DNA from: Thermoplasmata archaeon
GTDB taxonomy: Archaea; Thermoplasmatota; Thermoplasmata; Lutacidiplasmatales; UBA184
Direction: 5' to 3'
Length of the DNA stretch: 64,000 nucleotides
Assembly: GCA_022750055.1 (NCBI GenBank)
Contig: JAKIWL010000002.1
Location: 341,042-405,041, forward strand
Shown: positions 1-64,000 of the stretch, one piece after another
How the letters are laid out: the number at the start of each line of letters is the position of its first letter
How positions within the stretch are numbered: the stretch's first letter is position 1
Position numbers and translations under genes: made by a program
Notes under the pieces: generated by a model
Database searches by the model: none
What the model was told of the DNA's origin: nothing
What the model saw: only the letters and a program-made list of their open reading frames with translations

Positions 1-310
1 TCCCCCGGGAAGTAGTCCCAGGGACGCGCCCAAAGCGACGGGTCGGACCTCGGAAATCCGGACGAGCGCCGGCGACGGAAGAGGTGACCCCGAAGCCTCG
101 CCGACGGACCGCAGGCCGTCGCAGGGCTTCGCCCGTGACCGGAGCCTCCGCCGGGACCCCACCGCCGGATGTGCCGGCCCCCTCCCAGGCCGGTCCAGCT
201 CCTCCGCCGGAGCCGCGGACGCCAGCGCCTCCCCCCGGGACCCGCCGACACACGGCCCCCCCGTCGATTGCCGCGGCGGACCCGCCCCCGCCTGAGGCCG
301 AAGGCGAGCC

Positions 311-1078
311 GTGATCGACGTCCCCGAACGCGTCTCCACGGGGATTCCCGGTCTCGACCGGATGCTCGGGGGCGGCCTGTGGCCGGGACGCCCCTATCTC
401 CTGACCGGAGGCACGGGGAGCGGCAAGACCCTCTTCGGGATGCGGTTCCTCCTGGAGGGGCTCGCCCACGGCGAGTCGGTCCTACTCGTCGCCGTCGACG
501 AACCGCCGAACGAGATCCTCGAGAATGTTCGCTCCTTTGGCTGGGACCTGTCGTCGGTCCGGACCCTGGACGCGAACCCCGGAACCCGCGCGATCCGTCG
601 GATGGCGGACGTGCAGGAGATCCGGGCGATGGGGGATGTCAAGCAGATGCGGGACATCTCCGCCGAGAGCCGCAAGTCCCAGGGCGACGACGACATCTCG
701 ATCCAGACGATCCACCTGAAGCTGCGCCATCAAATGGGTCAGACGAACTTCACGCGGGTCCTCGTCGATTCGATCACCTCCATCCGTCGCTTCGCGATGA
801 AATCGAGCCACGACCCGCAGGCCGATCGGACGGAGGTCCAATCGCTGCTACGATTCTTGAGCGAGCGCGGCGCGACGACGATGATCACAGCGACCCCCGG
901 TAACCCTCTGGTCCTCTCCGCGGAGGAGATCCTCGCCCGCGGCGAGATCCTCCTGACGCGCAAGTGGATCGGGGACCGCTCGGTCCGACAGGTCAAGATC
1001 GTCCGGATGCGAGGCTCCGCCCACGACCCCGAACGACGGCCCTTCGCGATCACCCGTCAGGGAATCGTCGTCGGATGA
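311..1078 (+). CDS. KaiC-like RecA-superfamily ATPase (single KaiC/RadA-like domain)
   Basis: N-terminus STGIPGLDRMLGGGLWPGRPYLLTGGTGSGKT (Walker A) followed by a LLVAVDE Walker B-like motif; classic archaeal KaiC/COG0467 layout. GTG start at 311; stop overlaps the next start (ATGA at 1075-1078). Confidence 0.8.
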   Translation: MIDVPERVSTGIPGLDRMLGGGLWPGRPYLLTGGTGSGKTLFGMRFLLEGLAHGESVLLVAVDEPPNEILENVRSFGWDLSSVRTLDANPGTRAIRRMADVQEIRAMGDVKQMRDISAESRKSQGDDDISIQTIHLKLRHQMGQTNFTRVLVDSITSIRRFAMKSSHDPQADRTEVQSLLRFLSERGATTMITATPGNPLVLSAEEILARGEILLTRKWIGDRSVRQVKIVRMRGSAHDPERRPFAITRQGIVVG

Positions 1079-1578
1079 CGGACCCCATCCGCCGGCCGGC
1101 CCGGCCGACGACGGCGCCGCGTCGTTGGCTTGTGAAAGAGGAGCCGTCGCACTTCTCCTTCGCCGACCTGGAGCGTGCGGTTCGGACCGAATGGGATTCG
1201 GTCCACAACCCGCTTGCGCAGCGCAACCTTCGTTCGATGCGACGAGGAGAACCCGTGCTGTACTACCATACCGGCTCGGAGAGAGCCGTCGTCGGCATCG
1301 CGGAGGTCGCGGACGCCCCTCACCCGGACCCTGGGGATCCCCGGGGTGCCTGGGCGGTGGCGATCCGAGCGCGCCGACCGCTGCGACGTTCGGTCCCGCT
1401 CGAGCGGCTGAAGCGGGAGGCGGTGTTCGAAGGTTCCTCCCTCGTTCGGATCGGCCGTCTCTCCGTCGTCGAGATCACCGGCCCGCAGTGGGAGCGCGTC
1501 CTCGCGCTCGAACTCGACGGGGCCCCGGACCGGGCACGGAATCCTCAACCCCACGCGTCCGGCCGGCGGCGCAGATAG
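1075..1578 (+). CDS. EVE domain (PUA-like) protein
   Basis: WLVKEEPSHFSFADLER...EWDSVHNPLAQRNLRSMRRGEPVLYYHTGSERAVVGIAEV...GRLSVVEITGPQWERV matches the EVE/thymocyte-nuclear-protein fold signature. The ATG at 1075 overlaps the KaiC stop (translational coupling); the ORF track gives 964 as an upstream start, which would overlap KaiC by more than 100 nt. Confidence 0.72.
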   Translation: MTDPIRRPARPTTAPRRWLVKEEPSHFSFADLERAVRTEWDSVHNPLAQRNLRSMRRGEPVLYYHTGSERAVVGIAEVADAPHPDPGDPRGAWAVAIRARRPLRRSVPLERLKREAVFEGSSLVRIGRLSVVEITGPQWERVLALELDGAPDRARNPQPHASGRRRR

Positions 1579-2819
1579 CGCGAGGCTTCGGCCTCGTACC
1601 GGGGGTCGACGTACACGGCGGCCGGCCAGGGGTTCTTCGGGCGCAGCGCGATCTCCCGCCACAGGCCGGCCGAGCGGAACGGATATGTCACCCGGCCGTC
1701 CTCGAGGATCCCGACGGACGCCCAATCGGATCGTTCCGGACCCCCGTCCGACAGGCCCGATAGGTCTAGGAGTACCGACCCGGGCCTCGCTCCAATCGCC
1801 TGCGCGACCGCATCCTCGCGGGACCGCCGAGCCGCCGGAGCGCGGTCGAGGGAACGAAGCGTCGCCCGCGATTCGCTAGACAAGTGGCGCCAGCCGTGCA
1901 CGCGTTTGTACAAGCGGCGCTCCCGGAGCGCACGGACGATCCTTGCCGAGTGGCCCCCTGCCGACTCGAGCGCGACGAGGAGGTCGGCGTCGGTCTGCGA
2001 AAGCAACGGGCGCGCCGCGCTCGGATAGCCCGAGAGCCGTTCCACGGCGGCCTGGGCCATGACCTCGGCGCTGCGCACCGTCTTGTGATAGTAGACGGCC
2101 GAATACATCAGGGACCGGCCCACCACGAACCCCTCGACGGCGGTGCGCCCCTTCTCGGCGAACACCAAACGACCGGCCCGGACCTGGATCGTATCGAGGA
2201 GGCGGGAAGCGTCGATCGCACCGTGGGCCACGCCCGTGTAGTGGGCATCGCGCTGTAGGTAGTCGATGCGGTCGGCGTCGATCGGGCCGTGGAGCAGGGC
2301 CCGCAGGGTGCGGTTCGGCTCCCGCCGGGAGGGCGGGTCGATCAGGTCGGCGATCGCTCGCGGCTCAAGCCCGTGCCTCTCGAGGATCTCCGGGATTCGC
2401 GACGGAGTCGCCCGCGCGTCCCCCTCGCCCCGGTCCGTTCCGAGCACGATGTCCCGCGACCGACCTTCGTGGCTCCGACCGAGGCACTCGAGCATCGGTG
2501 AATCTAGCGTGTGCGACAGTGGAGGGTGGCCGAGGTCGTGCAAGAGGCCCCCGATCCCGACGAGCTCGGCGTCCTCGACACCCAGGTCGAGCGCCGTTGC
2601 CATCTGGCGTGCGACCCAGTACACCCCCAGGGAGTGCTCGAGGCGGGTGTGATTCGCCCCGGGAAAGACGAGGTGGGCGAGGCCGGTCTGCCGGATCCCC
2701 CAGAGCCGTTGGAAGGCGGGATCTCCGATGAGCTCGAGGGGAGCGACCGAGAGGGTGAGGGAGCCGTGGATCGGGTCGAAGATCGACTTCTGTCCGCGTG
2801 CTCGCCGCCGCCCCGTCAC
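1545..2819 (-). CDS. HD-domain metal-dependent phosphohydrolase (COG1078, dGTPase/SAMHD1-like)
   Basis: IFDPIHGSLTL...FQRLWGIRQTGLAHLVFPGANHTRLEHSLGVYW...LLHDLGHPPLSH...DADRIDYLQRDAHYTGV; HD motif and conserved YLxRD. Its C-terminus overlaps the EVE C-terminus convergently. Confidence 0.8.
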   Translation of the reverse strand: MTGRRRARGQKSIFDPIHGSLTLSVAPLELIGDPAFQRLWGIRQTGLAHLVFPGANHTRLEHSLGVYWVARQMATALDLGVEDAELVGIGGLLHDLGHPPLSHTLDSPMLECLGRSHEGRSRDIVLGTDRGEGDARATPSRIPEILERHGLEPRAIADLIDPPSRREPNRTLRALLHGPIDADRIDYLQRDAHYTGVAHGAIDASRLLDTIQVRAGRLVFAEKGRTAVEGFVVGRSLMYSAVYYHKTVRSAEVMAQAAVERLSGYPSAARPLLSQTDADLLVALESAGGHSARIVRALRERRLYKRVHGWRHLSSESRATLRSLDRAPAARRSREDAVAQAIGARPGSVLLDLSGLSDGGPERSDWASVGILEDGRVTYPFRSAGLWREIALRPKNPWPAAVYVDPRYEAEASRYLRRRPDAWG

Positions 2820-3030
2820 GCAGCCCCCACTCTTCGAAGGAGATTACGGGTTTGCTCGGTTCGGCCACGGGGAAACCGAGCCCCCAACGCGCCGGTCGCG
2901 GAGGGGTAGGGAGGGCGTCGAGCGCGATCCGTCGGTCCGGAGAGCCCCGACCGGAGCACGCCGCGTCCGTTGCCGGTCAAGAGGGCCCCGATCGCGTCAC
3001 GACCCACCGGTCGGGTGCATCCGCTCGCGA

Positions 3031-3040
3031 AGATATTTAT
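3031..3040 (+). promoter_or_regulatory. TATA-box-like AT island (AGATATTTAT) about 27-35 nt upstream of the ATG at 3066
   Basis: Only AT-rich octamer in a roughly 70% GC intergenic region; spacing fits an archaeal leaderless promoter. Confidence 0.35.
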
Positions 3041-3065
3041 CGGCGCGCCGGGGTCCCTACCTCGA

Positions 3066-6000
3066 ATGGCTAGTTCTCCCGCAGCCACGAACGAGCGGGG
3101 CCCCTCCGAGGTTCCGATCGATGGCGCCCGCCGATTGTTCCGAGCCTCCGAGGAGGCGGAGGCGGCCCAGCAACGGGACCGCTACCTCGAGCAGCTGAAG
3201 GCCTACCTCGCGTTTGTGGAGGAGCGCAAGTCCGACCTCGGCCCGAACGGTGCCGAGATCGCCCACCAGCTCGACGGCACCGCGATGGCGTTCTACCGCC
3301 TCGGCCAGAACGAGCTCGCCAGTCGGTCCATCGACGTCGGCCTGACCTTCGTCGCCTCTCAGGCCTCGCTGCTGCATCACAAGGCCCTGATCCTGCTCGC
3401 GGCGAATCGCGAGGTGACGCAGGTCCTTCCGTTGCTAGAGGAGGCCGTTCGGGTCGACCCGAACGACAAGGCGATCTGGGGAACCCTCGGGGACGCGCTC
3501 AAGCTTCTGGGTCGCCCGGCCGACGCGACCGAGGCCTACCTGAAGGCCCAGGAGCTGGATGCCACCTCGACCCAGTTCGTCGAGAGGGCCTTGCGGCTGA
3601 GCCCCGGTCACCCCGGTGCGCAGCGACTTTGCCTCCAACTCGCCAAGGCCCACGGCGGGACCGAACAGGCGCTTCGTGCGTGCGAGGCCCTGCTCACCAC
3701 CTCGCCGAACGATCCGGAGCTCCTCTTCGCGCGCGTCGACCTCCTCGCCCAACTCGGTCAGATCGGCCCGGCGCTCGACGCCGTGGCGCCGGCCCGCACG
3801 GCCCGTCCCGGGGACCCCCGCCTCGCGGTGATCGCCGGTCGCCTTCACTTGGCGAGCGGGCACACCAAGGACGCCCTCGAGGAGTTTCGACTCGCCGCCG
3901 AGTCCTCGGGCCGGCTCGAGCCGGCCGAACTGGCCGAGCTCGCTGACCGCATCGACGCCACGGGGGAGCCCACCGAACTGGCGGTCAGCGTCCGGCAGAC
4001 GCTGCTCGAGCGGGAACCTCGCAACCTCGCCAACCTGCAGGCGCTCCGACTGCTGGCCCAGCGGACGCGTCGATTCGACCTCGGGATCACGGCCTGCCAG
4101 AAGATCCTCGAGATCTCCCCGGGCAACCTCGAGGCGACCCGGGCTCTGGCCGAGTTCGAACTGACGTCGGGTCGGACCGACGAGGGGTTCGGAACCTACC
4201 GGACCCTGGTGCGGTCGAACCCGCACGAAGCGGGGGAGATCCGCAAGGCGGCGGACGCGGCCCGGACCGCCGGTCGCGACGAGATCTTCCGAGAGTTCGC
4301 CCAGGCGGCCCTCGATGCCGACCCAGGCGACCTCGCCACGCGCGAACAGCTCGCGAAATCGTTCGCCTCGGCCGGCGAGCGAGACCGCGCGCTCCTCCTC
4401 TTCGAGGGCCTGATCGAGGCCAACCCGAAGGAGACCCGCTACCTGTGGGAAACGAAGAAGCTACTGTCCGAGGTCGGCCGGACCGCCGACCTCCCCAAGA
4501 TCTTGGACCACCTGTATGAGGCGGATCCGACGAACACCCGGCTCGCCTACGAGCGCGGCGCAGTCTACCTGGGACTGGCCCGGTCCTGCGCGGCAGGTTC
4601 GCCGGAGCGACAGGCCGCGGCCCGGACGTCCGTCGCCTCCTACGAGCGGGCGTCGGCCGACGCCAAGCTCGCGGAGGAGAGCCTCGTCGGCCTCGCCATG
4701 GCGGCCCGGCTCGGAGGCGACCACGCGCGAGCGACCCAGGCCTACGAGGAGTTCCTCGCCAAGCCCGGCCACGCCGGTAACGCGACGGTACTGAAGGAAC
4801 TCGGCCAGGCCCGCTTCGACGCCGGGCGCTACGTCGAGGCCGACCACGCCTTCCAGCAGGCCCTCGGCCTCGGATTGGAAGACCCGGACCTTCTCTGGGG
4901 AGCGGCGGAGACCCTCTCGGCGCTCGGTCTGGACGGACGCGCGCTCCAGCTCGTGGAGATCCTCGCCCGTCGGGATCCGGAGAACGTGCTCTACCAGCGT
5001 CGCCGAGGTCAACTGCTCTTGCGGACCGCGCGGCTCTCCGAGGGCGTGACGATCCTGCGGGCCGCAGCGGAGAAGGCACCGGGTGATCCCCTGGTGCAGT
5101 TCGACGTGGCCGACGCCCTACGGGCGGCAGGGGCCTACGCGGACGCGGTCGAGTTCTATCGGCTGGGCCTCGAAGCGGACCCGGCGAGCCGCCCGGCCCG
5201 GTTGGCCCTCGCCGAGACGTTCAACCTCGCCGGCCGGTACAACGAGGCGGTCCCCGTCGTCGACGCGCTCCTGAACCAGGACCCCAACGACCTGTCGGCC
5301 TGGCGGATCCGAGCCGATGCGTGCCGATCCCTCGGGCGGACCTCGGACCTCGAGTACTCTCTCAAGGCGACCCTCCTTTTGGACCCCACCGATTCCTCGG
5401 CCCTCGTGGAGAAGTACCGCCTCCATCTCTCCCAGGGGGCGAAGGCCGAGGCGTTCGAGTGCCTGTCCGATTTCCTCGAAGCCGGCAACCCCGACGCGGG
5501 CGATCCGGCCCTCCTCCTCGAGGCGGGCGACCTCGCGGCCGAGCTCGGCAAGACGGAGGACGCGAACCGATTCTACGAACGGGCCCAGGAGATCGATCCG
5601 GCCCAGGCGCTGCCCATCGGGATCCGGCGTTCGCGACTGCGCCTGTCCGCCGGGCGACCCGACCTCGCCCTCGAGGTCCTCGAGGCCTCCACCAGGCTCG
5701 CTCCGAGCCCACCCCTCCGGGCCAAGGAGGTCGCGTTGCTGAGGGCGGAGATCCTGATGGCCCTGGAGCGACCCGCGGAGGCGGAGGCGGTCTACCGCAC
5801 CGCGCTCGCCGAGGACCCCCGGGCGATCCCGGTCCTCCTCGGACTCGGGCGCGCGCTCCTTGACCAGGGCAAGCACGCCGACGCGAAGGCGCTCCTCTCC
5901 GATGCGATCCCGCTCGGCCCCCCCGTCTCCGGACTTTACCAGCTCCTCGCGGAGGCCGAGACGGGACTCGGCTCCCTCCCGAGCGCGATGGAAGTGATCC

Positions 6001-7553
6001 ACCAGGGGGTCACGGCGCTTCCGGAGGCCACGGAGCTGTGGACTCGGCTCGGAGAGATCGCGATCGCGCGCGAGGATTGGAACGAAGCGGCCCGGGCCTT
6101 CCGGGAAGCGATCCAGCGGGACGCGGCTAACCCCGACCTCCTGATGCGGGCCGGCTTCGTCGCCGAGCGACGCGCCCAGGGAACGGAGGCCCTCGCCCTC
6201 TACGAGCGAGCGACCCAGGTGGCCCCGACGAACAAGTTCGCCTGGTCGAACCGGGGCCTCGCGCTCCTCGCCGGGGGCCGCCCGGATGAGGCGACCGCGA
6301 GCTTCGATCGGGCGCTCGCCCTCGATTCGGACTTCGACGCGGCCCGACAGGGCAAGAAGGCCGCGATGGAACGGACCCGGGAGGCCCAGGTCGCCCGGTT
6401 CGGTCGGGAAGCCCTACTCCTCGAGGCGCGCCTGCACCGATCGGTGACCCGCAACGACCTGTTCGTGACGCTCCATGTACCGTTCGATTTCCTCGAACCG
6501 GTCCTGGCAACGCTCTCGAAGGACCCGAAGGTCGACCTAGCGAGCCTCTCCGAGGAGGAGCTGCACGCCTTGGAGACGGCCTCCTGTCAGGTCATCACGG
6601 CCGCGCTCGAGCGGCGAACCGATGGGCTGGAGCGGCGGGGTTTCTCTCTCGCCGACGTCGCCGCCCTGAGCCCGACGAATCGCTCGCTCCCCGAGATCCA
6701 ACGGCTGTTCGGGTACCTACGGGCCGTTCTGGAGGTCGAGCTTAGGCCGGAGAACCTCCAGCTCGCCCCGGACGTGGAGGAGCTAGCCCGGCGCGCGCTC
6801 TTGATGCCGCCCGACCAACGAACGCTGTTCCAACTGGTCCGCAACCTGCACGTTGGCTTGTTCAAAGCGCGCCTGATCAAGGTCGTGGAATCCTCCGGTT
6901 CGGCCGCGCACGCCCCGATCGCTTCCCTCGACTTCGGCGCATTCGCTCCCGACGCGGGTCCGGCCGCTCCGGCCCTCCTGCCCCCCTCGGAGGACCCGGA
7001 CCTCTTTCCCCCGTCGACTTCGCCCCATTCGCCTCACGCAGGGACTCGGGAAGCCCCCCGACACGCCCCGGCCCCCCCGTCGGCCCCTGAGGCCGGCCCC
7101 GCTCGACCCATGGCGGGGCACGCTCGATGCGTCGGCTGCGGAGGACTCGCGTCGATCGTCCACACTTGTGGCGCTCCGGTGTGCGCGCACTGCATCGTCG
7201 AATTCGGTACCTGTCCAAAGTGCCGGCAGCCGGCGACGCTGCCCGGTCCGGCCTCCGAGGCGGGCCCCCCAGCCGAACCGTTGGAATCGTCGCCCCCCGC
7301 GCACATCGTTGTCACCCACACCCCGAGCGGGACCCTCCATGCGCTGCGCCAGGCGGTATCTCGCACGAGGTCGCCCCCGGCTCGAGCCCCTCCACCCCCG
7401 AAGCCGCCGAGTGAGCCGGAATCCAAGGGCCGGTCGCCTGCCGCCCATGAGCCGGCGGCCCGACCCCACGCCCCGCCCTCCAAGGAAGAAAGCGCCCCCC
7501 CGCCCCACCCGACCCGGCCCAAACCGGCGGCGGACGACGAGCCTCGTCTGTAG
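3066..7553 (+). CDS. Giant TPR-repeat protein with a C-terminal Cys4 zinc ribbon and proline-rich tail
   Basis: About 1100 aa of repeating 34-aa TPR-like units (motifs such as AxxxLGxxxxxLGRxxEAxxxYxxALxLDP recur at least 20 times). This is followed by a non-TPR region around aa 1130-1300, then CVGCGGLASIVHTCGAPVCAHCIVEFGTCPKCRQP (four CxxC pairs), then a P-rich tail. The ORF is open from 2970; ATG 3066 is preferred because of the upstream TATA. Confidence 0.75.
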   Translation: MASSPAATNERGPSEVPIDGARRLFRASEEAEAAQQRDRYLEQLKAYLAFVEERKSDLGPNGAEIAHQLDGTAMAFYRLGQNELASRSIDVGLTFVASQASLLHHKALILLAANREVTQVLPLLEEAVRVDPNDKAIWGTLGDALKLLGRPADATEAYLKAQELDATSTQFVERALRLSPGHPGAQRLCLQLAKAHGGTEQALRACEALLTTSPNDPELLFARVDLLAQLGQIGPALDAVAPARTARPGDPRLAVIAGRLHLASGHTKDALEEFRLAAESSGRLEPAELAELADRIDATGEPTELAVSVRQTLLEREPRNLANLQALRLLAQRTRRFDLGITACQKILEISPGNLEATRALAEFELTSGRTDEGFGTYRTLVRSNPHEAGEIRKAADAARTAGRDEIFREFAQAALDADPGDLATREQLAKSFASAGERDRALLLFEGLIEANPKETRYLWETKKLLSEVGRTADLPKILDHLYEADPTNTRLAYERGAVYLGLARSCAAGSPERQAAARTSVASYERASADAKLAEESLVGLAMAARLGGDHARATQAYEEFLAKPGHAGNATVLKELGQARFDAGRYVEADHAFQQALGLGLEDPDLLWGAAETLSALGLDGRALQLVEILARRDPENVLYQRRRGQLLLRTARLSEGVTILRAAAEKAPGDPLVQFDVADALRAAGAYADAVEFYRLGLEADPASRPARLALAETFNLAGRYNEAVPVVDALLNQDPNDLSAWRIRADACRSLGRTSDLEYSLKATLLLDPTDSSALVEKYRLHLSQGAKAEAFECLSDFLEAGNPDAGDPALLLEAGDLAAELGKTEDANRFYERAQEIDPAQALPIGIRRSRLRLSAGRPDLALEVLEASTRLAPSPPLRAKEVALLRAEILMALERPAEAEAVYRTALAEDPRAIPVLLGLGRALLDQGKHADAKALLSDAIPLGPPVSGLYQLLAEAETGLGSLPSAMEVIHQGVTALPEATELWTRLGEIAIAREDWNEAARAFREAIQRDAANPDLLMRAGFVAERRAQGTEALALYERATQVAPTNKFAWSNRGLALLAGGRPDEATASFDRALALDSDFDAARQGKKAAMERTREAQVARFGREALLLEARLHRSVTRNDLFVTLHVPFDFLEPVLATLSKDPKVDLASLSEEELHALETASCQVITAALERRTDGLERRGFSLADVAALSPTNRSLPEIQRLFGYLRAVLEVELRPENLQLAPDVEELARRALLMPPDQRTLFQLVRNLHVGLFKARLIKVVESSGSAAHAPIASLDFGAFAPDAGPAAPALLPPSEDPDLFPPSTSPHSPHAGTREAPRHAPAPPSAPEAGPARPMAGHARCVGCGGLASIVHTCGAPVCAHCIVEFGTCPKCRQPATLPGPASEAGPPAEPLESSPPAHIVVTHTPSGTLHALRQAVSRTRSPPARAPPPPKPPSEPESKGRSPAAHEPAARPHAPPSKEESAPPPHPTRPKPAADDEPRL

Positions 7554-7621
7554 GAATCCGGCGCGGACCGCAGGACCGGGCGCCGCCGTGAGTCGGCGGC
7601 GCACGAAGTATAATCCGATAT

Positions 7622-8164
7622 ATGGGATGGCCCTTATCGAGTCGTATGGCCCAAGCGACGCCGGCCGCCCCGAGCCTTCTCCGAGGGGCGCTGGCCATCG
7701 TCCTGGCGGCGATCGCAGCGATCGTCTTCCTACTGGTCTACCTCGGCCTACCGGGGAACGACCACGTCGGGGCGTTGTTGTCGATCGGGGTCCTTTCCCT
7801 CGTCTTCGCGCTGGTGACCTACTTCGGCCAATCCCTGAGCAGCAGCGCCGGTCCGATCGAGGCGGTGTCCTGGGGCTTTACCGGTCTCGGCTTCGGTCTC
7901 CTGCTCTTGACGCTCGGCTTCGCCCCCGCGTCAACGATGTCCTTCACCGGCCGTCTGCTGGACTTCCTGGTCGTCCTCATCGGACTTGCCCTTGTCATCG
8001 TGATCGCCGGTTGGCGGTGGCGGGGTCGGGCGTTGGACACGGCTCGCGCGGCAGAGCACACGGCCTGGACCCGTCGCCCACCCACGAACGCACTCGATTA
8101 CCCGGCCGCGGGCCCATCGACCTCCGGATCGACGGTCCCTCCGAAGGAGGGCGCGCCGCGATGA
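7622..8164 (+). CDS. Small integral membrane protein (about 4 TM helices)
   Basis: Hydrophobic segments ALAIVLAAIAAIVFLLVYLGL, LLSIGVLSLVFALVTYF, GFTGLGFGLLLLTLGF, LDFLVVLIGLALVIVIAGW. An alternative ATG at 7646 fits the TATA-like element at 7606-7614 better. The stop overlaps the next start (ATGA). Confidence 0.6.
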   Translation: MGWPLSSRMAQATPAAPSLLRGALAIVLAAIAAIVFLLVYLGLPGNDHVGALLSIGVLSLVFALVTYFGQSLSSSAGPIEAVSWGFTGLGFGLLLLTLGFAPASTMSFTGRLLDFLVVLIGLALVIVIAGWRWRGRALDTARAAEHTAWTRRPPTNALDYPAAGPSTSGSTVPPKEGAPR

Positions 8165-8859
8165 TGACCCCACCCCCTCCTCCGGCCGGTCCCTCCCCCC
8201 CCGGGAGCGGACCTCCGCCACCGCCGCCAATGACTTGCGCGAAGTGCGGCGCGACCGTGAGCCCGTCGGCCCAATTCTGCCCCACTTGCGGAGCCCCGAT
8301 CTCCGCGACTCAGGCAGCGGCCCCCGGGGCACCCGTTGACATCCGCACTCGCGTCGACCAGGATCGGGGGATCCTCAAGCGGCTTCAACTGTTGATCCCG
8401 GGATACCGCGGGTATCGGCAGGGGGAGGACCTCCGCGAGGCGGACAGCGTGCTCCGTCTCCAGGTCGCCGACAGGGTCCACTCTGCGACCGCCCTGCTTA
8501 CCCAGCGCCGCCAGGCCCTGGCGACCGCAGGCCGCTACGACACCCTGAACGACCTCGCGCTCGCGATCGCGGACCTGACCCGTCTCGAGGGCGAGATCCG
8601 GCACGCCGAGCAGGGTTACACTGGGATCTCCCCGGCGCTGCGGGTCTCGGTGACCGGCCAGGACCAGCTCTACGAATACGACTATGGATTCGTGCTCGCG
8701 GCGAACGACCTTGTCACGACCCTCTCCGGCCTCCCCGACCCGAACGCGAACCCGGCGTCCGTCCAGCAAGCGACCGAGACGGTCCGCGACATGGTCGCGC
8801 GACTCGAAAAGGCGTTCCAGGCGCGCCTCACCACCATCCAGCAGGTCCAGGTCCCGTAG
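8161..8859 (+). CDS. Zinc-ribbon protein with a C-terminal helical domain (N-terminal P-rich linker plus CxxC..CxxC)
   Basis: MMTPPPPPAGPSPPGSGPPPPPPMTCAKCGATVSPSAQFCPTCGAPI followed by about 175 aa of predicted helical sequence (RLQVADRVHSATALLTQRRQALATAGRYDTLNDLALAIADLTRLEGEIRHAE...). The long ORF-track ORF 7168..8859 is coding only from this start. Confidence 0.6.
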   Translation: MMTPPPPPAGPSPPGSGPPPPPPMTCAKCGATVSPSAQFCPTCGAPISATQAAAPGAPVDIRTRVDQDRGILKRLQLLIPGYRGYRQGEDLREADSVLRLQVADRVHSATALLTQRRQALATAGRYDTLNDLALAIADLTRLEGEIRHAEQGYTGISPALRVSVTGQDQLYEYDYGFVLAANDLVTTLSGLPDPNANPASVQQATETVRDMVARLEKAFQARLTTIQQVQVP

Positions 8860-8889
8860 AGACTCCAGGGGATCCGAAGGAAACATCCA

Positions 8890-10053
8890 ATGGTTACCAA
8901 CAACCCCATTCCGGCGAAGGGCGGCAGTCTGATCGGCGCGACGACCATAAACTGGGAGGACGCCTACAAGGGTGACAACGTCATGTGGCGCGTCCCCCGG
9001 AACATCCACTGGGGAGACAACGTCGTGGTCCGGGAGGACGAGACGGCGGTCTTCTTCCGCGACGGCAAGGTCCTTGCGTATCTCGACAAACCCGATCGAT
9101 ACGCCCTCACGAGCCTGAACACCCAACTCCTCGGGGGCCTGGTCCAGGCGCTGTCCGGGGCCCGGCAGGAGGCCGAGGTCTACTATCTGCAGCGACGCAC
9201 GTTCGATGGCAAGTTCGGGAGCCAGGAGCCGTACGTGTTCCGGGATCCGGACTTCGGCCTCGTGAGCCTCCGGGTGTTCGGCGACTACCGGTGGCGGGTC
9301 GCGGGACCGGACCTGTTCATCAATCAGTTCGTCGGCACGTTCGGCGCCGCGACGACCTCCGATGTGGAGGACCGCCTGAGGGACCAGATGGTGCTACTCA
9401 CCTACACGACCCTCGGCCAGCTCAAGGACCAGGGGATGCGCGTGACGGATCTCGCCATGAAGCTGACCACGATCGAGCAGGCGGTCCTGGGCCAAGCGCC
9501 GACGCACTTCAGCCAATTCGGCCTTGAGGTTCAGCAACTGCAGGGCCTCTCCGTGAACCTCCCCGACGAGGTGCAGAAGGCCGTCAACACGCGCTCCCAG
9601 CTGGGCGTCCTCGGCGTGAACTACATGCAATACCAGGCCGGTCAGGCGATGACGACCGCGGCGGCCAACACCTCCGGCGGGGCCGGAGCGTTCGCCGGCG
9701 CTGGAGTGGGCCTGGGAGCGGGGCTCGGCGTCGGATACGGCATGAGCGGGGCGATGATGGGCGCCTACGGCGCGAACACCGGCCCGTCCTCCCCCTGCCC
9801 GAAGTGCTCGACGATGGTTCCCGCCGGGGTCCGGTTCTGCCCGTCGTGCGGCAACGCGATGGGACCCGCCGGCGCGGCGCCGTCGGGTCCGCCCTGTCCG
9901 AAGTGCGGCAGCCCCACCGCCGCCGGGGCCAAGTTCTGCCCGAACTGCGGCGAGTCTCTCGTTCCCCCGCCCGGCAAGACCTGCCCCAAGTGCAACGCGG
10001 CCGTGGCGGGAAACGCCAAGTTCTGCCCGAGCTGCGGTAGCGCGATTCCGTAG
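8890..10053 (+). CDS. SPFH/Band-7-like protein of the YdjI/COG4260 ('virion core protein-like') family with three tandem C-terminal zinc ribbons
   Basis: N-terminal INWEDAYKGDNVMWRV...VVREDETAVFFRDGKV...FRDPDFGLVSLRVFGDYRWRVAGPDLFINQFVG...LPDEVQKAVNTRSQLGVLG..YMQYQAGQAM, a Gly-rich GAGVGLGAGLGVGYG stretch, then CPKCS..CPSCG, CPKCG..CPNCG, CPKCN..CPSCG. This is the architecture of Bacillus subtilis YdjI (pspA-ydjGHI operon). SD-like GAAGGA lies upstream of the ATG. Confidence 0.8.
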   Translation: MVTNNPIPAKGGSLIGATTINWEDAYKGDNVMWRVPRNIHWGDNVVVREDETAVFFRDGKVLAYLDKPDRYALTSLNTQLLGGLVQALSGARQEAEVYYLQRRTFDGKFGSQEPYVFRDPDFGLVSLRVFGDYRWRVAGPDLFINQFVGTFGAATTSDVEDRLRDQMVLLTYTTLGQLKDQGMRVTDLAMKLTTIEQAVLGQAPTHFSQFGLEVQQLQGLSVNLPDEVQKAVNTRSQLGVLGVNYMQYQAGQAMTTAAANTSGGAGAFAGAGVGLGAGLGVGYGMSGAMMGAYGANTGPSSPCPKCSTMVPAGVRFCPSCGNAMGPAGAAPSGPPCPKCGSPTAAGAKFCPNCGESLVPPPGKTCPKCNAAVAGNAKFCPSCGSAIP

Positions 10054-10074
10054 CGCGACGGACGGTCGGACCAC

Positions 10075-11067
10075 ATGAACTGTCCGAACTGCGGAGCGAC
10101 GCTCCCGGACGGAGCCCGGTTCTGCTACTCCTGCGGGCGCCCGCTCGGCGGCGGGGCCGCAGGAGGCATGCCGGCTCCGCCGCCCCCGCCGCCCCCACCC
10201 CCGACGAGCGCGCCCTCGGGGGGCGGGGCCGCGACGGCTCCCGTGAACTGTCCGAACTGCGGCGCCCCCCTGAAGCCGCTCTTCGGCGAGATGGTCATCA
10301 CCTGCGAGTACTGCGGAGCCTCCGTCACCCTCGGAGGGTCCGGCTGGAAGGAGATCAACAAGCATACCCTGCTCCTCCCGAAGGTCACCACCCCGGATCA
10401 GGCGCTCGCGACGGTCCAGAGGTTCCTCGACCAGGGATTCTTTCACCGCAAGGACTTCGAGGAATCCGAGGTCGTCGAGCAGAAGCTCTCCTTCGTCCCG
10501 TTCTGGATCGTGCCGACGGCCGCGACGACCTCTTTTACCTACACGGACGTGGCCGTCAGCGTCGGCAGCACGGTCGCGACGGTCGCGGCGGCCGAGCTAT
10601 TGGGGAGCGCCCTCGGCGGGGGCCGCCGGGGAGGATTCATTCCCATTCCCATGATGATGGGCTCTCCCGTGAACTCGACGCGCCAGGACTCGATCTCGGG
10701 CCAGTACGAGTTCCCGGTCGTCGCGGTCAAGAGCATGAGCGAGTACCAGCCCAAGGACTACAAGTTCCGGCTCGAGGACCGCACTTTCTTCGACCAGAAA
10801 GCGATCCCGAAGGGCTCCCCGGTCCTGAACGGGGACCTCGGCGAGGATGCTGCCCAGCACGCGGCCCGCGCCTTCGTCATGCAACTGCAGTCCGAGGCGG
10901 CCCACAAGAAGCACTCCATGGTGAGCCAGGTGAACACCCAAGTGGAGGTCTCCGAGAGCGAGCTCCTCCACGTGCCGGTGTGGTACTACGTGCTCAATCG
11001 GAAGGGAGTGAAGACGGCCGTGCTCATCGACTCCCACGCCGGCGAAGTGATCCGCACCGTCGGCTGA
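10075..11067 (+). CDS. Double zinc-ribbon protein with a C-terminal domain of unknown function (YdjG-like architecture)
   Basis: MNCPNCGATLPDGARFCYSCG, a P-rich linker (PPPPPPPPP), then NCPNCGAPL...CEYCGAS, then a roughly 230-aa globular region (FVPFWIV...VPVWYYVLNRKGVKTAVLIDSHAGEV). Confidence 0.7.
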   Translation: MNCPNCGATLPDGARFCYSCGRPLGGGAAGGMPAPPPPPPPPPTSAPSGGGAATAPVNCPNCGAPLKPLFGEMVITCEYCGASVTLGGSGWKEINKHTLLLPKVTTPDQALATVQRFLDQGFFHRKDFEESEVVEQKLSFVPFWIVPTAATTSFTYTDVAVSVGSTVATVAAAELLGSALGGGRRGGFIPIPMMMGSPVNSTRQDSISGQYEFPVVAVKSMSEYQPKDYKFRLEDRTFFDQKAIPKGSPVLNGDLGEDAAQHAARAFVMQLQSEAAHKKHSMVSQVNTQVEVSESELLHVPVWYYVLNRKGVKTAVLIDSHAGEVIRTVG

Positions 11068-11124
11068 CCGCCCGGCCGCCGACACGGACCGGCGGTCGGC
11101 CCGACCCTTCGGTCGGTCGGTCGA

Positions 11125-12639
11125 TCATCGCATCGATCCCCGGCGGCTCTCCCGCACTCGGATCTCCTCTTCGTAGAACCGCCGGGCAAACTCCCCCTCC
11201 TCGCGGCCGATCTCGATCGGCCCCGTCCCCGGCTCGGCAAAGTAGCGCACGAGGGCCGCCGCGCTCGCGAGCTTGACGGCCCGGGACTTGAGCCTCGGGG
11301 AGAAGGCCGGGTTCGGGGTCCGCGCGAGCACCTTCTCCGACACCTCCCGGAGGGATCGGTAGATGCCGGGGTCGAGGCGGACCGCCCGGGCCGGGAACCG
11401 GTGCGCGACGAGCGGGTGCCGGGTCTCGATGGCGTGGACGAGGGTCAGATGGTCCCGGAGCGCCGCCGCCTCCGAGAAGTCGATCTCGCCGAGGTCGAGT
11501 CGTTCGGCGCTCGCCTCCACCGAACGGAACCGCTCCCGCGTCATCGGGTGGAAGCGCAGCAGCATTCGGTCCTCCAACGCGGAGAAGTTCGGGTCGTTGA
11601 ACGTGGTCCAGAAGTCCGAGGGACCTGCCGTGCGGACGTTGTAGTTGACCGAGAGGAACGAGCGGAACGTGTACGGGCCGACCACCCCGAGGGTCGTCTC
11701 CCACTTCACCTCGCGCTGCTCCATCACGAGCTTGAGCGGCTCGACCATCCCGCGGTACTTGAACCAGTCATTGAACTCCGGGACGATGAAATTGAACGTC
11801 CGCCCCGCGTAGGACGCGCCGACACGCAGGAACTGGACCGGCGTGATCCCGCCGCAGTACCGGTTGCGCCCGGGGAGGCCGTGCGCGGGGACCCCGGAAC
11901 GTGGGTTCCCCCGGATCATGTCGTCGATCGAGAACGTCTTGCCGGTCCCCGGGGGCCCGAAGAGGGCGAGGTGGAATCCCGTCGAGCCGGTGGGTCGACC
12001 CGTCGGCGCGAGCAAGGGCACATCGGCGAGGGCGTACTGTTGGAGTAGGGAGACGAGCGAATCGGAGAACAACGTTTCGCCGAAGAGCGAGCGTAGGTAG
12101 TCCGCGAGGTGGCCGATCGATAGGCTGCGTCCGAATCGTACAGTCGCCTCGAGCCGGTGGTCGACGATCGCTCTCAGCGCGTCGAGGAACTCCGTGTCCA
12201 TCGAGCGGATCTCGGCCTCCTCATCCGGCACCGGTTGGAGCGCGGCGGGCCCCGCGCTCTCGCTGCGCCAGAGCTCCGTCTCGAGCAGGCGTTCGAGCTC
12301 CTCCGGATACGGGAGCTGGTAGGTCCGGTCCCTGCGCCCTTCGGGCCGGTCGTCGAGCAGTCCGCGCCGCTTCAGGCGCGAGAGGATCCGAGCCGGGTCG
12401 GCGAAGACGCGCTCCGAAGCCATTCGGGCTCGCAGGCTGGACAGACGGAACGTGGCCAGGCGCCCCCGGCCGCTTGCGGGCCGATTTCGGGTGCTCTCAC
12501 GGAGGAGGGCAACGAGGATCCGGACGACCGGGACCTCCTCCGCCTCGATCTCGATCCCGCGTCCGGCCGCCACGGCGAACTCGGGTAGGCGGCCCCGCTC
12601 GTATAGCCGTATGCGGGGAGGCGGCCACGAAGGGTGCAC
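11125..12639 (-). CDS. P-loop NTPase of unknown function (Walker A GPPGTGKT around aa 225, atypical AAA-like)
   Basis: LALFGPPGTGKTFSIDDMI is a Walker A motif, and a possible Walker B lies in NFIVPEFNDW. No canonical AAA SRH/IIFIDEID motif was recognised. A long N-terminal domain precedes the P-loop. The start is uncertain (alternative ATG near 12423, MASERVF). Confidence 0.6.
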   Translation of the reverse strand: MHPSWPPPRIRLYERGRLPEFAVAAGRGIEIEAEEVPVVRILVALLRESTRNRPASGRGRLATFRLSSLRARMASERVFADPARILSRLKRRGLLDDRPEGRRDRTYQLPYPEELERLLETELWRSESAGPAALQPVPDEEAEIRSMDTEFLDALRAIVDHRLEATVRFGRSLSIGHLADYLRSLFGETLFSDSLVSLLQQYALADVPLLAPTGRPTGSTGFHLALFGPPGTGKTFSIDDMIRGNPRSGVPAHGLPGRNRYCGGITPVQFLRVGASYAGRTFNFIVPEFNDWFKYRGMVEPLKLVMEQREVKWETTLGVVGPYTFRSFLSVNYNVRTAGPSDFWTTFNDPNFSALEDRMLLRFHPMTRERFRSVEASAERLDLGEIDFSEAAALRDHLTLVHAIETRHPLVAHRFPARAVRLDPGIYRSLREVSEKVLARTPNPAFSPRLKSRAVKLASAAALVRYFAEPGTGPIEIGREEGEFARRFYEEEIRVRESRRGSMR

Positions 12640-12662
12640 GCGGTTTCGCGTCCGGACCCTGG

Positions 12663-12670
12663 TTTATCTA
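12663..12670 (+). promoter_or_regulatory. TATA-like element (TTTATCTA) about 22-29 nt upstream of the Hjc GTG start
   Basis: AT-rich octamer in a GC-rich divergent intergenic region between the NTPase and Hjc. Confidence 0.35.
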
Positions 12671-12691
12671 TCCCAGCGAGAACGGCCACTC

Positions 12692-13243
12692 GTGCCCCCC
12701 ACCGGGTCCAACTACGAACGCGAGCTGAAGGGGCTCCTCCAGGGCGAGCCCGAATCCCTCGACCGGTACACTCGCGCGCTCTCGGCCAGCGAGCGGTCCC
12801 GCCTTCGGGACACTCCGACCACCCCGTTCCTCGTCGTGCGCGCCGCGGGCTCCTTCGGATTCGACCTCGTCGCCTTGCGGAGCGAATTCGCCTTCCCGGT
12901 CGAGGTGAAGGCCTCCTCGAGCGACACGATCCATTTCTCGGCCGCGAGCGGGAGGGCCGACAAGCAGCTCTACGCGCACCGGCGCACAGTCGAGCGGGTG
13001 GGGCTGATCGTCGTGTACGCCTACCGACGCCTCGGGCATCGGGGGGGCGACCCCTGGCGGCTCTATGCCACAGGGACCAGTCGGTCGGCGGGCCGGTCGG
13101 CGTTCTTGCTCGGTCGACTCCCACCGGTGGAGACGACGCGAGAAGGAAACGCCGTCCTACGTTGGGAGTCGGGATTGCCGCTGAGCCGGTTCCTCGAACT
13201 GGTCAGCCTCCTCACCACCCCGGTGGCGGCTCCCGCCGCATGA
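12692..13243 (+). CDS. hjc: Holliday junction resolvase Hjc (archaeal)
   Basis: GSNYERELKGLLQGE...PFLVVRAAGSFGFDLVALRSEFAFPVEVKASSSDTIHFS matches Hjc catalytic motifs (E..., D in FDLVA, EVK). GTG start at 12692 is proposed (the ORF is open from 12452; another ATG lies at 12611). The stop overlaps the thiolase ATG (ATGA). Confidence 0.7.
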   Translation: MPPTGSNYERELKGLLQGEPESLDRYTRALSASERSRLRDTPTTPFLVVRAAGSFGFDLVALRSEFAFPVEVKASSSDTIHFSAASGRADKQLYAHRRTVERVGLIVVYAYRRLGHRGGDPWRLYATGTSRSAGRSAFLLGRLPPVETTREGNAVLRWESGLPLSRFLELVSLLTTPVAAPAA

Positions 13244-14379
13244 AGGTCCACGTCCGGACGACGGGCGTGACCCGGTTCGGGAAGCGCGCCGAGGGCCTGG
13301 TCGAGCTCCTCGCCGAGGCCGGCACCGCGGCGCTCCAACCCCTCGGCCGAAAGCCGGTGGACCTCCTGCTCGTCGGGAGCATGGCCTCGGACATCCTCGG
13401 GGAGACCGGCAACCTGGTCGCGCGGCTGTCGGACCTGCTCGGTCTCGAGGCGGTCGCCGGGTATCGGATCGAGTCGGCGAGCGCGAGCGGCGCGGCCGCG
13501 GTCCACGCCGGTGCGGTCGCCGTGGCGAGCGGCTCGTACCACCGGGTCCTCGTGGTGGCCGGCGAGAAGATGACGGGACGCCCCACCGCGGACGTCGCGG
13601 CGACGCTCGCGCGATCGCTCGCGCCGGCCGAGTTCCAGATCGGAGCGACGATGCCGGCGTTGGCCGCGATCGTCGCGCAACGGTACCTGCTCCGCCACGG
13701 GCTGACCGAGGAGGTCCTCGACCTCGTCTCCGTGCAGGCCCGTCAGGCGGCCTCCCGGAATCCGAACGCCCAGTTCCGCTCGCCCGTCTCGGTGGAGGAG
13801 GTGCGCGCGAGTCGACTGATCTCGGCACCGCTACGCCTCCTGCATTGCTCGGCCGTGAGCGACGGGGCGGCCGCGGTCGTCCTCGAACACGGCGCCGGCC
13901 CGGTGGAGATCGCCGGGCTCGGCCAGTCGGTGGACCAACTCTCCCTCGTCGACCGCCCCGACCTGACGACGTTCCGAGCGACCCGGGTGGCCGCGCAACG
14001 AGCCTTCGAAGCGGCCCGGTTCGGAGCGAGGTCGGTCTCCTTCGCCGAGGTCCACGACGCCTTCGCCCCGTTCTCCTTCATCGACCTCGAGGACCTCGGG
14101 TTGTGCGATCCGGGGCTCGCACCGGGGCTCTACCGAACGGGCGCCACCCTGCCCGACGGCCGGATACCGGTGAACGTCTCCGGGGGCCTCCTCGGCCGGG
14201 GCCACCCGGTCGGTGCCTCAGGGATCGTGCAGATCGCCGAGGCCGCCCGCCAGTTCACGGGCGAGGCGGGCGCCATGCAACTGCCGGGTCGCCCGGCCGT
14301 CGGGTTGGCGCAATCCATCGGGGGACTCGGGAGCCACAACTTCGTCACGCTCCTCCAACGGGGGGCCTCCGACGGATGA
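13240..14379 (+). CDS. Archaeal thiolase (acetyl-CoA C-acetyltransferase-like, SCP-x/thiolase-like fold)
   Basis: MKVHVRTTGVTRFGKR...LLLVGSMASD...IESASASGAAAVHAGAVAVASGSYHRVLVVAGEKM...LLHCSAVSDGAAAVVL...NVSGGLLGRGHPVGASG; typical archaeal thiolase that partners with DUF35. Both neighbours overlap by 4 nt. Confidence 0.85.
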   Translation: MKVHVRTTGVTRFGKRAEGLVELLAEAGTAALQPLGRKPVDLLLVGSMASDILGETGNLVARLSDLLGLEAVAGYRIESASASGAAAVHAGAVAVASGSYHRVLVVAGEKMTGRPTADVAATLARSLAPAEFQIGATMPALAAIVAQRYLLRHGLTEEVLDLVSVQARQAASRNPNAQFRSPVSVEEVRASRLISAPLRLLHCSAVSDGAAAVVLEHGAGPVEIAGLGQSVDQLSLVDRPDLTTFRATRVAAQRAFEAARFGARSVSFAEVHDAFAPFSFIDLEDLGLCDPGLAPGLYRTGATLPDGRIPVNVSGGLLGRGHPVGASGIVQIAEAARQFTGEAGAMQLPGRPAVGLAQSIGGLGSHNFVTLLQRGASDG

Positions 14380-14714
14380 ACGCCGGCCCGCGCGACATCG
14401 TCATCGCCCGATGCGAAAGTTGCCACGGCCGGTTCCTCCCTCGGCCCGGCGCGTGTCCCCGATGCGGCTCGACCGCCGTGACCCCCCAGCCCATCCCGCC
14501 CTCGGGGGAGATCCTCGCGGCCACGGAACTCTGGGTTCCGGCGACGGGATGGCCCACCCCCCACCGACTTGCCCTCGTCGGCCTCTCGGAGGACGTCCGT
14601 GTGCTCGCCCAGGTCGTGGGCCCGCTCCCGAAGATCGGCTCTCCGGTCCGGGTGGAGCAGGTCGGCGAACGCTACGTCATCCACACCGGGCCCCCTTCGG
14701 ACCCGCCGGCGTAA
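14376..14714 (+). CDS. DUF35 OB-fold/zinc-ribbon protein (thiolase partner or scaffold)
   Basis: IARCESCHGRFLPRPGACPRCGST (rubredoxin-like Zn ribbon) followed by an OB-fold-like segment; the ATG overlaps the thiolase stop (ATGA). Confidence 0.8.
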   Translation: MNAGPRDIVIARCESCHGRFLPRPGACPRCGSTAVTPQPIPPSGEILAATELWVPATGWPTPHRLALVGLSEDVRVLAQVVGPLPKIGSPVRVEQVGERYVIHTGPPSDPPA

Positions 14715-14963
14715 CGCGGGGAGGGGGAATCTCCGGACGGCGGGAACCCCGCCGCCCCTTTGAACCCCCGAGGTGAAACCACCACTGGATTAGCAATCCA
14801 GCGCCTTACCGGGCTGGGCTATCCCCGCGCGGCGCGGCTGACCGCGTTCGGCCCTTTTAACCTGGCGGTGGGCGGCGTGCCCGCGACGGTCGCCCGTCCC
14901 GAGCGTTCCGATTCGCGACGAAGGTCTGATGAGCGGACGCCGTGCTCCCCCGACGAGGGAGCC

Positions 14964-15926
14964 GTGCGGGTCGTCGAGGCCGGAGTGGTCGGCGCGGGCG
15001 CGATGGGGGCGGCGATCGCCGAGCTCCTCGCGTTCAACGGCATTCCGGTCCATCTCAAGGAGGTGGACGAGACCCGCCTTCGCTCGGGCCTCGATCGGAT
15101 CCGGGGACTCGTCAAGGAACTCGTTCAGTTCCATGAACGGCGGGCCGGCGAGGAGATCGCGCGGATCGAGGGGATCGGCCTCACCCTGTCCGAGGTCCAG
15201 CGGGAGGCGATCCGATTTCGATATCGGCCCAAGGTCTCGCGCGGCCAGGGGGAGGAGATCGTCGAGCGGATCCACGGCACCGTGGATTGGAAGCCGTTCG
15301 AACGGGCCGATCTCGTCATTGAGGCGGTCTTCGAGCGGGAGGAGGTCAAGCGTTCCGTCCTCGAATCGCTCGACCGGGTCCTCCCGGACCATGCGGTGAT
15401 CGGGACGAACACCTCGTCGCTGTCGATCACCCGACTCGCACGCGGGCTGCGGCATGCTCCCTCCACGCTCGCGACGCACTTTTTCAATCCTCCGACCACG
15501 CTGCCCCTGGTCGAGGTGGCCGCGGGCGTCGAGACGCGCGAGGAGGTCGTGTCGGAGGCGATCGATTTCTTCCAGGGTCTTCGCAACCACCGGTATCCGA
15601 TGGTCCCGATCCGGGTGAAGGAATCTCCGGGGTTCCTGGTGAATCGGATCCTGCTTCCGGTGCTCAACGAGGCGTGCTCGGCCCTGCAGGAGGGACTCGC
15701 CCCGGCCCGGGACATCGACCTCGCGATGAAGACCGGGGCCGGACTTCCGATGGGCCCGTTCGAGCTCGCGGACCTGATCGGCCTCGACCTCGCCCTCGAG
15801 GTCTCATCGACGCTGGTCCGGGAGACCGGGGACCCGAAGTATCGTCCGCCCCCTCTCCTGCGGCGCTTGGTAGACGCCGGTCACCTCGGGCGGAAGGCCG
15901 GTCGCGGTTTCTACGAATACCCTTAG
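14964..15926 (+). CDS. 3-hydroxyacyl-CoA dehydrogenase (NAD-binding, FadB/HBD family)
   Basis: RVVEAGVVGAGAMGAAIAELLAFNGIPVHLKEVDE (Rossmann GxGxxG); C-terminal HBD domain (GFLVNRILLPVLNEA...PMGPFELADLIGLD). GTG start at 14964 is proposed; the ORF is open from 14760, but that upstream part looks non-coding and structured. Confidence 0.8.
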   Translation: MRVVEAGVVGAGAMGAAIAELLAFNGIPVHLKEVDETRLRSGLDRIRGLVKELVQFHERRAGEEIARIEGIGLTLSEVQREAIRFRYRPKVSRGQGEEIVERIHGTVDWKPFERADLVIEAVFEREEVKRSVLESLDRVLPDHAVIGTNTSSLSITRLARGLRHAPSTLATHFFNPPTTLPLVEVAAGVETREEVVSEAIDFFQGLRNHRYPMVPIRVKESPGFLVNRILLPVLNEACSALQEGLAPARDIDLAMKTGAGLPMGPFELADLIGLDLALEVSSTLVRETGDPKYRPPPLLRRLVDAGHLGRKAGRGFYEYP

Positions 15927-15978
15927 TCCGATCGGGTGCCTCCTCCGGGATCTTCGGGTCTCCCGAGGGCGAATCGGA

Positions 15979-17022
15979 TCAGGGGGCCGCCGGGGGCAAA
16001 ATGCCCGTGGGAATCTGGGGTTGGAAAGTCGATCCCTGCAGAGGGAATCCACCTGCGACGGCGACCGGTGGCAGCGAGGTCCGAGGGGCGGGCGGGGGTT
16101 GGGGGGGTCTGGGCGGGGGGGGAAAGAGGCGTGCCTTCAGAAACCCGGCCATCTCCTTCCATGCGACCTCGGCATTCTCTAGCCGGTACGCGCGCAGATC
16201 GCGGGCAAGGAAATGACGCCCGACGTCGCCGGCGTCGACGAGGGTGAGAAGTCCGGGCGCCAGGCCCTGCTCAAGCTGCTGTCGAGCGCGGAGGGCGAGT
16301 GCGTCCCGTCGCCCGGCCACGAACAGCGTGGGAGCCGTGACGAGGCGGACCAGCTCGGGGGGGCGGACCGGAGCGGGGTAAGCGAGGACCAGGCCCGAGA
16401 GAGTCTGCTCTTTCGTCGCGAGCACGGTCGCCAACGTCGCTCCGTAGGAAAGGCCGACGACGGCCGTCTTCTGGGAGTCCGCCATCGGGGTGGACCGGAG
16501 GTACGACAGGGCATCGGCATACAACTGGGTCAGCCGGGTGACGCCCGGTGAGTCCGCGAGGACGCCGCCCCCTCGAGCGCCCCAACGTAGGGAGAAGTGA
16601 TCCCGGGGTCCGACGATGTGGGTCCGGTCGAGGTCGGGCAACATCACCTCGAACCCCTCGCGCGCGAAGCGGATGGCGCCGTCCAAGATGGCGGTCGTGA
16701 GCCCATGCACCTCCGGCGTGAAGAGGATCCCCGGATGGCGGACGACCTTGGTCGGGGTCAGCAGGATCGCCGGGGCTCGCTCGGTCGGCGCGGCCGAGGT
16801 CGGGAACCACAACCGCTCGCTCCGATACGCAGGGAGCGGCGCACCGGGCGTCACCGTGGTCCCGTTCCATCGCTTGTTCAGGAAATCGATGACGCAGAGC
16901 TTGAAGCGCTCCTTCGATAGTACGATGACGGCCTGACGCTTCCCGCAGACGTCACACACGCCGACGACGCCGCTGCCGAATTCCAGGTCCGGAAGGTCGA
17001 GCAGCAGGTCTGCGTCGGTCAT
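15979..17022 (-). CDS. Dienelactone-hydrolase-family alpha/beta hydrolase with an N-terminal Cys cluster and P-rich C-terminal tail
   Basis: Nucleophile elbow VVGLSYGA (GxSxG); DLH-like topology. N-terminal GVCDVCGKR...KLCVID; C-terminal PPPPRPPQPPPAPRTSLPP. Confidence 0.7.
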   Translation of the reverse strand: MTDADLLLDLPDLEFGSGVVGVCDVCGKRQAVIVLSKERFKLCVIDFLNKRWNGTTVTPGAPLPAYRSERLWFPTSAAPTERAPAILLTPTKVVRHPGILFTPEVHGLTTAILDGAIRFAREGFEVMLPDLDRTHIVGPRDHFSLRWGARGGGVLADSPGVTRLTQLYADALSYLRSTPMADSQKTAVVGLSYGATLATVLATKEQTLSGLVLAYPAPVRPPELVRLVTAPTLFVAGRRDALALRARQQLEQGLAPGLLTLVDAGDVGRHFLARDLRAYRLENAEVAWKEMAGFLKARLFPPPPRPPQPPPAPRTSLPPVAVAGGFPLQGSTFQPQIPTGILPPAAP

Positions 17023-17455
17023 TCCTTCCTCGACGGCCCGTCCGCATCGATGCGACCGGTCGTGCGTTCTTAACCGTTTGCCGGGCGCCGGCCCGGAATA
17101 CGACGAGGCCCGACCTTTCCCTCGGGAACAGCACCGATATCCCTTCCTCGAGTAGCCGATCCCGCAACGCCCGGTCCGCGGTCACGACCCAGGCCCCCAG
17201 GCGCCGCGCGGTCTCGACCACCCCGTCGTCCCCGTCCCGCTCGGCTCGAACCGTTGGATATCGTCGCGCCAATAGGACGGCAGCGGGGGCGTCCGCGACT
17301 CCCCGCTCGCGCAGGCCGCGTAACTCGCGGACCACGCTCGAGGGAACCAGGAGTTCCGCCGACCCGATCGCGCTCTCGACGGCGGATTCGAGCCGGACCG
17401 CCGAGGTGAGCGGAAGGAACAGGGCGTTCGCGTCGAGCAGGACCCGGGGCCGGAT
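16952..17455 (-). CDS. PIN-domain protein (putative ribonuclease), start unresolved
   Basis: RVLLDANALFLPL...ELLVPSSVVRELRGL...GAWVVTADRALRDRLLEEGISVLF carries the PIN acidic quartet (D, E, D). No ATG/GTG/TTG start was found near the domain N-terminus. The frame overlaps the acyl-CoA synthetase stop upstream and the hydrolase start (17022) downstream. Confidence 0.5.
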   Translation of the reverse strand: MRPRVLLDANALFLPLTSAVRLESAVESAIGSAELLVPSSVVRELRGLRERGVADAPAAVLLARRYPTVRAERDGDDGVVETARRLGAWVVTADRALRDRLLEEGISVLFPRERSGLVVFRAGARQTVKNARPVASMRTGRRGRNDRRRPAARPSGPGIRQRRRRRV

Positions 17456-17456
17456 C

Positions 17457-19049
17457 TTACTTCTTTCGGAGGACGATCCCCATCGCGTCGCGGTCGTGAA
17501 CTTCGCCCCCTGTCCGCTGGCGCAGGACGAACCGCTGGGCCTTCTGGTTCGCCGTCCTCGGGATCTCCTCGATGAACTCGATGTATCGGGGGACCATGAA
17601 GAACGGGAGCTGCTCGTTCGAGAACTCGAACAGCTCGCGGGCCGAGACGTGCTTGCCGGGTCGAAGCTGGACGAACGCCTTGACATCCTCCTCTCCGAGG
17701 GGGGACGGCACGCCGACGACGACCGATTCAAAGACCCCCGGATGACGATTGAGCGCGGACTCGACGTCGTACGGCGCGAGATTCTCACCCCGTCGGCGGA
17801 TCACATCTTTCTTCCGGTCGACGAAGTAGTAGTAACCGTCCGGGTCTCGAGTGACGTAGTCGCCTGTGTGGAACCAGAGGTTCTGCCAGGACTGGACGGT
17901 CTCCTCGGGCTTCCGATGGTACCCAAGGAACATCGTAAAGGGCGCCCGCGGGCGGACCACGAGCTCTCCGCGTTCGTTCGCGGGGACCGGGCGGTCGAGG
18001 TCGTCGACGACCTCGGCTTCGACGAAGCTGAGGGGGGTCCCGACGGACCCGACGCGGATCGCGCTGGGCGGGTTCATGAGCGTCGTACAGCCGCACTCCG
18101 TCATCCCGTAGAGCTCGATCACCGTCACGGCGAAGCGTTGCTCGAACTCCCTCCACACCGCTCGCGTCGTGCCTGCGGTCAGTGCGGTCCGGACCCGGTG
18201 GGCCCGGTCGGTGGTACGGTCCGGCTGCTTGTACAGCACATTGATCATGGAGATGAGCAGGGAAACGTGGGTGGCGCCGAACCTCTGGGCCGTCTCCCAG
18301 AAGGTCGTGGCGTGGAACCGGTCGTCGAAGGCCGCGGTGAGGTCGTTCAGGAGCGCCGTCACGGTGGTCATCTCCTGGGCGTTGCAATGAAACAGAGGCA
18401 GGCCCGTGAACAGGACCGAACCGGGGTCCAATCGGCTCCGCTCCCCGATCTCTCTCGAAGTCCGCAGGACCTTTTCATGCGGGATCAGGACCCCCTTAGG
18501 GGGCCCGGTGGTCCCACTCGTGTAGAGGATCTCGCAGGGGTCGGACGGTCGGGGTGGTTCTTCCGACCTCCTCTCGCCTCCCGCGAGCAGGTCGGCGAAA
18601 GTGCCCGCACCGCCCGGAGGGCTGTCCGCCGGAGCCTCTCGGCCGACGATCCATTCGTGCACCGACCCTCCCTCCGGTCGGGCGGCTCGATACGTGTCTC
18701 GGAGATCGGCGTCGACGACCACGCCCTTGGGCTCGGAATCCGTTAGTTCGTAGCGAAGCAGCTCCCCCTTGAGGGCCGTATTCAACGGGACCAGGACCGC
18801 TCCGAGCTTGGCGACCCCGAACCACAACTCCAGGAACTCGGGCCGATTGTACAGTAGGGCGGCGACCCGATCGCCTCGACCGATGCCACCGGCACGGAGT
18901 CCCGACGCGACCTGATCCGAAGCTCCGTCGAGCTCTCGGTAGCTCAGGTCTCGATGGGCAAATCGCGCAGCGAGCCGGTCGCCGTTCTTCCGGGCCTTCC
19001 CCCGAATGAGGCTGGCGAGATCGTGATACTCCTCTCCGGGTTCGAGCAT
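17457..19049 (-). CDS. AMP-dependent synthetase/ligase (acyl-CoA synthetase, FadD-like)
   Basis: ILYTSGTTGPPKGVLIPHEKV (AMP-binding motif I), YGMTECG, GDYVTRDPDGYYYFVDRKKDVIRRRGENL. Confidence 0.85.
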   Translation of the reverse strand: MLEPGEEYHDLASLIRGKARKNGDRLAARFAHRDLSYRELDGASDQVASGLRAGGIGRGDRVAALLYNRPEFLELWFGVAKLGAVLVPLNTALKGELLRYELTDSEPKGVVVDADLRDTYRAARPEGGSVHEWIVGREAPADSPPGGAGTFADLLAGGERRSEEPPRPSDPCEILYTSGTTGPPKGVLIPHEKVLRTSREIGERSRLDPGSVLFTGLPLFHCNAQEMTTVTALLNDLTAAFDDRFHATTFWETAQRFGATHVSLLISMINVLYKQPDRTTDRAHRVRTALTAGTTRAVWREFEQRFAVTVIELYGMTECGCTTLMNPPSAIRVGSVGTPLSFVEAEVVDDLDRPVPANERGELVVRPRAPFTMFLGYHRKPEETVQSWQNLWFHTGDYVTRDPDGYYYFVDRKKDVIRRRGENLAPYDVESALNRHPGVFESVVVGVPSPLGEEDVKAFVQLRPGKHVSARELFEFSNEQLPFFMVPRYIEFIEEIPRTANQKAQRFVLRQRTGGEVHDRDAMGIVLRKK

Positions 19050-19271
19050 TCGGCCCGAGGGAGGAGGGCGGATTCATATCGTCCGCGGTCGCGACAAGAG
19101 CCGTCCCCGTTCGAGGGCCGTCCTAGGCTTTCGACCGAGCCGATCGGACGTGCTGGGCCAAGAAAGGCCGCGACCACCCTCGCTCCATTCGGCGGGTCGT
19201 CGATAGGAGATCGATCCCCGGACGGGGGCTGCGACGTTTCGCGCGGATGCGGCGTCGAGACCCCGTCGTCC

Positions 19272-20573
19272 TCAGCGGGAGTTCCGACGGCGGTACGAGG
19301 CGACGCCGAGGGCTCCAGCGACGACGAGTACGCCCACTACCCCGGACCAAGGTAGCATCGCCATCACCGTCCAACCCGGCGCATGTCCTCGTTGACCGAT
19401 CGTCGACGGAGCGGAGGAGATCGGGGCCGGGGACGGAGTGGATCGAACCGGGGCGCTGACCGGCGTCGTCGAGCCGGGGGCGCTCGGGGACGAGGTCGTG
19501 CTGGCCGAACCGCCGCCGGACGCTGAGCTGCCCCCACCCGAGGAGGGACTCGTTCCTGTGCCGGTCGACGAAGCGGCCGGAGCGGCTCGCTCGGCATATA
19601 CGCTCGACAGGGCGCTTCCAGCGAGGTCGTATTCGGGAGCGGGGTTCACGGTCCAGTTGGAGGTCGCCCCCTGGAACAGGTCGGAGCCGACCGCGGTCAG
19701 GAAGAGGTCATTGTCGAGGTTGAACGGGCCATGGGAACGAAGGCCAATCCGCACGACCGAGCGGTTGTTCACAGTCCCGCTGCCGAGGTCCTTGCCACGG
19801 ACCGACTCGTGTCCGGTCCGGTTGAGCTGCCCGACGAAGGAACCGGTGCGGCCGTACGTCGTTCCGTTGTAGACCGCATCGAAGCTATAGGAATCGTTCC
19901 ATCCGCCGGTCGCATTGTACGAGCTCGTCGCGTTCCAGGTCAGGTTCGTCGACAAGTTCCAGGGGATGAGTCCGAGCGCCGGGCTGAATTGGACGTTGAA
20001 TCCGGCGAGTTGGGACTCGTCGAACACGGAGGTATAGGTTCGGTTCCCCCACGTGAGATTCGTCGTCTCCGTCAGGTTCTGAACATTCCGTGCGGACGCG
20101 TTGGTGACTCCGAGCGCGTTCACAAGAGTGCCGTTCTCATCAACCTTCGCGGTCGTCGTGAGGTTCAGGAATTGGGAGTCCCGAGTCCCCGCGCGGACCT
20201 TGACGAGCTCCCGATACAGGGGGGCCGTGCAGTTGGGAATGCACCACGAAGCGACGAGGGTCGCGTTCGTCCAGCGAAGTCCGTGCATTTCGGTCGATGT
20301 GTTCGAGGTATTGGTGGCCGTGATCCGGTCGTTCACCCCATAGAACGTGCTCACGTTGTACGTGATGGTGACGTTCCCCAGTGTGCGTGTCGTGGTGTTG
20401 TTATCCCATCGCTGGAGGCTGTGGCTCCACGTCTGAGGGGGAGAGGCGAGGGACGAGGTGGCGGCCGCTTGAGCGCCGACCGAAGAAAGCAGGACGACCA
20501 GCAACGAGCCGAGGACGATCGCTCCCCGGATCATCGAACGGCCGCGCTCTCCAATCGCTCGGTATGCGGGCAT
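19272..20573 (-). CDS. Secreted, heavily N-glycosylated cell-surface protein with a C-terminal TM anchor
   Basis: Signal peptide (MIRGAIVLGSLLVVLLSSVGAQA), about 20 N-x-S/T sequons, an S/T/P/G-rich linker (SSTGTGTSPSSGGGSSASGGG...), and a C-terminal hydrophobic helix followed by RRRNSR. Confidence 0.7.
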   Translation of the reverse strand: MPAYRAIGERGRSMIRGAIVLGSLLVVLLSSVGAQAAATSSLASPPQTWSHSLQRWDNNTTTRTLGNVTITYNVSTFYGVNDRITATNTSNTSTEMHGLRWTNATLVASWCIPNCTAPLYRELVKVRAGTRDSQFLNLTTTAKVDENGTLVNALGVTNASARNVQNLTETTNLTWGNRTYTSVFDESQLAGFNVQFSPALGLIPWNLSTNLTWNATSSYNATGGWNDSYSFDAVYNGTTYGRTGSFVGQLNRTGHESVRGKDLGSGTVNNRSVVRIGLRSHGPFNLDNDLFLTAVGSDLFQGATSNWTVNPAPEYDLAGSALSSVYAERAAPAASSTGTGTSPSSGGGSSASGGGSASTTSSPSAPGSTTPVSAPVRSTPSPAPISSAPSTIGQRGHAPGWTVMAMLPWSGVVGVLVVAGALGVASYRRRNSR

Positions 20574-20594
20574 CAGTTCGGGACCGAATCACAC

Positions 20595-20604
20595 GTATAT
20601 ATAC
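20595..20604 (-). promoter_or_regulatory. Palindromic TATA box GTATATATAC about 22-31 nt upstream of the glycoprotein start at 20573
   Basis: Unique AT decamer in the divergent intergenic region 20574-20788. Confidence 0.4.
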
Positions 20605-20788
20605 TGGGGTCTGGCCGTCCGGTTTTGGTCGATCGAGGGCCGCGTTCCGTCGGCCCGGCCCGTCAACGAGCCGTCCCAGGTTGTGGAGGGATCCCCGAAT
20701 TCGATCCGAAGGGCAAGGCGCCCGATCGGAGGTTGTCTTCCGCCTGGCGGCTCGGAGCCCTGATAGGGTGCGAAAGTTGTCCGGGGGC

Positions 20789-21241
20789 GTGGCAGAGCGG
20801 GTGGGGCCCTTCCGGCCCGACGCACCGGGCCTGACCGAGCTCGCGGCGGGAGGAGTCGTGTATGACCGAGCGACCGGCGACGTCCTCATTCTCCATGTCA
20901 AGGAGGAGGATCGGTGGGGCTTTCCGAAGGGTCATGTCGAGGCTGGGGAGTCGGTCTTGGCCGCCGCCCGGCGGGAGATCGAGGAGGAGACTACGCTTTC
21001 CGGTCTAGAGTTCGAGCATGAGGTCGCCGAGGTCCACTACCGGTTCTTCGTTCCGTCGCAGAGCGTCAACGTGTTCAAGACCGTGGTCTATTGGAAAGTT
21101 CGGTCCGCCTCTCGGGACGTTCGCTTGGAGGCGGGCTTCGATCGATTCCTGTGGGGGAGCCCCCGAGACCTGCTGGGGATCCTGACCTATGAAACGGACC
21201 GAACGGTCATCCATCGGTTCCTCGACGACGCGCTCGGGTAA
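20789..21241 (+). CDS. NUDIX hydrolase
   Basis: Nudix box GFPKGHVEAGESVLAAARREIEEETTL; GTG start at 20789 is proposed (the ORF is open from 20381 through non-coding-looking sequence). Confidence 0.75.
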   Translation: MAERVGPFRPDAPGLTELAAGGVVYDRATGDVLILHVKEEDRWGFPKGHVEAGESVLAAARREIEEETTLSGLEFEHEVAEVHYRFFVPSQSVNVFKTVVYWKVRSASRDVRLEAGFDRFLWGSPRDLLGILTYETDRTVIHRFLDDALG

Positions 21242-21348
21242 CGGACCCGAGGGAGAGTTTCGCCCTCGAGATCGGCGAAGAGGTTGGGTCATGGGAATCC
21301 CGACCCCGCGGGACGACGAGGTCGCAGGTCGGTGGGGGGTTCCCTGTC

Positions 21349-22695
21349 CTAGCCCCCCGGGTTCGTCCCGTTCGTACCCATCGGACGCCGCGGCCGGCGA
21401 GCGAGCACCAGCGCGACGGCACCGACCGCAGCGACGGTGACGCTGACTCCGACGGCCAGCGCGAGGAGTCCGGACGACGACGCCGGAGAGGTGCACCCTC
21501 CGATGAGACACTGGCTCGCTTGCTGCGCGGCCTGCGGGGACTCGGGTTGTTCCTGGATCGACTCGCTCGCGGCGGGCGGGTTCGGGGATGAGCCGCCCGG
21601 GCCGCTCGTCCCTTGGACCGACGCCGAGCCGAGGGCCGTCGTACCGAGGGCGGCCGACGTCGACACCGCCTGCATCCGCGCCGTGCGGGAGGCGTGGTCG
21701 ACGGCCACATCCAGGGTCGACGTCGTGGCCTGGGCCGTTGCGACCGCGTGCACGTTCCATCCGACGCTCCCTCCTCCGAACAGGTCCGCGTCGACCGTCG
21801 TCACGAACAGACCCTCCGCGAACTCAAACGGGCCCGAGAACGCGAGAACGATCACATCGACCACGGCCCCGTTCCGGAGGGTGAGGTTGCCGATGTCCGC
21901 GCCACGAACCGACTCGACGCCACGGTGGCTGACGTTCCCGCTCGAGGTTCCCGACGCTGAGGTTGCGATCCCGTTTAGGACGTTCGAGAACGAGTAGCTA
22001 TCGTTCCACCCCCCGTGCGCGGAGAACGTGCTCGTCGAGTTCCAGACCTGACCGGCCGAGGCGTTCCAGGGAACCAGGCCAAGGGCGGGCTGGAATGAGA
22101 CACCCATCGATGCCCGGCGGCTGACGTCGAGCGTGCCCTTCGCTCCCACGTGGGTCCCCCGAACGATCGAGTACGATTCGTTCAGCTGGCCCCGCGCGCT
22201 CGAGGAAGCGTTGAGCACTCCGAGTGCCGGAACCGCGACGATCGCCCGCACGGACGTGCCGTTCACGGAAACCGTCGTGGTCTCGTACACGGTGGCGTTC
22301 GTCGTCAGGTTCACGAAGGCCGAGAGCTGCTGCCAGGCCCGGAGACTCAGGTTCGCCGAGGAATTCGGGTGGGAGCAGTCGGGCCGGCAGAAGTCGGCGA
22401 AGAAACTCTCACCGATCGTCCGGACCGCTTGCACCTCCCGAGTCGTCGCGGTCGTGTTCGTCTCGGTGATCACGACGTGCTCGCCGAAGTACGCTCTCGA
22501 GCTGAACGATCCGTTGTCGAACGTGACGGTCGTGTTGACCCATCGCTGTCCCCCGTAGGCCCATTGCCGGGGCGCCCCGCCGTTCGAGGGGGTCAGGGGG
22601 CCCGCGCTCGCAACCGGCGCGAACGCCGGAACGATCATCGCCGCCAAGACCGCCATGCTCACGATCGCCGCTAGTCCCAATCGGGTTTCGTTCAT
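21349..22695 (-). CDS. Secreted N-glycosylated surface protein, paralog of 19272..20573
   Basis: Begins MNETRLGLAAIVSMAVLAAMIVPAFAPVASA (signal peptide). Shares blocks with the upstream paralog (W..G.RWxNTT, FSPALGL.PWN.S, GGWNDSYSF, ESVRGxD.G), dense N-x-S/T sequons and a C-terminal TM anchor. The ORF-track ORF 21349..23463 extends upstream through non-coding sequence. Confidence 0.7.
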   Translation of the reverse strand: MNETRLGLAAIVSMAVLAAMIVPAFAPVASAGPLTPSNGGAPRQWAYGGQRWVNTTVTFDNGSFSSRAYFGEHVVITETNTTATTREVQAVRTIGESFFADFCRPDCSHPNSSANLSLRAWQQLSAFVNLTTNATVYETTTVSVNGTSVRAIVAVPALGVLNASSSARGQLNESYSIVRGTHVGAKGTLDVSRRASMGVSFQPALGLVPWNASAGQVWNSTSTFSAHGGWNDSYSFSNVLNGIATSASGTSSGNVSHRGVESVRGADIGNLTLRNGAVVDVIVLAFSGPFEFAEGLFVTTVDADLFGGGSVGWNVHAVATAQATTSTLDVAVDHASRTARMQAVSTSAALGTTALGSASVQGTSGPGGSSPNPPAASESIQEQPESPQAAQQASQCLIGGCTSPASSSGLLALAVGVSVTVAAVGAVALVLARRPRRPMGTNGTNPGG

Positions 22696-22877
22696 CGTCC
22701 GATCCTGCCTCCTTCGGAAGAGTTCGTCTTCCCGACCGAAGGAGCTCGGGAACAGAATATCAACGGATGTTCCGCCGGAGCGAATCCGGTCGGGACACCG
22801 TGCTAGTGCGTGGCCGGATCGGAATCCCGCAGGATCGGTAGATCCCCGTCGGGACCGCAGGGCCCGACCTCCGTCGT

Positions 22878-24548
<1,671 letters not shown>

Positions 24549-24673
24549 GGCGCACGCGATATCCTCCCGACTTCAAGGGCTTTCGCGCCGAGGACGTCCG
24601 GGCCCTTGGAGGTCGTCCTGCCCGGTCGAACCCGCGAAAGTTTTTCCGCTCACGGACCCTCCTTCGTCGGGGC

Positions 24674-24746
24674 GCCGCTGTAGCTCAGTCGGAAGAGCGG
24701 CTGATTTGTAATCAGCAGGTCGGGAGTTCGATTCTCTCCAGCGGCT
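24674..24746 (+). tRNA. tRNA-Thr (anticodon TGT)
   Basis: Cloverleaf: acceptor GCCGCTG/CAGCGGC, D-arm GCTC..GAGC, anticodon stem GCTGA/TCAGC with loop TTTGTAA (U33, anticodon UGU), T-arm GGGAG TTCGATT CTCTC, discriminator U. CCA is not encoded. Confidence 0.85.
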
Positions 24747-24784
24747 CCCGACCGGGGGTCCGGTGGTCCGACGGTCGGGGGTGC

Positions 24785-27700
24785 TCAGCGAGCCCGCTGG
24801 GCGGAACGGTGAGGGCGAGCAGCGAACCCGGGGCCCGTCGACGGACCCGGGGGGCCGACCCCCCCGCGCCTTCTTCGCCGGGCAACGACGACCCCCACTA
24901 TTGCCAGCGCGACGAAGGAGATGGGGATGCCGAGTTCCCAGGCCCAGAACGAGCTCGGGGCCTCGGGCGCAGGAGGCCGGTAGGGGAGCGAAAGGTTGGT
25001 CCAGGTTAGGTTCGACTCTCCGCCCACTCCGGTCACCCGGACTGCGAGGCAAGCCCGACCGGCCGCAGAGATCGCCGTCAGGGTGAATCGCTCCGACGGC
25101 CAGGGCAGGACCGCCTGCAGGGTGGGTTCGCAAGCATTCGCCCCGTAGACGGTCTCATTCGTCAAACTCCCTGCCGGGTCGGTCCATCGAAGAAGGATGG
25201 CGTCGGGGCCGAGGACCTGGACCCCGACGAACGATGGAGCGGCGGGCCGCGTCGTGACGTTGAGCGGGGGTGACGCGAGGGAAGGCCCGGAGGAATCCCA
25301 CCCTCGGACCTCGAGACAGTACTGAGTATTCTCCGACAGACCACGAAGCGTCGTCGTAGGGCTGGCCCCGGTCCAGCGGGTCGTCAGGGAATCGCAGGCC
25401 GGGCCCATCGATAGCGAAAAGGAGACGGTCCCCGAGGCGGCCGGCTGCCAGGCCACCTGCACCTGATCTGGGAATGGCGAACTCGCGCGGACCCCGGCCG
25501 GGGCGTCCGGTAACGTCGTAGAGTTGGCCCAGGAGAAGGTCGAGTTCGGCCCGGAGAACGCCCAGGCCTCCACGGCCACACAGTATCGGGCAGCCGGAGT
25601 GAGCCCGCCCAAGTTCCACGCGGTCGCGGGCCCATCGGTCGGGTGGGCGGTCAACGAGCGGCAATCCGGACCCGTCAGGAGGGTATCATTGACGATCGTG
25701 CCGGTCGGATTCTGCCAAGTCAGACGGAGCGTGGTGGCGGAAGTGGGAGCAACGGCGAGGCCGGTCGGTGCAAACGGGAGGGTGCTCGTGAGAACACTGA
25801 CGGACAGGCCGGACGGACCGGTCGCGGCCCAGGCTTGGACCCGAACGCAGTAATCGGCGGCCGCGGGCAGTCCGTAGAGCGTGAAGGACACCACAGGGCG
25901 TCCGGTGGAGATCGATTGAAGGGTAGTGCAATTCGGCCCGAAGTAGACCGTGTCATTCACCAGGGGTCCGGTTGGATTCTGCCACTCGAGGGAGATGGTG
26001 GAGGGGGACGCCCCGGTCGCGTTCAACCAATACGGGGGTGCCGGCGGGGCGGAGGGCCCGGTGCATACGCTATCGGCGAGGGCGTCGCCGAACCCGTGGA
26101 GATTGAGCGGGACCACCCGGATGATGTAGCAGGTCCTGGCTTCGAGATTCGTCAACACGACCCGCGTCGCGTTCCCCGGGAGCGAAGCCGATCCGTTCGG
26201 CCCGCCGAGCGGGCTGGTCGTGGCGTACGATACGGTGAAGTTGAGGATCCAGGGGGCCTGACTCGCGGGCTCGGACCACGATACGCCGATCGAGGTCCCG
26301 TTGGAGGAACCGTTCACGAGGGTGGGGGCCGTGGGGGGGGCCGTTTCCGCCAGGGGCGCGCTCCGGGGGAACGGGAACTCGGAGAGCCCGAGCTTCCAGT
26401 TCCAATAGATCGTCCCCGGCGACCCGGCTCGATCGAGAGGGCAAGGCGAGGCGACGCAAGCCCCCGAAGCGAGGCCCACGAGGTACGACCCGTTGTAGAA
26501 GAGTCCCTCCTCGTCGTACGATTGCTGGGCCGCCTCCGTACCGTTCGGCCCCGGCCAGGACTGGGAGACGTTCGACGAGTACCACTGGCGAGAGGCCGGG
26601 TCGAGGAGCCATGAATCGTTCTGGAAGGTCGCATTCCAAGCGCCGGCGACCCAGGGTCCTGAGCCCGACATCCCGATCCGGTGCTCGGAGGAGCCGACGG
26701 GGAAGGCGGCCGGGCCCTGCGGGAGCGACCGCCCAAAGCCGCAACCCCCGACCCCCAACGACGTCACCCCGGTCATCCGCCCGCCAGCCCCGATGCTCGC
26801 GTACGCCGTGACGGCCTGGTTCTTCTTGCAGGTCCCGGCCGTGAAGTACAACCGGTGGGCGGTGAGATTGTAGTCCATTCCCGCGACGAAGTTCGAGGAG
26901 ATGTTCGTCCCCCAGTATCCGGTCGCCTCGGTCTGGACAGAGACCCCGGTATACGCGATCTGGGCGATCTCGTCGGAGCTCGAGTTGTCGGCGTCCACAT
27001 CGAACCATGCGTTCAGCACGGGAACCCAGTAGGCATTGTTCGCCTCGAAGAACGGGACGTGTCCGAGGGTCCATTGGGTTTGGTTCCGGAAGTTCCAGTC
27101 TAACATTCTTCCGTCGCTCAGGAGCAGAACAGCGTCGGTCGAGGCCCCGTTGCGCCCGACGAGGTTGACCTGCACGTTCAGACGCGTCGCGCCGACCTGG
27201 ATCCCTGTGAAGTTCCACTCGTGGGTGACACCGGTGCTCACGTTCACGGCGTAGAAGGTGATCGCCGAGAGGTTGGTGCACTTCGCTAGGCAGCCGAATT
27301 CGTAGATGAAGGACCCGTCATTGGTAGCCCATCCGGTGTTCTCGACTCCGGCGTAGTTCATCACGTTCTGGTACAGCGGAAGCCAGGGGGCGATCCGAGT
27401 CACCCCACCCGTGACAAAATTGTAAAAGACGAGCACCATCGAGGCGTTGACGTAGAACGCACCATCGGCCGTCCAGGACAAGATCGGGACTTGGACGTTG
27501 AGGTTCTCTCGGGTGAAGTAGGTGGTCAAGTTCACGTACCCGGGCAACGCCAGGGTCGCGTTCCCGTACGGGACGTACTCCGGCGTGGTCATCGGGGGAA
27601 GGTTCGTTAGGGCCCCTTGCGCGGCGAACCAACGCCCCGTTCCGCCAACCGTTCCCGTTCGGTTGGAGTAGACGTAGTAGGTGCCGTTGGAGCTCGGCAG

Positions 27701-28021
27701 GGCAAGGGCAAACCCTCCGTTGGGCCCGGTCGTCCCGTTCGCGACGACCGAGCAGCTCGCGATCCCGGCCGCCGTGACCGGGGGGGAGGGACATGGGAAC
27801 GCGACAACCGTAACGGGTATCCCGGCAAGACCGGTCCCGCCCGGCGCGAGGAGGACCCCTTGAAGCATGGGGGGCCCCGACGGCCGCGCGTCCAGCTGAT
27901 GGGCCGGAGCGGGAACCGCCGCGCCGCCGCCCGTCAGGCCCGCCGGACCCGCAACCAAGAGGAGAACGAGGAGACCGCCGGCTGACCAGAGCGGGAGGGA
28001 ACGTCGACGCCGCTCGGACAT
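24785..28021 (-). CDS. Giant (1078 aa) secreted surface protein with multiple FN3/Ig-like repeats and a C-terminal TM anchor
   Basis: N-terminal signal peptide (RRRRSLPLWSAGGLLVLLLVAGPAG). The C-terminal half has about 6 repeats of roughly 95 aa (e.g. LxWQNPTGxxVNDTxxxGPxCxxL...YCVxVxAWAxxGPS). Many N-x-S/T sequons; C-terminal FVALAIVGVVVARRRRRGG. Confidence 0.75.
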   Translation of the reverse strand: MSERRRRSLPLWSAGGLLVLLLVAGPAGLTGGGAAVPAPAHQLDARPSGPPMLQGVLLAPGGTGLAGIPVTVVAFPCPSPPVTAAGIASCSVVANGTTGPNGGFALALPSSNGTYYVYSNRTGTVGGTGRWFAAQGALTNLPPMTTPEYVPYGNATLALPGYVNLTTYFTRENLNVQVPILSWTADGAFYVNASMVLVFYNFVTGGVTRIAPWLPLYQNVMNYAGVENTGWATNDGSFIYEFGCLAKCTNLSAITFYAVNVSTGVTHEWNFTGIQVGATRLNVQVNLVGRNGASTDAVLLLSDGRMLDWNFRNQTQWTLGHVPFFEANNAYWVPVLNAWFDVDADNSSSDEIAQIAYTGVSVQTEATGYWGTNISSNFVAGMDYNLTAHRLYFTAGTCKKNQAVTAYASIGAGGRMTGVTSLGVGGCGFGRSLPQGPAAFPVGSSEHRIGMSGSGPWVAGAWNATFQNDSWLLDPASRQWYSSNVSQSWPGPNGTEAAQQSYDEEGLFYNGSYLVGLASGACVASPCPLDRAGSPGTIYWNWKLGLSEFPFPRSAPLAETAPPTAPTLVNGSSNGTSIGVSWSEPASQAPWILNFTVSYATTSPLGGPNGSASLPGNATRVVLTNLEARTCYIIRVVPLNLHGFGDALADSVCTGPSAPPAPPYWLNATGASPSTISLEWQNPTGPLVNDTVYFGPNCTTLQSISTGRPVVSFTLYGLPAAADYCVRVQAWAATGPSGLSVSVLTSTLPFAPTGLAVAPTSATTLRLTWQNPTGTIVNDTLLTGPDCRSLTAHPTDGPATAWNLGGLTPAARYCVAVEAWAFSGPNSTFSWANSTTLPDAPAGVRASSPFPDQVQVAWQPAASGTVSFSLSMGPACDSLTTRWTGASPTTTLRGLSENTQYCLEVRGWDSSGPSLASPPLNVTTRPAAPSFVGVQVLGPDAILLRWTDPAGSLTNETVYGANACEPTLQAVLPWPSERFTLTAISAAGRACLAVRVTGVGGESNLTWTNLSLPYRPPAPEAPSSFWAWELGIPISFVALAIVGVVVARRRRRGGVGPPGPSTGPGFAARPHRSAQRAR

Positions 28022-28043
28022 CCATCTGTACGGTCGTTCCGGT

Positions 28044-28052
28044 GGTATAACG
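28044..28052 (-). promoter_or_regulatory. TATA-like element (GGTATAACG) about 25 nt upstream of the giant surface-protein start (28021)
   Basis: AT island in the divergent intergenic region 28022-28247. Confidence 0.3.
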
Positions 28053-28247
28053 ACATCAGCCGCCCTCCGTCACGAGCCGACGGTCCGAACCCGCGAGACG
28101 CCGACAACGTAGCCCCGGATCGAGATCACCGGGTTCGCCGTCGTTCGCCGGTTGGACCGATACGCGCGACGCGACCCGTCGCTCCGTACGGAAGCAGCGA
28201 GCCGCAGCAAACTGCGTAATAAGCGCCGCTCCACTCGCGCCCGTGCG

Positions 28248-29951
28248 ATGACCCACGCTGACCCGACCCCTCGTGACGTTCGGCCCCTTTTCGAGCGCAT
28301 CCGGCCCCAACGGCTGGAAGAGGTGCTCGGTGAAGAATCGACGATCCGGACCGTCTCCGACTGGGCTCGAACCTGGGCCGCGTCGACGACACCGCCACGC
28401 TGGAGGGCGCTCGTACTCGCCGGACCGCCGGGCGTGGGGAAGACGACCTTGGCGTGGGCCATCGCCCGGTCGTTTGGCTGGACGGTGGTGGAGATGAACG
28501 CTTCGGAAGCGCGAAATCAGTCTGCCCTCGACCTCGTGGCCGGCCGGGCGTCTCTTTCCCATACCTTGGGAGACACCGGTCGATACCGGAAACCGAGCGA
28601 AGGAGGCCGGACGCTCATCTTGCTGGACGAGGCGGACAGCCTCTCCGGACGCGCGGATTCGCCCAAGGCGTCCCGCCCCGAAGCGCGCTCATTCCGGGAG
28701 TTCTTGACGGGCCGATACCGCGACGTCGCTTCCCTGTCCGCTTCGTGGGGGTTGGGTCAGGAAGGTCGCCCGCCGGCCTTCGAGGCGTGGACGGAAGTCC
28801 CGGCCACAGCCGGCCGGGGAGCCTTTAGCCGACTCGCCGAGGCCCGGCGCGACATTGCCGACTGGCGCGACTCCGCCCACCGTGTGGATACGTCGGACCG
28901 GGGGGGCTACAGTGCCATGCTCCATCTCGTGCGGGAGACCCGTCAGCCCGTGGTGATGACCGTGAACGACGAGGCGGAGTTCTTCCGTCATGCTCCGGGC
29001 GTCCGGTCTCTTGCGCTCCGGGTCCGGATCGCACCGATCTCAGCGGCCCTGATGTCGTCGTTCCTGACGCGGACCGTCCGATCGCAGGCGCTCGAGATCG
29101 ACGAGGACGGTGTGGCGGGGATCGTCCGGCGCAGCCGCGGCGACCTTCGGGCCGCGATCAACGACCTCGAGGCCATCGCCCCGCTTCCCCCCGGGCCGCT
29201 CCAGGCCTCCGTCCTTGCGACCCGCGACGTCGGCTCGGATTTCTACGCCGTGACGGGAACGGTCTTGACGGAGCCTCGCTTCTACCGGTCGACGGAGATC
29301 CGGGATCTGCTCGACTCGAGCCCCGAAGAGTTGTGGCCCTGGATCGAGGAGAACCTGCCTCGATTCGCACCGAGTTCGAGCGCGCTGGACGCGGGCCTAG
29401 AGCGACTCGTCGCCGCCGAGCTTCTGGTCGCCCGGGCCCGGCGCAACCGCGTCTTCGCCCTGTGGAGCTTCGCCTCCGAAGTCATGACGGGTGGGGCGAG
29501 CCTCGCGATCTCCAAGGCCGAGCCGGCGCGCTCCAACACGGTCGCCTTCCCGGACTTTCTCAGCGGCATGGGCCGAAGTCGGGCGGCCCGCCTCGTCCGT
29601 ACGGGGCTCCTCACCAAGACCGGCCACGCCCTTCACATATCCCGACGCAAGGGCGTGGAGGAATTCGAACCGTTCCTCACCGAGCTCTTCTCCCGGTCCC
29701 ACGCCGGGGGCTCTGCCTCGACCCGAGCGCGCCGACGGGCCCTCGCGTCCTCGCTGAACCTGACCGCGGAGGAGGTGGAGTTTCTAGGAGGGCGACCGGA
29801 GGATGGGGCGTCCCCGACCCCCGAAGATCCGCCGACCGTCGAGGAGGTCGCCCCCGCTCCCAAGGCCGAGCCCGAGGCTGCGGACCGGGCGGCGCCCAAG
29901 TCTCCCCCCAGCAAGCGGCAAAAGGTCCAGCGGAGGCTGGGGGAGTTCTAG
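28248..29951 (+). CDS. rfcL: Replication factor C large subunit (clamp-loader AAA+ ATPase) with a C-terminal PIP motif
   Basis: FERIRPQRLEEVLGEE...VLAGPPGVGKTTLAWAIA (Walker A), ILLDEADSL (Walker B); the extreme C-terminus QRRLGEF-stop matches a QxxLxxF PCNA-interacting motif. TATA-like GTAATAAG lies at 28216-28223, about 28 nt upstream. Confidence 0.75.
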   Translation: MTHADPTPRDVRPLFERIRPQRLEEVLGEESTIRTVSDWARTWAASTTPPRWRALVLAGPPGVGKTTLAWAIARSFGWTVVEMNASEARNQSALDLVAGRASLSHTLGDTGRYRKPSEGGRTLILLDEADSLSGRADSPKASRPEARSFREFLTGRYRDVASLSASWGLGQEGRPPAFEAWTEVPATAGRGAFSRLAEARRDIADWRDSAHRVDTSDRGGYSAMLHLVRETRQPVVMTVNDEAEFFRHAPGVRSLALRVRIAPISAALMSSFLTRTVRSQALEIDEDGVAGIVRRSRGDLRAAINDLEAIAPLPPGPLQASVLATRDVGSDFYAVTGTVLTEPRFYRSTEIRDLLDSSPEELWPWIEENLPRFAPSSSALDAGLERLVAAELLVARARRNRVFALWSFASEVMTGGASLAISKAEPARSNTVAFPDFLSGMGRSRAARLVRTGLLTKTGHALHISRRKGVEEFEPFLTELFSRSHAGGSASTRARRRALASSLNLTAEEVEFLGGRPEDGASPTPEDPPTVEEVAPAPKAEPEAADRAAPKSPPSKRQKVQRRLGEF

Positions 29952-30004
29952 ATCCCACGGCAGGTTCAGGGCGTTCCGACTCTCCCGAGACCCGAGGCCC
30001 GATC

Positions 30005-30700
30005 GTGGTATCCTGGAGCAGCGGCAAGGATGCCGCGTTCGCGCTCCACGAACTTCGACGAAGCCGCGATCGACCGGTCGTCGGGTTGCTGACGACCGTC
30101 ACGAGGAAGTATGATCGCGTCTCGATGCACGGGGTCCGTCGTTCCGTGCTCGACCTTCAGGCTCGCGCGGTCGGGCTTCCGGTCCGTACGGTGGAGATCC
30201 CCTCACCCTGCCCGAACTCCGAGTACGAACGGGCCATGCAGACGGAGGTCCGCGAGATGGTCCGCGACCGTGTGACGGGGATCGCCTTCGGGGACCTCTA
30301 TCTCGCCGACATTCGGGCCTACCGGGAGATGAAGCTCTCGGGAAGCGGACTCGAAGCGCTCTTTCCCTTGTGGGCGCGACCGACCGACGCCCTCGCCCGG
30401 GAGATCCTCCGGGCCGGCTTCGACGCCCGGATCGTATGCGTGGACCCCCGTCGATTGGGGGCCGAGTTCGCGGGCCGTCACTTCGACGAGGAGTTCCTTC
30501 GGGACCTCCCCGAGGGGGTCGATCCCTGCGGAGAGAACGGCGAGTTCCACACCTGCGTCGTCGACGGTCCGATCTTCGACCGACCCATCCCGGTCCGTGC
30601 CGGGCCCGTGGTGGAACGGGACGGGTTCGTGTTCGCCGACCTGATCCCAACGGGGGAGGGCGGCGCCGAAGGACGCGTTCCTACGAAAGCTGCGCCTTGA
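30005..30700 (+). CDS. PP-loop ATPase of the MJ0570/Dph6 (diphthine-ammonia ligase-like) family
   Basis: VVSWSSGKDAAFAL (SGGKDS-type PP-loop), ...GIAFGDLYLADIRAYRE...; GTG start is proposed (the ORF is open from 29333 across the rfcL 3' end). Confidence 0.7.
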   Translation: MVSWSSGKDAAFALHELRRSRDRPVVGLLTTVTRKYDRVSMHGVRRSVLDLQARAVGLPVRTVEIPSPCPNSEYERAMQTEVREMVRDRVTGIAFGDLYLADIRAYREMKLSGSGLEALFPLWARPTDALAREILRAGFDARIVCVDPRRLGAEFAGRHFDEEFLRDLPEGVDPCGENGEFHTCVVDGPIFDRPIPVRAGPVVERDGFVFADLIPTGEGGAEGRVPTKAAP

Positions 30701-31118
30701 GCCGGATCTCCACGTTGCCCTTCAAGGCGCCGGAGATCGGGCACCCGACCTTCGCGGCCTCGGCGGCCTCCGTGAACTCGGCGGGGGTGAGCCCGGGAAC
30801 CTGGCCCGTGACGTCGAGCTCCATCGTAGTCACCTTCCACCCATCCCCGACCTTGTCGAACGTGCAGGTAGCCGTGACGGTCAATCGCTGGGGGGGCTTT
30901 TGCTTGCGGCCCAACCCGGCGGACAACGCCATCGAATAGCAGGCGGCGTGCGCCGCCGCGAGGAGCTCCTCGGGGCTCGTCTTCCCGCCGGACGATTCGG
31001 TCCTCGCTGCCCAGCTTACCGGTAGGTCCCCGAAGGCCCCGCTCGCGCTCTTGACCTGGCCGTGGCCCTTCAATAGGTCGTTCTCCCAGACGGCGGTAGC
31101 GGATCGCTTGGCAGCCAT
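30681..31118 (-). CDS. OsmC/Ohr-family peroxiredoxin-like protein
   Basis: AAHAACYSMAL...VGCPIS; conserved Cys pair and length (145 aa) typical of OsmC. Confidence 0.8.
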   Translation of the reverse strand: MAAKRSATAVWENDLLKGHGQVKSASGAFGDLPVSWAARTESSGGKTSPEELLAAAHAACYSMALSAGLGRKQKPPQRLTVTATCTFDKVGDGWKVTTMELDVTGQVPGLTPAEFTEAAEAAKVGCPISGALKGNVEIRLKAQLS

Positions 31119-31153
31119 GATCGGAGGAGTCCGGCGGCCGACTTAACGGTACC

Positions 31154-31579
31154 GTGGGCGAGGCCCAGAGCCAGCGTTTTCTGTTTGTCGACCATGACCC
31201 GGTGATGTCGATCGCCCCTGGCGACGTCCCTAGCTTCCTCGTCCTGGAGCCCCGCGGCGGGATCCGTCTCGACATTCGCCTTCCCACCCCGGCGTGTCAG
31301 ATCGATGCCGCGCTCCAGAACCCGATCCCGGGGCGCAGTTTCATCCTCATGGTCGGGGAACCGTCGGAACCGTTCGTCCAACGGGCGCGCATCGCCGGGA
31401 AGGCGCGGCTTCATTTCGAACCGGGATCCCCCGGACTCTACGTCATCCTGTTGACCAATCCGATGCGCGAACCGGCCGTCGTTCGACTAAAGCTCCGGCC
31501 TCTCGTCGTGGAGATACGGGCTCGGAAGAACGGGCGACGCACCCGTTCGAAAACCCGGTCCCGCCCCTCGGTCTCCTAG
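31154..31579 (+). CDS. Hypothetical protein
   Basis: ORF with protein-like composition (FLVLEPRGGIRLDIRLP...LYVILLTNPMREPAVVRLKL) and a K/R-rich tail; no family recognised. It competes with antisense ORF 31070..31414. Confidence 0.35.
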   Translation: MGEAQSQRFLFVDHDPVMSIAPGDVPSFLVLEPRGGIRLDIRLPTPACQIDAALQNPIPGRSFILMVGEPSEPFVQRARIAGKARLHFEPGSPGLYVILLTNPMREPAVVRLKLRPLVVEIRARKNGRRTRSKTRSRPSVS

Positions 31580-31624
31580 GAGACCCCGCCATGCCCTAAT
31601 AGGCGGAGCCACTCGACGGAGCCC

Positions 31625-33016
31625 GTGCCCGTTCCCGGACGGACGATCCGACCTCCGCTCGAGCCGTTCAAGGCCAAGGTCATCGAAGCGATCCGAGTTC
31701 CGACGGCCGAGGAACGGGAAGCGGCTCTCCAACGCGCCGGGTTCAATCTGTTCAACCTGACCTCGGACGACGTGTTCATCGACCTGCTCACCGACTCCGG
31801 CACCTCTGCCATGAGCGACCGACAGTGGGCCGCGATGATGCTCGGGGACGAGACGTACGCCGGAAGCCGCAACTTCGCCCACTTCGAGTCCGTGGTCCAG
31901 GAGCTGACCGGGTTTCCCTACGTGATCCCGGCGCACCAGGGCCGCGCGGCGGAGAACCTATTGTTCACGCAGTTCGCCCGGCCCGGCACGACGATCCCGA
32001 ACAACATGCACTTCGACACGACCCGAACCCACGTGATGCGCAACGGCGCCCGGGCCGTCAATCTCGCCATCCCCGAGGCCTACCAGGTCGACCTCGACTT
32101 TCCCTTCAAGGGCAACATGGACACGGGCCGACTCTCGGAACTCCTCCGGTCCGCGAGCGCGGGAGAGGTCCCGCTCGTGATGATGACCCTGACGAACAAC
32201 ACGGGGGGAGGACAACCCGTCTCGCTCGAGAACCTGACGGAGGTCTCCCGAATCTGTCACACGGCCGGAGTCCCGCTCTACCTCGACATGTGCCGATGGG
32301 CCGAGAACGCCTACTTCGTCCGGCTTCGCGAACCGGCCCAGCAGGGCCGGTCCATCCGAGAGATCGGGCGGGCGATCTTCGACCTTGCGGATGGGGCGAC
32401 GATGAGCGCCAAGAAGGACGGGCTCGTGAACATCGGAGGGTTCGTCGCGACGCGCGACCCGGCGCTCGCGGACCGGATGAAGGAGGAGCTGATCGTGTTC
32501 GAGGGCTTCCCGACGTACGGCGGGCTTGCGAGGCGCGACCTCGAAGCCGCGTCGGTCGGCCTGCTGGAGGCGACCGACCTTGCCTACCTGGAACATCGTA
32601 TCGGTCAGGTGCGATTCCTGGCCGACCAGCTTGACGCGGAAGGGGTTCCGTTCCTACATCCGCCGGGCGGTCATGGGATCTACCTCGACGTGCGGCGGTT
32701 CCTACCCCATCTTCCGGTGCAACAGCTCCCGGGACAGGCGCTCGTCGTCGAGCTGTACCGCGAGGGGGCAGTACGGACGGTGGAGGTCGGTGGCATCATG
32801 TTCGGGGATGGGGAATCCCCGGAGTCGGCACCCGCCCTCGAGCTGGTCCGCCTCGCGATTCCGAGACGGGCGTACTCTTCGGCCCACCTCGAATACGTGG
32901 CCGGCGTCGTGGCCGCGGTGTTCCGCCGCCGCGCCGCGATCCGGGGGATGAAGATGACCTACGAACCCGAGCGGCTCCGCCACTTTACCGCCCGGTTCGC
33001 GCCTCTCTCCGGCTAG
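31625..33016 (+). CDS. tnaA: Tryptophanase / tyrosine phenol-lyase family (beta-eliminating lyase, PLP-dependent)
   Basis: FKAKVIEAIRVPTAEEREAALQRAGFNLFNLTSDDVFIDLLTDSGTSAMSDRQWAAMMLGDETYAGSRNF...SAKKDGLVNIGGF (PLP-lysine). Confidence 0.85.
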   Translation: MPVPGRTIRPPLEPFKAKVIEAIRVPTAEEREAALQRAGFNLFNLTSDDVFIDLLTDSGTSAMSDRQWAAMMLGDETYAGSRNFAHFESVVQELTGFPYVIPAHQGRAAENLLFTQFARPGTTIPNNMHFDTTRTHVMRNGARAVNLAIPEAYQVDLDFPFKGNMDTGRLSELLRSASAGEVPLVMMTLTNNTGGGQPVSLENLTEVSRICHTAGVPLYLDMCRWAENAYFVRLREPAQQGRSIREIGRAIFDLADGATMSAKKDGLVNIGGFVATRDPALADRMKEELIVFEGFPTYGGLARRDLEAASVGLLEATDLAYLEHRIGQVRFLADQLDAEGVPFLHPPGGHGIYLDVRRFLPHLPVQQLPGQALVVELYREGAVRTVEVGGIMFGDGESPESAPALELVRLAIPRRAYSSAHLEYVAGVVAAVFRRRAAIRGMKMTYEPERLRHFTARFAPLSG

Positions 33017-33150
33017 CCGAGGCGAGGACGGAGGCTCCAGGCCCGGCCGATGAGGGGCGTCGCGGTGGGACCCCGAGCGTTGACTTCGCACGACACAGCG
33101 GCCCGGTGCGATGAACCTATAGTGTCGTTCGCCCGGGTTTGCGCTGGAGC

Positions 33151-33795
33151 ATGAACGACCTCGCCTTCCTCGCGGCCGTGGTGGTGAGCGTCTTTGCGCT
33201 CGTCGATCCCATCGGGACACTCCCATTCTTCGTCGCCCTGACCGATGGCATGGACGCGGGTGATCGGATGGTCGTGTTGACGAGAGCCACGATCGTCGTG
33301 GGAACGATCCTGGCGATCTTCGCCCTCTTCGGGCGTTTCCTGTTCGCCGCCTTCGGATTCACCCTCCAGGCGTTCGAGATCGCCGGGGGCATCCTCCTCT
33401 TCCTGGTCGCCTACGACATGCTCCGCGGCGAGGTGGCCACCACACGGCTCACGGCCTCGGACCGCGAAGAGGCCCTCGCCCGCCGCGACGAGATCTCGGT
33501 GGTACCGCTTGGCATTCCGCTCCTGGCGGGTCCGGGCGCGATCTCGACCGTCATGATCTACGAGGGATACGCGGGCAGCGACCCGATCGACATCGCCGCC
33601 ACGTTCATCGCGATCGCGGCGACGACGGCGGCCACTTACCTCGTTTTGCGATACGGACCGAACATCCTGCGGTACCTGGGGCGGGTAGGGGTCATGGCGC
33701 TGACGCGGGTCATGGGCCTGTTACTCGCCGCGATTGCGGTCCAGTTCATCCTGAATGGAATACTCGCCTTCCTCGGCCACGCCGGGATACCGTAG
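33151..33795 (+). CDS. MarC-family integral membrane protein (UPF0056)
   Basis: MNDLAFLAAVVVSVFALVDPIGTLPFFVALT...; multi-TM with the characteristic DPIG motif. TATA-like ACCTATAGTG lies at 33115-33124. Confidence 0.8.
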   Translation: MNDLAFLAAVVVSVFALVDPIGTLPFFVALTDGMDAGDRMVVLTRATIVVGTILAIFALFGRFLFAAFGFTLQAFEIAGGILLFLVAYDMLRGEVATTRLTASDREEALARRDEISVVPLGIPLLAGPGAISTVMIYEGYAGSDPIDIAATFIAIAATTAATYLVLRYGPNILRYLGRVGVMALTRVMGLLLAAIAVQFILNGILAFLGHAGIP

Positions 33796-33831
33796 GTCGA
33801 CCCGGTCCGGCGCGCGGGCGCCTCCCAGGGC

Positions 33832-34521
33832 CTAGCGCTTCGTCGGCCGACGACCCTTGCTCGAGGGCTTTCGCCGGGGCGCGGCAGCGCGCGACGGTCG
33901 GGGCTTGGCCTTCGACGAGGGGGATGCCTTCGGGCCGGGACGTGGGGGCAGGAGGGCCATCACGGCGCTCGACGGGGATCTAGGATTGCGGTCCACGGAC
34001 CAAACCCGCTCGCCGGCCTCGACCGCCACAGGAAGGTCGTTCTCGGCCGGTGGGAAGCTGCATTCGTACGCGTCGGTGTAGGCGCAATACGGATTGAAGG
34101 CGCGATTGAAGTCGACCTCATAGACGTCGTCCTCGTTGAGCTCGAGGGTGAGGTAGCGCCCGGGACCGTACGTCTCGCGGCCCGAGGTGGAATCCCGGAA
34201 CGGGACGAAGACGTTCCGACCCACGCCCTCTCCTGCGTGGAACACTCGCAGATGCAATTTCCGGCCGCTGATCGCAAAGTGAAGCTCGCCCAGGTACCGC
34301 ACGACGGCCTGACCGTCCCGATTGGTCCTTAGGAAGGCTTCCGAGGGAACGGAGGCACGCTTGAGCTGAGCTCGGACGAGGTATCGGGTCGAGATCGGAA
34401 AGTAGTGAAGGCCCTCAAACCCCGCGACTCCATCCGCGACGAAAGGGGACTCGGTGTGGTGGGCCATGAAGCGGTCCTTCATCTCCCGCTCGGTCTTCAG
34501 ATCCTGGGTGTACTGGTCCAT
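33832..34521 (-). CDS. DUF1684-family protein with a K/R/P-rich C-terminal tail
   Basis: GLHYFPI...RVFHAGEG...VFVPFRDSTSGRETYGPGRYLTLELNEDDVYEVDFNRAFNPYCAYTDAYECSFPPAENDLPVAVEAGER matches the DUF1684 signature blocks. Confidence 0.75.
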   Translation of the reverse strand: MDQYTQDLKTEREMKDRFMAHHTESPFVADGVAGFEGLHYFPISTRYLVRAQLKRASVPSEAFLRTNRDGQAVVRYLGELHFAISGRKLHLRVFHAGEGVGRNVFVPFRDSTSGRETYGPGRYLTLELNEDDVYEVDFNRAFNPYCAYTDAYECSFPPAENDLPVAVEAGERVWSVDRNPRSPSSAVMALLPPRPGPKASPSSKAKPRPSRAAAPRRKPSSKGRRPTKR

Positions 34522-34625
34522 CGTGGCCTCGGCGTGAGCGGAGACCGTGCGACGGATAATGACGACGGCCCGACGCCGTCACGGCCTCGCGGGCCCCGGG
34601 CCCGAGCGTAGGGAGGCCGGAGGGC

Positions 34626-35012
34626 CTATAGGTAACCGAACTGACGTTTGGCGAAGTCGCTCATCCGCTCGGGAGTCCAGGGGGGTTCCCAGACCATGTC
34701 CACGGTCGCCGCATGGATGTGCTCGACCTTCTCGATGGCCCCCTTGACCTCCTCGGCGAGGATACCGGCGACCGGGCAACCGGGGGCGGTCAGGGTCATG
34801 TGCAACGTAACGTCGTCGCCGGACCAGTCGAAGCCGTAGATCAGGCCCAGGTCCACGATGTTCATCGGGATCTCGGGGTCGTAGATCTTCTTCAGGTTCT
34901 CCAGGACCGCCTGCTCGCGGTCCGCGTACACCCCACCCGTCAACCCCGCGGTGGCGGGCTTCGGAACCGTCGCATCGGCCGCCGCGACCTTGACCTCGCC
35001 GGAATCGGCACC
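34626..35012 (-). CDS. DUF59 (MIP18/SufT-like) Fe-S cluster assembly protein
   Basis: VLENLKKIYDPEIPMNIVDLGLIYGFDWSGDDVTLHMTLTAPGCPVAGILAEEVKGAIEKV; conserved DPE, the Cys in TAPGCP. Confidence 0.75.
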   Translation of the reverse strand, partial: GADSGEVKVAAADATVPKPATAGLTGGVYADREQAVLENLKKIYDPEIPMNIVDLGLIYGFDWSGDDVTLHMTLTAPGCPVAGILAEEVKGAIEKVEHIHAATVDMVWEPPWTPERMSDFAKRQFGYL

Positions 35013-35131
35013 GTTCATCCTTTGGACAACCGCCTCGGTCGCGTATAAGCGCCACGGGGAGCAATCCCGGCGGCGAGTGGGGCCCCGGCACGCTCGCAGT
35101 CGATTTATGTCGGGGCCGGTGGAAGAGCCTC

Positions 35132-36040
35132 GTGAAGGACGTTCATGCGATGGTCCCCCGTCACCCACGACTTGGTCTGCATCGGGTCGGGATCGAGGGG
35201 GTCCGCAAGCCCCTCCTCGTTGAGCGATCAGGGCGGGTCATTACGCTGACGACCGCCTTCTCCCTCGCGGTCGATCTGCCTTCGGATCGCAAGGGCTCCG
35301 ACCTCTCCCGGAACGCCGAGCTTCTGGCCGACCAGATCGATTGGCCTGAGGCCCGGCCCGTTCCGAGTCTGGAGAGCGTCTGCGCCTCGATCGCTCGGGA
35401 GCTCCTGGTCCGCCACCCCTACGCCACGCGGTCCGAGGTCCGGGGGACGGCCGAGTACTTCCTCTCGAGGGGGATCGCCCCTGGCCGTGAGAGCCTCGAG
35501 AACTTCACGTTACTCGCCGAAGGGCGGGCGCACCGGGAAGGGTCCAACATCACGGTCCGCCGGTTGATCGGGGCCGAGGCGGTCGGCATGACGGCCTGCC
35601 CATGCGCCATGGAGACGGCCCGCGATCGGCTGGTCCAGGAGTTTCCCGCGCTCGGCGCGGCGGAGCTGAAGGAACTGCCGATCGTGACTCACAACCAGCG
35701 CAACCGGACCTCCCTCACCTTCGAGGTGACCGACGACGTCGAGGTAGAGGCCGACCGGATCATTGACGCGATCGAGGCCGCGCAGTCCTCGCCGACCTAC
35801 GCCATCCTCAAGCGGGGGGATGAAGCGCGCCTCGTTCTGGACGCCCACCGTCACCCCAAGTTCGTTGAGGACGTACTCCGGGACCTCCTCGCTTCCGTGC
35901 CCCAGCGATTCCCGATGCTTTCGGGCGATTCGGTCGTGCGGGTGCGCACGGTAAGCGAGGAGTCCATCCACAAGTACGACGTCGTGGCTGACCACGAAAC
36001 CACGGTGGGCGAACTCCGTTCCTCCAACGCGTCGACGTAG
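35132..36040 (+). CDS. mptA: GTP cyclohydrolase MptA/FolE2 family (archaeal GTP cyclohydrolase IV-like)
   Basis: GMTACPCAMETARD...VTHNQRNRTSLTFEV; conserved metal-binding Cys/His of the FolE2/MptA family. Confidence 0.8.
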   Translation: MKDVHAMVPRHPRLGLHRVGIEGVRKPLLVERSGRVITLTTAFSLAVDLPSDRKGSDLSRNAELLADQIDWPEARPVPSLESVCASIARELLVRHPYATRSEVRGTAEYFLSRGIAPGRESLENFTLLAEGRAHREGSNITVRRLIGAEAVGMTACPCAMETARDRLVQEFPALGAAELKELPIVTHNQRNRTSLTFEVTDDVEVEADRIIDAIEAAQSSPTYAILKRGDEARLVLDAHRHPKFVEDVLRDLLASVPQRFPMLSGDSVVRVRTVSEESIHKYDVVADHETTVGELRSSNAST

Positions 36041-36061
36041 TCCGGCCCTGCGAGGTCAACG

Positions 36062-37369
36062 ATGCGCTACGCCTTGGACGGTCTTCGACGCCGGCCTCGT
36101 CGGACCGCGCTCGCGGCGATCGGGATCGGGCTTGCGACAGCACTCGTCATCGCGCTCCTCGCCCTCTCGGCTGGGATCGAGGGTAGCGCCTCGAGACTCG
36201 CGGTCGCGAGCGGCGTGGACCTGCTCGCTACCAGCGCCAACACGAGTCTAACCTCCGGAACGTTCCCCCCAGTCCCTCAGGCGCACCGTGCCCCGGCTGA
36301 ATTCACTCGAGCCGACTCGAACGTAGCGAGCGCCAGTCCGTGGCTGGTCAACGACCTCGTATTCGGGAACGCCTCCCTGTTCGCTGCCTCGAACGCGTCC
36401 GCGGGGGGAGCGAGCATCCCGCCCTCGTGGGGGCCGACGGGGGCCGGGGCGGTGGGTTGGATCCCGTCGGACAACGCGGGTCTGGATACTCCGGCCTTGC
36501 TCGTGGGCACGGGGTTCTCGCGATCCGGCGACCCCCACTACGACAACGGCAGCTACCGCGGGCCGACGGGCGATGAGACCGTGCTCGACCAGAGCCTCGC
36601 TGCCGTGCTCCACGTCGGGCCGGGGTCGACCGTCTGGGTCAGCCCCCGGTCGGTCCCGGCCGCCGCCGGAGTTCACGGCTGGTACGAGAACGCCACCGCG
36701 TTCCGGATCGTCGGCCTGTCCGGCCCGTTCTGGCTGATCCCGTCCGCCCTGCTCGGATTCTTCTACCTATCCGAGCTCCAGACCGTCGACGGTGGCGCCG
36801 CCGTCCAGGGCGACTACGCTTCCCTCGTCCTCGTTCACCTCACCGACCCGACTGATCCCTCGCACGACCAGGGGGTGCTCCGAACGGCGTTCCCTGCCCT
36901 GAACGTGCTCACGCTCGGAAACATCCTGGGGGCCGTTGATAGCCTCGTTAATGTCTATCGAACGTTCGGGACTCTCGTCGGAGCGATCGGGGTCGTCATC
37001 GCGGCGCTCTTCACGAGCACCGTACTCCTCATGTCGGTCGACGATCGATCCCAGGAGATCGCCCTTCTGAGGGCGATCGGATTCCGTCGGGCCACCATCG
37101 TGGGGTACGTGTTCGAGGAGTCGCTCTGGCTTTCGCTCCTCGGGCTGGTGGTCGGAGCCCCGCTGGGGCTTGCGATCGGCTACGGCCTCGACGCACTCCT
37201 GGTCCACCTCGTCGCGGGCCTACCGAACGGGTTCAGCTTCATCCAATTCGACGCCACTGTGGCCGCGAGCGCCTTCCTCGAGGTCGGTGCGATCGGGGTC
37301 GGGGCGGCGGTCGTCCCAGCGGCCCGGGCCTTGACCCTCCCCATCGCGCCAGAACTGAGGGCGCCGTGA
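36062..37369 (+). CDS. ABC transporter permease, FtsX/MacB-like (N-terminal TM, large extracytoplasmic domain, C-terminal FtsX 3-TM)
   Basis: MRYALDGLRRRPRRTALAAIGIGLATALVIALLAL...; C-terminal ALLRAIGFRRATIVGYVFEESLWLSLLGLVVGAPLGLAIGYGL. Confidence 0.75.
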   Translation: MRYALDGLRRRPRRTALAAIGIGLATALVIALLALSAGIEGSASRLAVASGVDLLATSANTSLTSGTFPPVPQAHRAPAEFTRADSNVASASPWLVNDLVFGNASLFAASNASAGGASIPPSWGPTGAGAVGWIPSDNAGLDTPALLVGTGFSRSGDPHYDNGSYRGPTGDETVLDQSLAAVLHVGPGSTVWVSPRSVPAAAGVHGWYENATAFRIVGLSGPFWLIPSALLGFFYLSELQTVDGGAAVQGDYASLVLVHLTDPTDPSHDQGVLRTAFPALNVLTLGNILGAVDSLVNVYRTFGTLVGAIGVVIAALFTSTVLLMSVDDRSQEIALLRAIGFRRATIVGYVFEESLWLSLLGLVVGAPLGLAIGYGLDALLVHLVAGLPNGFSFIQFDATVAASAFLEVGAIGVGAAVVPAARALTLPIAPELRAP

Positions 37370-38607
37370 CGCGGAGGGTCGCGCTGACCCATCGCGGCTG
37401 GCAGAGCGCCTTCGCCACCGCCGCCATCGCCGCTGCGGTCGCGCTCCCCGTCGTCCTGCTCTCCGTGGGAGGAGGGGTCTCTCAACACGAGGTCCACGAC
37501 CTCGAGAACGCTGGGTACGAGGTGACCGTGTCAGCTCCAGGTCTCCACGGCATCTCCAGCGCGCACAACCTGAGCCAACGCATCGACGGCCTTCCCGGGG
37601 TCGGGTCGGCCTCTCCGATTCTGAGCTCGCCGGTCGATGCCTTCCACGGGTCCCACGGACCGGTCCCCACCCTCGCGGAAGGCGTGATCCCCTCGGCGTT
37701 CCAGGCAACCGAGAGCCCGAGCCTCCGGCCGTTGTTTCCCTCCCCCCTCCCGCTCGGGGACCCCGGCGATCTCCTCCACTTCGCCAACGGCACGTATCAC
37801 GGACCCGCCACGAACGAACTCCTTCTCTCCACGCCATTCGCGGAATCGATCGGCGCCTCGGTCGGTTCGACCGTCGAGTTGAGCGCCACCGCGAACCGTT
37901 CGACCGCCGTTGCCTTCACCGTCACGGCCGAGGTAGGCAGCCCGTCGACCCTCGGGACCACGGCCGCCTATGCGATCGTCCTCCCCCTTTCCGACCTGCA
38001 AGTCCTCACCGGCTTCGCCCGTTCGAACGGGACGGCTGGCAGCGTGGTCGACGCGGCGGATACCGTCCAGGTCTCTCTCGCCGGTGCGGGGGCCGCCCAG
38101 CCTTCGACCGTGGCCGAGGTGGCATCGGAGGTCCAGGGATTGGTCCCGTACTACGGCGTGAGCACGCTGTCCACCCAAGCCCAGCAGCTCGAGCAGGCGT
38201 CTGCGGTCCTCGACGGGTTTTACATCGGCCTCTCGTCGGTGGGTCTGACGATCGGGCTCGTCTTCCTGTCGATCGTTTTGGTTCGGAAGGTGGAGACGGA
38301 ACGTCGGACGATCGGCGTTCAGAGAGCGCTGGGCGTCCCGGGTCGGCAGGTCGCTCTCCGCTGGACCCGAAGCGCTCTCCAGCTTTCCGGCGCGGGGTCG
38401 GCGGGAGGCGTGGTCGGCGGCTGGGCGATCGTCGCGGTGCTCGCCCGCTATGGCAGTCCGACGGTCCAGGAAGCGGTCGCCCTCGCGATCTTCGATCCGA
38501 TCGTTCTCTCTGAGCTCGTGGGCGCGGTCCTGCTCTTCTCGTTGCTCGCGAGCCTGGCGGCCACTCGCGCGGCCCTGCGCCTGTCGATCCCGGAGGCGCT
38601 ACGATGA
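37366..38607 (+). CDS. ABC transporter permease, FtsX/MacB-like (second copy)
   Basis: Same architecture as the preceding gene; starts with an ATGA overlap. C-terminal IGVQRALGVPGRQVALRWTRSALQL... Confidence 0.75.
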   Translation: MTRRVALTHRGWQSAFATAAIAAAVALPVVLLSVGGGVSQHEVHDLENAGYEVTVSAPGLHGISSAHNLSQRIDGLPGVGSASPILSSPVDAFHGSHGPVPTLAEGVIPSAFQATESPSLRPLFPSPLPLGDPGDLLHFANGTYHGPATNELLLSTPFAESIGASVGSTVELSATANRSTAVAFTVTAEVGSPSTLGTTAAYAIVLPLSDLQVLTGFARSNGTAGSVVDAADTVQVSLAGAGAAQPSTVAEVASEVQGLVPYYGVSTLSTQAQQLEQASAVLDGFYIGLSSVGLTIGLVFLSIVLVRKVETERRTIGVQRALGVPGRQVALRWTRSALQLSGAGSAGGVVGGWAIVAVLARYGSPTVQEAVALAIFDPIVLSELVGAVLLFSLLASLAATRAALRLSIPEALR

Positions 38608-39308
38608 GCGAGGGAGCCGTCCCACGGGTTTCCCTCGACCACGTCACCAAGCACTACGAGAGCGCCGGAGGACTTCCCGTCCGGGCCCTCGATGGGGTCG
38701 ACCTGTCCATCGACCCGGGCGATTTCCTGTCGGTCGAGGGCCCGTCGGGGTGCGGCAAGACCACGCTGCTCAACCTGCTCGGCCTCATCGATACCCCGAC
38801 GAGCGGGGAGGTCCGATGGGACCAGCGACCGGTCGGGGCCCGGACCGAGCGGGAGCGTTCCCGCTTGCGCCTGACGGGGGTCGGGTTCATCTTTCAACGG
38901 TTCTATCTCCTGCCGACGTTGACGGCCGAGGAGAACGTGGAACTACCGATGCGCGCCCTTCGGACGCCCGCTGCGGACCGGAGGCAGCGGGCCGATCAGC
39001 TCCTCGCCCAGGTCGGCCTCGCCGAGCGACGCCGTTCCTATCCGCACCAGCTCTCGGGTGGGGAGGAACAACGGGTCGCGATCGCACGGGCCCTCGCCAA
39101 CCGGCCGGGCCTCTTGCTGGCCGACGAACCCACCGGAGAGTTGGATAGCGTCAACGCCGATCAGGTCCTCCGCCTGCTCGTTGACGCCCAGGCCGCCGCC
39201 GGGGCTTCCCTCTTGATCGTGACGCACAATCCCAAGGTCGCCTCGCACGCGCGGCGACACCTGACCATGGCCGACGGACGGATCGTCTCGGACACGCGCG
39301 GGGCCTAG
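38604..39308 (+). CDS. ABC transporter ATP-binding protein (MacB/LolD-like)
   Basis: [15 protein letters not shown] (Walker A), [15 protein letters not shown] (signature), [12 protein letters not shown] (Walker B). Confidence 0.9.
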
Positions 39309-39312
39309 CCCG

Positions 39313-41091
39313 ATGGCCCGGATCGCCATCCTGCTCTCGGACCGCTGCCATCCGAAGGAGTGCCAATGGGAGTGCCAGGCCTACTGCCCCCCGGTCCGCA
39401 TGGGTCAAGAGTGCATCGTCGAAGGCCCGAACGGGAAACCCATCATCTCCGAGACGCTGTGCATCGGTTGCGGCATCTGCGTCCACAAGTGCCCGTTCGA
39501 TGCGATCAAGATCCTGAACACGCCGGAGGCGGACGAAACGGAGATCGTTCACCGGTACGGCTACAATGGATTCCGACTCTATCGTCTGCCGCTCCCCCCG
39601 AGGACCGGCATCACCGGACTCCTCGGACCGAATGGGACCGGAAAGTCGACCGCCCTCCGGGTCCTCGCCGGGACCGAGGTACCCAATCTTGGTCACTTCG
39701 AGGCGCCCGGCCAGTGGGCCGCGGTCCTCGAGAGGTACCGGGGAACCCAGCTCCACGACCACTTCCGCCGGATCGAGCGAGGCCAGCTCAGCGTTGCCTC
39801 CAAGCCACAGTACGTCGACTGGATATCGGAAGAACCCGTGACGGCGACGGAATACGTCGGGGCGTCGGGGGCCGATCCCCGACCGATCCTCACGGAAGTC
39901 GGTCTCGAAACGAAGGCGGACCGTCGCCTCGCCGAGCTCTCGGGTGGGGAGCTCCAACTCGTCTCCATCGCTCGGACGCTGTCGACGCCGGCGGACCTCT
40001 ACCTGTTCGACGAACCGTCGAGTTACCTCGACATCGTACACCGGCTTGCGATCGCCCGACTGTTGCGACGGTTGGGCGAATCGAAGAGCGTCGTGGTGGT
40101 CGAGCACGATCTCGCCCTCCTCGACTACCTCGCCGACACCGCCCACCTCGTGTACGGGGAGGAGGCCGCGTTCGGGGTGATCTCCCACCCGCTCCCGATG
40201 CGGACGGCCATCAACACCTACCTCACGGGATATCTGAAGGACGAGAACGTCCGATTCCGCACGGAACCGGTCCAATTCGTTGCGCATCCGCCCAAACTCT
40301 CCCATCGAGGAAGTCCCCTGGTCACGTTCGGCGCGCTCTCGAAGCGCTACGAGGGCTTCCATCTCACCGTCGAGCCGGGCGAGCTATCGAAGGGTGAGAC
40401 GGTCGGGATCGTCGGCCCCAACGCGACCGGCAAGACGACGTTCGTGAAAATGCTCGCCGGGGTCGAGCCCCCGACCGAGGGCGCTACACCGGCCGGCGTG
40501 AAGGTCAGCTACAAGCCCCAGTATCTGAAAGCCACGAGCTCGGCCAGCCTTCGCGAGCGGCTGGAAGTGCTCCGTGCCGACCCGACCTTCGACGCTTCGC
40601 TCTTCGAGCGCGACCTCGTCCCCGGGTTGCGTCTCGATGGACTGCTCGACGTGGCGCTCACGGACCTCTCGGGCGGGGAACTGCAGCGCGCCGCCGTAGC
40701 GTTGGCCCTCGCGCACCCTGCGACGCTCTATCTGCTGGACGAGCCCTCGGCCTACCTCGACGCGGATGAGCGCATGGCCGTCGCGAAGCTGATCCGCCGG
40801 CAGATCGAACGCCAAGCGGCGACCGCCCTCGTGGTCGACCACGACGTCTATTTCCTCGACCTCGCGAGCGACGCGCTCATGGTGTTCGGCCATCCCGGCG
40901 GCGACCATGCCGTGGGCGCCGGGGCCGGCCCCTTCGCGATGCGGGAGGGCATGAACCGCCTGCTCCGGGAGGTCGAGGTCACCTTCCGGCGAGACGCGGA
41001 GACGCTGCGACCCCGCATCAATCGCGAGGGGTCGGTCCTCGACCGGGAACAACGCGCGAAGGGCGAGTACTACTACGAGGCCGCCGGTTGA
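39313..41091 (+). CDS. abce1: ABCE1 / RNase L inhibitor-type ribosome recycling factor
   Basis: N-terminal double 4Fe-4S ferredoxin (CHPKECQWECQAYCP...CIGCGICVHKCP) followed by twin ABC cassettes (two Walker A / LSGGELQR signatures). Confidence 0.9.
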   Translation: MARIAILLSDRCHPKECQWECQAYCPPVRMGQECIVEGPNGKPIISETLCIGCGICVHKCPFDAIKILNTPEADETEIVHRYGYNGFRLYRLPLPPRTGITGLLGPNGTGKSTALRVLAGTEVPNLGHFEAPGQWAAVLERYRGTQLHDHFRRIERGQLSVASKPQYVDWISEEPVTATEYVGASGADPRPILTEVGLETKADRRLAELSGGELQLVSIARTLSTPADLYLFDEPSSYLDIVHRLAIARLLRRLGESKSVVVVEHDLALLDYLADTAHLVYGEEAAFGVISHPLPMRTAINTYLTGYLKDENVRFRTEPVQFVAHPPKLSHRGSPLVTFGALSKRYEGFHLTVEPGELSKGETVGIVGPNATGKTTFVKMLAGVEPPTEGATPAGVKVSYKPQYLKATSSASLRERLEVLRADPTFDASLFERDLVPGLRLDGLLDVALTDLSGGELQRAAVALALAHPATLYLLDEPSAYLDADERMAVAKLIRRQIERQAATALVVDHDVYFLDLASDALMVFGHPGGDHAVGAGAGPFAMREGMNRLLREVEVTFRRDAETLRPRINREGSVLDREQRAKGEYYYEAAG

Positions 41092-41260
41092 GGACCTCCC
41101 ACAAGGACTCCGATGCGCGGCCCCATTCCCGGGGAAGGGATGCGCACCTCCCTCAGAGCGCTTCCACGCACGACGAGCGGCCGCCGGCGCGCTCCGGCCC
41201 CTCAACGCCGGTCGCAGCGCTCCGACAGGCTCAGAGGCCGAATTCGGAGGGTGACGGGCC

Positions 41261-41854
41261 GTGAGCGCCTCGCATTCTACGGCCCCTTCGTCGAACACCG
41301 ACCCGGAGGGTCGATGGAGCTCCCACGCCCCGCTCCCCGTCGAGGTCATCGTTCTCTATGCCATCATCATCGTGGTCCTGGTCATCCTAGGACGTCCGAC
41401 GAGCGTGTCGGCCCTCCCCAGTCCGGTCCTGGTCCTCGACCTGATCGTGATCCTCTTCTTCCTCCGCTATGCCTCGACGACCTATTCGATGGATTCGGAG
41501 CGACTGCGGGCACGCCGGCTATTCGGTTCGCGGGCCGTCCTTCTTGAGGACGTCCGACGGATCGAGTACGCGAACTTGCGCGACCTTTCAGCCACCGGCT
41601 TCTTCGGCGGGTGGGGGTGGCGGGGACGCATGTGGAGTCCAGTCGTCGGTTCCTTCGATTCGATCCACACCCGATCCTCCGGTGTGATGGTGTACGCGGG
41701 GGACGTGCCCCTGTTCGTCTCCCCCCGCGATCCGCCGGCGTTCGCGCTCGAACTCTCGCGGCGGGCGCGGTCCTACTTTCCCGGCGTCGAGCTCGGCCCG
41801 GGGGTTCCGGAGGGCGCTCGGTCAGCGGGAGATTCGTCCGGACCCGCTCAGTAG
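41261..41854 (+). CDS. Membrane protein with 2 TM helices plus a PH-like (bPH/DUF304-type) domain; hypothetical
   Basis: TM segments VIVLYAIIIVVLVILG and VLVLDLIVILFFL followed by a soluble domain; composition is protein-like. Confidence 0.5.
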   Translation: MSASHSTAPSSNTDPEGRWSSHAPLPVEVIVLYAIIIVVLVILGRPTSVSALPSPVLVLDLIVILFFLRYASTTYSMDSERLRARRLFGSRAVLLEDVRRIEYANLRDLSATGFFGGWGWRGRMWSPVVGSFDSIHTRSSGVMVYAGDVPLFVSPRDPPAFALELSRRARSYFPGVELGPGVPEGARSAGDSSGPAQ

Positions 41855-43050
41855 CGCGGGATCGACGGGTCGACCCGCTCGGCCCATTCCTCGAGGCCCC
41901 CCCGCAGGGTTCGGACGCGCCGGAACCCAAGGTCGAGGAGCAGGCGCGTCGCGCGTGCGGATCGACCCCCCATCTTGCAGTAGACGACCACCGAGGTCGC
42001 ATCTCGTAGCTCGCCGGAACGTTCCCCCAGGTCCCGCAGCGGGATCAGTACGGCCCCAGGCAGCCGGTTGATCGCGAACTCGGCCGGGTCCCGTACGTCT
42101 ACGAGCAGGGGAGGGGAAGGGCCCGCGAGTTCTCGGTGCAACTCCACGGCCGTGATCTCGGTGAGGAGGGGGGAGGCCGAATCAGCGGGATCGCAGGCCG
42201 CGGCGACGACCTCGATCGGGTCCTGTCGATGTCTTCGCGAGCATCGGAGGCAGCTCTTGTCCCGTTCTATCGTCAGTTCCTTGAAGCGCATCTCCAGGGA
42301 ATCGATGAGCAGGAGCCGTCCGACGAGGGGGGTCCCCTTCCCGAGCAAGATCTTGACCGCTTCGGTCGCCTGGATCATGCCGACCAGGCCGGGCAGGACC
42401 CCCAGCACGCCGGCCTCGGCGCACGACGGCGCCGCCTCGGGAGGGGGGGGTTCCGGGAATAGACATCGATAGCACGGTCCCTGAGGGGCATGGAAGACGC
42501 TGACCTGGCCCTCGAACCGATAGACCGACCCGAAGACATCGGGCTTTCCGAGCACGACGCACGCGTCGTTGACCAGGTACCGGGCCGGATAGTTGTCCGT
42601 CCCATCCAGCACGACGTCGTACTGGGCGACGATGTCGAGCGCGTTCGTCGCAGTGAGCTCGGCGTCATGTCGGACCACCCGAACTCCCGGATTGAGGTCC
42701 TTCAGACGGTCCTCGGCGGCCTCCAGCTTCGGTCGCCCTACGTCGGAGGTTCCGTAGAGCACCTGGCGCTGGAGGTTCGACTCCGCGACCCGGTCGAAAT
42801 CGACGAGGCCGACCACACCGACCCCCGCTGCCGCCAGATACAGGGACGAGGGCGAACCGAGCCCGCCGGCGCCTACGATGAGCGCCTTCCCGTGCTTCAA
42901 ACGGCGTTGACCCTCCGCCCCGACTTCGGGCAGGAGGAGATGGCGGCTGTACCGTCTCAGTTCCGACTCGGACAGCCCCGGTAGGGTCTCGGCCGGAAGT
43001 GGGCCCGAGCGAGGGGTCCGGGGGGCCGCGCGTTGCTTTCGTCCGGACAC
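41848..43050 (-). CDS. MoeB/ThiF/UBA4-type E1-like adenylyltransferase fused to a C-terminal rhodanese domain
   Basis: ALIVGAGGLGSPSSLYLAAAGVG (Rossmann), CxxC pairs (CYRC...CLRC), and a C-terminal rhodanese with active-site CKMGGRS. Confidence 0.85.
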   Translation of the reverse strand: MSGRKQRAAPRTPRSGPLPAETLPGLSESELRRYSRHLLLPEVGAEGQRRLKHGKALIVGAGGLGSPSSLYLAAAGVGVVGLVDFDRVAESNLQRQVLYGTSDVGRPKLEAAEDRLKDLNPGVRVVRHDAELTATNALDIVAQYDVVLDGTDNYPARYLVNDACVVLGKPDVFGSVYRFEGQVSVFHAPQGPCYRCLFPEPPPPEAAPSCAEAGVLGVLPGLVGMIQATEAVKILLGKGTPLVGRLLLIDSLEMRFKELTIERDKSCLRCSRRHRQDPIEVVAAACDPADSASPLLTEITAVELHRELAGPSPPLLVDVRDPAEFAINRLPGAVLIPLRDLGERSGELRDATSVVVYCKMGGRSARATRLLLDLGFRRVRTLRGGLEEWAERVDPSIPRY

Positions 43051-43329
43051 TTATCCTCCTGCAAGGGCCGGCACGATCGAGAGGATATCGCCCTCCCGGA
43101 CCACGGTCTCCTCGCCATCGAGGTTTCGAACGTCGACGCCGTTCAAGAACACGGCCACCGATCGACGGAGGCGGCCCTCAGGGTTGAAGAGGAAGGCGTT
43201 CACCGAGCCGTCCGAGCGGGCGAAGTCCCGAAGGGCGAGTCCAACGGTCCCGCCAAGAGCCTTGACGGAACTCGCCCCCTTCGTCACCGCTCGAAGCGGG
43301 CTGGGCACTTGTATCTCCGAAACCGGCAT
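43051..43329 (-). CDS. MoaD/ThiS-family ubiquitin-like small protein with a C-terminal Gly-Gly (SAMP-like)
   Basis: Ends ...VFLNGVDVRNLDGEETVVREGDILSIVPALAGG-stop. It lies immediately upstream of, and co-oriented with, the E1 gene (start 43050). ATG at 43329 (MPVSEIQV) is proposed. Confidence 0.7.
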   Translation of the reverse strand: MPVSEIQVPSPLRAVTKGASSVKALGGTVGLALRDFARSDGSVNAFLFNPEGRLRRSVAVFLNGVDVRNLDGEETVVREGDILSIVPALAGG

Positions 43330-43449
43330 GGCCGAAGCCCTCCGAAGAGAGGGCGTCGGCACAAAGGGTTGATGGACCGGAGTAGGGAGGCGCGACATCC
43401 AATTGACCGAGCCGACCGAGAGGGGATCCACGGCTCCCGAGGCGTCAGC

Positions 43450-44097
43450 TCAGGTCAGCTGAATCAGGTGCGTGCAATGCATGCCCCCCCGAGCGATCGA
43501 GTCCTTCAGGTCGAGCCCGACCTGTCCGAGCAGCTCCTCGGTGAGGCGTTTGTCGAAGACATCGCACAGCAGGTACGCATGCGATAGGGCACTATGTCGG
43601 AACACGCAGTTCGACCTTACGATCTTCAGCACGCCGTCTGCCTGTTCCTCGACCGTGCACCGGAATCCGAGATTGTTCAGGGAGGCGGCGAGCGCCGACG
43701 CCCGCTCGTGGATCGACCGGCCCGCCGGGAGTTCCTTCGCGATGTGCTTTGCCATCGACCGCGCCGCCTCTGCGAAAAGGCGGGAGACGTACGCTTCCCC
43801 TTCCCGGGTGAGCAGCTCCTCCATGACGGAGTCGAGGAGCAGTTCATACCGGCGCGGAAACAGCTCCTGGCCCTGCGGGGTGAGAAGGTAGCGCTTCCTG
43901 GGCCGGCCCACGCCCTCCCTTCGAAAGGTGGGTACGACCAGCCCCCGCGACTCCAAGCGCTCAAGGTGGCCGCGCGCAGCACTCTCCTGAATTCCGAGGC
44001 TCTTAGAAAGGTCCCGGGCGGTCTTCGGGGAAACGGCGAGCTCTTCGATGATCCGCCCGCGGGTCCCCGCGACCCCTTGCACGTCTGGCACCGCCAT
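43450..44097 (-). CDS. Winged-helix transcriptional regulator with a C-terminal 4-Cys domain (SufR-like Fe-S sensing candidate)
   Basis: N-terminal wHTH (ARGHLERLESRGLVVPTFRREGVGRPRKRYLLTPQG). The C-terminus carries four spaced Cys (FRCT...SNCVF...LLCDVF...MHCTHL). It is divergent from sufC. Confidence 0.6.
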   Translation of the reverse strand: MAVPDVQGVAGTRGRIIEELAVSPKTARDLSKSLGIQESAARGHLERLESRGLVVPTFRREGVGRPRKRYLLTPQGQELFPRRYELLLDSVMEELLTREGEAYVSRLFAEAARSMAKHIAKELPAGRSIHERASALAASLNNLGFRCTVEEQADGVLKIVRSNCVFRHSALSHAYLLCDVFDKRLTEELLGQVGLDLKDSIARGGMHCTHLIQLT

Positions 44098-44153
44098 CGG
44101 TCGTTTCTCCGCTCGCTCTGGCCCTCGGGCGACGGGGGAATTAACACACAACG

Positions 44154-44165
44154 AAATATTTAAAT
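44154..44165. promoter_or_regulatory. AT-rich palindrome AAATATTTAAAT in the regulator/sufC divergent intergenic region (bidirectional TATA and/or operator)
   Basis: Strongest AT island in the window; 34-45 nt upstream of the sufC ATG (44199) and about 57 nt upstream of the regulator ATG (44097). Confidence 0.4.
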
Positions 44166-44198
44166 CAAGGTGTCGGCTGAGCGGCCCGAGGTTTCCCG

Positions 44199-44969
44199 AT
44201 GTCCTCGACCCCGTTGCACCAGCTTGTCGTCGAAGACCTGCATGTGGAGGTCGCCGGAAAGCAGATCCTCAAGGGCGTCAACCTCACCCTCAACAGCGGC
44301 GAGTTAACCGCCCTGATGGGGCCGAACGGGTCGGGGAAGAGCACGCTCGCGAACGCCCTCATGGGACATCCCAAGTACAAGGTCACCCAGGGTCGGGCCA
44401 CCCTCGACGGACAGAACCTGCTCGCCATGACGGTCGACCTGCGCTCCCGCGCCGGTCTCTTCCTCGGTTTCCAATACCCCCAGGAGGTGTCGGGCCTTTC
44501 GCTTTCGAAGTTCCTGTGGACCGCCTACATGCAACGCCACACCCCGGAGAACGCGAACTCCGACCAGTTCGGAAAAGACCTAGACACCCACCTCGGCTTT
44601 CTCGGGATGGACCCGGCCCTGTTGAAGCGCTCGCTCAACGAAGGGTTCTCTGGCGGCGAAAAGAAGCGGGTCGAGGTGCTCCAGATGGCCACCCTCTCCC
44701 CCACGTTTGCCATCCTCGATGAGCCGGACTCCGGTCTCGATATCGACGCAGTGAAGTCCGTCGGGGAGACCGTTGCCAAGCTGCACCGACCCGACGCGGG
44801 GATCCTGGTGATCACCCATTACCAGCGGATCTTGAAGTACCTGAAACCGGACCGAGTCCACGTGATGGTCGACGGTACGGTGGTGCTCTCCGGCGGCAAG
44901 GAGCTCGCCGAGGAGCTGGAGGCGAAGGGCTACGACTGGGTCCGCATCGGCGTCCAGAGCCCAACCTAA
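44199..44969 (+). CDS. sufC: Fe-S cluster assembly ATPase SufC
   Basis: GPNGSGKSTLANALMGHPKY, LNEGFSGGEKKRVEVLQM, ILDEPDSGLDIDA. Confidence 0.9.
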   Translation: MSSTPLHQLVVEDLHVEVAGKQILKGVNLTLNSGELTALMGPNGSGKSTLANALMGHPKYKVTQGRATLDGQNLLAMTVDLRSRAGLFLGFQYPQEVSGLSLSKFLWTAYMQRHTPENANSDQFGKDLDTHLGFLGMDPALLKRSLNEGFSGGEKKRVEVLQMATLSPTFAILDEPDSGLDIDAVKSVGETVAKLHRPDAGILVITHYQRILKYLKPDRVHVMVDGTVVLSGGKELAEELEAKGYDWVRIGVQSPT

Positions 44970-44987
44970 GGAAGCGGAGATCCTCCG

Positions 44988-46280
44988 ATGGACTGGGCGA
45001 AGGTCCGTACCGATTTCCCGATCTTGGACCGGACCTTCCACGGAAGGCCCTTCGTCTACCTGGATTCTGCCGCGACGAGCCAGAAGCCCCGGGTCGTCAT
45101 CGATGCGGTCGCGGACTTCTACGGTCGTCTGAACGCGAACGTCCACCGCGGGACCTACCAGCTTTCCGAGGAGGCGACCGAGGCGTACGAATCGGCACGA
45201 GGTCGACTCGCGAAATTCGTCCACGCCGAGGACCCGTCCGAGATCGTCTTCGTGCGGGGAACGACCGAGGCGATCAACCTCGTGAGCACGAGCCTCAGCC
45301 AAACGGTCCTCAAGCGCGGTACTCGAGTGCTCACCACGGTGATGGAACACCACTCCAATATCGTCCCCTGGCAGATCCTTCGCAGCCGGGGCGGGCCCGA
45401 GCTCGACTTCGTCGACATCGACGACAACGGCGAACTGGTCCGCGCCGACTACGACCGGCTCCTCACGCCCTCGACGAAGCTCGTGACCCTCACTCACGTG
45501 TCGAACGTCCTCGGTACCGTGAACCCGGTGCGTGCGATCGCCGACCAGGCCCACGCCGCCGGCGCCCTCGTCCTCCTGGATGCGGCCCAGTCCGTCCCCC
45601 ACCGGGCCGTGGACGTTCGGGAGCTCGGGGTCGACCTGATCGCCTTCTCCGGCCACAAGATGCTCGGTCCTACCGGAATCGGAGTGCTCTGGGGTCGCCG
45701 GGACCTGTTGGAGGGGATGCCACCCGCCATGGGCGGCGGGGAAATGATCCGGGAGGTCCATCAGGACCGGGTCGCCTTCCGAGAGCCGCCCGCTCGGTTC
45801 GAAGCCGGCACCCCGAACATTTCCGGAGCCGTCGGGCTGGGCGTGGCGGCGGAGTATCTCGAGCGGATCGGCTGGGATGAGATCGCCGCCCATGAGCAGT
45901 CGATGCAACGGCGCGCCGCGAAGCGCGTCTCCGAAGGGTTCGATGGGCGCGTGACCATCGTCGGGCCCAAGGAGATCACGAATCGGGAGGCGGTGATCTC
46001 GTTCTCGCTGGAAGGGGTGCACGCGCACGACATCTCGAGCATCCTCGACGCTCACGGCGTCGCGATCCGAAGCGGTCACCACTGCGCCCAGCCGCTCATG
46101 GAGCGGCTCGGGGTGGCCGCGCTCTCTCGAGCGAGCCCGTACGTGTACAACTCCCCCGACGACATCGACCGTCTGTTCGATGCCCTCGGAGAGGTGGTTC
46201 GAGTGTTCCGAGGGCATGAACGAGTGTCTGCCAAGGCCCCCCTACCGGACCTGTCGCCGGCGGGCCGACAAGCGCGCTAG
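44988..46280 (+). CDS. sufS: Cysteine desulfurase SufS (class V aminotransferase)
   Basis: YLDSAATSQKP...HRGTY...SGHKMLGPTGIGVLWG (PLP-Lys)...RSGHHCAQPL (active-site Cys). Confidence 0.9.
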   Translation: MDWAKVRTDFPILDRTFHGRPFVYLDSAATSQKPRVVIDAVADFYGRLNANVHRGTYQLSEEATEAYESARGRLAKFVHAEDPSEIVFVRGTTEAINLVSTSLSQTVLKRGTRVLTTVMEHHSNIVPWQILRSRGGPELDFVDIDDNGELVRADYDRLLTPSTKLVTLTHVSNVLGTVNPVRAIADQAHAAGALVLLDAAQSVPHRAVDVRELGVDLIAFSGHKMLGPTGIGVLWGRRDLLEGMPPAMGGGEMIREVHQDRVAFREPPARFEAGTPNISGAVGLGVAAEYLERIGWDEIAAHEQSMQRRAAKRVSEGFDGRVTIVGPKEITNREAVISFSLEGVHAHDISSILDAHGVAIRSGHHCAQPLMERLGVAALSRASPYVYNSPDDIDRLFDALGEVVRVFRGHERVSAKAPLPDLSPAGRQAR

Positions 46281-46373
46281 ACAGGCTCACGGTTCAGGGT
46301 AGAGGCGGGCCTGTCGCCGCGGGCGCTACCCACCATTTAAATACCATCTTGTGATGGAATTACCGAGGAGCTC

Positions 46374-47786
46374 GTGGCACCGTCCATTTCCGAGGTCGTA
46401 CCGCTCGACTACACTCGCTACGACTTCAAGGACCCGGAGACGTACAAGTTCCGTACGCTTCGGGGCCTGAGCCGGCCCATTGTCGAGCAGATCTCGAAAC
46501 TGAAGAACGAACCGGCGTGGATGCTCGAGTACCGACTCCGGGCCTACGAGCACTTCCTAGAGCGGCCGATGCCCGACTGGGGCCCATCCCTCGACGAGAT
46601 CGACTTCGACGCCTACACCTACTACGCGAACCCACTCAACGAAGGCGAGACCAAGCGCAAGTGGGAGGACCTGCCCGCTGACATCCGCAACACCTTCGAG
46701 AAGCTCGGGATCCCCAAGGCTGAGCGGGACTATTTCGGGGGCGTGGGCGCCCAGTACGATAGCGGGACCGTCTACCACAAGATCCGCGAGGACCTGGAGA
46801 AGAAGGGCGTGATCTTCACCGATACCGACACGGCGGTACAGAAGTACCCCGAGCTGGTCGAAAAGTACTTCGGGAAGATCATTCCGTACAACGACAACAA
46901 GTTCTCTGCGCTGAACAGCGCGGTCTGGTCGGGGGGGAGCTTCGTCTACGTTCCCCCGGGGGTCGACGCCGGGGTTCCGCTCCAGGCGTACTTCCGGATC
47001 AATGCGAAGAACGTTGGTCAATTCGAGCGGACGCTCATCATCGCCGACAAGGGTTCGAAGGTCCACTATGTAGAAGGGTGCACCGCACCGATCTACTCCA
47101 CGAACTCCTTGCACGCGGCCGTCGTTGAGGTCGTGGCGGAGCCGTACGCAAAGGTTCGCTACACGACCGTCCAGAACTGGTCGAAGAACGTCTACAACCT
47201 CGTCACCAAGCGCGCCGTCGCGTACGAGAACGCGCTCGTGGAGTGGGTCGACGGCAACATGGGCAGTCGTGTGACGATGAAGTATCCCTCGGTCTACCTG
47301 AAGGGGCGCGGCGCGCGCGCCGACATCCTGTCGGTCGCCTTCGCATCGGCTGGACAGATCATCGACAGCGGGGCGAAGGCCGTCCACTCGGCGCCCGATA
47401 CGTCGAGCAAGATCGTCGCGAAGTCGATCGCCATCCGGGGGGGCCAGACGAGCTACCGGGGGCTCCTTCACATCGCCAAGGGCGCGACCGGGGTCAAAGC
47501 GGCGGTCCGCTGCGATGCGCTGCTCCCCGACGACCTGAGCCGCTCGGACACCTACCCGTACAACGAGATCCACGAGGAGGACGCCACCGTCACCCACGAA
47601 GCCGTCGTCGGCAAGATCGGCGAGGAGCAGATCTTCTACCTGATGAGCCGCGGGCTCAACGAATCCGACGCGATCCACCTGATCCTCATGGGGTTCCTCG
47701 CGGAGTTCGCGAAGGAGCTCCCAGTCGACTACGCGCTCGAGCTCAATCGATTGATCCAGCTCGAGATGACCGGCGCCGTCGGATAG
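46374..47786 (+). CDS. sufB: Fe-S cluster assembly protein SufB
   Basis: Full-length SufB signature blocks (NSAVWSGGSFVYVPPGV...HYVEGCTAPIY...VQNWSKNVYNLVTKRA...). GTG start at 46374 with TATA-like CATTTAAATA at 46334-46343, about 30 nt upstream. Confidence 0.9.
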   Translation: MAPSISEVVPLDYTRYDFKDPETYKFRTLRGLSRPIVEQISKLKNEPAWMLEYRLRAYEHFLERPMPDWGPSLDEIDFDAYTYYANPLNEGETKRKWEDLPADIRNTFEKLGIPKAERDYFGGVGAQYDSGTVYHKIREDLEKKGVIFTDTDTAVQKYPELVEKYFGKIIPYNDNKFSALNSAVWSGGSFVYVPPGVDAGVPLQAYFRINAKNVGQFERTLIIADKGSKVHYVEGCTAPIYSTNSLHAAVVEVVAEPYAKVRYTTVQNWSKNVYNLVTKRAVAYENALVEWVDGNMGSRVTMKYPSVYLKGRGARADILSVAFASAGQIIDSGAKAVHSAPDTSSKIVAKSIAIRGGQTSYRGLLHIAKGATGVKAAVRCDALLPDDLSRSDTYPYNEIHEEDATVTHEAVVGKIGEEQIFYLMSRGLNESDAIHLILMGFLAEFAKELPVDYALELNRLIQLEMTGAVG

Positions 47787-47815
47787 GCAGCGGACGGGCC
47801 GCCGATCGAGGCCGG

Positions 47816-48136
47816 TCAGGGACTGGGTCTGGGGACCATCGGAACGTTCGAGTGAGACTTCAGTAGGTCGACGCCAGCGAGGATCGCGTCGTACTGAACG
47901 TTCGCCACCTCGACGAGCCGGGAGAGCTCTGCGGTCGGGGCAGCGAGGGCGCTCTCGCTGAGCGCCCCGACGTCCGTCAGAAGGTCCCGCGCGGTCCGGA
48001 GGCTCATCGGATCGCGCCAGACCGGCTCCGTCTCCCGAATCCGACGGAGGATCTCGATCAAACCCTCCCGCTGGGAACGGATCAACTCGACCAAGCGGTC
48101 CCGGTCCCAACCCGATGCGTCGGCGACGAGGGGCAT
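47816..48136 (-). CDS. Hypothetical small helical protein downstream of sufD
   Basis: 106-aa ORF co-oriented with sufD, 16 nt after its stop; no family recognised. Confidence 0.35.
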   Translation of the reverse strand: MPLVADASGWDRDRLVELIRSQREGLIEILRRIRETEPVWRDPMSLRTARDLLTDVGALSESALAAPTAELSRLVEVANVQYDAILAGVDLLKSHSNVPMVPRPSP

Positions 48137-48152
48137 CTCCGAGCTCCTCGGG

Positions 48153-49547
48153 TCAGCGAAGCTTCGCGTCGAAGCGCCAGTCGGGCTCCGTTTCCGAACC
48201 GGTCAGCTCGATCAACGGCAGGATGGGGTAGGCGCCGTCCCGCCACTCGATCGGGCGGCCTTCCCACCGGGCCGACAGGAACGGGTACGCGAGCTCCCGG
48301 AGTCCTCCGATCGGGGAGCGTTCGAGGACGTGCGATAGGAACCCCTCGGCGATCATCCTGATCGCCTCGCTCTCGGCGATCCCCCGGGATTCCAGGTAGA
48401 ACACCCGCTCTGGGTCGACGGGCGCCACGGAGGAGGAGTGGGTGGCCTTGACATCCCGGCAGAGGATCTCCAGGATCGGGATCGTGTCCGAGCGGGCCCC
48501 GCGGGACAGGAGCATCGCGTGCTCCGAAAGAAAGCTCAGGGTCTTGCGGGCATCCTTCTCGATGCGCACGAGGCCCCGGCTCATCCCCCTCGACTGGTCA
48601 CGGAACACCCCCCGGCTGATGGATTGGCCGTGGGTGTCGGTGCCCACGTGCGTCATGTCGACGGAGGAATCGTAGGCCTGGTCCCCGGCGCCGAAGAACG
48701 TCTGCAGGTCGGTCAGGTTCGACCCGTTCCCCGATAGGAACGACCGATTGCGTAGCTTGGTCCGAAATCCTCCGAACCCAGCCCAGACCCACGCCATTCG
48801 GGACATCGAGCCGATCTCCGCCCTGCGCTGGAACACCGACACCGCCTGAAGGTCCGGGGCGTGGACCGTCACCATCGCGACGCGGGCCTCCTCGGCCACC
48901 TCGAGGTCGAACGTCGACGCATAGAGCCGCTGTCGACTTCCGGACGCCTCCGGGGTCGAATACACCTCCTCGCTCACGAGCGCGTGACCGAGCCGCCCCA
49001 CCCGGATCTCCCGGCGGACCGAGAGCGCTTCGCGAGGCTGGGAAAGGACCGTGATGTCCTGGATACGAACCGGCATCGCAAATCGATCCGGCACCTCGAG
49101 CCGATACCCGCGGTTCTGGGTCGCCATGGCAAGGGCGGAGAGCCGATCCTTCGGAAGTTCGGACTCGGAGGAAGGACCCCAGTCCCGGTGGGAGCCCGCA
49201 CCGACAGATTCCAAAAGAGTGGTGGCACGGATCCCGGCCTCCCGCAGGTTGGGTGGGACCTCCAAACGGGTCCCGCTCGCGTCGTGCACCACCCGGATGG
49301 ACCCCGGGATCGGCGGCGGGGCGCTGACGGGGGGACCCGGGCTGATGGCGTCGAGTCCGGAGAGCTGTACGCCGGCGAAGTATCCGTACTTCCGATAGAG
49401 CGGATTCGGCTCGAGCGGGAGTTCCTGGAACGCCTTGAGGGCCCGAAGGCGCAGGGCCGACATCGACGGCGAGTCACCCAAGCTCTCCGATAGGGACTGG
49501 ACCGAGTCCGACGTGATCCAGTCTAGGTGCTGGGCCGCCGTTGCCAT
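48153..49547 (-). CDS. sufD: Fe-S cluster assembly protein SufD
   Basis: SufBD-fold C-terminal region (LSEHAMLLSRGARSDTIPILEI..DVKATHSSSV) with a shorter SufD-like N-terminus. TATA-like at 49569-49578, about 25 nt upstream on the minus strand. Confidence 0.8.
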   Translation of the reverse strand: MATAAQHLDWITSDSVQSLSESLGDSPSMSALRLRALKAFQELPLEPNPLYRKYGYFAGVQLSGLDAISPGPPVSAPPPIPGSIRVVHDASGTRLEVPPNLREAGIRATTLLESVGAGSHRDWGPSSESELPKDRLSALAMATQNRGYRLEVPDRFAMPVRIQDITVLSQPREALSVRREIRVGRLGHALVSEEVYSTPEASGSRQRLYASTFDLEVAEEARVAMVTVHAPDLQAVSVFQRRAEIGSMSRMAWVWAGFGGFRTKLRNRSFLSGNGSNLTDLQTFFGAGDQAYDSSVDMTHVGTDTHGQSISRGVFRDQSRGMSRGLVRIEKDARKTLSFLSEHAMLLSRGARSDTIPILEILCRDVKATHSSSVAPVDPERVFYLESRGIAESEAIRMIAEGFLSHVLERSPIGGLRELAYPFLSARWEGRPIEWRDGAYPILPLIELTGSETEPDWRFDAKLR

Positions 49548-49833
49548 CGGGGTCGCTCACCAACCTCGCCATATTAGCTGTTGCCGGAACGCACCCGTCA
49601 CGGCCGCACCGTCGGGCTGTCCAAGCCGCCCACCGCGAAGGCGTGACGGATGGGGCCGAGCGTCTCCGCGAGCGGCGTTCCCTGTGTGGGGATCGAGGAG
49701 GATCGAGCGCGCCATCAGGTCGACTGCGTCCCCCGAAGGTGGAACTCGGGGTGGCGGGCCGCGCGCTCCTTATAAGCGAGGAACCGCTCTTCCGGGTCGC
49801 CCGAACGGGACGAGGTTCACCGTGGCCTACGAC

Positions 49834-50250
49834 ATGTATCAGGAGATCATCCTCCAGCACTACAAGGCCCCCAAGAATTTCGGTCCCATGGACGAGCCGG
49901 ACCTCTCCGGAGAGGAGAGCAATCCAAACTGCGGCGATCACCTGACGTTCGACCTGAAGCTCGATCCGGAGCACAAGGCGATCGCGTCGATCCGATTCCA
50001 CGGCGACGGCTGCGCGATCAGCATCGCCAGCGCGTCGATGCTGACGCAAAAGCTCGCCGGGAAAACGCTCGAGGAAGCTCGCGCGATCACGCAGGACGAC
50101 GTCCTGACGATGGTCGGCATCCCGTTGTCGCCGGTCCGCATCAAGTGCGCGTTGACCGGATACGCCGCGTTCGGCCGCGCCCTCCACTCCGGTTCGGCGG
50201 GCACCGACACGTCCGCGCCGTCCCTGACCGGGGGGACAACGTCGACGTGA
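49834..50250 (+). CDS. sufU: SufU/NifU-like Fe-S scaffold / zinc-dependent sulfurtransferase
   Basis: MYQEIILQHYKAPKNFG...NPNCGDHLTF...FHGDGCAISIASASM; conserved Cys triad of the SufU/IscU N-terminal domain. Confidence 0.75.
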   Translation: MYQEIILQHYKAPKNFGPMDEPDLSGEESNPNCGDHLTFDLKLDPEHKAIASIRFHGDGCAISIASASMLTQKLAGKTLEEARAITQDDVLTMVGIPLSPVRIKCALTGYAAFGRALHSGSAGTDTSAPSLTGGTTST

Positions 50251-50435
50251 TCGACGTCGATGCGGACACCTGCGTTCTCTGCGGGCTCTGCACGGGTGTC
50301 TGCCCTCCGAACGCGCTCGACCTGACCCCGACCCGCCTCGAGGTCCTGCCGCACTGCTCCGAGTGCGGCTATTGCATTCCGTACTGTCCCGTAGGGGCGA
50401 TCTCGGGGGGGCGGGCCCGTGGTCGCCGAGGATAG
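50247..50435 (+). CDS. Small 2x[4Fe-4S] ferredoxin
   Basis: CVLCGLCTGVCP and CSECGYCIPYCP motifs; the GTG start overlaps the sufU stop (GTGA). Confidence 0.55.
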   Translation: MIDVDADTCVLCGLCTGVCPPNALDLTPTRLEVLPHCSECGYCIPYCPVGAISGGRARGRRG

Positions 50436-51945
50436 GCGATCCCGGGCCAGCGCGACCCCTCCCCCCTCGTCGACCGCCGACGTCCCGAGGGTGCTCCTCG
50501 TCGACCCGTACGTGGCGCGGGACGACCCGATGGAACGGAAGTTCGTCGAGCTCTACCCCTCCCTCGGGATCCTCTCCCTCGCCGCGTACCTGAGGGAGGC
50601 GGGCCAGCGGGTCGAGGTCGTCGACCTCACCTTCGAGCGCGGGGTTCGACCCGTCGAACGCCGCGTTCGATCGTTCCGCCCCCACGTCGTCGGCGTGCAC
50701 ACGAAGTCGCTGACCCACGAGCGCTCCATCGAGATCGCGGGTCTGGTGAGAGAGCAGGGCGCCGTGCCGATCGCGGGAGGTCCGGACGCGGCGACGCGGC
50801 CGGAGGTCTACCTCGACGGGGGATTCGAGGCCGTCGCCAACGGGGAAGGGGAGGCGACCCTGGTCGACGTGGCCGAGCGGGTGGTCCAAGGACGGCCCCT
50901 CGCCGGAACCGCGGGCCTGATCGTTGGACCACCGGGATCTCGGTCCGTCGGCCCTCCGCGACCGTTCCTCCGACCCCTCGATCGCCTTCCCATGCCGGCC
51001 TGGGACCTCATCGACATGGAGGGGTACCTCGGCCGTTGGCAACGACGGACCGGCGAGAGGAGGATGGCCGTGCTCACGTCGCGCGGGTGTCCATTCGACT
51101 GCTCCTGGTGTTCGAAACCCACGTTCGGGCGGTCGTTCCGGCAGCTCAGCCCCGAGCGCGTCCTCCGGGAGCTACTGCTCCTAAAGCAACGCTACCGCGT
51201 TGACTACGTCCGATTCTGCGACGACGTCTTCGGAATCCAGCGCGCGTGGCTCGAGATGTTATTGGACGGGATGGAGGCGGCTCGGCTTGACGTCGGGTTC
51301 GAATGCCTCGCCCGGGTCGACCTGCTGAAACCGGACCTACTGAAGCGGATGCGCTCGCTCGGGCTAGCTCGGGTCTACGTCGGCGTCGAGTCCGGTAGCC
51401 AGAAGATGCTCGACCTGATGAATCGCGGCACGCGACTCGCTCAGGTGGAGCGGGCGGCCCAAAGCCTGCGGGACAACGGGATCCGACAGTTCTGGTTCCT
51501 GATGCTCGGATACCCGGGGGAGACCGTTGAGGACATCGACGCAACCCTGCGCCTCTTCCGCAAGTTCAGCCCCGAGGAGTACTCGGTCTCGATCGCCGTG
51601 CCGGTCCCCGGGACCCGTTTCTACGATTCGGTCCGGGAATACCTGAAGGTGGGTGGCCGACCGCGTCGGGCCAATCAGGGCGGCAAGTCCCTCCTGTACG
51701 AGGGGAGCTATCCGGAGTCGCTCTACCACTGGGCGCAGGCTCGATTCGAATGGGAGGCCGCCCTTTCGAAAGTGCGGGGAAAGATCGCCCCTCGGATCCT
51801 CTCGGGACTCTCCGACGCGGCCGATCGCCTCGACCGAACCCTGGTCGGACCGATCCTCCTCGGACCCCGCTCCCCACCGGCCCGGGCGACTCGCTCGATC
51901 CGTCCCGCCTCGGGCCCCACCGACCGGCCCTCCACGGGGGCGTAG
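50419..51945 (+). CDS. B12-binding-domain radical SAM protein (class B)
   Basis: N-terminal cobalamin-binding Rossmann-like region (GILSLAAYLREAGQRVEVVD...VGVHTKS), then SRGCPFDCSWCS (CxxxCxxC radical SAM motif). Confidence 0.8.
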   Translation: MVAEDRRSRASATPPPSSTADVPRVLLVDPYVARDDPMERKFVELYPSLGILSLAAYLREAGQRVEVVDLTFERGVRPVERRVRSFRPHVVGVHTKSLTHERSIEIAGLVREQGAVPIAGGPDAATRPEVYLDGGFEAVANGEGEATLVDVAERVVQGRPLAGTAGLIVGPPGSRSVGPPRPFLRPLDRLPMPAWDLIDMEGYLGRWQRRTGERRMAVLTSRGCPFDCSWCSKPTFGRSFRQLSPERVLRELLLLKQRYRVDYVRFCDDVFGIQRAWLEMLLDGMEAARLDVGFECLARVDLLKPDLLKRMRSLGLARVYVGVESGSQKMLDLMNRGTRLAQVERAAQSLRDNGIRQFWFLMLGYPGETVEDIDATLRLFRKFSPEEYSVSIAVPVPGTRFYDSVREYLKVGGRPRRANQGGKSLLYEGSYPESLYHWAQARFEWEAALSKVRGKIAPRILSGLSDAADRLDRTLVGPILLGPRSPPARATRSIRPASGPTDRPSTGA

Positions 51946-51955
51946 CGACCGGCCG

Positions 51956-54271
51956 CTATGGCTTGCGTCTCGCCGACCGCTCCGGCGGCGGGATGTAGAG
52001 GCTACCCCCCAGCGCCGGCACCTCGTGGGGCTCGGGAACCGGGACCGTCGTCGTGGGCCTGGGGTGGGCAGCGCGGCGTCGCCGGCGGACCAGGAGCAGG
52101 ATCAAGAGGCCCACTAGAACGCCCGCGGCGATGGCCCCACCCAGCAGGAACTCGTTCAGGTACGAAGTCGCGGGGTTCGTGTTCCGCGACGGGGGGGCCG
52201 CCGACACGGTGAGGGAGGCGTCCTTTCGCATCGACTGGCCGCTATGGTCCGTCACCGTGACCGAGAACGGATAGGACCCCGCTTGCGTGAGGGTGCAGGC
52301 ACTAACGTTGGAACTGCGATTGACGCAGCCGTTCGGGAGACCCGAGAAGGCGTAGGTATACGGGCCGATCCCTCCATACCCCGTCACGGCGATCACCGAG
52401 GTGTTGCCGACCTGGAGATTGACGGGGGAGATCGCGAGATTGACCCCAAGGAGGGCGATCGCGCTCACCGCGATCGACGAGTGCGAGGAATACCCGAGCG
52501 AATCGTTGGCCCACACGGTGGCCGTAAAGTTCCCGGCCGAGAGGTAGATGTGGTAGGGGTTGGGGCCGATCCCGACGCCCTGGTCTCCGAACCGCCACTG
52601 GTACGAGATCGGGCCGGTCCCCCCCGAGGCCGTCGCTAGGAACGAGGCCTGCAAGGGCACGATGCCGGCCATCGGGCTCGCCGAGAGCGTCACGGCGGGG
52701 TCCGCGTTGAAGTGGACTAGGGCGGCCGGCGCGTACACCGATTGGCCGATCTGGTCCGTGACGATGGCGCGAATGTTCGGGAGGTACGGACCCGGCGGGC
52801 TCGGCTGGCAGGAGAGCGTCGAGAAATTCTGGGACGCACAACCGGTGGGAAGATTGATCCAGCGATAGCTCTCGTAGCCGGCCCCGCCGGTCACATTCAC
52901 GTGCAACGTGACCGACTGACCTATGTCGACCGTGGTTGGGGTGGCCTCCACCTGATCCACCTGAACCGTGTACAGGTACCACGTGTCGTTCGAGGGCGCC
53001 CCCCGAGCGTCGCCGCCGAACATTCCGAGCGCACCCAGCGGGCCGAGGTCGAAGAGCGCGGCGTGATCCCGGCCGACCGGGGCGGGCCGAAGCGCAGGGA
53101 ATAGCCGGTACCAGTTCCCGTTCGAGTAGGTCCACGTTTGGTTGAGCGAGCCCGTGGAACACGGGTTCGAGGCACAACCTCCGTAGATGATCGGGGAGCC
53201 GTTAAGGGGGTTTGTCGCGGCCGCCGCCCCGCCCATTTGGGGTGGCGAGGTGGTCGGGCTCTGCATCGTCCAATTTCCGCTGGAGAACGACCATGTGCGC
53301 CCCGTCGCGGCACTCGTGGGAACCCCGCCGACCATGATGATCGACTGGGATTGCCCATCCCATGCCATCGCGGGCGAGGACCGCATGACGGGGGTCGCAC
53401 CCGAAGCGTGCGCCGTCCAATTCGTCCCGTCAAAGGTCCACGTGTCCGACAGGCCAACGGTCGTCCCGGAGAACGTCGTCAGCCCGCCGAAGACGACCGT
53501 CTCCTGAGCCGCGGGGTCGTAGGCGAACCCGCTGTCCCATCGTGCGGGAGGGGCATCCGTTCCCGCCGTGCAGCTTTGGCAGACCTGGGTCCAAGTGTCA
53601 TTGGACGGAGCGAAGGTCCAGGTGTCCCCGAGGGCAGGGTTGTTCAAGCCGCTCGGGGTGGCGCCCGCGCCGCCGAACAGGACGAACCGACTGATCGCAG
53701 CGTCGTAGGAGAGGGCGGCTCCGAACCGGACCGAGGGAGAGTTGGTCGCGGTAAGGCTCGCCGGCGTGACATTCCTCCAGACGCCTCCGGAAAGGACCCA
53801 GGTATCCTGCGATGTGCAGGATGAGGCGAGCGGGCATGGGGGTGTGGTGTTCTGGTACCCGCCGAAGATGACCGAGAGGCCCGTCGAGGGGTCCGAAGCA
53901 TAGCCCGAATCGACTCGAGGCGGCGGGCCGTTAGTAGGGCCGGGGAACCACTTGGGTGGAGAGGCATTCGTCAGGGCTGGAGCGGCCGGAATCGCGGCGG
54001 GGGCCCAAGCCGGCCGATCCGAGGCGGAAGGGAGGTCCGCATGGTGGGCCAAGGGGAGGGATGCTCCCTCGTTTGCTCGGGCGTTCGGCCCCAGTCCGAT
54101 CGATGGGGAAGCGAGGAGAAGGCCGGCCAGGAAAAAGACGGCGCAATGAGCTCTGCCGCGGGCGCGGGGTGGGAATACCAGGCGGGCGGAGGGGGACGAT
54201 AGGATGCCCCGTCGAAGTGCGGTCCGCACACTAATTGAACCACCTCTACCGCTACAAACCCTTGTCGGCAA
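51956..54271 (-). CDS. Secreted surface protein with a kelch/galactose-oxidase-type beta-propeller, PKD-like domains and a C-terminal TM anchor
   Basis: Repeated GG..xxxxxxDTWxF blades, then PKD-like segments (ISYQWRFGDQG...ATVWANDSLGYSS). C-terminal GGAIAAGVLVGLLILLLVRRRRRAAH. Many N-x-S/T sequons. Start uncertain (tool TTG at 54271; in-frame GTG at 54229). Confidence 0.7.
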   Translation of the reverse strand: MPTRVCSGRGGSISVRTALRRGILSSPSARLVFPPRARGRAHCAVFFLAGLLLASPSIGLGPNARANEGASLPLAHHADLPSASDRPAWAPAAIPAAPALTNASPPKWFPGPTNGPPPRVDSGYASDPSTGLSVIFGGYQNTTPPCPLASSCTSQDTWVLSGGVWRNVTPASLTATNSPSVRFGAALSYDAAISRFVLFGGAGATPSGLNNPALGDTWTFAPSNDTWTQVCQSCTAGTDAPPARWDSGFAYDPAAQETVVFGGLTTFSGTTVGLSDTWTFDGTNWTAHASGATPVMRSSPAMAWDGQSQSIIMVGGVPTSAATGRTWSFSSGNWTMQSPTTSPPQMGGAAAATNPLNGSPIIYGGCASNPCSTGSLNQTWTYSNGNWYRLFPALRPAPVGRDHAALFDLGPLGALGMFGGDARGAPSNDTWYLYTVQVDQVEATPTTVDIGQSVTLHVNVTGGAGYESYRWINLPTGCASQNFSTLSCQPSPPGPYLPNIRAIVTDQIGQSVYAPAALVHFNADPAVTLSASPMAGIVPLQASFLATASGGTGPISYQWRFGDQGVGIGPNPYHIYLSAGNFTATVWANDSLGYSSHSSIAVSAIALLGVNLAISPVNLQVGNTSVIAVTGYGGIGPYTYAFSGLPNGCVNRSSNVSACTLTQAGSYPFSVTVTDHSGQSMRKDASLTVSAAPPSRNTNPATSYLNEFLLGGAIAAGVLVGLLILLLVRRRRRAAHPRPTTTVPVPEPHEVPALGGSLYIPPPERSARRKP

Positions 54272-54580
54272 ACCTTCAGATTCAGGTGTTAGACGTCTTC
54301 GTGTGCACCGGGCAGCGCCGGCCGAGGCGACAGAATCTACAGTGTTCTTTCGTCAGGGGTGGGATCGGCTTGCGGAGGCGGCCGTACTTGCGTCGAGGCG
54401 TTCGCGATCCCCTTTCGCCGAAATGAGCGGCCCCTTTTTCAGTCTTGTCTTCCCGGACTAGGAGGACGATCTGGATTCTGAACCCGGCCTTCCCATCCCA
54501 CGCTGTCGATCCGAGGAAGGCCTGCGTGGGGGTCTGAATCGCGCCGAGATGCTCTTGAGCACGATGACTCTGCCGGGTGC

Positions 54581-55684
54581 ATGGCCCTGATCGGAGGCCG
54601 CGCGAGTGCGGAAGGGACCCGGCGGTTTCGCGATCGCGTTTGCTCCAAGGGGATCGTACCGGAGACGCACTTTCGCTCGACAGCCGCGGGGCTTGAGCTC
54701 TCCTCGATCGGACTTGGGACCTACCTAGGGAATCCCGATCCGTCGACCGACGCGAGCGTGGAGGAGGCCGTTTCGCTCTCCCTTCGATCCGGCCGGGTGA
54801 ACGTGATCGACACGGCATTGAACTACCGGTTCCAGCGCGCCGAGCGGTCGATCGGCCGGTCGGTCCGACGGATGATCGAGCGAGAGGACGTAGCCCGGGA
54901 CGAGGTGTTCTTGGCGAGCAAGAACGGATACTTGGCTCCCGACGCCGAGTCCGCGGTTCCCCTCGACCGGTACGTGGACGTCGAGCTCGTCAGGAAGGGC
55001 CACCTCCGGCCCGCGGACATCGTGGATGGGAGTCACGCGATGAGCGTCGCCTTCCTAACCGACCAGTTTGAGCGCAGCCGGCAGAACCTAGGGGTGGAGA
55101 CCCTCGATCTGCTCTATCTCCACAACGCCTCCGATGCCCAGCTCCCGGTCGTGGGCCGGGTCGAGTTCTTGGTGCGGCTGAGGAAGGCGTTCGAGCTGTA
55201 CGAGTCGTTCCGGGCTTCCGACCACCTCGTCGCCTACGGGATGGCGACCTGGGACAGCCTCCGGTCGAGCCGGTCCGGTCCGTCGTACCTGTCGGTCGAG
55301 GAGGTGGTCCGTCTCGCTCGAGAGGTCGGGGGCTCCGACCACGGGTTTCGGTTCCTCCAGTTCCCGTTCAATCTCGCGATGCCGGAGGCCGCGGTCCTCA
55401 AGAACCAGCCGGTCGACGGGTCTCGCCAGACGTTGTTTGCGGCGGCGGTCGCTTCGAAGCTCGGTTGCTTCACGAGCATCCCCCTGCTCCAGGGCCGGCT
55501 CGCCGAGGACGGACCGACGGTCGATGGGCTGACGAGGGCTCAATCCGCGCTGCAGTTCGCTCGATCGGCGCCCGGCACGATCGCACCCCTGATCGGTCAG
55601 AAGACCGCCGAACACCTGTCCGAGAACCTGAAGGTCGCCGAGCTCCCCCCGTGGGAGGAGTCGCGGTTCCGCTCACTCTTGTAA
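54581..55684 (+). CDS. Aldo/keto reductase
   Basis: LGLGTYLG...VIDTALNYR...ASKNG; AKR catalytic tetrad context. Confidence 0.8.
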   Translation: MALIGGRASAEGTRRFRDRVCSKGIVPETHFRSTAAGLELSSIGLGTYLGNPDPSTDASVEEAVSLSLRSGRVNVIDTALNYRFQRAERSIGRSVRRMIEREDVARDEVFLASKNGYLAPDAESAVPLDRYVDVELVRKGHLRPADIVDGSHAMSVAFLTDQFERSRQNLGVETLDLLYLHNASDAQLPVVGRVEFLVRLRKAFELYESFRASDHLVAYGMATWDSLRSSRSGPSYLSVEEVVRLAREVGGSDHGFRFLQFPFNLAMPEAAVLKNQPVDGSRQTLFAAAVASKLGCFTSIPLLQGRLAEDGPTVDGLTRAQSALQFARSAPGTIAPLIGQKTAEHLSENLKVAELPPWEESRFRSLL

Positions 55685-58255
55685 GTTAGCGAGCGGGTCG
55701 GCGGGCGCCGCGGGGCCCCCTTCGTCGACGAGTTCCGACGCACCCGCGATCTTGCGGACCCGTACGACGCGGTCCGCGATGCCGTTCAACGCCGCCTCGT
55801 GCGAGACCAGGATCACCTGCGGGACGCCGAGCTCACGGAGGAGCTCCCCCATTCGTTGGACCTGCTCCGGAGAGAATCCATCGGTGGGCTCGTCGAGGAT
55901 CAGGGTCGAGAGATGGAGGCGGTCGAGGGACCGGACCACATCCCCGAGGGCCAACCGGAAAGCGAGGGCGAGCGCGGTCCGCTCGCCTCCGCTCAACGCT
56001 TCGGCCGGGGTCAGCTCGCCGTCGATCTCGACGGACGGGTTGAACTGCGGGTCGGACCGGGCCACGAACGATGGGTCTTCGATGAGCGCCGCGAAGTACC
56101 GTCCGAAGCTCCGGTCGAACTCGACCTTGGCGCGCGCGAGGAGTCGGTGCTCGAGCTCGAGCATGGCATCCCGGAACGGACCGGTGAGGAATCCGGCGAC
56201 GGCCTGGACCTCCTGGGCGGAGTCGCGGAGGCGCTCCCGTTCGCGCACCCGTGCCCGCGCGACCGCGATCCGTCGACGAGCGGACTCGCTTTCGCTTTCG
56301 GCGCGATGCTGCCGACCCACCCAGGACTCGACCGTCAAGCGCGCGGACTCTAGCTCCCGCGCGCACGAGGTCAGCTCGAGCTCGACCGCGACCGCCCCCT
56401 CCTGGGAACGAGACAGCTCCTGCTGGCGAAGCGACCACTCTTTCGCGCGAGCGTGGTCGACCTCCGTGTCGACTCGCAGTTGGACGATCTCCTGCCGAAG
56501 CGATTCGAGGGTCTCGGTCCGCAACCCCAGCTCGCGCAGGGATCGATCCGCACCCGTCAGCTCCGACGACAGCCGCTCTTGGTCGGAGGCGGCCGTCCGG
56601 AGTCGCTCCTGGGCCCCTCGAAGCTCCTCCATCCGTGGGGTCAATCGGCCGACCGTCGATTCCGTCTCGAGGAGCTCACGCTCCGTGGCAGCAAGGGACG
56701 CCTCCCGTCGGTGTATCTCCTCCAGGATCCGGACCTCTTCGGAGCGCGCCTGCCGACGGCGTTGGTCGACTGCCTCCCAAGCGAGGCGGCCCCGTTCGTA
56801 GGATTCCCGGGTCGCGCGCTCTTCGGAGAGCGCCTCGCGGGATCGTATCGCCTCGCGGTACTCTTCCCTCGCATCGTCCAGGGCGGCGGCCACTTCGGCC
56901 CGGTGGACGTGGAAGGCCGATGCCGTTACGGCCTGACCACACTGGGGGCAGATCCCCCGGGCGATTAGGTCGTCCGTTTCGGCGAGCGACCGTTCGAGCC
57001 GGTGGAGATCCCCCGCTCGGGCCTCCGACACGGAGACCGCCCCGGTCCACGCCGAATCGACCTCGGCGATGGAGCGTGTCGTGGGCTCTACGGGGGGATC
57101 TCGCGGCGATTCCGCCTCGGACCGGGCGAGTGCCGCCGAGGCCCGTGCGCGCTCGGCGAGGGCTCGGTCGAGAGATTCCCGGTCTTGGACCCGACGCGCT
57201 TGGGCGTCACGCCGACGAGCCTCGGCCACGTCGAGTTCGCGCAGGTTTGCCTGACCCCGGCCCACCGTCTCGGTGAGCTCGGCCACGGCGCGACGCGCGA
57301 ATTCGGTCCGAACGCGCAGCGCCTCCACCTCCTTCGAGGCCTCCTTGAGTCGCCCGACCTCGTTGACCATCGAGTGCTCCTTCGCGAGCGCGACCGATAG
57401 CCGCTCGGCCCGGGTCCGCATGGTGAGGTCGAGCTCCTTCGTGCGCGCCTCGAGCTCATGGAGCTCCCGCCGATCACCTTCGAGGCGTCGAGCCCGAGCC
57501 TGCGCGGCATCGAGACGAGCCGAGATCTCAGCGACCTTGCGACGTCCGTCGGCCTCGCCTCGATCTGAGTCGGCGCGCGCCCGCTCCGCGCTGCGCAGGG
57601 CCTCCTCGCCTTCGAGAAGGTCGGTCTCGCTCTGTCGAAGCGCTTCGGCTTGCTCGAGCTGTTGAGCCGAATCCCGCCGGAGGTCGTGGGCGACGAGCTT
57701 TGCGTTCTCGGCGGCAGCTCGATACCGCTCGAGTCCGAGCGCCTTTCGGACGGTTTCGAGTCGCGCGTCGCTGTCGTCGCTCTCGAGGATCTGGCGCATT
57801 CGCTCCTGCGGAACATAGACGGCCCATCGCCACAGGTCGGAGTGCGCGCGCGGATTGGGGTTGTCCGGAAAACCGAGCAGGTCGATCGCCCGTTGCCGGA
57901 GCTCGGTGGCCGGGTACCGGGTCATCGCCCCGTCCGTGGATAGTCCCGTCCCCTTCTCGTCCGTCTCGAAGAGGTCCCGCCCCCGGCGCATCCGACGGTG
58001 GAAGCGGCGAGTGAACACGTAGACGTGGGCGTCGTCGGCGATCGTCAGGCTCACTTCGGCCGTGCTCGCTCGATGTCGGATGAGGTGGGCCGGATCGACC
58101 TCTGAGAATCCGAAGAGGGCCATCTCGATGGCGTGCAAGAGCGAGGTCTTGCCCGCACCGACGTCCCCCCACAGGAGGCTCGTTCCAGGACCCAGGGTGA
58201 GGTTCGCCGATTCGAAGCTGCGGATGTTCCGGACGCGGATCCCGCGGATCTCCAT
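55673..58255 (-). CDS. rad50: DNA double-strand break repair ATPase Rad50
   Basis: N-terminal Walker A (LLWGDVGAGKTSLLHAIEMALFG), long coiled coil with zinc hook CPQCGQ, C-terminal signature LSGGERTALALAFRLAL and Walker B LILDEPTDGF. Confidence 0.9.
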   Translation of the reverse strand: MEIRGIRVRNIRSFESANLTLGPGTSLLWGDVGAGKTSLLHAIEMALFGFSEVDPAHLIRHRASTAEVSLTIADDAHVYVFTRRFHRRMRRGRDLFETDEKGTGLSTDGAMTRYPATELRQRAIDLLGFPDNPNPRAHSDLWRWAVYVPQERMRQILESDDSDARLETVRKALGLERYRAAAENAKLVAHDLRRDSAQQLEQAEALRQSETDLLEGEEALRSAERARADSDRGEADGRRKVAEISARLDAAQARARRLEGDRRELHELEARTKELDLTMRTRAERLSVALAKEHSMVNEVGRLKEASKEVEALRVRTEFARRAVAELTETVGRGQANLRELDVAEARRRDAQARRVQDRESLDRALAERARASAALARSEAESPRDPPVEPTTRSIAEVDSAWTGAVSVSEARAGDLHRLERSLAETDDLIARGICPQCGQAVTASAFHVHRAEVAAALDDAREEYREAIRSREALSEERATRESYERGRLAWEAVDQRRRQARSEEVRILEEIHRREASLAATERELLETESTVGRLTPRMEELRGAQERLRTAASDQERLSSELTGADRSLRELGLRTETLESLRQEIVQLRVDTEVDHARAKEWSLRQQELSRSQEGAVAVELELTSCARELESARLTVESWVGRQHRAESESESARRRIAVARARVRERERLRDSAQEVQAVAGFLTGPFRDAMLELEHRLLARAKVEFDRSFGRYFAALIEDPSFVARSDPQFNPSVEIDGELTPAEALSGGERTALALAFRLALGDVVRSLDRLHLSTLILDEPTDGFSPEQVQRMGELLRELGVPQVILVSHEAALNGIADRVVRVRKIAGASELVDEGGPAAPADPLANLQE

Positions 58256-58258
58256 CGC

Positions 58259-59542
58259 CTACTCCGGCGGCGCGACGCGTTGTCCCAGCGTTCGCCGGGC
58301 CGCCTCGACGCGCTGAACCTCGTAATCAACGCGCGATTCACCCTCCGAGGGCAGCCGGCCGAGTTCGTGCAGGAGCTCGCGGAGGAGTCGATTCGGGGAA
58401 CCGGAGCGCGCGAGCGAAGGGGGCAACTCCGGCTCGAGACGGGCCAGGATCTCACCCTCCAGGCCCTCGGTGGTGACGGGCGGACCGAGCGCGTCCGCCG
58501 ACACCGTCGAAAGGCCGGTGACATCCCAATGGATCGCCCCCCCCTCCTCGACGTTTCCTCGGGGTCCCGACCGACGCAGCCCCAGCATGCCGACCGACCC
58601 GTCTGAGAGGGTGCCATGGACGCGGGGGAACAGGAGGGCACCGGGAGCCTCCCGACGCTCAATCTCCTCTTCGAGTCGCTTCTTCGCCGCCGCCGCGCTC
58701 TCCCCCGTAACGTCGATGTCGAACACTTGCAGGTCCTTCGGAGCGGTGTCGACGAACTCCGCCCGGGGGATCCCATCTTGGACCGTTACGATGACGACGC
58801 CCTGGTGGGTCCGACCTCGTGCCGCGTTCTCGACGTCCGTGGTCGAGGTGCCGAAGACGGCGCCCGGGTTGACGAGGAGGCCCGATCCGTTGGGACCGGT
58901 CCCTTCGTAGCTGACGTGAATGTGGCCCCCGGCGTAGTAGTCGCAGCCGCTGGGGAGGTCCTCCTTGGAGATCCCCTGAATATGCGCCTGCATCGAGGGT
59001 GGCAGGTACTCATTCACCGCCGCGTGGAACTGAAAGATCTTGAAGCCGGGCTCGGCGCGGAACGATTCCGAGTCGACCGCCAGGAAATACCCCCGATCGA
59101 GCCCTTGGGCGCGACCGGAGATCCCTGCGATCCGGCAGCCGGTCGGCGGGTCGACCAGGAACGGGAGCGTGAAGCGGTCCCCCTCCGAGCGGACCGGTGG
59201 TGGGGCGGCCCGCAGGAAGAGCCCAGACTCGGCGAGGACATCGAGCCAGCTGGTCCGATGGGCCACGTAGTCGTGGGAGCCGTAGATGACGTAGATCCGG
59301 CGTCCCCGGTCCGCGAGCTTTCGAAGGGCCGCCGCGATGGGGGCGACCTCGACGGGGTCGGGGACGGGGGTATGGAATAGGTCGCCCGAGATGAGGAGGA
59401 ACTGACAGTCGCGTTCGTCGACGACCGTGAACGTACGCAGGAGCGTTTCGCGAAGGGCTCGACGGATCGCCGGCTCCCTCGGCCAGGCTCCGACGTGCGC
59501 GTCAGCCAGATGGGCGAAGACGAAGTTCGTGCTCGGCCTCAT
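58259..59542 (-). CDS. mre11: DNA repair nuclease Mre11 (calcineurin-like phosphoesterase)
   Basis: FAHLADAHVG...LLISGDLFH...IYGSHD...GGHIH phosphoesterase motifs I-V; its stop is 4 nt before the rad50 start. Confidence 0.85.
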   Translation of the reverse strand: MRPSTNFVFAHLADAHVGAWPREPAIRRALRETLLRTFTVVDERDCQFLLISGDLFHTPVPDPVEVAPIAAALRKLADRGRRIYVIYGSHDYVAHRTSWLDVLAESGLFLRAAPPPVRSEGDRFTLPFLVDPPTGCRIAGISGRAQGLDRGYFLAVDSESFRAEPGFKIFQFHAAVNEYLPPSMQAHIQGISKEDLPSGCDYYAGGHIHVSYEGTGPNGSGLLVNPGAVFGTSTTDVENAARGRTHQGVVIVTVQDGIPRAEFVDTAPKDLQVFDIDVTGESAAAAKKRLEEEIERREAPGALLFPRVHGTLSDGSVGMLGLRRSGPRGNVEEGGAIHWDVTGLSTVSADALGPPVTTEGLEGEILARLEPELPPSLARSGSPNRLLRELLHELGRLPSEGESRVDYEVQRVEAARRTLGQRVAPPE

Positions 59543-59551
59543 CAGAGCGCG

Positions 59552-59926
59552 TCACTTCGGCCCGAGGGCCCGAGGGCCTTCCGCACTCCGCTTGAGGATC
59601 GCGGCGAGCAATCCGGCCCCGGCGCCGAGCGCGAGGAGGCCGAGGGCAACATCCTCATCCCGCATCGGGATCGTGATCGGGGTCCCCCCAGGCGGGGGGG
59701 GGGCCATCGTTCGACCTCCCCCGCGTGGCGGCGGGGGGAGGGTCGCCTGTCGGACAGCCTGGGCCGCCGTCGCCAGGGAATCCTGCATGAGCCCGAAGAG
59801 CTCGGTCGCCTCCTCCATCGTGATCTGTCGGTTCCGGAGTCTCGCTACGAGGTAGCCGTACCGAGGGCTCGAAGGGAGAAAGACCGCGGGGACCACGGCC
59901 GGCGTAGAGACTGGGATATCGTCCAC
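59552..59926 (-). CDS. Hypothetical small protein (P-rich linker plus C-terminal hydrophobic helix) upstream of mre11
   Basis: 124-aa ORF co-oriented with, and 10 nt upstream of, mre11; PPPPRGGGRTMAPPPPGG linker then LGLLALGAGAGLLAAIL. Confidence 0.35.
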   Translation of the reverse strand: MDDIPVSTPAVVPAVFLPSSPRYGYLVARLRNRQITMEEATELFGLMQDSLATAAQAVRQATLPPPPRGGGRTMAPPPPGGTPITIPMRDEDVALGLLALGAGAGLLAAILKRSAEGPRALGPK

Positions 59927-60069
59927 GTGCTCGGAGATTCATCCCACCCTATCAAGGGTTCCACAGCCGTGGACCTGCAAGGTGGGGAGGCCAGACCCGG
60001 CGGGTTTCAGAACGGCATCCTCCGTGGGCATCGATAGGGTTTAGAGGGGAGCCGGCCCGTCGCCGAGCG

Positions 60070-60438
60070 ATGGTGGACCAAACGGGTCCGGGGGAACCCC
60101 CCGCCGCGGACGATGGGAAGCATCTGCACGTTCGCGTGAAGGATTCCCGCAACGCGATCTACGACCTTATCACCGAGTACCTCCAGGCCGCCGGAAAGGC
60201 GGCCGACTGGTACTGGCGAACCGCCGGTCGGCTCGAAGGGACCGACTCGGAGAATCTGGAGGAACTCCTCGCCTCGGCGTTCGAGGCGGGAGCGTTCATC
60301 GCGCACGATCATCCGGAGGAGCTCACCTTCCGCTGGGTCGATGAGAACGAGTGCGAGCGCGAGCGGAAGGCCGACGAGCGAAGCTCGGACCGGGATGGGA
60401 CCCGCAAGGAACGCGGAACGATGAGCCACTACGCTTAG
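60070..60438 (+). CDS. Hypothetical acidic protein
   Basis: 122-aa ORF with protein-like composition (HLHVRVKDSRNAIYDLITEYLQAAGKAADWYW...); no family recognised. Confidence 0.4.
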   Translation: MVDQTGPGEPPAADDGKHLHVRVKDSRNAIYDLITEYLQAAGKAADWYWRTAGRLEGTDSENLEELLASAFEAGAFIAHDHPEELTFRWVDENECERERKADERSSDRDGTRKERGTMSHYA

Positions 60439-60465
60439 GCGGACCTCTCTCGAAGGCCGGGCCGT

Positions 60466-62604
60466 CTAGATCCCTATGACGTGGTGGGCCACGATGAGCG
60501 CGATCAGGAGGATCGAGATCGTGTTCACCACCTTGATGAGCGGGTTGATGGCCGGCCCGGCGGTGTCCTTCGTGGCATCCCCTACGGTGTCACCGACGAC
60601 GGCAGCCTTGTGGGCGTCGGAGTGCTTCCCGCCGTAGTGGCCCTCCTCGATGTACTTCTTTCCGTTGTCCCAGGCTCCGCCGCCGGTCGTCATCGTCAGG
60701 GCAAGCGGGAAGCCGGAGAGGATGACCCCGAGCAAGAGGCCGGCGAGGGCGTCCGGTCCGAGCAGGAAACCGACGACCACCGGGGTCACGACGCCCAACG
60801 CCGCGGGCACTGCGAGCTGGCGGAGCGCGACCGCGGTGACGATGTCCACGCATCGGCCGTACTCGGGCTTCGCGGTTCCCGCCATGATGCCCGGGATCTC
60901 CTTGAACTGACGACGGACCTCGAAGACGATCGCCTGGGCGGCGATGCCCACGGCGTTCATCAGGAACGACGTGAAGAAGAACGGAAGCACCCCGCCGATG
61001 ACGAGTCCAGCAACGACGAGAGGGTTGTCGATCTGAAGGTGCGCTGTGAACTGCGCCCAGGCGAGATCCGGCGAGAGATTTGGATACGCGTCGCGCGCCG
61101 CCGCGAAGGTGTAGGCCGCAAAGAGCGCGAGGGCCGCTAGGACCGCCGACCCGATCGCATACCCCTTGGTGACCGCCTTCGTGGTGTTCCCGACGGCGTC
61201 CAGTGGATCGGTCACGGCCCGCGCCTCCGGCGGGAGGTTGGCCATTTCGGCGATCCCGCCGGCGTTGTCGGTGATCGGTCCGAAGGCGTCGATCGAGATG
61301 ATCATCCCCGTTACCGCGAGCATGCTCGCCGCCGCGAGGCCGATCCCATAGAGACCGAGCTCCGCGTTGATCGTGACCGAACCCCACGCGCCCGTCCAGC
61401 CCACGGCCGCGTACGAACCGAGGATGGCGGAGACGATGACCAGCCCCGGCATCCAGGCCGATTCGAGCCCGACGGACAGCCCCGTGATGACCGTCGGTCC
61501 GCCGCCGGCTTGGGCCGCTTCGGCGATCCGGCGTACCGGCGAGTACTTCGAGGAGGTGTAGTAGTCCGTGATCACGACGATCAGGATCATGACGATGAGG
61601 CCGATCGCCGTCGCGATGAAGATCCCCGGGCTCCCGCCCATGAACTCATAATCGAGCAGGTACAGGCCGCCGAGGCCGACCGCCGTCGTGGCCCCGAGAC
61701 CCTGGTAGAGGGCCCCCATGATCGATCCGCCCGCGCGCATCCGGACGAAAGCGGCGCCGACGATCGTGGCCACGATCGCCCACGCGCACACGAGGAGAGG
61801 GTACAGGACCGCGTTCGGGAACTGCGCGGTCACGGGGGCGATGAGGTACGCGAGCAGCATCGCCGACACCGCGGTCACGACGTAGGTCTCGAACAGGTCG
61901 GCCGCCATCCCCGCGCAATCCCCGACGTTGTCGCCCACGTTATCCGCGATGACGGCCGGGTTGCGGGGGTCGTCCTCGGGGATCCCGGCCTCCACCTTGC
62001 CGACCAGGTCGGCGCCCACGTCGGCTCCCTTCGTGTAGATCCCGCCGCCGACCCGCGCGAACAGGCTCATCAACGACGCGCCGAAAAGGACCCCGACCAT
62101 CGAGAGGACGTTCCCCCCGAATCCGGCGTAGAACCCGACGAGCTCGAGGAGGGCGAGGCCGGCGACAGACATGCCCGTGACCGAGCCGCCCCGGAAGGCG
62201 TATCGCATGGTCGCGCCGAGGTCGCCCTTCCGGGCGTGGGCGGCCGTCCGAACGTTCGCCCGGACCGAGACGAGCATCCCGATCGCTCCGGCGAGCGCGC
62301 TCCCCCCCGCTCCGGCGAGGAACCCGACCGCGAGCATCCACCCGTCGTGCGCCGAGTCATACTCGAACGCAACGCCGATGAGGACCGAGAGGACCGCGGC
62401 CACGGCGAAGACGGCCGTGTACTCGCGCCGGAGGAACGCTTCCGCCCCCTCTCGGATCGCCGCGGCGATCGAGCGCATCTTCTCGTCGCCCTCCTCCTCT
62501 CGGAGGAGCAGGATGGTCTGCACCCCGGCATACGCGAGCGACAACAAGCTCGCGATCAGGATCACGAGCTCCAACTGTCCGGTCGAAAGGGCCGTCATGG
62601 TCAC
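60466..62604 (-). CDS. hppA: Membrane-bound H+-translocating pyrophosphatase
   Basis: GADLVGKVEAGIPEDDPRNPAVIADNVGDNVGDCAGMAADLFETY and VGDTVGDATKDTAGPAINPLIKV, with about 16 TM helices. Confidence 0.9.
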   Translation of the reverse strand: MTMTALSTGQLELVILIASLLSLAYAGVQTILLLREEEGDEKMRSIAAAIREGAEAFLRREYTAVFAVAAVLSVLIGVAFEYDSAHDGWMLAVGFLAGAGGSALAGAIGMLVSVRANVRTAAHARKGDLGATMRYAFRGGSVTGMSVAGLALLELVGFYAGFGGNVLSMVGVLFGASLMSLFARVGGGIYTKGADVGADLVGKVEAGIPEDDPRNPAVIADNVGDNVGDCAGMAADLFETYVVTAVSAMLLAYLIAPVTAQFPNAVLYPLLVCAWAIVATIVGAAFVRMRAGGSIMGALYQGLGATTAVGLGGLYLLDYEFMGGSPGIFIATAIGLIVMILIVVITDYYTSSKYSPVRRIAEAAQAGGGPTVITGLSVGLESAWMPGLVIVSAILGSYAAVGWTGAWGSVTINAELGLYGIGLAAASMLAVTGMIISIDAFGPITDNAGGIAEMANLPPEARAVTDPLDAVGNTTKAVTKGYAIGSAVLAALALFAAYTFAAARDAYPNLSPDLAWAQFTAHLQIDNPLVVAGLVIGGVLPFFFTSFLMNAVGIAAQAIVFEVRRQFKEIPGIMAGTAKPEYGRCVDIVTAVALRQLAVPAALGVVTPVVVGFLLGPDALAGLLLGVILSGFPLALTMTTGGGAWDNGKKYIEEGHYGGKHSDAHKAAVVGDTVGDATKDTAGPAINPLIKVVNTISILLIALIVAHHVIGI

Positions 62605-62744
62605 ATCAGTAAGGATTGAGGCGGTTCATCGAGGACGATATTAAAGCGCTCGGGTCCCAGAGGATACCGAGCTGGGCCCATTGCGTCCTCTCCCCGGGCT
62701 GTCGACGTCGCCCCGCTAGACTCCCTCTAGGCTGGGGGCCCTCG

Positions 62745-64000
62745 TCAGACCTGAGGGGGGGACCGGCGACGCCGCCCGGTCAACGCGACCAGCAACAGCA
62801 CGCCAGCCAGGACCGCGATGCCGACGCCTATCAGGGCATAGACGGTAGTCGTGCCGGAGTCTGTCCCTCCGCCTCCGCCTCCCCCTCCGGGGTTTCCGCC
62901 GGAGGAGGTCCCGGTCACCTGAATTGCGACGCTCGAGCTCGGGACCGTGATCCCGTCCGCATCCGTCACCTCCACGGAGATCGTGGCGTTTCCTGAGGTC
63001 GTGGGACGGAAGACGAAGTTGGAGCTGGCGCTCGCCGGCCCGGTCGACGCCTGGTCGATGAACCACTGGAATTGGAACGGCGGCAGCCCTCCCTCGACGG
63101 ACGTCGTGAGCTCGAGGGACCCGCCAACCGGTAGGGTCGGGATCGCGGTGCTCGAGGGATTCACCAGCGTGAGGGAGACTACGGCGAGCGGCACGACGAG
63201 CAGGGTCGTGGTGTTGTTCGCCTCCCCGCCCAGCGAATCGACAAGCCTAACCGTCACGTTGATCAAGCCGGCCGACAGCGGCGTGTAGCTGAACGACTTC
63301 GGGCACGCGGCAGAGGGCCCGATCGAAACGCCTCCTGCGAACCAGGAACACTTGTAGGGAGGAAGCCCCCCCGAGTCGGTTAGCGACAAGGCCGAGCTGT
63401 GGCTCAAGTCCATGGCCGCCGGAGTGAGGGAGACCGACAGGGCGAGGGCGGGATTCACCTTCCAGGAAACGGAGTTTGCGGGGGCGGACTGGCCGAATGA
63501 ACTCACCGCGACCACGGTCACGGCATACGCGCCAGGCGCGCTCGGACGACAGACCACGGAGGACGTGGATCCCCCGCACCCCGCGGGAAGTCCGGTCCAG
63601 ACGTAAGTGAACGGTGCCCCGAAGCCAAACGTGCGGGCGGTCAGCCGGTTCGTTTGGCCCGGATCGGTCACGGCGGCCGATTCTTGGAGCGAGGAGGCGT
63701 CGGAGTACTGGACCACGTCCGAGGTGATCGTAGCCAGGTCCGTCGAGAGGTCGCCCGGCGTCAGCTGGGCCACGATCGTGTGATTGTACCAGGCAGCAAA
63801 GGGTGTCGAGGTTTGCAGGGAGGTAAAGCGCTTGGAGGTGTTAGACCAGAAGCTCGCGATGCCGATCAGCTGAGCGGCTCCCAAGCTGATGACCTTCTCC
63901 TCGCCGACATAGGTCCCGTTCGCCGTGACGTTGTCGTTCGAATCCCATGCCTGGACCGTGCGTGGACCCGAACTGGGGACGACCGTATCGGAGAAGGTCC
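62745..64000 (-). CDS. Surface protein with PKD/Ig-like domains and a C-terminal G-rich linker plus TM anchor (5' partial; frame open to the window edge)
   Basis: C-terminus TSSGGNPGGGGGGGGTDSGTTTVYALIGVGIAVLAGVLLLVALTGRRRRS. N-x-T sequons and beta-rich repeats. No stop in frame between 63885 and 64000, so the N-terminus lies outside the window. Confidence 0.6.
   Translation of the reverse strand, partial: TFSDTVVPSSGPRTVQAWDSNDNVTANGTYVGEEKVISLGAAQLIGIASFWSNTSKRFTSLQTSTPFAAWYNHTIVAQLTPGDLSTDLATITSDVVQYSDASSLQESAAVTDPGQTNRLTARTFGFGAPFTYVWTGLPAGCGGSTSSVVCRPSAPGAYAVTVVAVSSFGQSAPANSVSWKVNPALALSVSLTPAAMDLSHSSALSLTDSGGLPPYKCSWFAGGVSIGPSAACPKSFSYTPLSAGLINVTVRLVDSLGGEANNTTTLLVVPLAVVSLTLVNPSSTAIPTLPVGGSLELTTSVEGGLPPFQFQWFIDQASTGPASASSNFVFRPTTSGNATISVEVTDADGITVPSSSVAIQVTGTSSGGNPGGGGGGGGTDSGTTTVYALIGVGIAVLAGVLLLVALTGRRRRSPPQV

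What the first reader, a model, noticed from the sequence alone, without database searches (positions are those of the whole stretch)
311..2819. KaiC-like ATPase translationally coupled to an EVE (PUA-like modified-base reader) protein, divergent from an HD dNTPase-like gene
The KaiC-like ATPase stop and the EVE start overlap (ATGA at 1075-1078), implying a co-translated pair. EVE domains bind modified nucleobases (5mC/5hmC, modified RNA). In prokaryotes they are frequently the sensor module of restriction and other defence systems. KaiC-like ATPases are signal-transducing RecA-fold ATPases. The convergent, overlapping neighbour is a COG1078 HD phosphohydrolase; dGTPase/SAMHD1-like enzymes of this family are known anti-phage dNTP depleters. 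A KaiC-EVE pair next to an HD dNTPase is not a described system. It could represent a modified-nucleic-acid sensing or defence module.
Basis: partly seen in the sequence, partly recalled or inferred. Interest (0 to 1): 0.6.

Follow-up and report, generated by a model that had tools for sequence, protein, structure and literature searches.

The report
KaiC ATPases, EVE reader, HD enzyme
The three genes are real and correctly named, but they are tightly packed, vertically inherited chromosomal genes of a soil archaeon, not a defence system. The KaiC–EVE start/stop overlap is a recent quirk of one small clade.

Summary
Window 311-1078 encodes a KaiC-like ATPase, 1075-1578 an EVE protein (ATGA overlap), and 1545-2819 (minus strand) a SAMHD1/EF1143-type HD phosphohydrolase. 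HD is convergent with EVE, not divergent, and overlaps it by 34 nt.

The window edge hides a fourth gene. A 782-aa KaiC paralogue ends at 312-314 and overlaps the short KaiC start (GTGA).

In 80 related Thermoplasmata species the backbone is PGI | long KaiC > short KaiC > (EVE) < HD | TPR.
- EVE is present in 47 of 72 informative loci and was lost several times.
- It directly follows KaiC in only 35 loci.
- In 12 loci it is separated from KaiC by other genes: an opposite-strand glycosyltransferase in the three gaps read.
- It usually has its own BRE/TATA-like element about 27 nt upstream of its start.
- The 4-nt overlap exists only in the window and four close relatives.

Outside this order, 79 of 80 EVE homologue loci have no KaiC or HD nearby. 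PADLOC finds nothing meaningful and the neighbours are not defence genes.

Best reading: these are separate transcription units, and EVE was secondarily captured into the KaiC operon in this clade. A functional KaiC–EVE or EVE–HD link is not excluded but is unsupported. Interest is low.

The parts
1..314 (+). 3' end of a 782-aa long KaiC-like ATPase gene (N-terminal KaiC domain, long Pro-rich tail). The window edge cuts it off. Its stop TGA is at 312-314.
   Evidence: L081 6892-9240 = window -2034..314, Pfam PF06745. It is 36% identical to the short KaiC. It is conserved upstream of the short KaiC in every related locus with enough flank. An ATATAT box lies about 27-33 nt upstream of its ATG.
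311..1078 (+). Short single-domain KaiC-like RecA-fold ATPase (255 aa). Its GTG start overlaps the upstream stop (GTGA). Walker A is GGTGSGKT.
   Evidence: PF06745, 157 bits; best PDB matches are KaiC (E 1e-41) and PH0284 (2DR3); 65-94% identity across 80 species.
1075..1578 (+). Stand-alone EVE (PUA-like) protein, 167 aa, with a 16-aa N-terminal extension and a basic C-terminal tail. Its ATG overlaps the KaiC stop (ATGA).
   Evidence: PF01878, 103.7 bits; 2GBS E 3e-20. AF2 pLDDT 88; Foldseek matches 2GBS, 2EVE, 1ZCE and THYN1-5mC DNA (5J3E), TM 0.72-0.84; invariant W18, K21, E23, P24, W40, N45, Y64, H65.
1545..2819 (-). SAMHD1/EF1143-type HD phosphohydrolase (HD + HD_assoc_2), 424 aa, convergent with EVE.
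   Evidence: 2HEK E 2e-44, EF1143 (2O6I) E 4e-30, SAMHD1 about E 1e-19. Present at this position in 71 of 80 related loci.
1545..1578 (.). 34-nt convergent overlap of the EVE and HD 3' ends. The same DNA encodes the Arg-rich C-termini of both proteins.
   Evidence: In relatives the overlap is usually 70 or 77 nt (40 of 43 loci at 60 nt or more).
2843..2854 (-). Promoter-like element of HD (CAAACCCGTAAT), about 24-35 nt upstream of the GTG start.
   Evidence: Sequence. The position matches the AT-rich peak at -29 to -24 upstream of HD starts in 63 loci. Inference; not tested experimentally.
3066..7553 (+). 1495-aa TPR protein with a Cys-rich C-terminal region. It is a conserved downstream neighbour, listed as context only.

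Best explanation
The region is a compact, vertically inherited stretch of the core chromosome of a soil Thermoplasmata (Lutacidiplasmatales-type) archaeon. It contains separate units rather than one system.

1. An operon of two paralogous KaiC-like RecA-fold ATPases: a 782-aa form with a disordered Pro-rich tail, then the 255-aa form. It is driven by an ATATAT TATA box upstream of the long gene. The two proteins probably form a (hetero-)oligomeric ATPase of the archaeal KaiC-like signalling type (inferred).

2. A small stand-alone EVE protein of the type represented by Rpa0253, Atu2648 and THYN1. With its conserved pocket and basic tail it most likely binds a modified base, 5mC or similar, in nucleic acid (inferred from family membership). 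Ancestrally it is its own leaderless transcription unit, with a BRE/TATA-like element about 27 nt upstream of its start. In the window's small clade the 40-55 nt spacer and promoter were lost. The former spacer now encodes a 16-aa N-terminal extension, and EVE is expressed by read-through and termination-reinitiation at ATGA from the KaiC operon.

3. A convergent SAMHD1/EF1143-type HD enzyme, probably the housekeeping dNTP triphosphohydrolase, with its own promoter.

EVE stays between KaiC and HD because the whole segment is syntenic. Its 3' end is also interlocked with the HD 3' end. Neither fact implies that the three proteins work together.
For: Conserved backbone:
- PGI | long KaiC > short KaiC > (EVE) < HD | TPR is seen in nearly all of 80 species loci.
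- Flanking unrelated genes are as syntenic as the trio.

EVE is dispensable:
- It is present in 47 of 72 informative loci and absent in 25 where KaiC and HD remain.
- Absences map to several separate tips and clades on a KaiC+HD tree.

EVE is vertically inherited:
- The archaeal EVEs form one clade, 49 sequences against 79 other homologues.
- EVE pairwise identities track those of KaiC (r 0.66) and HD (r 0.69).

EVE is transcriptionally independent in most species:
- 37-56 nt spacers are common.
- Across 38 loci there is a conserved AT-rich peak at -28 to -24 and a GA-rich element at -35 to -32, at the same position as upstream of HD and TPR.
- In 12 loci other genes lie between KaiC and EVE. 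In the three gaps read (L009, L015, L084) this is an opposite-strand GT4 glycosyltransferase.

The overlap is clade-specific:
- It is found only in the window, L002, L003, L004 and L006.
- These form one clade.

No KaiC or HD association outside the order.

No defence signal, and no defence genes nearby.

EVE fold and pocket motifs match stand-alone EVE proteins and the THYN1-5mC DNA complex.
Against: - EVE has sat at exactly this spot since the origin of the order.
- In the window's clade it is genuinely operonic with KaiC, so a functional link acquired there cannot be excluded.
- The long (70-77 nt), conserved EVE/HD 3' overlap could mediate antisense cross-regulation.
- All three products touch nucleic-acid or nucleotide metabolism.
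- The nearest bacterial EVE homologues sit with DNA-repair genes, which fits a DNA-metabolism theme that includes HD.
- No expression, binding or activity data exist.
- Promoter and leaderless-transcript calls are positional inferences.
Confidence: 0.62

Rival explanations
1. EVE and the SAMHD1-like HD enzyme are a functional pair in DNA metabolism. EVE reads a modified or damaged base in DNA, and HD adjusts or sanitises the dNTP pool for repair synthesis. Their interlocked convergent 3' ends provide antisense co-regulation.
For: - EVE stays overlapped with the HD 3' end in 40 of 43 loci, including 9 of the 11 HD-containing loci where other genes separate it from KaiC.
- Bacterial homologues of this EVE lie next to Mug/TDG-like glycosylases (23 of 80 loci) or in LigD–Abhydrolase_11–EVE arrays (18 of 80).
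- The EVE model matches THYN1 bound to 5mC DNA.
Against: - Convergent genes are not co-transcribed.
- The adjacency represents a single evolutionary event within one order.
- No HD lies next to EVE in 79 of 80 metagenome loci.
- HD persists unchanged in 25 species that lost EVE.
- The overlap can be explained passively. The EVE reading frame runs on until the first stop on the antisense strand of a GC-rich gene, and it ends at two fixed points, 70 or 77 nt into HD, in most loci.
Confidence: 0.15
2. KaiC–EVE is a signalling module. EVE is an input or output adaptor that brings a modified RNA or DNA ligand to the two-KaiC ATPase hub.
For: - The 4-nt overlaps link long KaiC, short KaiC and EVE in the window.
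- EVE follows KaiC co-directionally in 35 of 72 species.
- KaiC-like ATPases are proposed signalling hubs in archaea (Makarova et al. 2017, own knowledge; the paper could not be read).
Against: - EVE has its own promoter-like element in most species.
- Other genes lie between KaiC and EVE in 12 species; in the three gaps read this is an opposite-strand glycosyltransferase.
- The KaiC pair is 65-94% conserved whether or not EVE is present.
- No KaiC lies near EVE outside the order.
- No paper in the library mentions both terms.
Confidence: 0.12
3. The cluster is an anti-phage or anti-MGE defence system. EVE senses modified invader DNA and activates KaiC and the dNTP-depleting HD.
For: - EVE domains are sensors in type IV restriction and toxin-antitoxin contexts (PMC7641849).
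- SAMHD1 is antiviral in humans (own knowledge).
- EVE shows patchy presence and absence.
Against: - PADLOC: no EVE hit; the KaiC and HD hits are marginal.
- The anti-phage dGTPase model scores 16 bits against a cut-off of 400.
- No nuclease, McrB, GNAT or PIN partner is present.
- The neighbours are PGI, TFIIB, a formyltransferase and TPR, and the flanks give no PADLOC hits.
- The genes are core and syntenic across 80 species, with no island or mobile-element signature.
- The EVE is most similar to the solved stand-alone EVE proteins; its best PDB match is Rpa0253 of the alpha-proteobacterium Rhodopseudomonas palustris.
Confidence: 0.03

Closest known systems
Stand-alone EVE proteins (PF01878): Rpa0253 (2GBS), Atu2648 (1ZCE), PSPTO5229 (2EVE), human THYN1 (5J3E, bound to 5mC DNA)
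   Same: - Single EVE domain of about 130 residues.
- Conserved WLxKxEP, W..V.N..A and YH(T/S)G motifs.
- The predicted fold superposes at TM 0.72-0.84, with rmsd 1.5 Å to 1ZCE.
   Different: - Archaeal, in a monophyletic order-specific clade about 47% identical to soil-bacterial homologues.
- The context differs from the TsaD-GpsA-YciI-EVE and ZapA-SsrS-EVE contexts described by Bell et al. 2020.
- The basic C-terminal tail is encoded antisense to the neighbouring HD gene.
- The ligand is unknown.
Archaeal single-domain KaiC-like ATPases (PH0284/2DR3, PH0186/2ZTS; NCBIfam TIGR03877 and TIGR03880)
   Same: One RecA-fold KaiC domain with an intact Walker A. Full-length alignment to PH0284.
   Different: - Scores are far below the curated cut-offs of every NCBIfam KaiC family (93 against 307; 91 against 249).
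- It always occurs as a tandem pair with a 670-820-aa paralogue that carries a disordered tail.
- No KaiA or KaiB partner is present.
SAMHD1 / EF1143 / Aq_1910 dNTP triphosphohydrolase-like HD proteins (COG1078 type)
   Same: HD plus HD_assoc_2 architecture. The H…HD…D metal motif is present. The best solved relatives are 2HEK, 2Q14, EF1143 and SAMHD1.
   Different: No SAM domain. Activity and allosteric regulation are untested. It is a core, syntenic gene rather than a defence-island gene.
EVE-containing defence proteins (EVE-McrB, EVE-HNH VcaM4I, PIN-GNAT-EVE) and anti-phage dGTPase
   Same: They share only the EVE reader domain or, for the dGTPase, the HD motif.
   Different: - No fused or adjacent nuclease, GTPase or toxin is present.
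- PADLOC and NCBIfam defence models are not met.
- The context is not a defence island.

Membership tests
EVE domain family (PF01878) | Sequence match above Pfam's gathering score | tested here: met
   103.7 bits against a cut-off of 23, covering profile positions 2-144 of 145.
EVE domain family (PF01878) | PUA-like beta-barrel fold shared with solved EVE proteins | tested here: met
   AF2 model with pLDDT 88.4. Foldseek top hits are 2GBS, 2EVE, 2AR1, THYN1 and 1ZCE, with probability 1.00 and TM 0.71-0.84.
EVE domain family (PF01878) | Binding of a modified base (5mC, 5hmC or other) in DNA or RNA | not testable with these tools
   Only the conservation of pocket-region motifs could be shown.
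KaiC/RecA-like ATPase (PF06745) | Sequence match above the gathering score, with a Walker A P-loop | tested here: met
   157 bits against a cut-off of 26.6. GGTGSGKT is present in the translation.
Circadian clock KaiC (NF006799 / TIGR02655) | Double KaiC domain, curated equivalog score, KaiA/KaiB partners | tested here: not met
   - Single domain of 255 aa.
- 132.7 bits against a cut-off of 408, and 76.6 against 546.
- No KaiA or KaiB Pfam family appears among the neighbours.
SAMHD1/EF1143-type HD dNTPase (COG1078 type) | HD domain plus HD_assoc_2 region; similarity to solved dNTPases | tested here: met
   PF01966 at 41 bits and PF19276 at 90 bits. 2HEK E 2e-44, EF1143 E 4e-30, SAMHD1 E 4e-20.
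SAMHD1/EF1143-type HD dNTPase (COG1078 type) | dNTP triphosphohydrolase activity | not testable with these tools
   This needs an enzyme assay.
Anti-phage dGTPase (NF041026 / PADLOC dGTPase) | Full-length match above the curated cut-off | tested here: not met
   NF041026 scores 16.3 bits against a cut-off of 400. The PADLOC dGTPase model scores 37.5 bits on residues 55-113 only.
Defence system or defence island | Known defence-protein models, defence or mobile neighbours, variable non-syntenic location | tested here: not met
   - No meaningful PADLOC hits in the trio or in the 10-kb flanks.
- The neighbours are PGI, TFIIB, a formyltransferase and TPR.
- The location is the same in 80 species.
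Conserved KaiC–EVE operon (functional module) | Co-directional adjacency without an intervening promoter or gene, kept across relatives and recurring in independent lineages | tested here: not met
   - 35 of 72 loci are adjacent, 12 are interrupted and 25 lack EVE.
- A separate promoter-like element is seen across 38 loci.
- The overlap occurs only in the window plus 4 loci.
- 79 of 80 homologue loci outside the order have no KaiC.

The most novel reading that the evidence does not exclude
The EVE reader is functionally tied to DNA metabolism. It marks modified or deaminated cytosine sites in DNA and is cross-regulated with the SAMHD1-like dNTPase through their conserved 70-77-nt convergent overlap. 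In this clade it is additionally wired to a two-KaiC ATPase hub. The same EVE subfamily sits beside Mug/TDG-like glycosylases and LigD in soil bacteria. That would point to an undescribed EVE-assisted DNA-repair role shared by bacteria and these archaea.
Probability: 0.12. Interest if true: 0.55.

Novelty: new member of a known kind. Interest (0 to 1): 0.2.

Why it matters
This mainly serves as a caution. A start/stop overlap plus suggestive domain names (EVE, KaiC, HD) looked like a new sensing or defence system. Comparison across 80 species shows ordinary core genes whose tight packing is lineage-specific.

Modest positive value:
- It documents a universal tandem pair of KaiC-like ATPases in Lutacidiplasmatales-type archaea.
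- It shows how a leaderless gene can be captured into an upstream operon, with the spacer turned into coding sequence.
- It gives two leads on the unknown role of housekeeping EVE proteins: a long conserved convergent overlap with a dNTPase gene, and recurrent Mug/LigD neighbours in bacteria.

Tried and rejected
- **PADLOC on the trio and on nine flanking proteins.** Only marginal hits: mad8 at 20 bits, dGTPase at 37 bits on the HD motif, BrxC at 17 bits. The defence reading was rejected.
- **KaiC as an archaeal RadA paralogue (aRadC/SSO2452).** 2W0M matches only residues 6-81 at E 4e-11, while KaiC proper matches at E 1e-41. Rejected.
- **Weak PAXNEB/Elp4 hit.** 22 bits against a cut-off of 28. 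Treated as generic P-loop similarity.
- **Internal promoter for the window's EVE inside the KaiC 3' end.** There is no AT-rich element at -28 to -24 from ATG 1075. Read-through expression is therefore preferred.
- **Makarova et al. 2017 KaiC-hub paper.** Not held in the library, so statements about it rest on my own knowledge.
- **Literature search for 'EVE domain' + 'KaiC'.** No papers. 'EVE domain' + 'glycosylase' gave nothing relevant.
- **A first bootstrapped tree script timed out.** It was redone with a faster distance routine.
Full report
**1. What is there**

The window comes from contig JAKIWN010000001.1 of assembly GCA_022750015.1, a soil Thermoplasmata MAG of the Lutacidiplasmatales type.

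| Window coordinates | Strand | Product | Evidence |
|---|---|---|---|
| 311-1078 | + | 255-aa single-domain KaiC-like ATPase | PF06745, 157 bits; Walker A GGTGSGKT |
| 1075-1578 | + | 167-aa EVE protein | PF01878, 103.7 bits |
| 1545-2819 | − | 424-aa HD + HD_assoc_2 protein | Nearest solved relatives Aq_1910 (2HEK), EF1143 and SAMHD1 |

- The ATGA at 1075-1078 is real.
- ATG 1075 is the only in-frame start that keeps the invariant WLVKEEP strand, apart from an upstream GTG at 964, inside the KaiC gene.
- An AlphaFold model of the EVE protein (pLDDT 88) superposes on the stand-alone EVE proteins 2GBS, 2EVE and 1ZCE. It also superposes on human THYN1 bound to 5mC DNA.

- HD is convergent with EVE, and their 3' ends overlap by 34 nt. 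It is not divergent.
- The window edge hides a fourth gene, a 782-aa protein with an N-terminal KaiC domain and a long Pro-rich tail.
  - Its TGA (312-314) overlaps the short KaiC's GTG (311-313).
  - The two KaiC proteins are paralogues, 36% identical.
  - The long gene is preceded by an ATATAT box ending about 26 nt before its ATG.

In this genome the transcription unit is therefore long KaiC, short KaiC, EVE, joined by two 4-nt overlaps.

**2. Comparison across relatives**

A scan of one genome per species returned 80 loci from Thermoplasmata MAGs with a short-KaiC orthologue, 65-94% identical.

tblastn with the window's proteins shows a conserved backbone: PGI (opposite strand) | long KaiC > short KaiC > (EVE) < HD | 1495-aa TPR protein.

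| Arrangement | Loci |
|---|---|
| EVE within 450 bp of KaiC and abutting HD | 35 |
| EVE present, but other gene(s) between KaiC and EVE | 12 |
| EVE absent while KaiC and HD are both present (21 of these with KaiC directly abutting HD) | 25 |
| Truncated or a different context | 8 |

- **Inserted genes.** The three KaiC–EVE gaps that were read (L009, L015, L084) hold a GT4 glycosyltransferase on the opposite strand. The same gene lies in the KaiC–HD gap of L040, an EVE-lacking locus, together with a large surface protein.
- **Losses.** On a KaiC+HD neighbour-joining tree the EVE-minus loci form two larger clades plus several isolated tips. This indicates repeated loss.
- **Vertical descent.** The archaeal EVEs are monophyletic against 79 other homologues. 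Their pairwise identities track those of KaiC (r = 0.66) and HD (r = 0.69). EVE therefore entered this position once, at the base of the order, and has since been inherited vertically or deleted.

**3. Is the translational coupling conserved?**

No.
- A 4-nt stop/start overlap is found only in the window and in L002, L003, L004 and L006. These form one clade, and even L001 within that clade has a 24-nt gap.
- Elsewhere EVE starts 37-56 nt after the KaiC stop.
- Across 38 loci anchored at the EVE start there is an AT-rich peak at -28 to -24, preceded by a GA-rich element at -35 to -32.
- That is the same position as the AT-rich peaks upstream of the HD and TPR genes. It is the geometry expected for an archaeal BRE/TATA promoter that drives a leaderless mRNA. 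This is an inference from position and from general knowledge of archaeal promoters.
- The window has no such element upstream of ATG 1075.
- Instead the window's EVE carries a 16-aa N-terminal extension, about as long as the spacer in other species.

The simplest history is that the spacer and promoter were lost in this clade and EVE was captured into the KaiC operon.

**4. Association outside the order**

- Four EVE homologues (45-48% identical) from other organisms lie next to unrelated genes. These include an OPT/beta-lactamase fusion, a DHH phosphoesterase and an Lhr helicase. None has KaiC or HD nearby.
- A metagenome scan with an EVE alignment gave 80 loci. Only one, another Lutacidiplasmatales-type contig, has KaiC, HD and TPR.
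- The KaiC–EVE and EVE–HD adjacencies are therefore a single lineage-specific arrangement. They give no independent guilt-by-association signal.

**5. Defence?**

- PADLOC gives nothing for EVE, 20 bits (mad8) for KaiC, and 37 bits on the HD motif only for HD.
- The NCBIfam anti-phage dGTPase model scores 16 bits against a cut-off of 400.
- The 10-kb flanks encode PGI, TFIIB, a formyltransferase, TPR, Band_7 and zinc-ribbon proteins, with no PADLOC hits.
- The genes are core and syntenic.
- The EVE is most similar to the solved stand-alone EVE proteins. Its best PDB match is Rpa0253 of the alpha-proteobacterium Rhodopseudomonas palustris.
- It has no fused or adjacent defence partner (nuclease, McrB, GNAT or PIN). 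That sets it apart from the fast-evolving, defence-associated EVE domains of Bell et al. 2020 (PMC7641849).

**6. Most likely explanation (confidence about 0.6)**

The region holds separate units packed tightly together:
- a two-KaiC ATPase operon, of unknown signalling or ATPase function;
- a dispensable stand-alone EVE reader of a modified base;
- a housekeeping SAMHD1-like HD enzyme.

What is shown: domain identities, gene order, overlaps, the presence/absence pattern and its phylogeny, the spacer motif, and the lack of association elsewhere.

What is inferred: promoter function, leaderless transcripts, hetero-oligomerisation of the KaiC pair, the EVE ligand and the HD activity.

**7. Rivals**

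- **An EVE–HD link (about 0.15).** This is suggested by a long convergent overlap. In 40 of 43 loci the overlap is at least 60 nt, with modes at 70 and 77 nt. It persists in 9 of the 11 HD-containing loci where other genes separate EVE from KaiC. The EVE reading frame ends at one of two fixed points inside the antisense of the conserved HD C-terminus, so the overlap may be passive. HD is retained unchanged where EVE is lost.
- **A KaiC–EVE signalling module (about 0.12).** This fits the window's operon, but not the promoter, the insertions or the losses.
- **Defence (about 0.03).** This has no positive evidence.

**8. Comparison with known systems and novelty**

Each protein is a new member of a known family.

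The arrangement has not been described. No paper in the library mentions both 'EVE domain' and 'KaiC', and Bell et al. do not list it. The evidence, however, does not support treating it as a system. Interest is low (0.2).

**9. Leads noticed on the way**

- In soil-metagenome homologues, mostly of unidentified organisms, this EVE subfamily is adjacent to a Mug/TDG-like mismatch glycosylase in 23 of 80 loci.
- It lies in LigD–Abhydrolase_11–EVE arrays in 18 of 80 loci.
- This DNA-repair flavour, together with the THYN1-5mC DNA structural match, makes DNA rather than tRNA a reasonable candidate target.

Noticed in passing
window 1-314 (+); L081 6892-9240: A 782-aa long KaiC-like paralogue (KaiC domain, helical linker, roughly 380-aa Pro-rich disordered tail) precedes the short KaiC with a GTGA overlap. 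The long/short KaiC tandem is conserved in every related locus with enough upstream flank.
   Followed up: yes
window 1545-1578; L001-L078 EVE/HD junctions: The convergent EVE and HD genes overlap by 60 nt or more in 40 of 43 species, with modes at 70 and 77 nt. The basic EVE tail (..ARKRGST or ..GARRRR) is encoded antisense to the conserved HD C-terminus (..PRFRAAA..RDP..LP). The overlap is unusually long and long-lived for a convergent pair.
   Followed up: partly
L091-L170 (metagenome loci with EVE homologues): The soil-metagenome homologues of this EVE sit next to a Mug/TDG-like mismatch DNA glycosylase in 23 of 80 loci, mostly divergent and 11-174 bp away. In 18 of 80 loci they lie directly downstream of an Abhydrolase_11 gene, and in 12 of those LigD lies further upstream. 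Bell et al. 2020 do not mention glycosylases or LigD in their main text.
   Followed up: partly
38 related loci, 50 nt upstream of EVE starts; window 2843-2854 (-) and about 3025-3040 (+): An AT-rich peak at about -28 to -24, with a GA-rich element at about -35 to -32, lies upstream of the EVE, HD and TPR start codons. This suggests BRE/TATA promoters and mostly leaderless mRNAs in this lineage.
   Followed up: partly
L009 9501-10583 (-), L015 5553-6653 (-), L040 8746-12791 (-), L084 3937-4968 (-): In one clade a GT4 glycosyltransferase on the opposite strand is inserted between the KaiC operon and EVE or HD. In L040 a 976-aa surface protein is inserted as well.
   Followed up: partly
window 14739-14828 (-): An Rfam tRNA hit of 90 nt (31 bits, just above the gathering score) is not called by ARAGORN. 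It may be an intron-containing archaeal tRNA.
   Followed up: no
window 3066-11067 (+): A 1495-aa TPR protein with a Cys-rich C-terminal region is followed by several double-zinc-ribbon (DZR) proteins and a Band_7-DZR protein. The TPR gene is conserved next to HD in nearly all relatives.
   Followed up: no
L070, L072, L077, L080: Four loci with a 65-67% identical short KaiC lack HD and TPR downstream. L020 and L080 come from the same MAG, so some genomes carry a second copy of the KaiC locus in another context.
   Followed up: no

What the first reader, a model, noticed from the sequence alone, without database searches (positions are those of the whole stretch)
2970..11067. Co-directional cluster of five zinc-ribbon-tagged proteins: a YdjGHI-like membrane module without PspA, expanded by a giant TPR protein
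Five consecutive genes on the + strand each carry Cys4 zinc ribbon(s) joined to their other domains by proline-rich low-complexity linkers:
- a roughly 1500-aa TPR scaffold ending in a Zn ribbon;
- a 4-TM protein;
- a Zn-ribbon plus helical-domain protein (ATGA-coupled to the TM protein);
- an SPFH/COG4260 protein with three tandem Zn ribbons;
- a double-Zn-ribbon protein.
The SPFH protein has the architecture and motifs of Bacillus subtilis YdjI, and the double-ribbon protein resembles YdjG. In Firmicutes these form the pspA-ydjGHI membrane-stress operon, where YdjI localises the ESCRT-III-like PspA. No PspA/IM30 homolog is recognisable here. Instead the module is joined to a TPR giant and extra ribbon proteins. 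This combination looks like an undescribed archaeal membrane-remodelling or envelope-stress assembly, or alternatively a ribbon-mediated multiprotein scaffold.
Basis: partly seen in the sequence, partly recalled or inferred. Interest (0 to 1): 0.8.

Follow-up and report, generated by a model that had tools for sequence, protein, structure and literature searches.

The report
Archaeal SPFH membrane-scaffold gene cluster
An uncultured soil archaeon carries a conserved gene cluster built around a YdjI-type SPFH membrane-scaffold protein, and its least-understood gene belongs to a large unnamed family of helical proteins that sat next to this type of SPFH gene in every bacterial and archaeal genome sampled.

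Summary
The five co-directional genes exist at the stated coordinates in a Thermoplasmata (UBA184/Lutacidiplasmatales-type) genome. Four carry conserved Cys-rich zinc modules; the 4-TM protein has no cysteine.

- g4 is a Band_7_1 SPFH protein with three invariant zinc ribbons. It is homologous over its full length to B. subtilis YdjI (BLASTP 1e-16).
- g5 is homologous to YdjG (hhalign 97%).
- YdjH/TPM and PspA are absent from the window and from about 87 related archaeal loci.

So "YdjGHI-like without PspA" is partly supported.

The main new result concerns g3, the zinc-ribbon plus helical protein. Its helical domain belongs to a large unannotated family (1146 representative clusters, no Pfam model, no PDB relative). 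In all 10 contexts sampled outside this order, in bacteria and archaea, it lies immediately upstream of a Band_7_1 gene. In two bacterial loci PspA sits between the two genes.

The conserved core is 4-TM, helical protein, SPFH with ribbons, YdjG-like protein. It recurs with overlapping genes in a 37%-GC relative. The TPR giant and g3's ribbon occur only in the UBA184-type loci.

The most likely function is a membrane-associated SPFH scaffold for membrane maintenance or stress sensing. This is inferred, not shown. I rate it a new variant of a known kind.

The parts
3066..7553 (+). g1: TPR giant of about 1495 aa. The ORF opens at TTG 2970; ATG 3066 is the likely start. It has no TM segment. It is an accessory found only in the UBA184-type loci.
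   Evidence: Strong TPR Pfam hits across aa ~170-1137. There is no hydrophobic segment. Orthologs of 1474-1499 aa sit in the same position. It is absent from L082-L085, L087 and L088. It has no BLASTP similarity to the large proteins upstream of the module in L093/L094.
7128..7223 (+). g1 C-terminal Cys-rich zinc module, CxxC-x7-H-x-C-x4-CxxC-x6-CxxC, flanked by Pro-rich low-complexity sequence.
   Evidence: The motif is conserved in the orthologs in L002, L005 and L007. Pfam does not recognise it.
7622..8164 (+). g2: small 4-TM membrane protein of 180 aa with no cysteine and a Pro-rich cytoplasmic tail.
   Evidence: Hydropathy shows 4 hydrophobic segments and 0 Cys. It has no Pfam family. Equivalent small 4-TM ORFs lie directly upstream of the g3 homolog in L084, L087 and L092.
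8161..8859 (+). g3: 232 aa. N-terminal Pro-rich stretch, a Cys4 ribbon (nt 8236-8289), a linker, and a 5-helix domain (aa ~58-229, nt 8332-8847). Its start overlaps the g2 stop (ATGA).
   Evidence: Zn_Ribbon_1 E 1.8e-7. The 4 Cys are invariant in 54 homologs. The AF2 model has pLDDT 79 with helices 61-78, 82-122, 129-151, 164-189 and 198-227. There is a weak NCBIfam LIMLP_15305 hit below the cut-off. A profile search finds 1146 representative clusters.
8890..10053 (+). g4: SPFH protein of the Band_7_1/YdjI family, 387 aa. SPFH domain at nt 8989-9606, a Gly/Ala-rich linker, and three Cys4 ribbons at 9796-9849, 9895-9948 and 9982-10035.
   Evidence: PF13421 E 1.8e-33. BLASTP against B. subtilis YdjI E 1e-16. 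It is 75-90% identical in more than 100 Thermoplasmata clusters. The 12 Cys are invariant. No TM segment.
10075..11067 (+). g5: YdjG-like protein of 330 aa. Two ribbons (nt 10081-10134 and 10249-10314) joined by a poly-Pro linker, then two alpha+beta units separated by a moderately hydrophobic helix (aa ~159-181).

Best explanation
The cluster encodes a cytoplasmic-face, membrane-associated scaffold built around a soluble SPFH protein of the Band_7_1/YdjI(SamI) family (g4).

Proposed roles, all inferred:
- g4 is held at the membrane by a small 4-TM protein (g2) and a YdjG(SamG)-like double-ribbon protein (g5).
- g4 works with an obligatory helical-bundle partner (g3).
- The giant TPR protein with a zinc module (g1) is an extra assembly platform found only in the UBA184-type loci.
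- The ribbons on flexible Pro-rich tethers act as multivalent interaction or clustering modules. Their number varies between lineages: none detected by the precomputed Pfam hits on one archaeal SPFH protein (L092), one on B. subtilis YdjI, three here; present or absent on g3.

By analogy with B. subtilis YdjGHI/SamGHI, the complex would monitor or stabilise the membrane under envelope stress. In these archaea it does so without a PspA encoded at the locus.

Shown here: the homologies, the conserved cysteines, the conserved gene order, and the pairing of the g3 family with Band_7_1 in every bacterial and archaeal context sampled.
Inferred: physical contacts, membrane localisation and physiological role.
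For: - g4 is Band_7_1 and matches YdjI over its full length.
- g5 matches YdjG at 97%. Its fold gives weak hits to YpeB/PepSY-type domains, which fits the published description of YdjG as two ribbons plus a YpeB-related domain (PMC11237479).
- In B. subtilis, YdjG/H anchor the soluble YdjI at the membrane (PMC8581546). [quoted passage not shown]
- The order g2-g3-g4-g5 is kept in about 70 UBA184-type loci. It is also kept in unrelated genomic contexts:
  - L084: 4-TM, g3, g4, with HerA and trp-gene flanks.
  - L087: 37% GC, four overlapping genes.
  - A-plasma: g3-like, SPFH, YdjG-like.
- The g3 helical domain is a family of 1146 representative clusters. In 10 of 10 sampled contexts outside UBA184 it lies next to a Band_7_1 gene (8 contexts) or one gene away from it (2 contexts).
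- In L090 and L095, PspA lies between the g3-like gene and Band_7_1. This ties the family to PspA/SPFH systems.
- g4 is very strongly conserved, at 59-90% identity across the orders sampled.
Against: - There is no experimental datum for any of these proteins.
- The YdjH/TPM component, described in B. subtilis as the likely anchor of YdjI/PspA, is missing.
- g5 lacks YdjG's C-terminal TM. Its internal hydrophobic helix is only borderline (mean hydropathy about 1.5) and poorly modelled.
- Within UBA184 the flanking genes are conserved too, so adjacency of g1 there is weak evidence of function.
- PspA or ESCRT-III could be encoded elsewhere in the genome. Only 64 kb was visible.
- The g3 fold gives only generic helical-bundle matches.
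Confidence: 0.55

Rival explanations
1. The functional unit is only g2-g5, or even just the g3-g4 dyad. On this view the TPR giant g1 is an unrelated neighbour kept by general synteny in one order.
For: - g1 is absent from L082-L085, L087, L088/89 and all bacterial contexts.
- In L007/L031 a 155-aa gene and an opposite-strand Na+/H+ exchanger separate g1 from g2.
- The flanking HD, 504-aa and thiolase genes are equally conserved in UBA184, so adjacency there is not specific.
- g1 shows no similarity to the large proteins upstream of the module in L093/L094.
Against: - g1 is adjacent and co-directional in nearly every UBA184-type locus with enough flank.
- It shares the zinc-module-on-Pro-rich-tether design of g3-g5.
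- Non-homologous TPR-containing proteins also lie upstream of the dyad in L092, L093 and (weakly) L094. This suggests recurrent recruitment of TPR scaffolds.
Confidence: 0.4
2. g3 is a functional replacement for PspA. On this view it is an ESCRT-III-like, membrane-remodelling helical polymer that g4 recruits to the membrane.
For: - g3 sits immediately upstream of the Band_7_1 gene at a locus that encodes no PspA.
- It is all-helical, with a long hairpin-like pair (82-122 and 129-151).
Against: - hhalign of the g3 family against PspA gives 0.1-0.4% probability.
- Foldseek against the PDB finds nothing at E < 0.037 and no PspA/Vipp1.
- In L090 and L095 the g3-like protein and a bona fide PspA are encoded side by side, so they are not substitutes there.
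Confidence: 0.12
3. The SPFH protein forms a cage that regulates a membrane protease or transporter encoded elsewhere. This is the HflK/C-FtsH or stomatin-NfeD type of quality control, not stress sensing.
For: This is the general behaviour of SPFH families (own knowledge; the HflK/C 24-mer cage is cited in PMC11188069). g4 is extremely conserved, as expected for an oligomeric cage.
Against: - No protease, NfeD or transporter is conserved in the cluster.
- Band_7_1 proteins lack the TM anchor of the cage-forming families.
- The experimentally studied family member, YdjI, acts with YdjG/H and PspA, not with a protease.
Confidence: 0.1
4. The cluster is an anti-virus or conflict system, with TPR and zinc-ribbon sensors and a membrane effector.
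For: Large TPR proteins and ribbon-rich proteins occur in some defence systems (own knowledge). The first B. subtilis papers link PspA to phage stress.
Against: - There are no PADLOC hits apart from a spurious E 0.003 TPR match.
- The locus sits in a fixed, housekeeping context and is conserved across an entire order at high identity, unlike defence islands.
- It has no nuclease, NTPase or toxin domain.
Confidence: 0.03

Closest known systems
Bacillus subtilis pspA-ydjGHI (renamed pspA-samGHI) membrane-stress operon
   Same: It has a soluble Band_7_1 SPFH protein with a low-complexity linker and a C-terminal zinc ribbon (YdjI matches g4, E 1e-16). It has a double-ribbon protein with a YpeB-like alpha/beta domain (YdjG matches g5, 97%). 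Both are co-directional operons with membrane partners.
   Different: - The window has no PspA and no TPM-domain YdjH.
- It has extra genes that B. subtilis lacks: the g3 helical-bundle family, a small 4-TM protein and a TPR giant.
- It has three ribbons on the SPFH protein instead of one.
- g5 has an internal hydrophobic helix where YdjG has a C-terminal one.
- The host is an archaeon.
Bacterial g3-like / PspA / Band_7_1-ribbon operons found here (Chloroflexia L090; L095)
   Same: They have the same g3-family helical domain and the same Band_7_1 plus double zinc ribbon protein in one operon.
   Different: PspA is present between the two genes. The g3-like domain is fused to a long low-complexity tail (L090) or to DUF4178 (L095) and has no ribbon. 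DUF2207 and other membrane proteins take the place of g2 and g5.
SPFH/coiled-coil/zinc-ribbon protein of Methanobacteriales 'Meth_adaptin' ESCRT loci (Makarova et al. 2024, PMC11188069)
   Same: It is an archaeal SPFH protein carrying a zinc ribbon, encoded with membrane-dynamics genes. The authors themselves draw the parallel to YdjI.
   Different: Those loci contain Vps4, ESCRT-III and adaptin-like proteins, none of which occurs here. Whether that SPFH protein belongs to Band_7_1 was not tested, because no sequence was available.
Classical SPFH operons (HflK/C-FtsH, stomatin-NfeD, flotillin-YqiJ/YuaF)
   Same: They pair an SPFH-domain scaffold with a small membrane partner gene.
   Different: They belong to a different SPFH subfamily (Band_7, PF01145) with its own TM anchor. 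They have no ribbons, no g3-like partner and no YdjG-like partner.
PspAA domain of Ravi et al. 2024 (PMC11237479)
   Same: [quoted passage not shown] The g3 family also has invariant R and D residues.
   Different: PspAA is described as three helices plus a four-stranded sheet, in a dyad with PspA. g3 is a 5-helix domain of about 175 aa paired with Band_7_1. The two were not compared directly because no PspAA sequence was available.

Membership tests
Band_7_1 SPFH (PF13421; COG4260; YdjI/SamI) | Pfam PF13421 match above the gathering score | tested here: met
   116.4 bits against a cut-off of 24, E 1.8e-33, aa 34-239. B. subtilis YdjI scores 146.9 bits on the same model.
Band_7_1 SPFH (PF13421; COG4260; YdjI/SamI) | Full-length similarity to the characterised member YdjI, including the low-complexity linker and C-terminal zinc ribbon | tested here: met
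   BLASTP E 1e-16, 21% identity, aa 17-358 vs 9-323. g4 has three ribbons; YdjI has one.
Band_7_1 SPFH (PF13421; COG4260; YdjI/SamI) | Soluble, with no TM anchor of its own | tested here: met
   There is no hydrophobic segment in g4 or YdjI by a Kyte-Doolittle scan.
Band_7_1 SPFH (PF13421; COG4260; YdjI/SamI) | Recruits PspA to the membrane and depends on YdjG/H for localisation | not testable with these tools
   This is an experimental property (PMC8581546).
YdjG/SamG family | Two N-terminal zinc ribbons | tested here: met
   The ribbons are at aa 3-24 and 59-83. The eight Cys are invariant or nearly so in 59 homologs.
YdjG/SamG family | Sequence homology extending beyond the ribbons into the following domain | tested here: met
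   hhalign 97%, E 8e-11, aa 1-148 vs 5-144, including the helix and the (V/I)PFW strand. BLASTP E 3e-8.
YdjG/SamG family | YpeB-related / NTF2-like alpha+beta domain (as described in PMC11237479) | tested here: inconclusive
YdjG/SamG family | C-terminal TM anchor | tested here: not met
   g5 ends in a beta unit. Its only hydrophobic helix is internal (aa ~159-181), borderline in hydropathy, and has pLDDT ~55.
YdjH/SamH (TPM_phosphatase, PF04536) | A TPM domain protein in the cluster | tested here: not met
   None of g1-g5 hits TPM. g2 vs YdjH shows no similarity. tblastn with YdjH finds nothing in the window or the archaeal loci.
PspA/IM30/ESCRT-III | A PspA_IM30 or Snf7 homolog in the cluster | tested here: not met
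   - Pfam scans of g1-g5 give no PspA_IM30 or Snf7 hit.
- phmmer and tblastn with two PspA sequences find nothing in the window or the archaeal loci.
- g3 family vs PspA by hhalign gives 0.1-0.4%.
- Foldseek against the PDB gives no PspA/Vipp1.
- The rest of the genome was not visible.
NCBIfam NF047596 (LIMLP_15305 family) | Score above the curated cut-off (210 bits) | tested here: not met
   g3 scores 32.8 bits, E 5.8e-8, covering positions 13-170 of 175. It is a homologous domain but not a member of that equivalog. The broader family was defined here by profile search.
Known anti-phage defence systems (PADLOC) | Any component matching a defence-system model | tested here: not met
   The only hit is a spurious E 0.003 match of the TPR region.

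The most novel reading that the evidence does not exclude
The unnamed g3-type helical-bundle protein and the Band_7_1 SPFH-ribbon protein form a widespread, undescribed two-component membrane-maintenance core in bacteria and archaea. Around this core, lineage-specific anchors (4-TM proteins, YdjG-like proteins, DUF2207), scaffolds (TPR giants) and effectors (PspA) are exchanged. On this reading the well-studied B. subtilis PspA-YdjGHI system is one derived variant. The Thermoplasmata cluster would show the core working without a locus-encoded ESCRT-III-type protein.
Probability: 0.35. Interest if true: 0.75.

Novelty: new variant of a known kind. Interest (0 to 1): 0.55.

Why it matters
SPFH proteins organise membranes in all domains of life, but the Band_7_1/YdjI branch has been studied only in B. 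subtilis, where it is read as an adaptor for the ESCRT-III-like PspA.

This locus, and the contexts recovered around it, show three things:
- The YdjI-YdjG pair exists in archaea without PspA at the locus.
- The partner seen in every g3-family context sampled is an unannotated helical-bundle family, not PspA. It has more than 1000 representative clusters, no Pfam model and no solved structure.
- Membrane anchors and TPR scaffolds are swapped between lineages.

This gives a concrete, testable candidate for what Band_7_1 proteins do independently of PspA. That question was raised by the 2026 SamGHI preprint, which reports PspA to be dispensable for the developmental phenotype. It also puts a provisional functional label on a large family of 'hypothetical proteins'.

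Tried and rejected
- g2 as a YdjH counterpart: no similarity, and no TPM domain anywhere.
- Defence system: no PADLOC support.
- PDB sequence relatives of g3, g4 and g5: none useful.
- A Pfam family for the g3 domain: none in 56 members.
- Literature on LIMLP_15305: the tag is only listed as a neighbour of an sRNA in a Leptospira peroxide transcriptome, with no functional information.
- Homology between g1 and the large TPR-like proteins upstream of the dyad in L093/L094: none.
- The AFDB fold library was unavailable, so only PDB libraries were searched.
- The first attempt at a genome scan with a very diverse g3 alignment failed for lack of a conserved stretch. The successful scan returned only the best 80 of 270 relatives, all Thermoplasmata. 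Distant contexts therefore had to be sampled one by one (12 look-ups).
- Identity of g3 with the 'PspAA' or 'PspAB' domains of Ravi et al. could not be tested, because no sequences were available.
Full report
**What is there**

The window has about 68-70% G+C. Its proteins match MAGs named 'Thermoplasmata archaeon' and 'Lutacidiplasmatales'. One NCBI protein is 100% identical to g3 and comes from a 474,674-bp contig.

Five + strand ORFs occupy 2970-11067. They are bracketed by an HD-domain gene on the - strand (1545-2819) and a conserved 504-aa ORF on the - strand (11125-12639). Intergenic gaps are 68, -4 (ATGA overlap), 30 and 21 nt.

- **g1.** A TPR protein (TPR_19 E 1e-49). It probably starts at ATG 3066, giving about 1495 aa, like orthologs of 1474-1499 aa. 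Near its C-terminus it has a conserved motif, CxxC-x7-H-x-C-x4-CxxC-x6-CxxC, followed by a Pro-rich tail.
- **g2.** Four hydrophobic segments, no cysteine, no family.
- **g3.** One ribbon plus a helical domain.
- **g4.** Band_7_1 (E 1.8e-33) plus three ribbons.
- **g5.** Two ribbons plus a domain of about 240 aa with no Pfam match.

All the cysteines of g3, g4 and g5 are invariant or nearly so in 54, 36 and 59 homologs respectively. Seven of the nine CxxC...CxxC motifs in long ORFs of the whole window fall in 7128-10314.

The observation therefore holds, with three corrections. Four genes of five are zinc-tagged. The g1 module is not a plain Cys4 ribbon. g1 does not end in that module.

**Test of the YdjGHI comparison**

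I recovered the real B. subtilis operon from two metagenome contigs, using a cloning primer printed in PMC8581546. Pfam confirms YdjG as a TFIIB-type ribbon protein, YdjH as TPM_phosphatase, YdjI as Band_7_1 plus one ribbon, and PspA as PspA_IM30.

- g4 aligns with YdjI over nearly its whole length (E 1e-16).
- The g5 profile aligns with YdjG at 97% probability. The alignment runs through both ribbons, the following helix and the (V/I)PFW strand.
- g5 lacks YdjG's C-terminal TM. It has an internal, borderline-hydrophobic helix instead.
- g2 is unrelated to YdjH, and no TPM domain occurs anywhere nearby.
- No PspA is detectable in the window or in about 87 related archaeal loci, roughly 1.1 Mb in total.

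**Synteny**

Four large contigs show the same five genes in order. A scan of one genome per species with a g3-domain profile found 270 relatives. The best 80 were all Thermoplasmata.

A tblastn table over these loci shows the order HD(-), g1, g2, g3, g4, g5 in nearly every locus with enough flank. The flanking genes are conserved too, so this alone shows only order-wide synteny.

The informative cases are those where the context differs:
- **L007/L031.** Two genes, including an opposite-strand Na+/H+ exchanger, separate g1 from g2.
- **L082-L085** (L084 flanked by HerA and trp genes). These keep g3 and g4. In L084, the only one of the four inspected upstream, a 4-TM ORF precedes g3.
- **L087** (37% G+C). 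Four overlapping genes: a 118-aa 4-TM protein, a 177-aa g3-like protein without a ribbon, an SPFH protein with three ribbons, and a YdjG-like protein.
- **Thermoplasmatales 'A-plasma'.** g3-like (185 aa, no ribbon), SPFH with ribbons, and a clear g5 ortholog.

The conserved core is therefore g2-g3-g4-g5. The TPR giant and the ribbon on g3 were found only in the UBA184-type loci.

**The g3 family, the main new result**

A profile of the helical domain alone finds 1146 representative clusters (50% identity level) at E <= 1e-3, and 580 at E <= 1e-10. Most are stand-alone proteins of 170-185 aa.

Conserved motifs are IPGFRGYxxxEDxRxADxxLR, RHAxxGYSG, LYEYD and F..R.

The family has:
- no Pfam model;
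- no PDB sequence relative;
- only a sub-threshold match to NCBIfam's LIMLP_15305 family, for which the literature gives no function.

Named members come from Thermoplasmatales, Thermoplasmatota, Anaerolineales, Chloroflexia and unclassified bacteria.

Outside UBA184, in every one of 10 sampled contexts the gene lies directly upstream of a Band_7_1 gene or one gene away:

| Locus | Organism | Arrangement |
|---|---|---|
| L084 | Thermoplasmata | 4-TM, g3, g4 |
| L087 | Thermoplasmatota, 37% GC | 4-TM, g3-like, SPFH, YdjG-like |
| L088/89 | A-plasma | g3-like, SPFH, YdjG-like |
| L091 | bacterium | dyad |
| L092 | archaeon | one TPR protein, three YdjG-like paralogs (the one tested matched at 92.6%), a 114-aa 4-TM protein, g3-like, Band_7_1 |
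| L093 | not determined | TPR proteins, 169-aa protein, g3-like, Band_7_1 |
| L094 | not determined | 1028-aa protein, g3-like, Band_7_1 |
| L096 | archaeon | dyad |
| L090 | Chloroflexia | DUF2207, g3-like, PspA, Band_7_1 with double zinc ribbon |
| L095 | not determined | g3-like fused to DUF4178, PspA, Band_7_1 (cut by the contig end) |

g3 is therefore neither an 'extra ribbon protein' nor a PspA substitute. It is the partner found next to this SPFH family in every context sampled, and it can coexist with PspA.

**How it most likely works**

*Shown:* the homologies, the conserved zinc ligands, the translational coupling, and the conserved co-occurrence.

*Inferred:*
- g4 is a soluble SPFH scaffold, like YdjI. 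It is held at the inner face of the membrane by g2 and g5, as YdjG/H hold YdjI.
- g3 binds or regulates g4.
- The ribbons on Pro-rich tethers give multivalent contacts. Their number varies between lineages, so they are probably accessory.
- g1 adds a large TPR platform in UBA184.

By analogy with SamGHI, the function would be membrane-integrity sensing or stabilisation. SamGHI acts as a membrane stress-sensor complex, and PspA is reported to be dispensable for its developmental phenotype. I give this 0.55.

*Rivals:*
- g1 is an unrelated neighbour (0.4 for that sub-claim).
- g3 is an ESCRT-III analogue (0.12).
- g4 is a protease-regulating cage (0.1).
- The cluster is a defence system (0.03).

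**Comparison with what is known, and novelty**

Band_7_1 with a ribbon, the YdjG architecture and the Firmicute operon are all published. An SPFH-ribbon protein in Methanobacteriales ESCRT loci has also been noted.

I found no description of three things in the searchable literature:
- the pairing of the g3 family with Band_7_1;
- the four-gene archaeal core without PspA or TPM;
- the TPR-giant version.

One caveat remains. The 'PspAA' and 'PspAB' domains of Ravi et al. could not be compared for lack of sequences. The published description of PspAA (three helices plus a four-stranded sheet) does not fit g3.

**Verdict**

This is a real, conserved system: a new variant of a known kind, the YdjI-type SPFH module. 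It is of moderate interest, and that interest rests mainly on the previously unrecognised partner family.

Noticed in passing
window 14739-14828 (-): Rfam reports a tRNA-like match just above the gathering score (31.2 vs 29 bits, E 0.015). ARAGORN does not call it. It overlaps the start of the 3-hydroxyacyl-CoA dehydrogenase ORF (14760-15926), so it is probably spurious.
   Followed up: no
window 11125-12639 (-): A 504-aa ORF convergent with g5 has no Pfam family. It is conserved at 51-88% identity directly downstream of the cluster in most related loci.
   Followed up: partly
window 12634-19049: A fatty-acid beta-oxidation-like set lies downstream and is syntenic in relatives. It comprises a thiolase, a DUF35/ChsH2 OB-fold protein with a rubredoxin-like ribbon, a 3-hydroxyacyl-CoA dehydrogenase, a dienelactone hydrolase and an AMP-binding ligase. 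The 12634-14379 ORF as listed probably merges an upstream Hjc-like gene region with the thiolase.
   Followed up: no
window 964-2819: An EVE-domain ORF (964-1578, +) and an HD plus HD_assoc_2 gene (1545-2819, -) lie upstream. The HD gene is divergent from g1 in almost all related loci.
   Followed up: no
L001 12245-15519; L002 12238-15558; L005 11096-17556: In several relatives, large secreted-type proteins (PKD repeats, Kelch beta-propellers, lactonase-like) are inserted between g5 and the 504-aa ORF. The window lacks them. This is a variable slot at the 3' end of the cluster.
   Followed up: no
L001 5240-8585: In the 2.18-Mb chromosome-level assembly (OY970259.1) the TPR giant is split into two ORFs and g2 is shortened. 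These are probably frameshift errors of the assembly rather than biology.
   Followed up: partly
P0441, P0480; L095 345-1361: Some bacterial members of the g3 family are fused to DUF4178. PMC11237479 lists this beta-rich domain as a component of PspA/polyamine operons. In L095 the fusion protein is followed by PspA and Band_7_1.
   Followed up: partly
L092 2905-7733: An archaeal contig (49% GC) carries three YdjG-like paralogs, one apparently split into 147-aa and 98-aa ORFs. Upstream of the g3-like/Band_7_1 dyad it also has a small TPR protein and a 114-aa 4-TM protein. The parts are the same as in the window but in a different order.
   Followed up: partly
L089 5665-5841: In A-plasma a separate 58-aa zinc-ribbon ORF lies just upstream of the ribbon-less g3-like gene. 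It may be a split form of the ribbon that is fused to g3 in the window.
   Followed up: no
window 7622-8164 and orthologs: The cytoplasmic tail of the 4-TM protein has a short semi-conserved motif in several orthologs: ALDYPAA in the window and L002, AFSYHTA in L005, SAYPPTH in L084. It may be a short linear docking motif.
   Followed up: no
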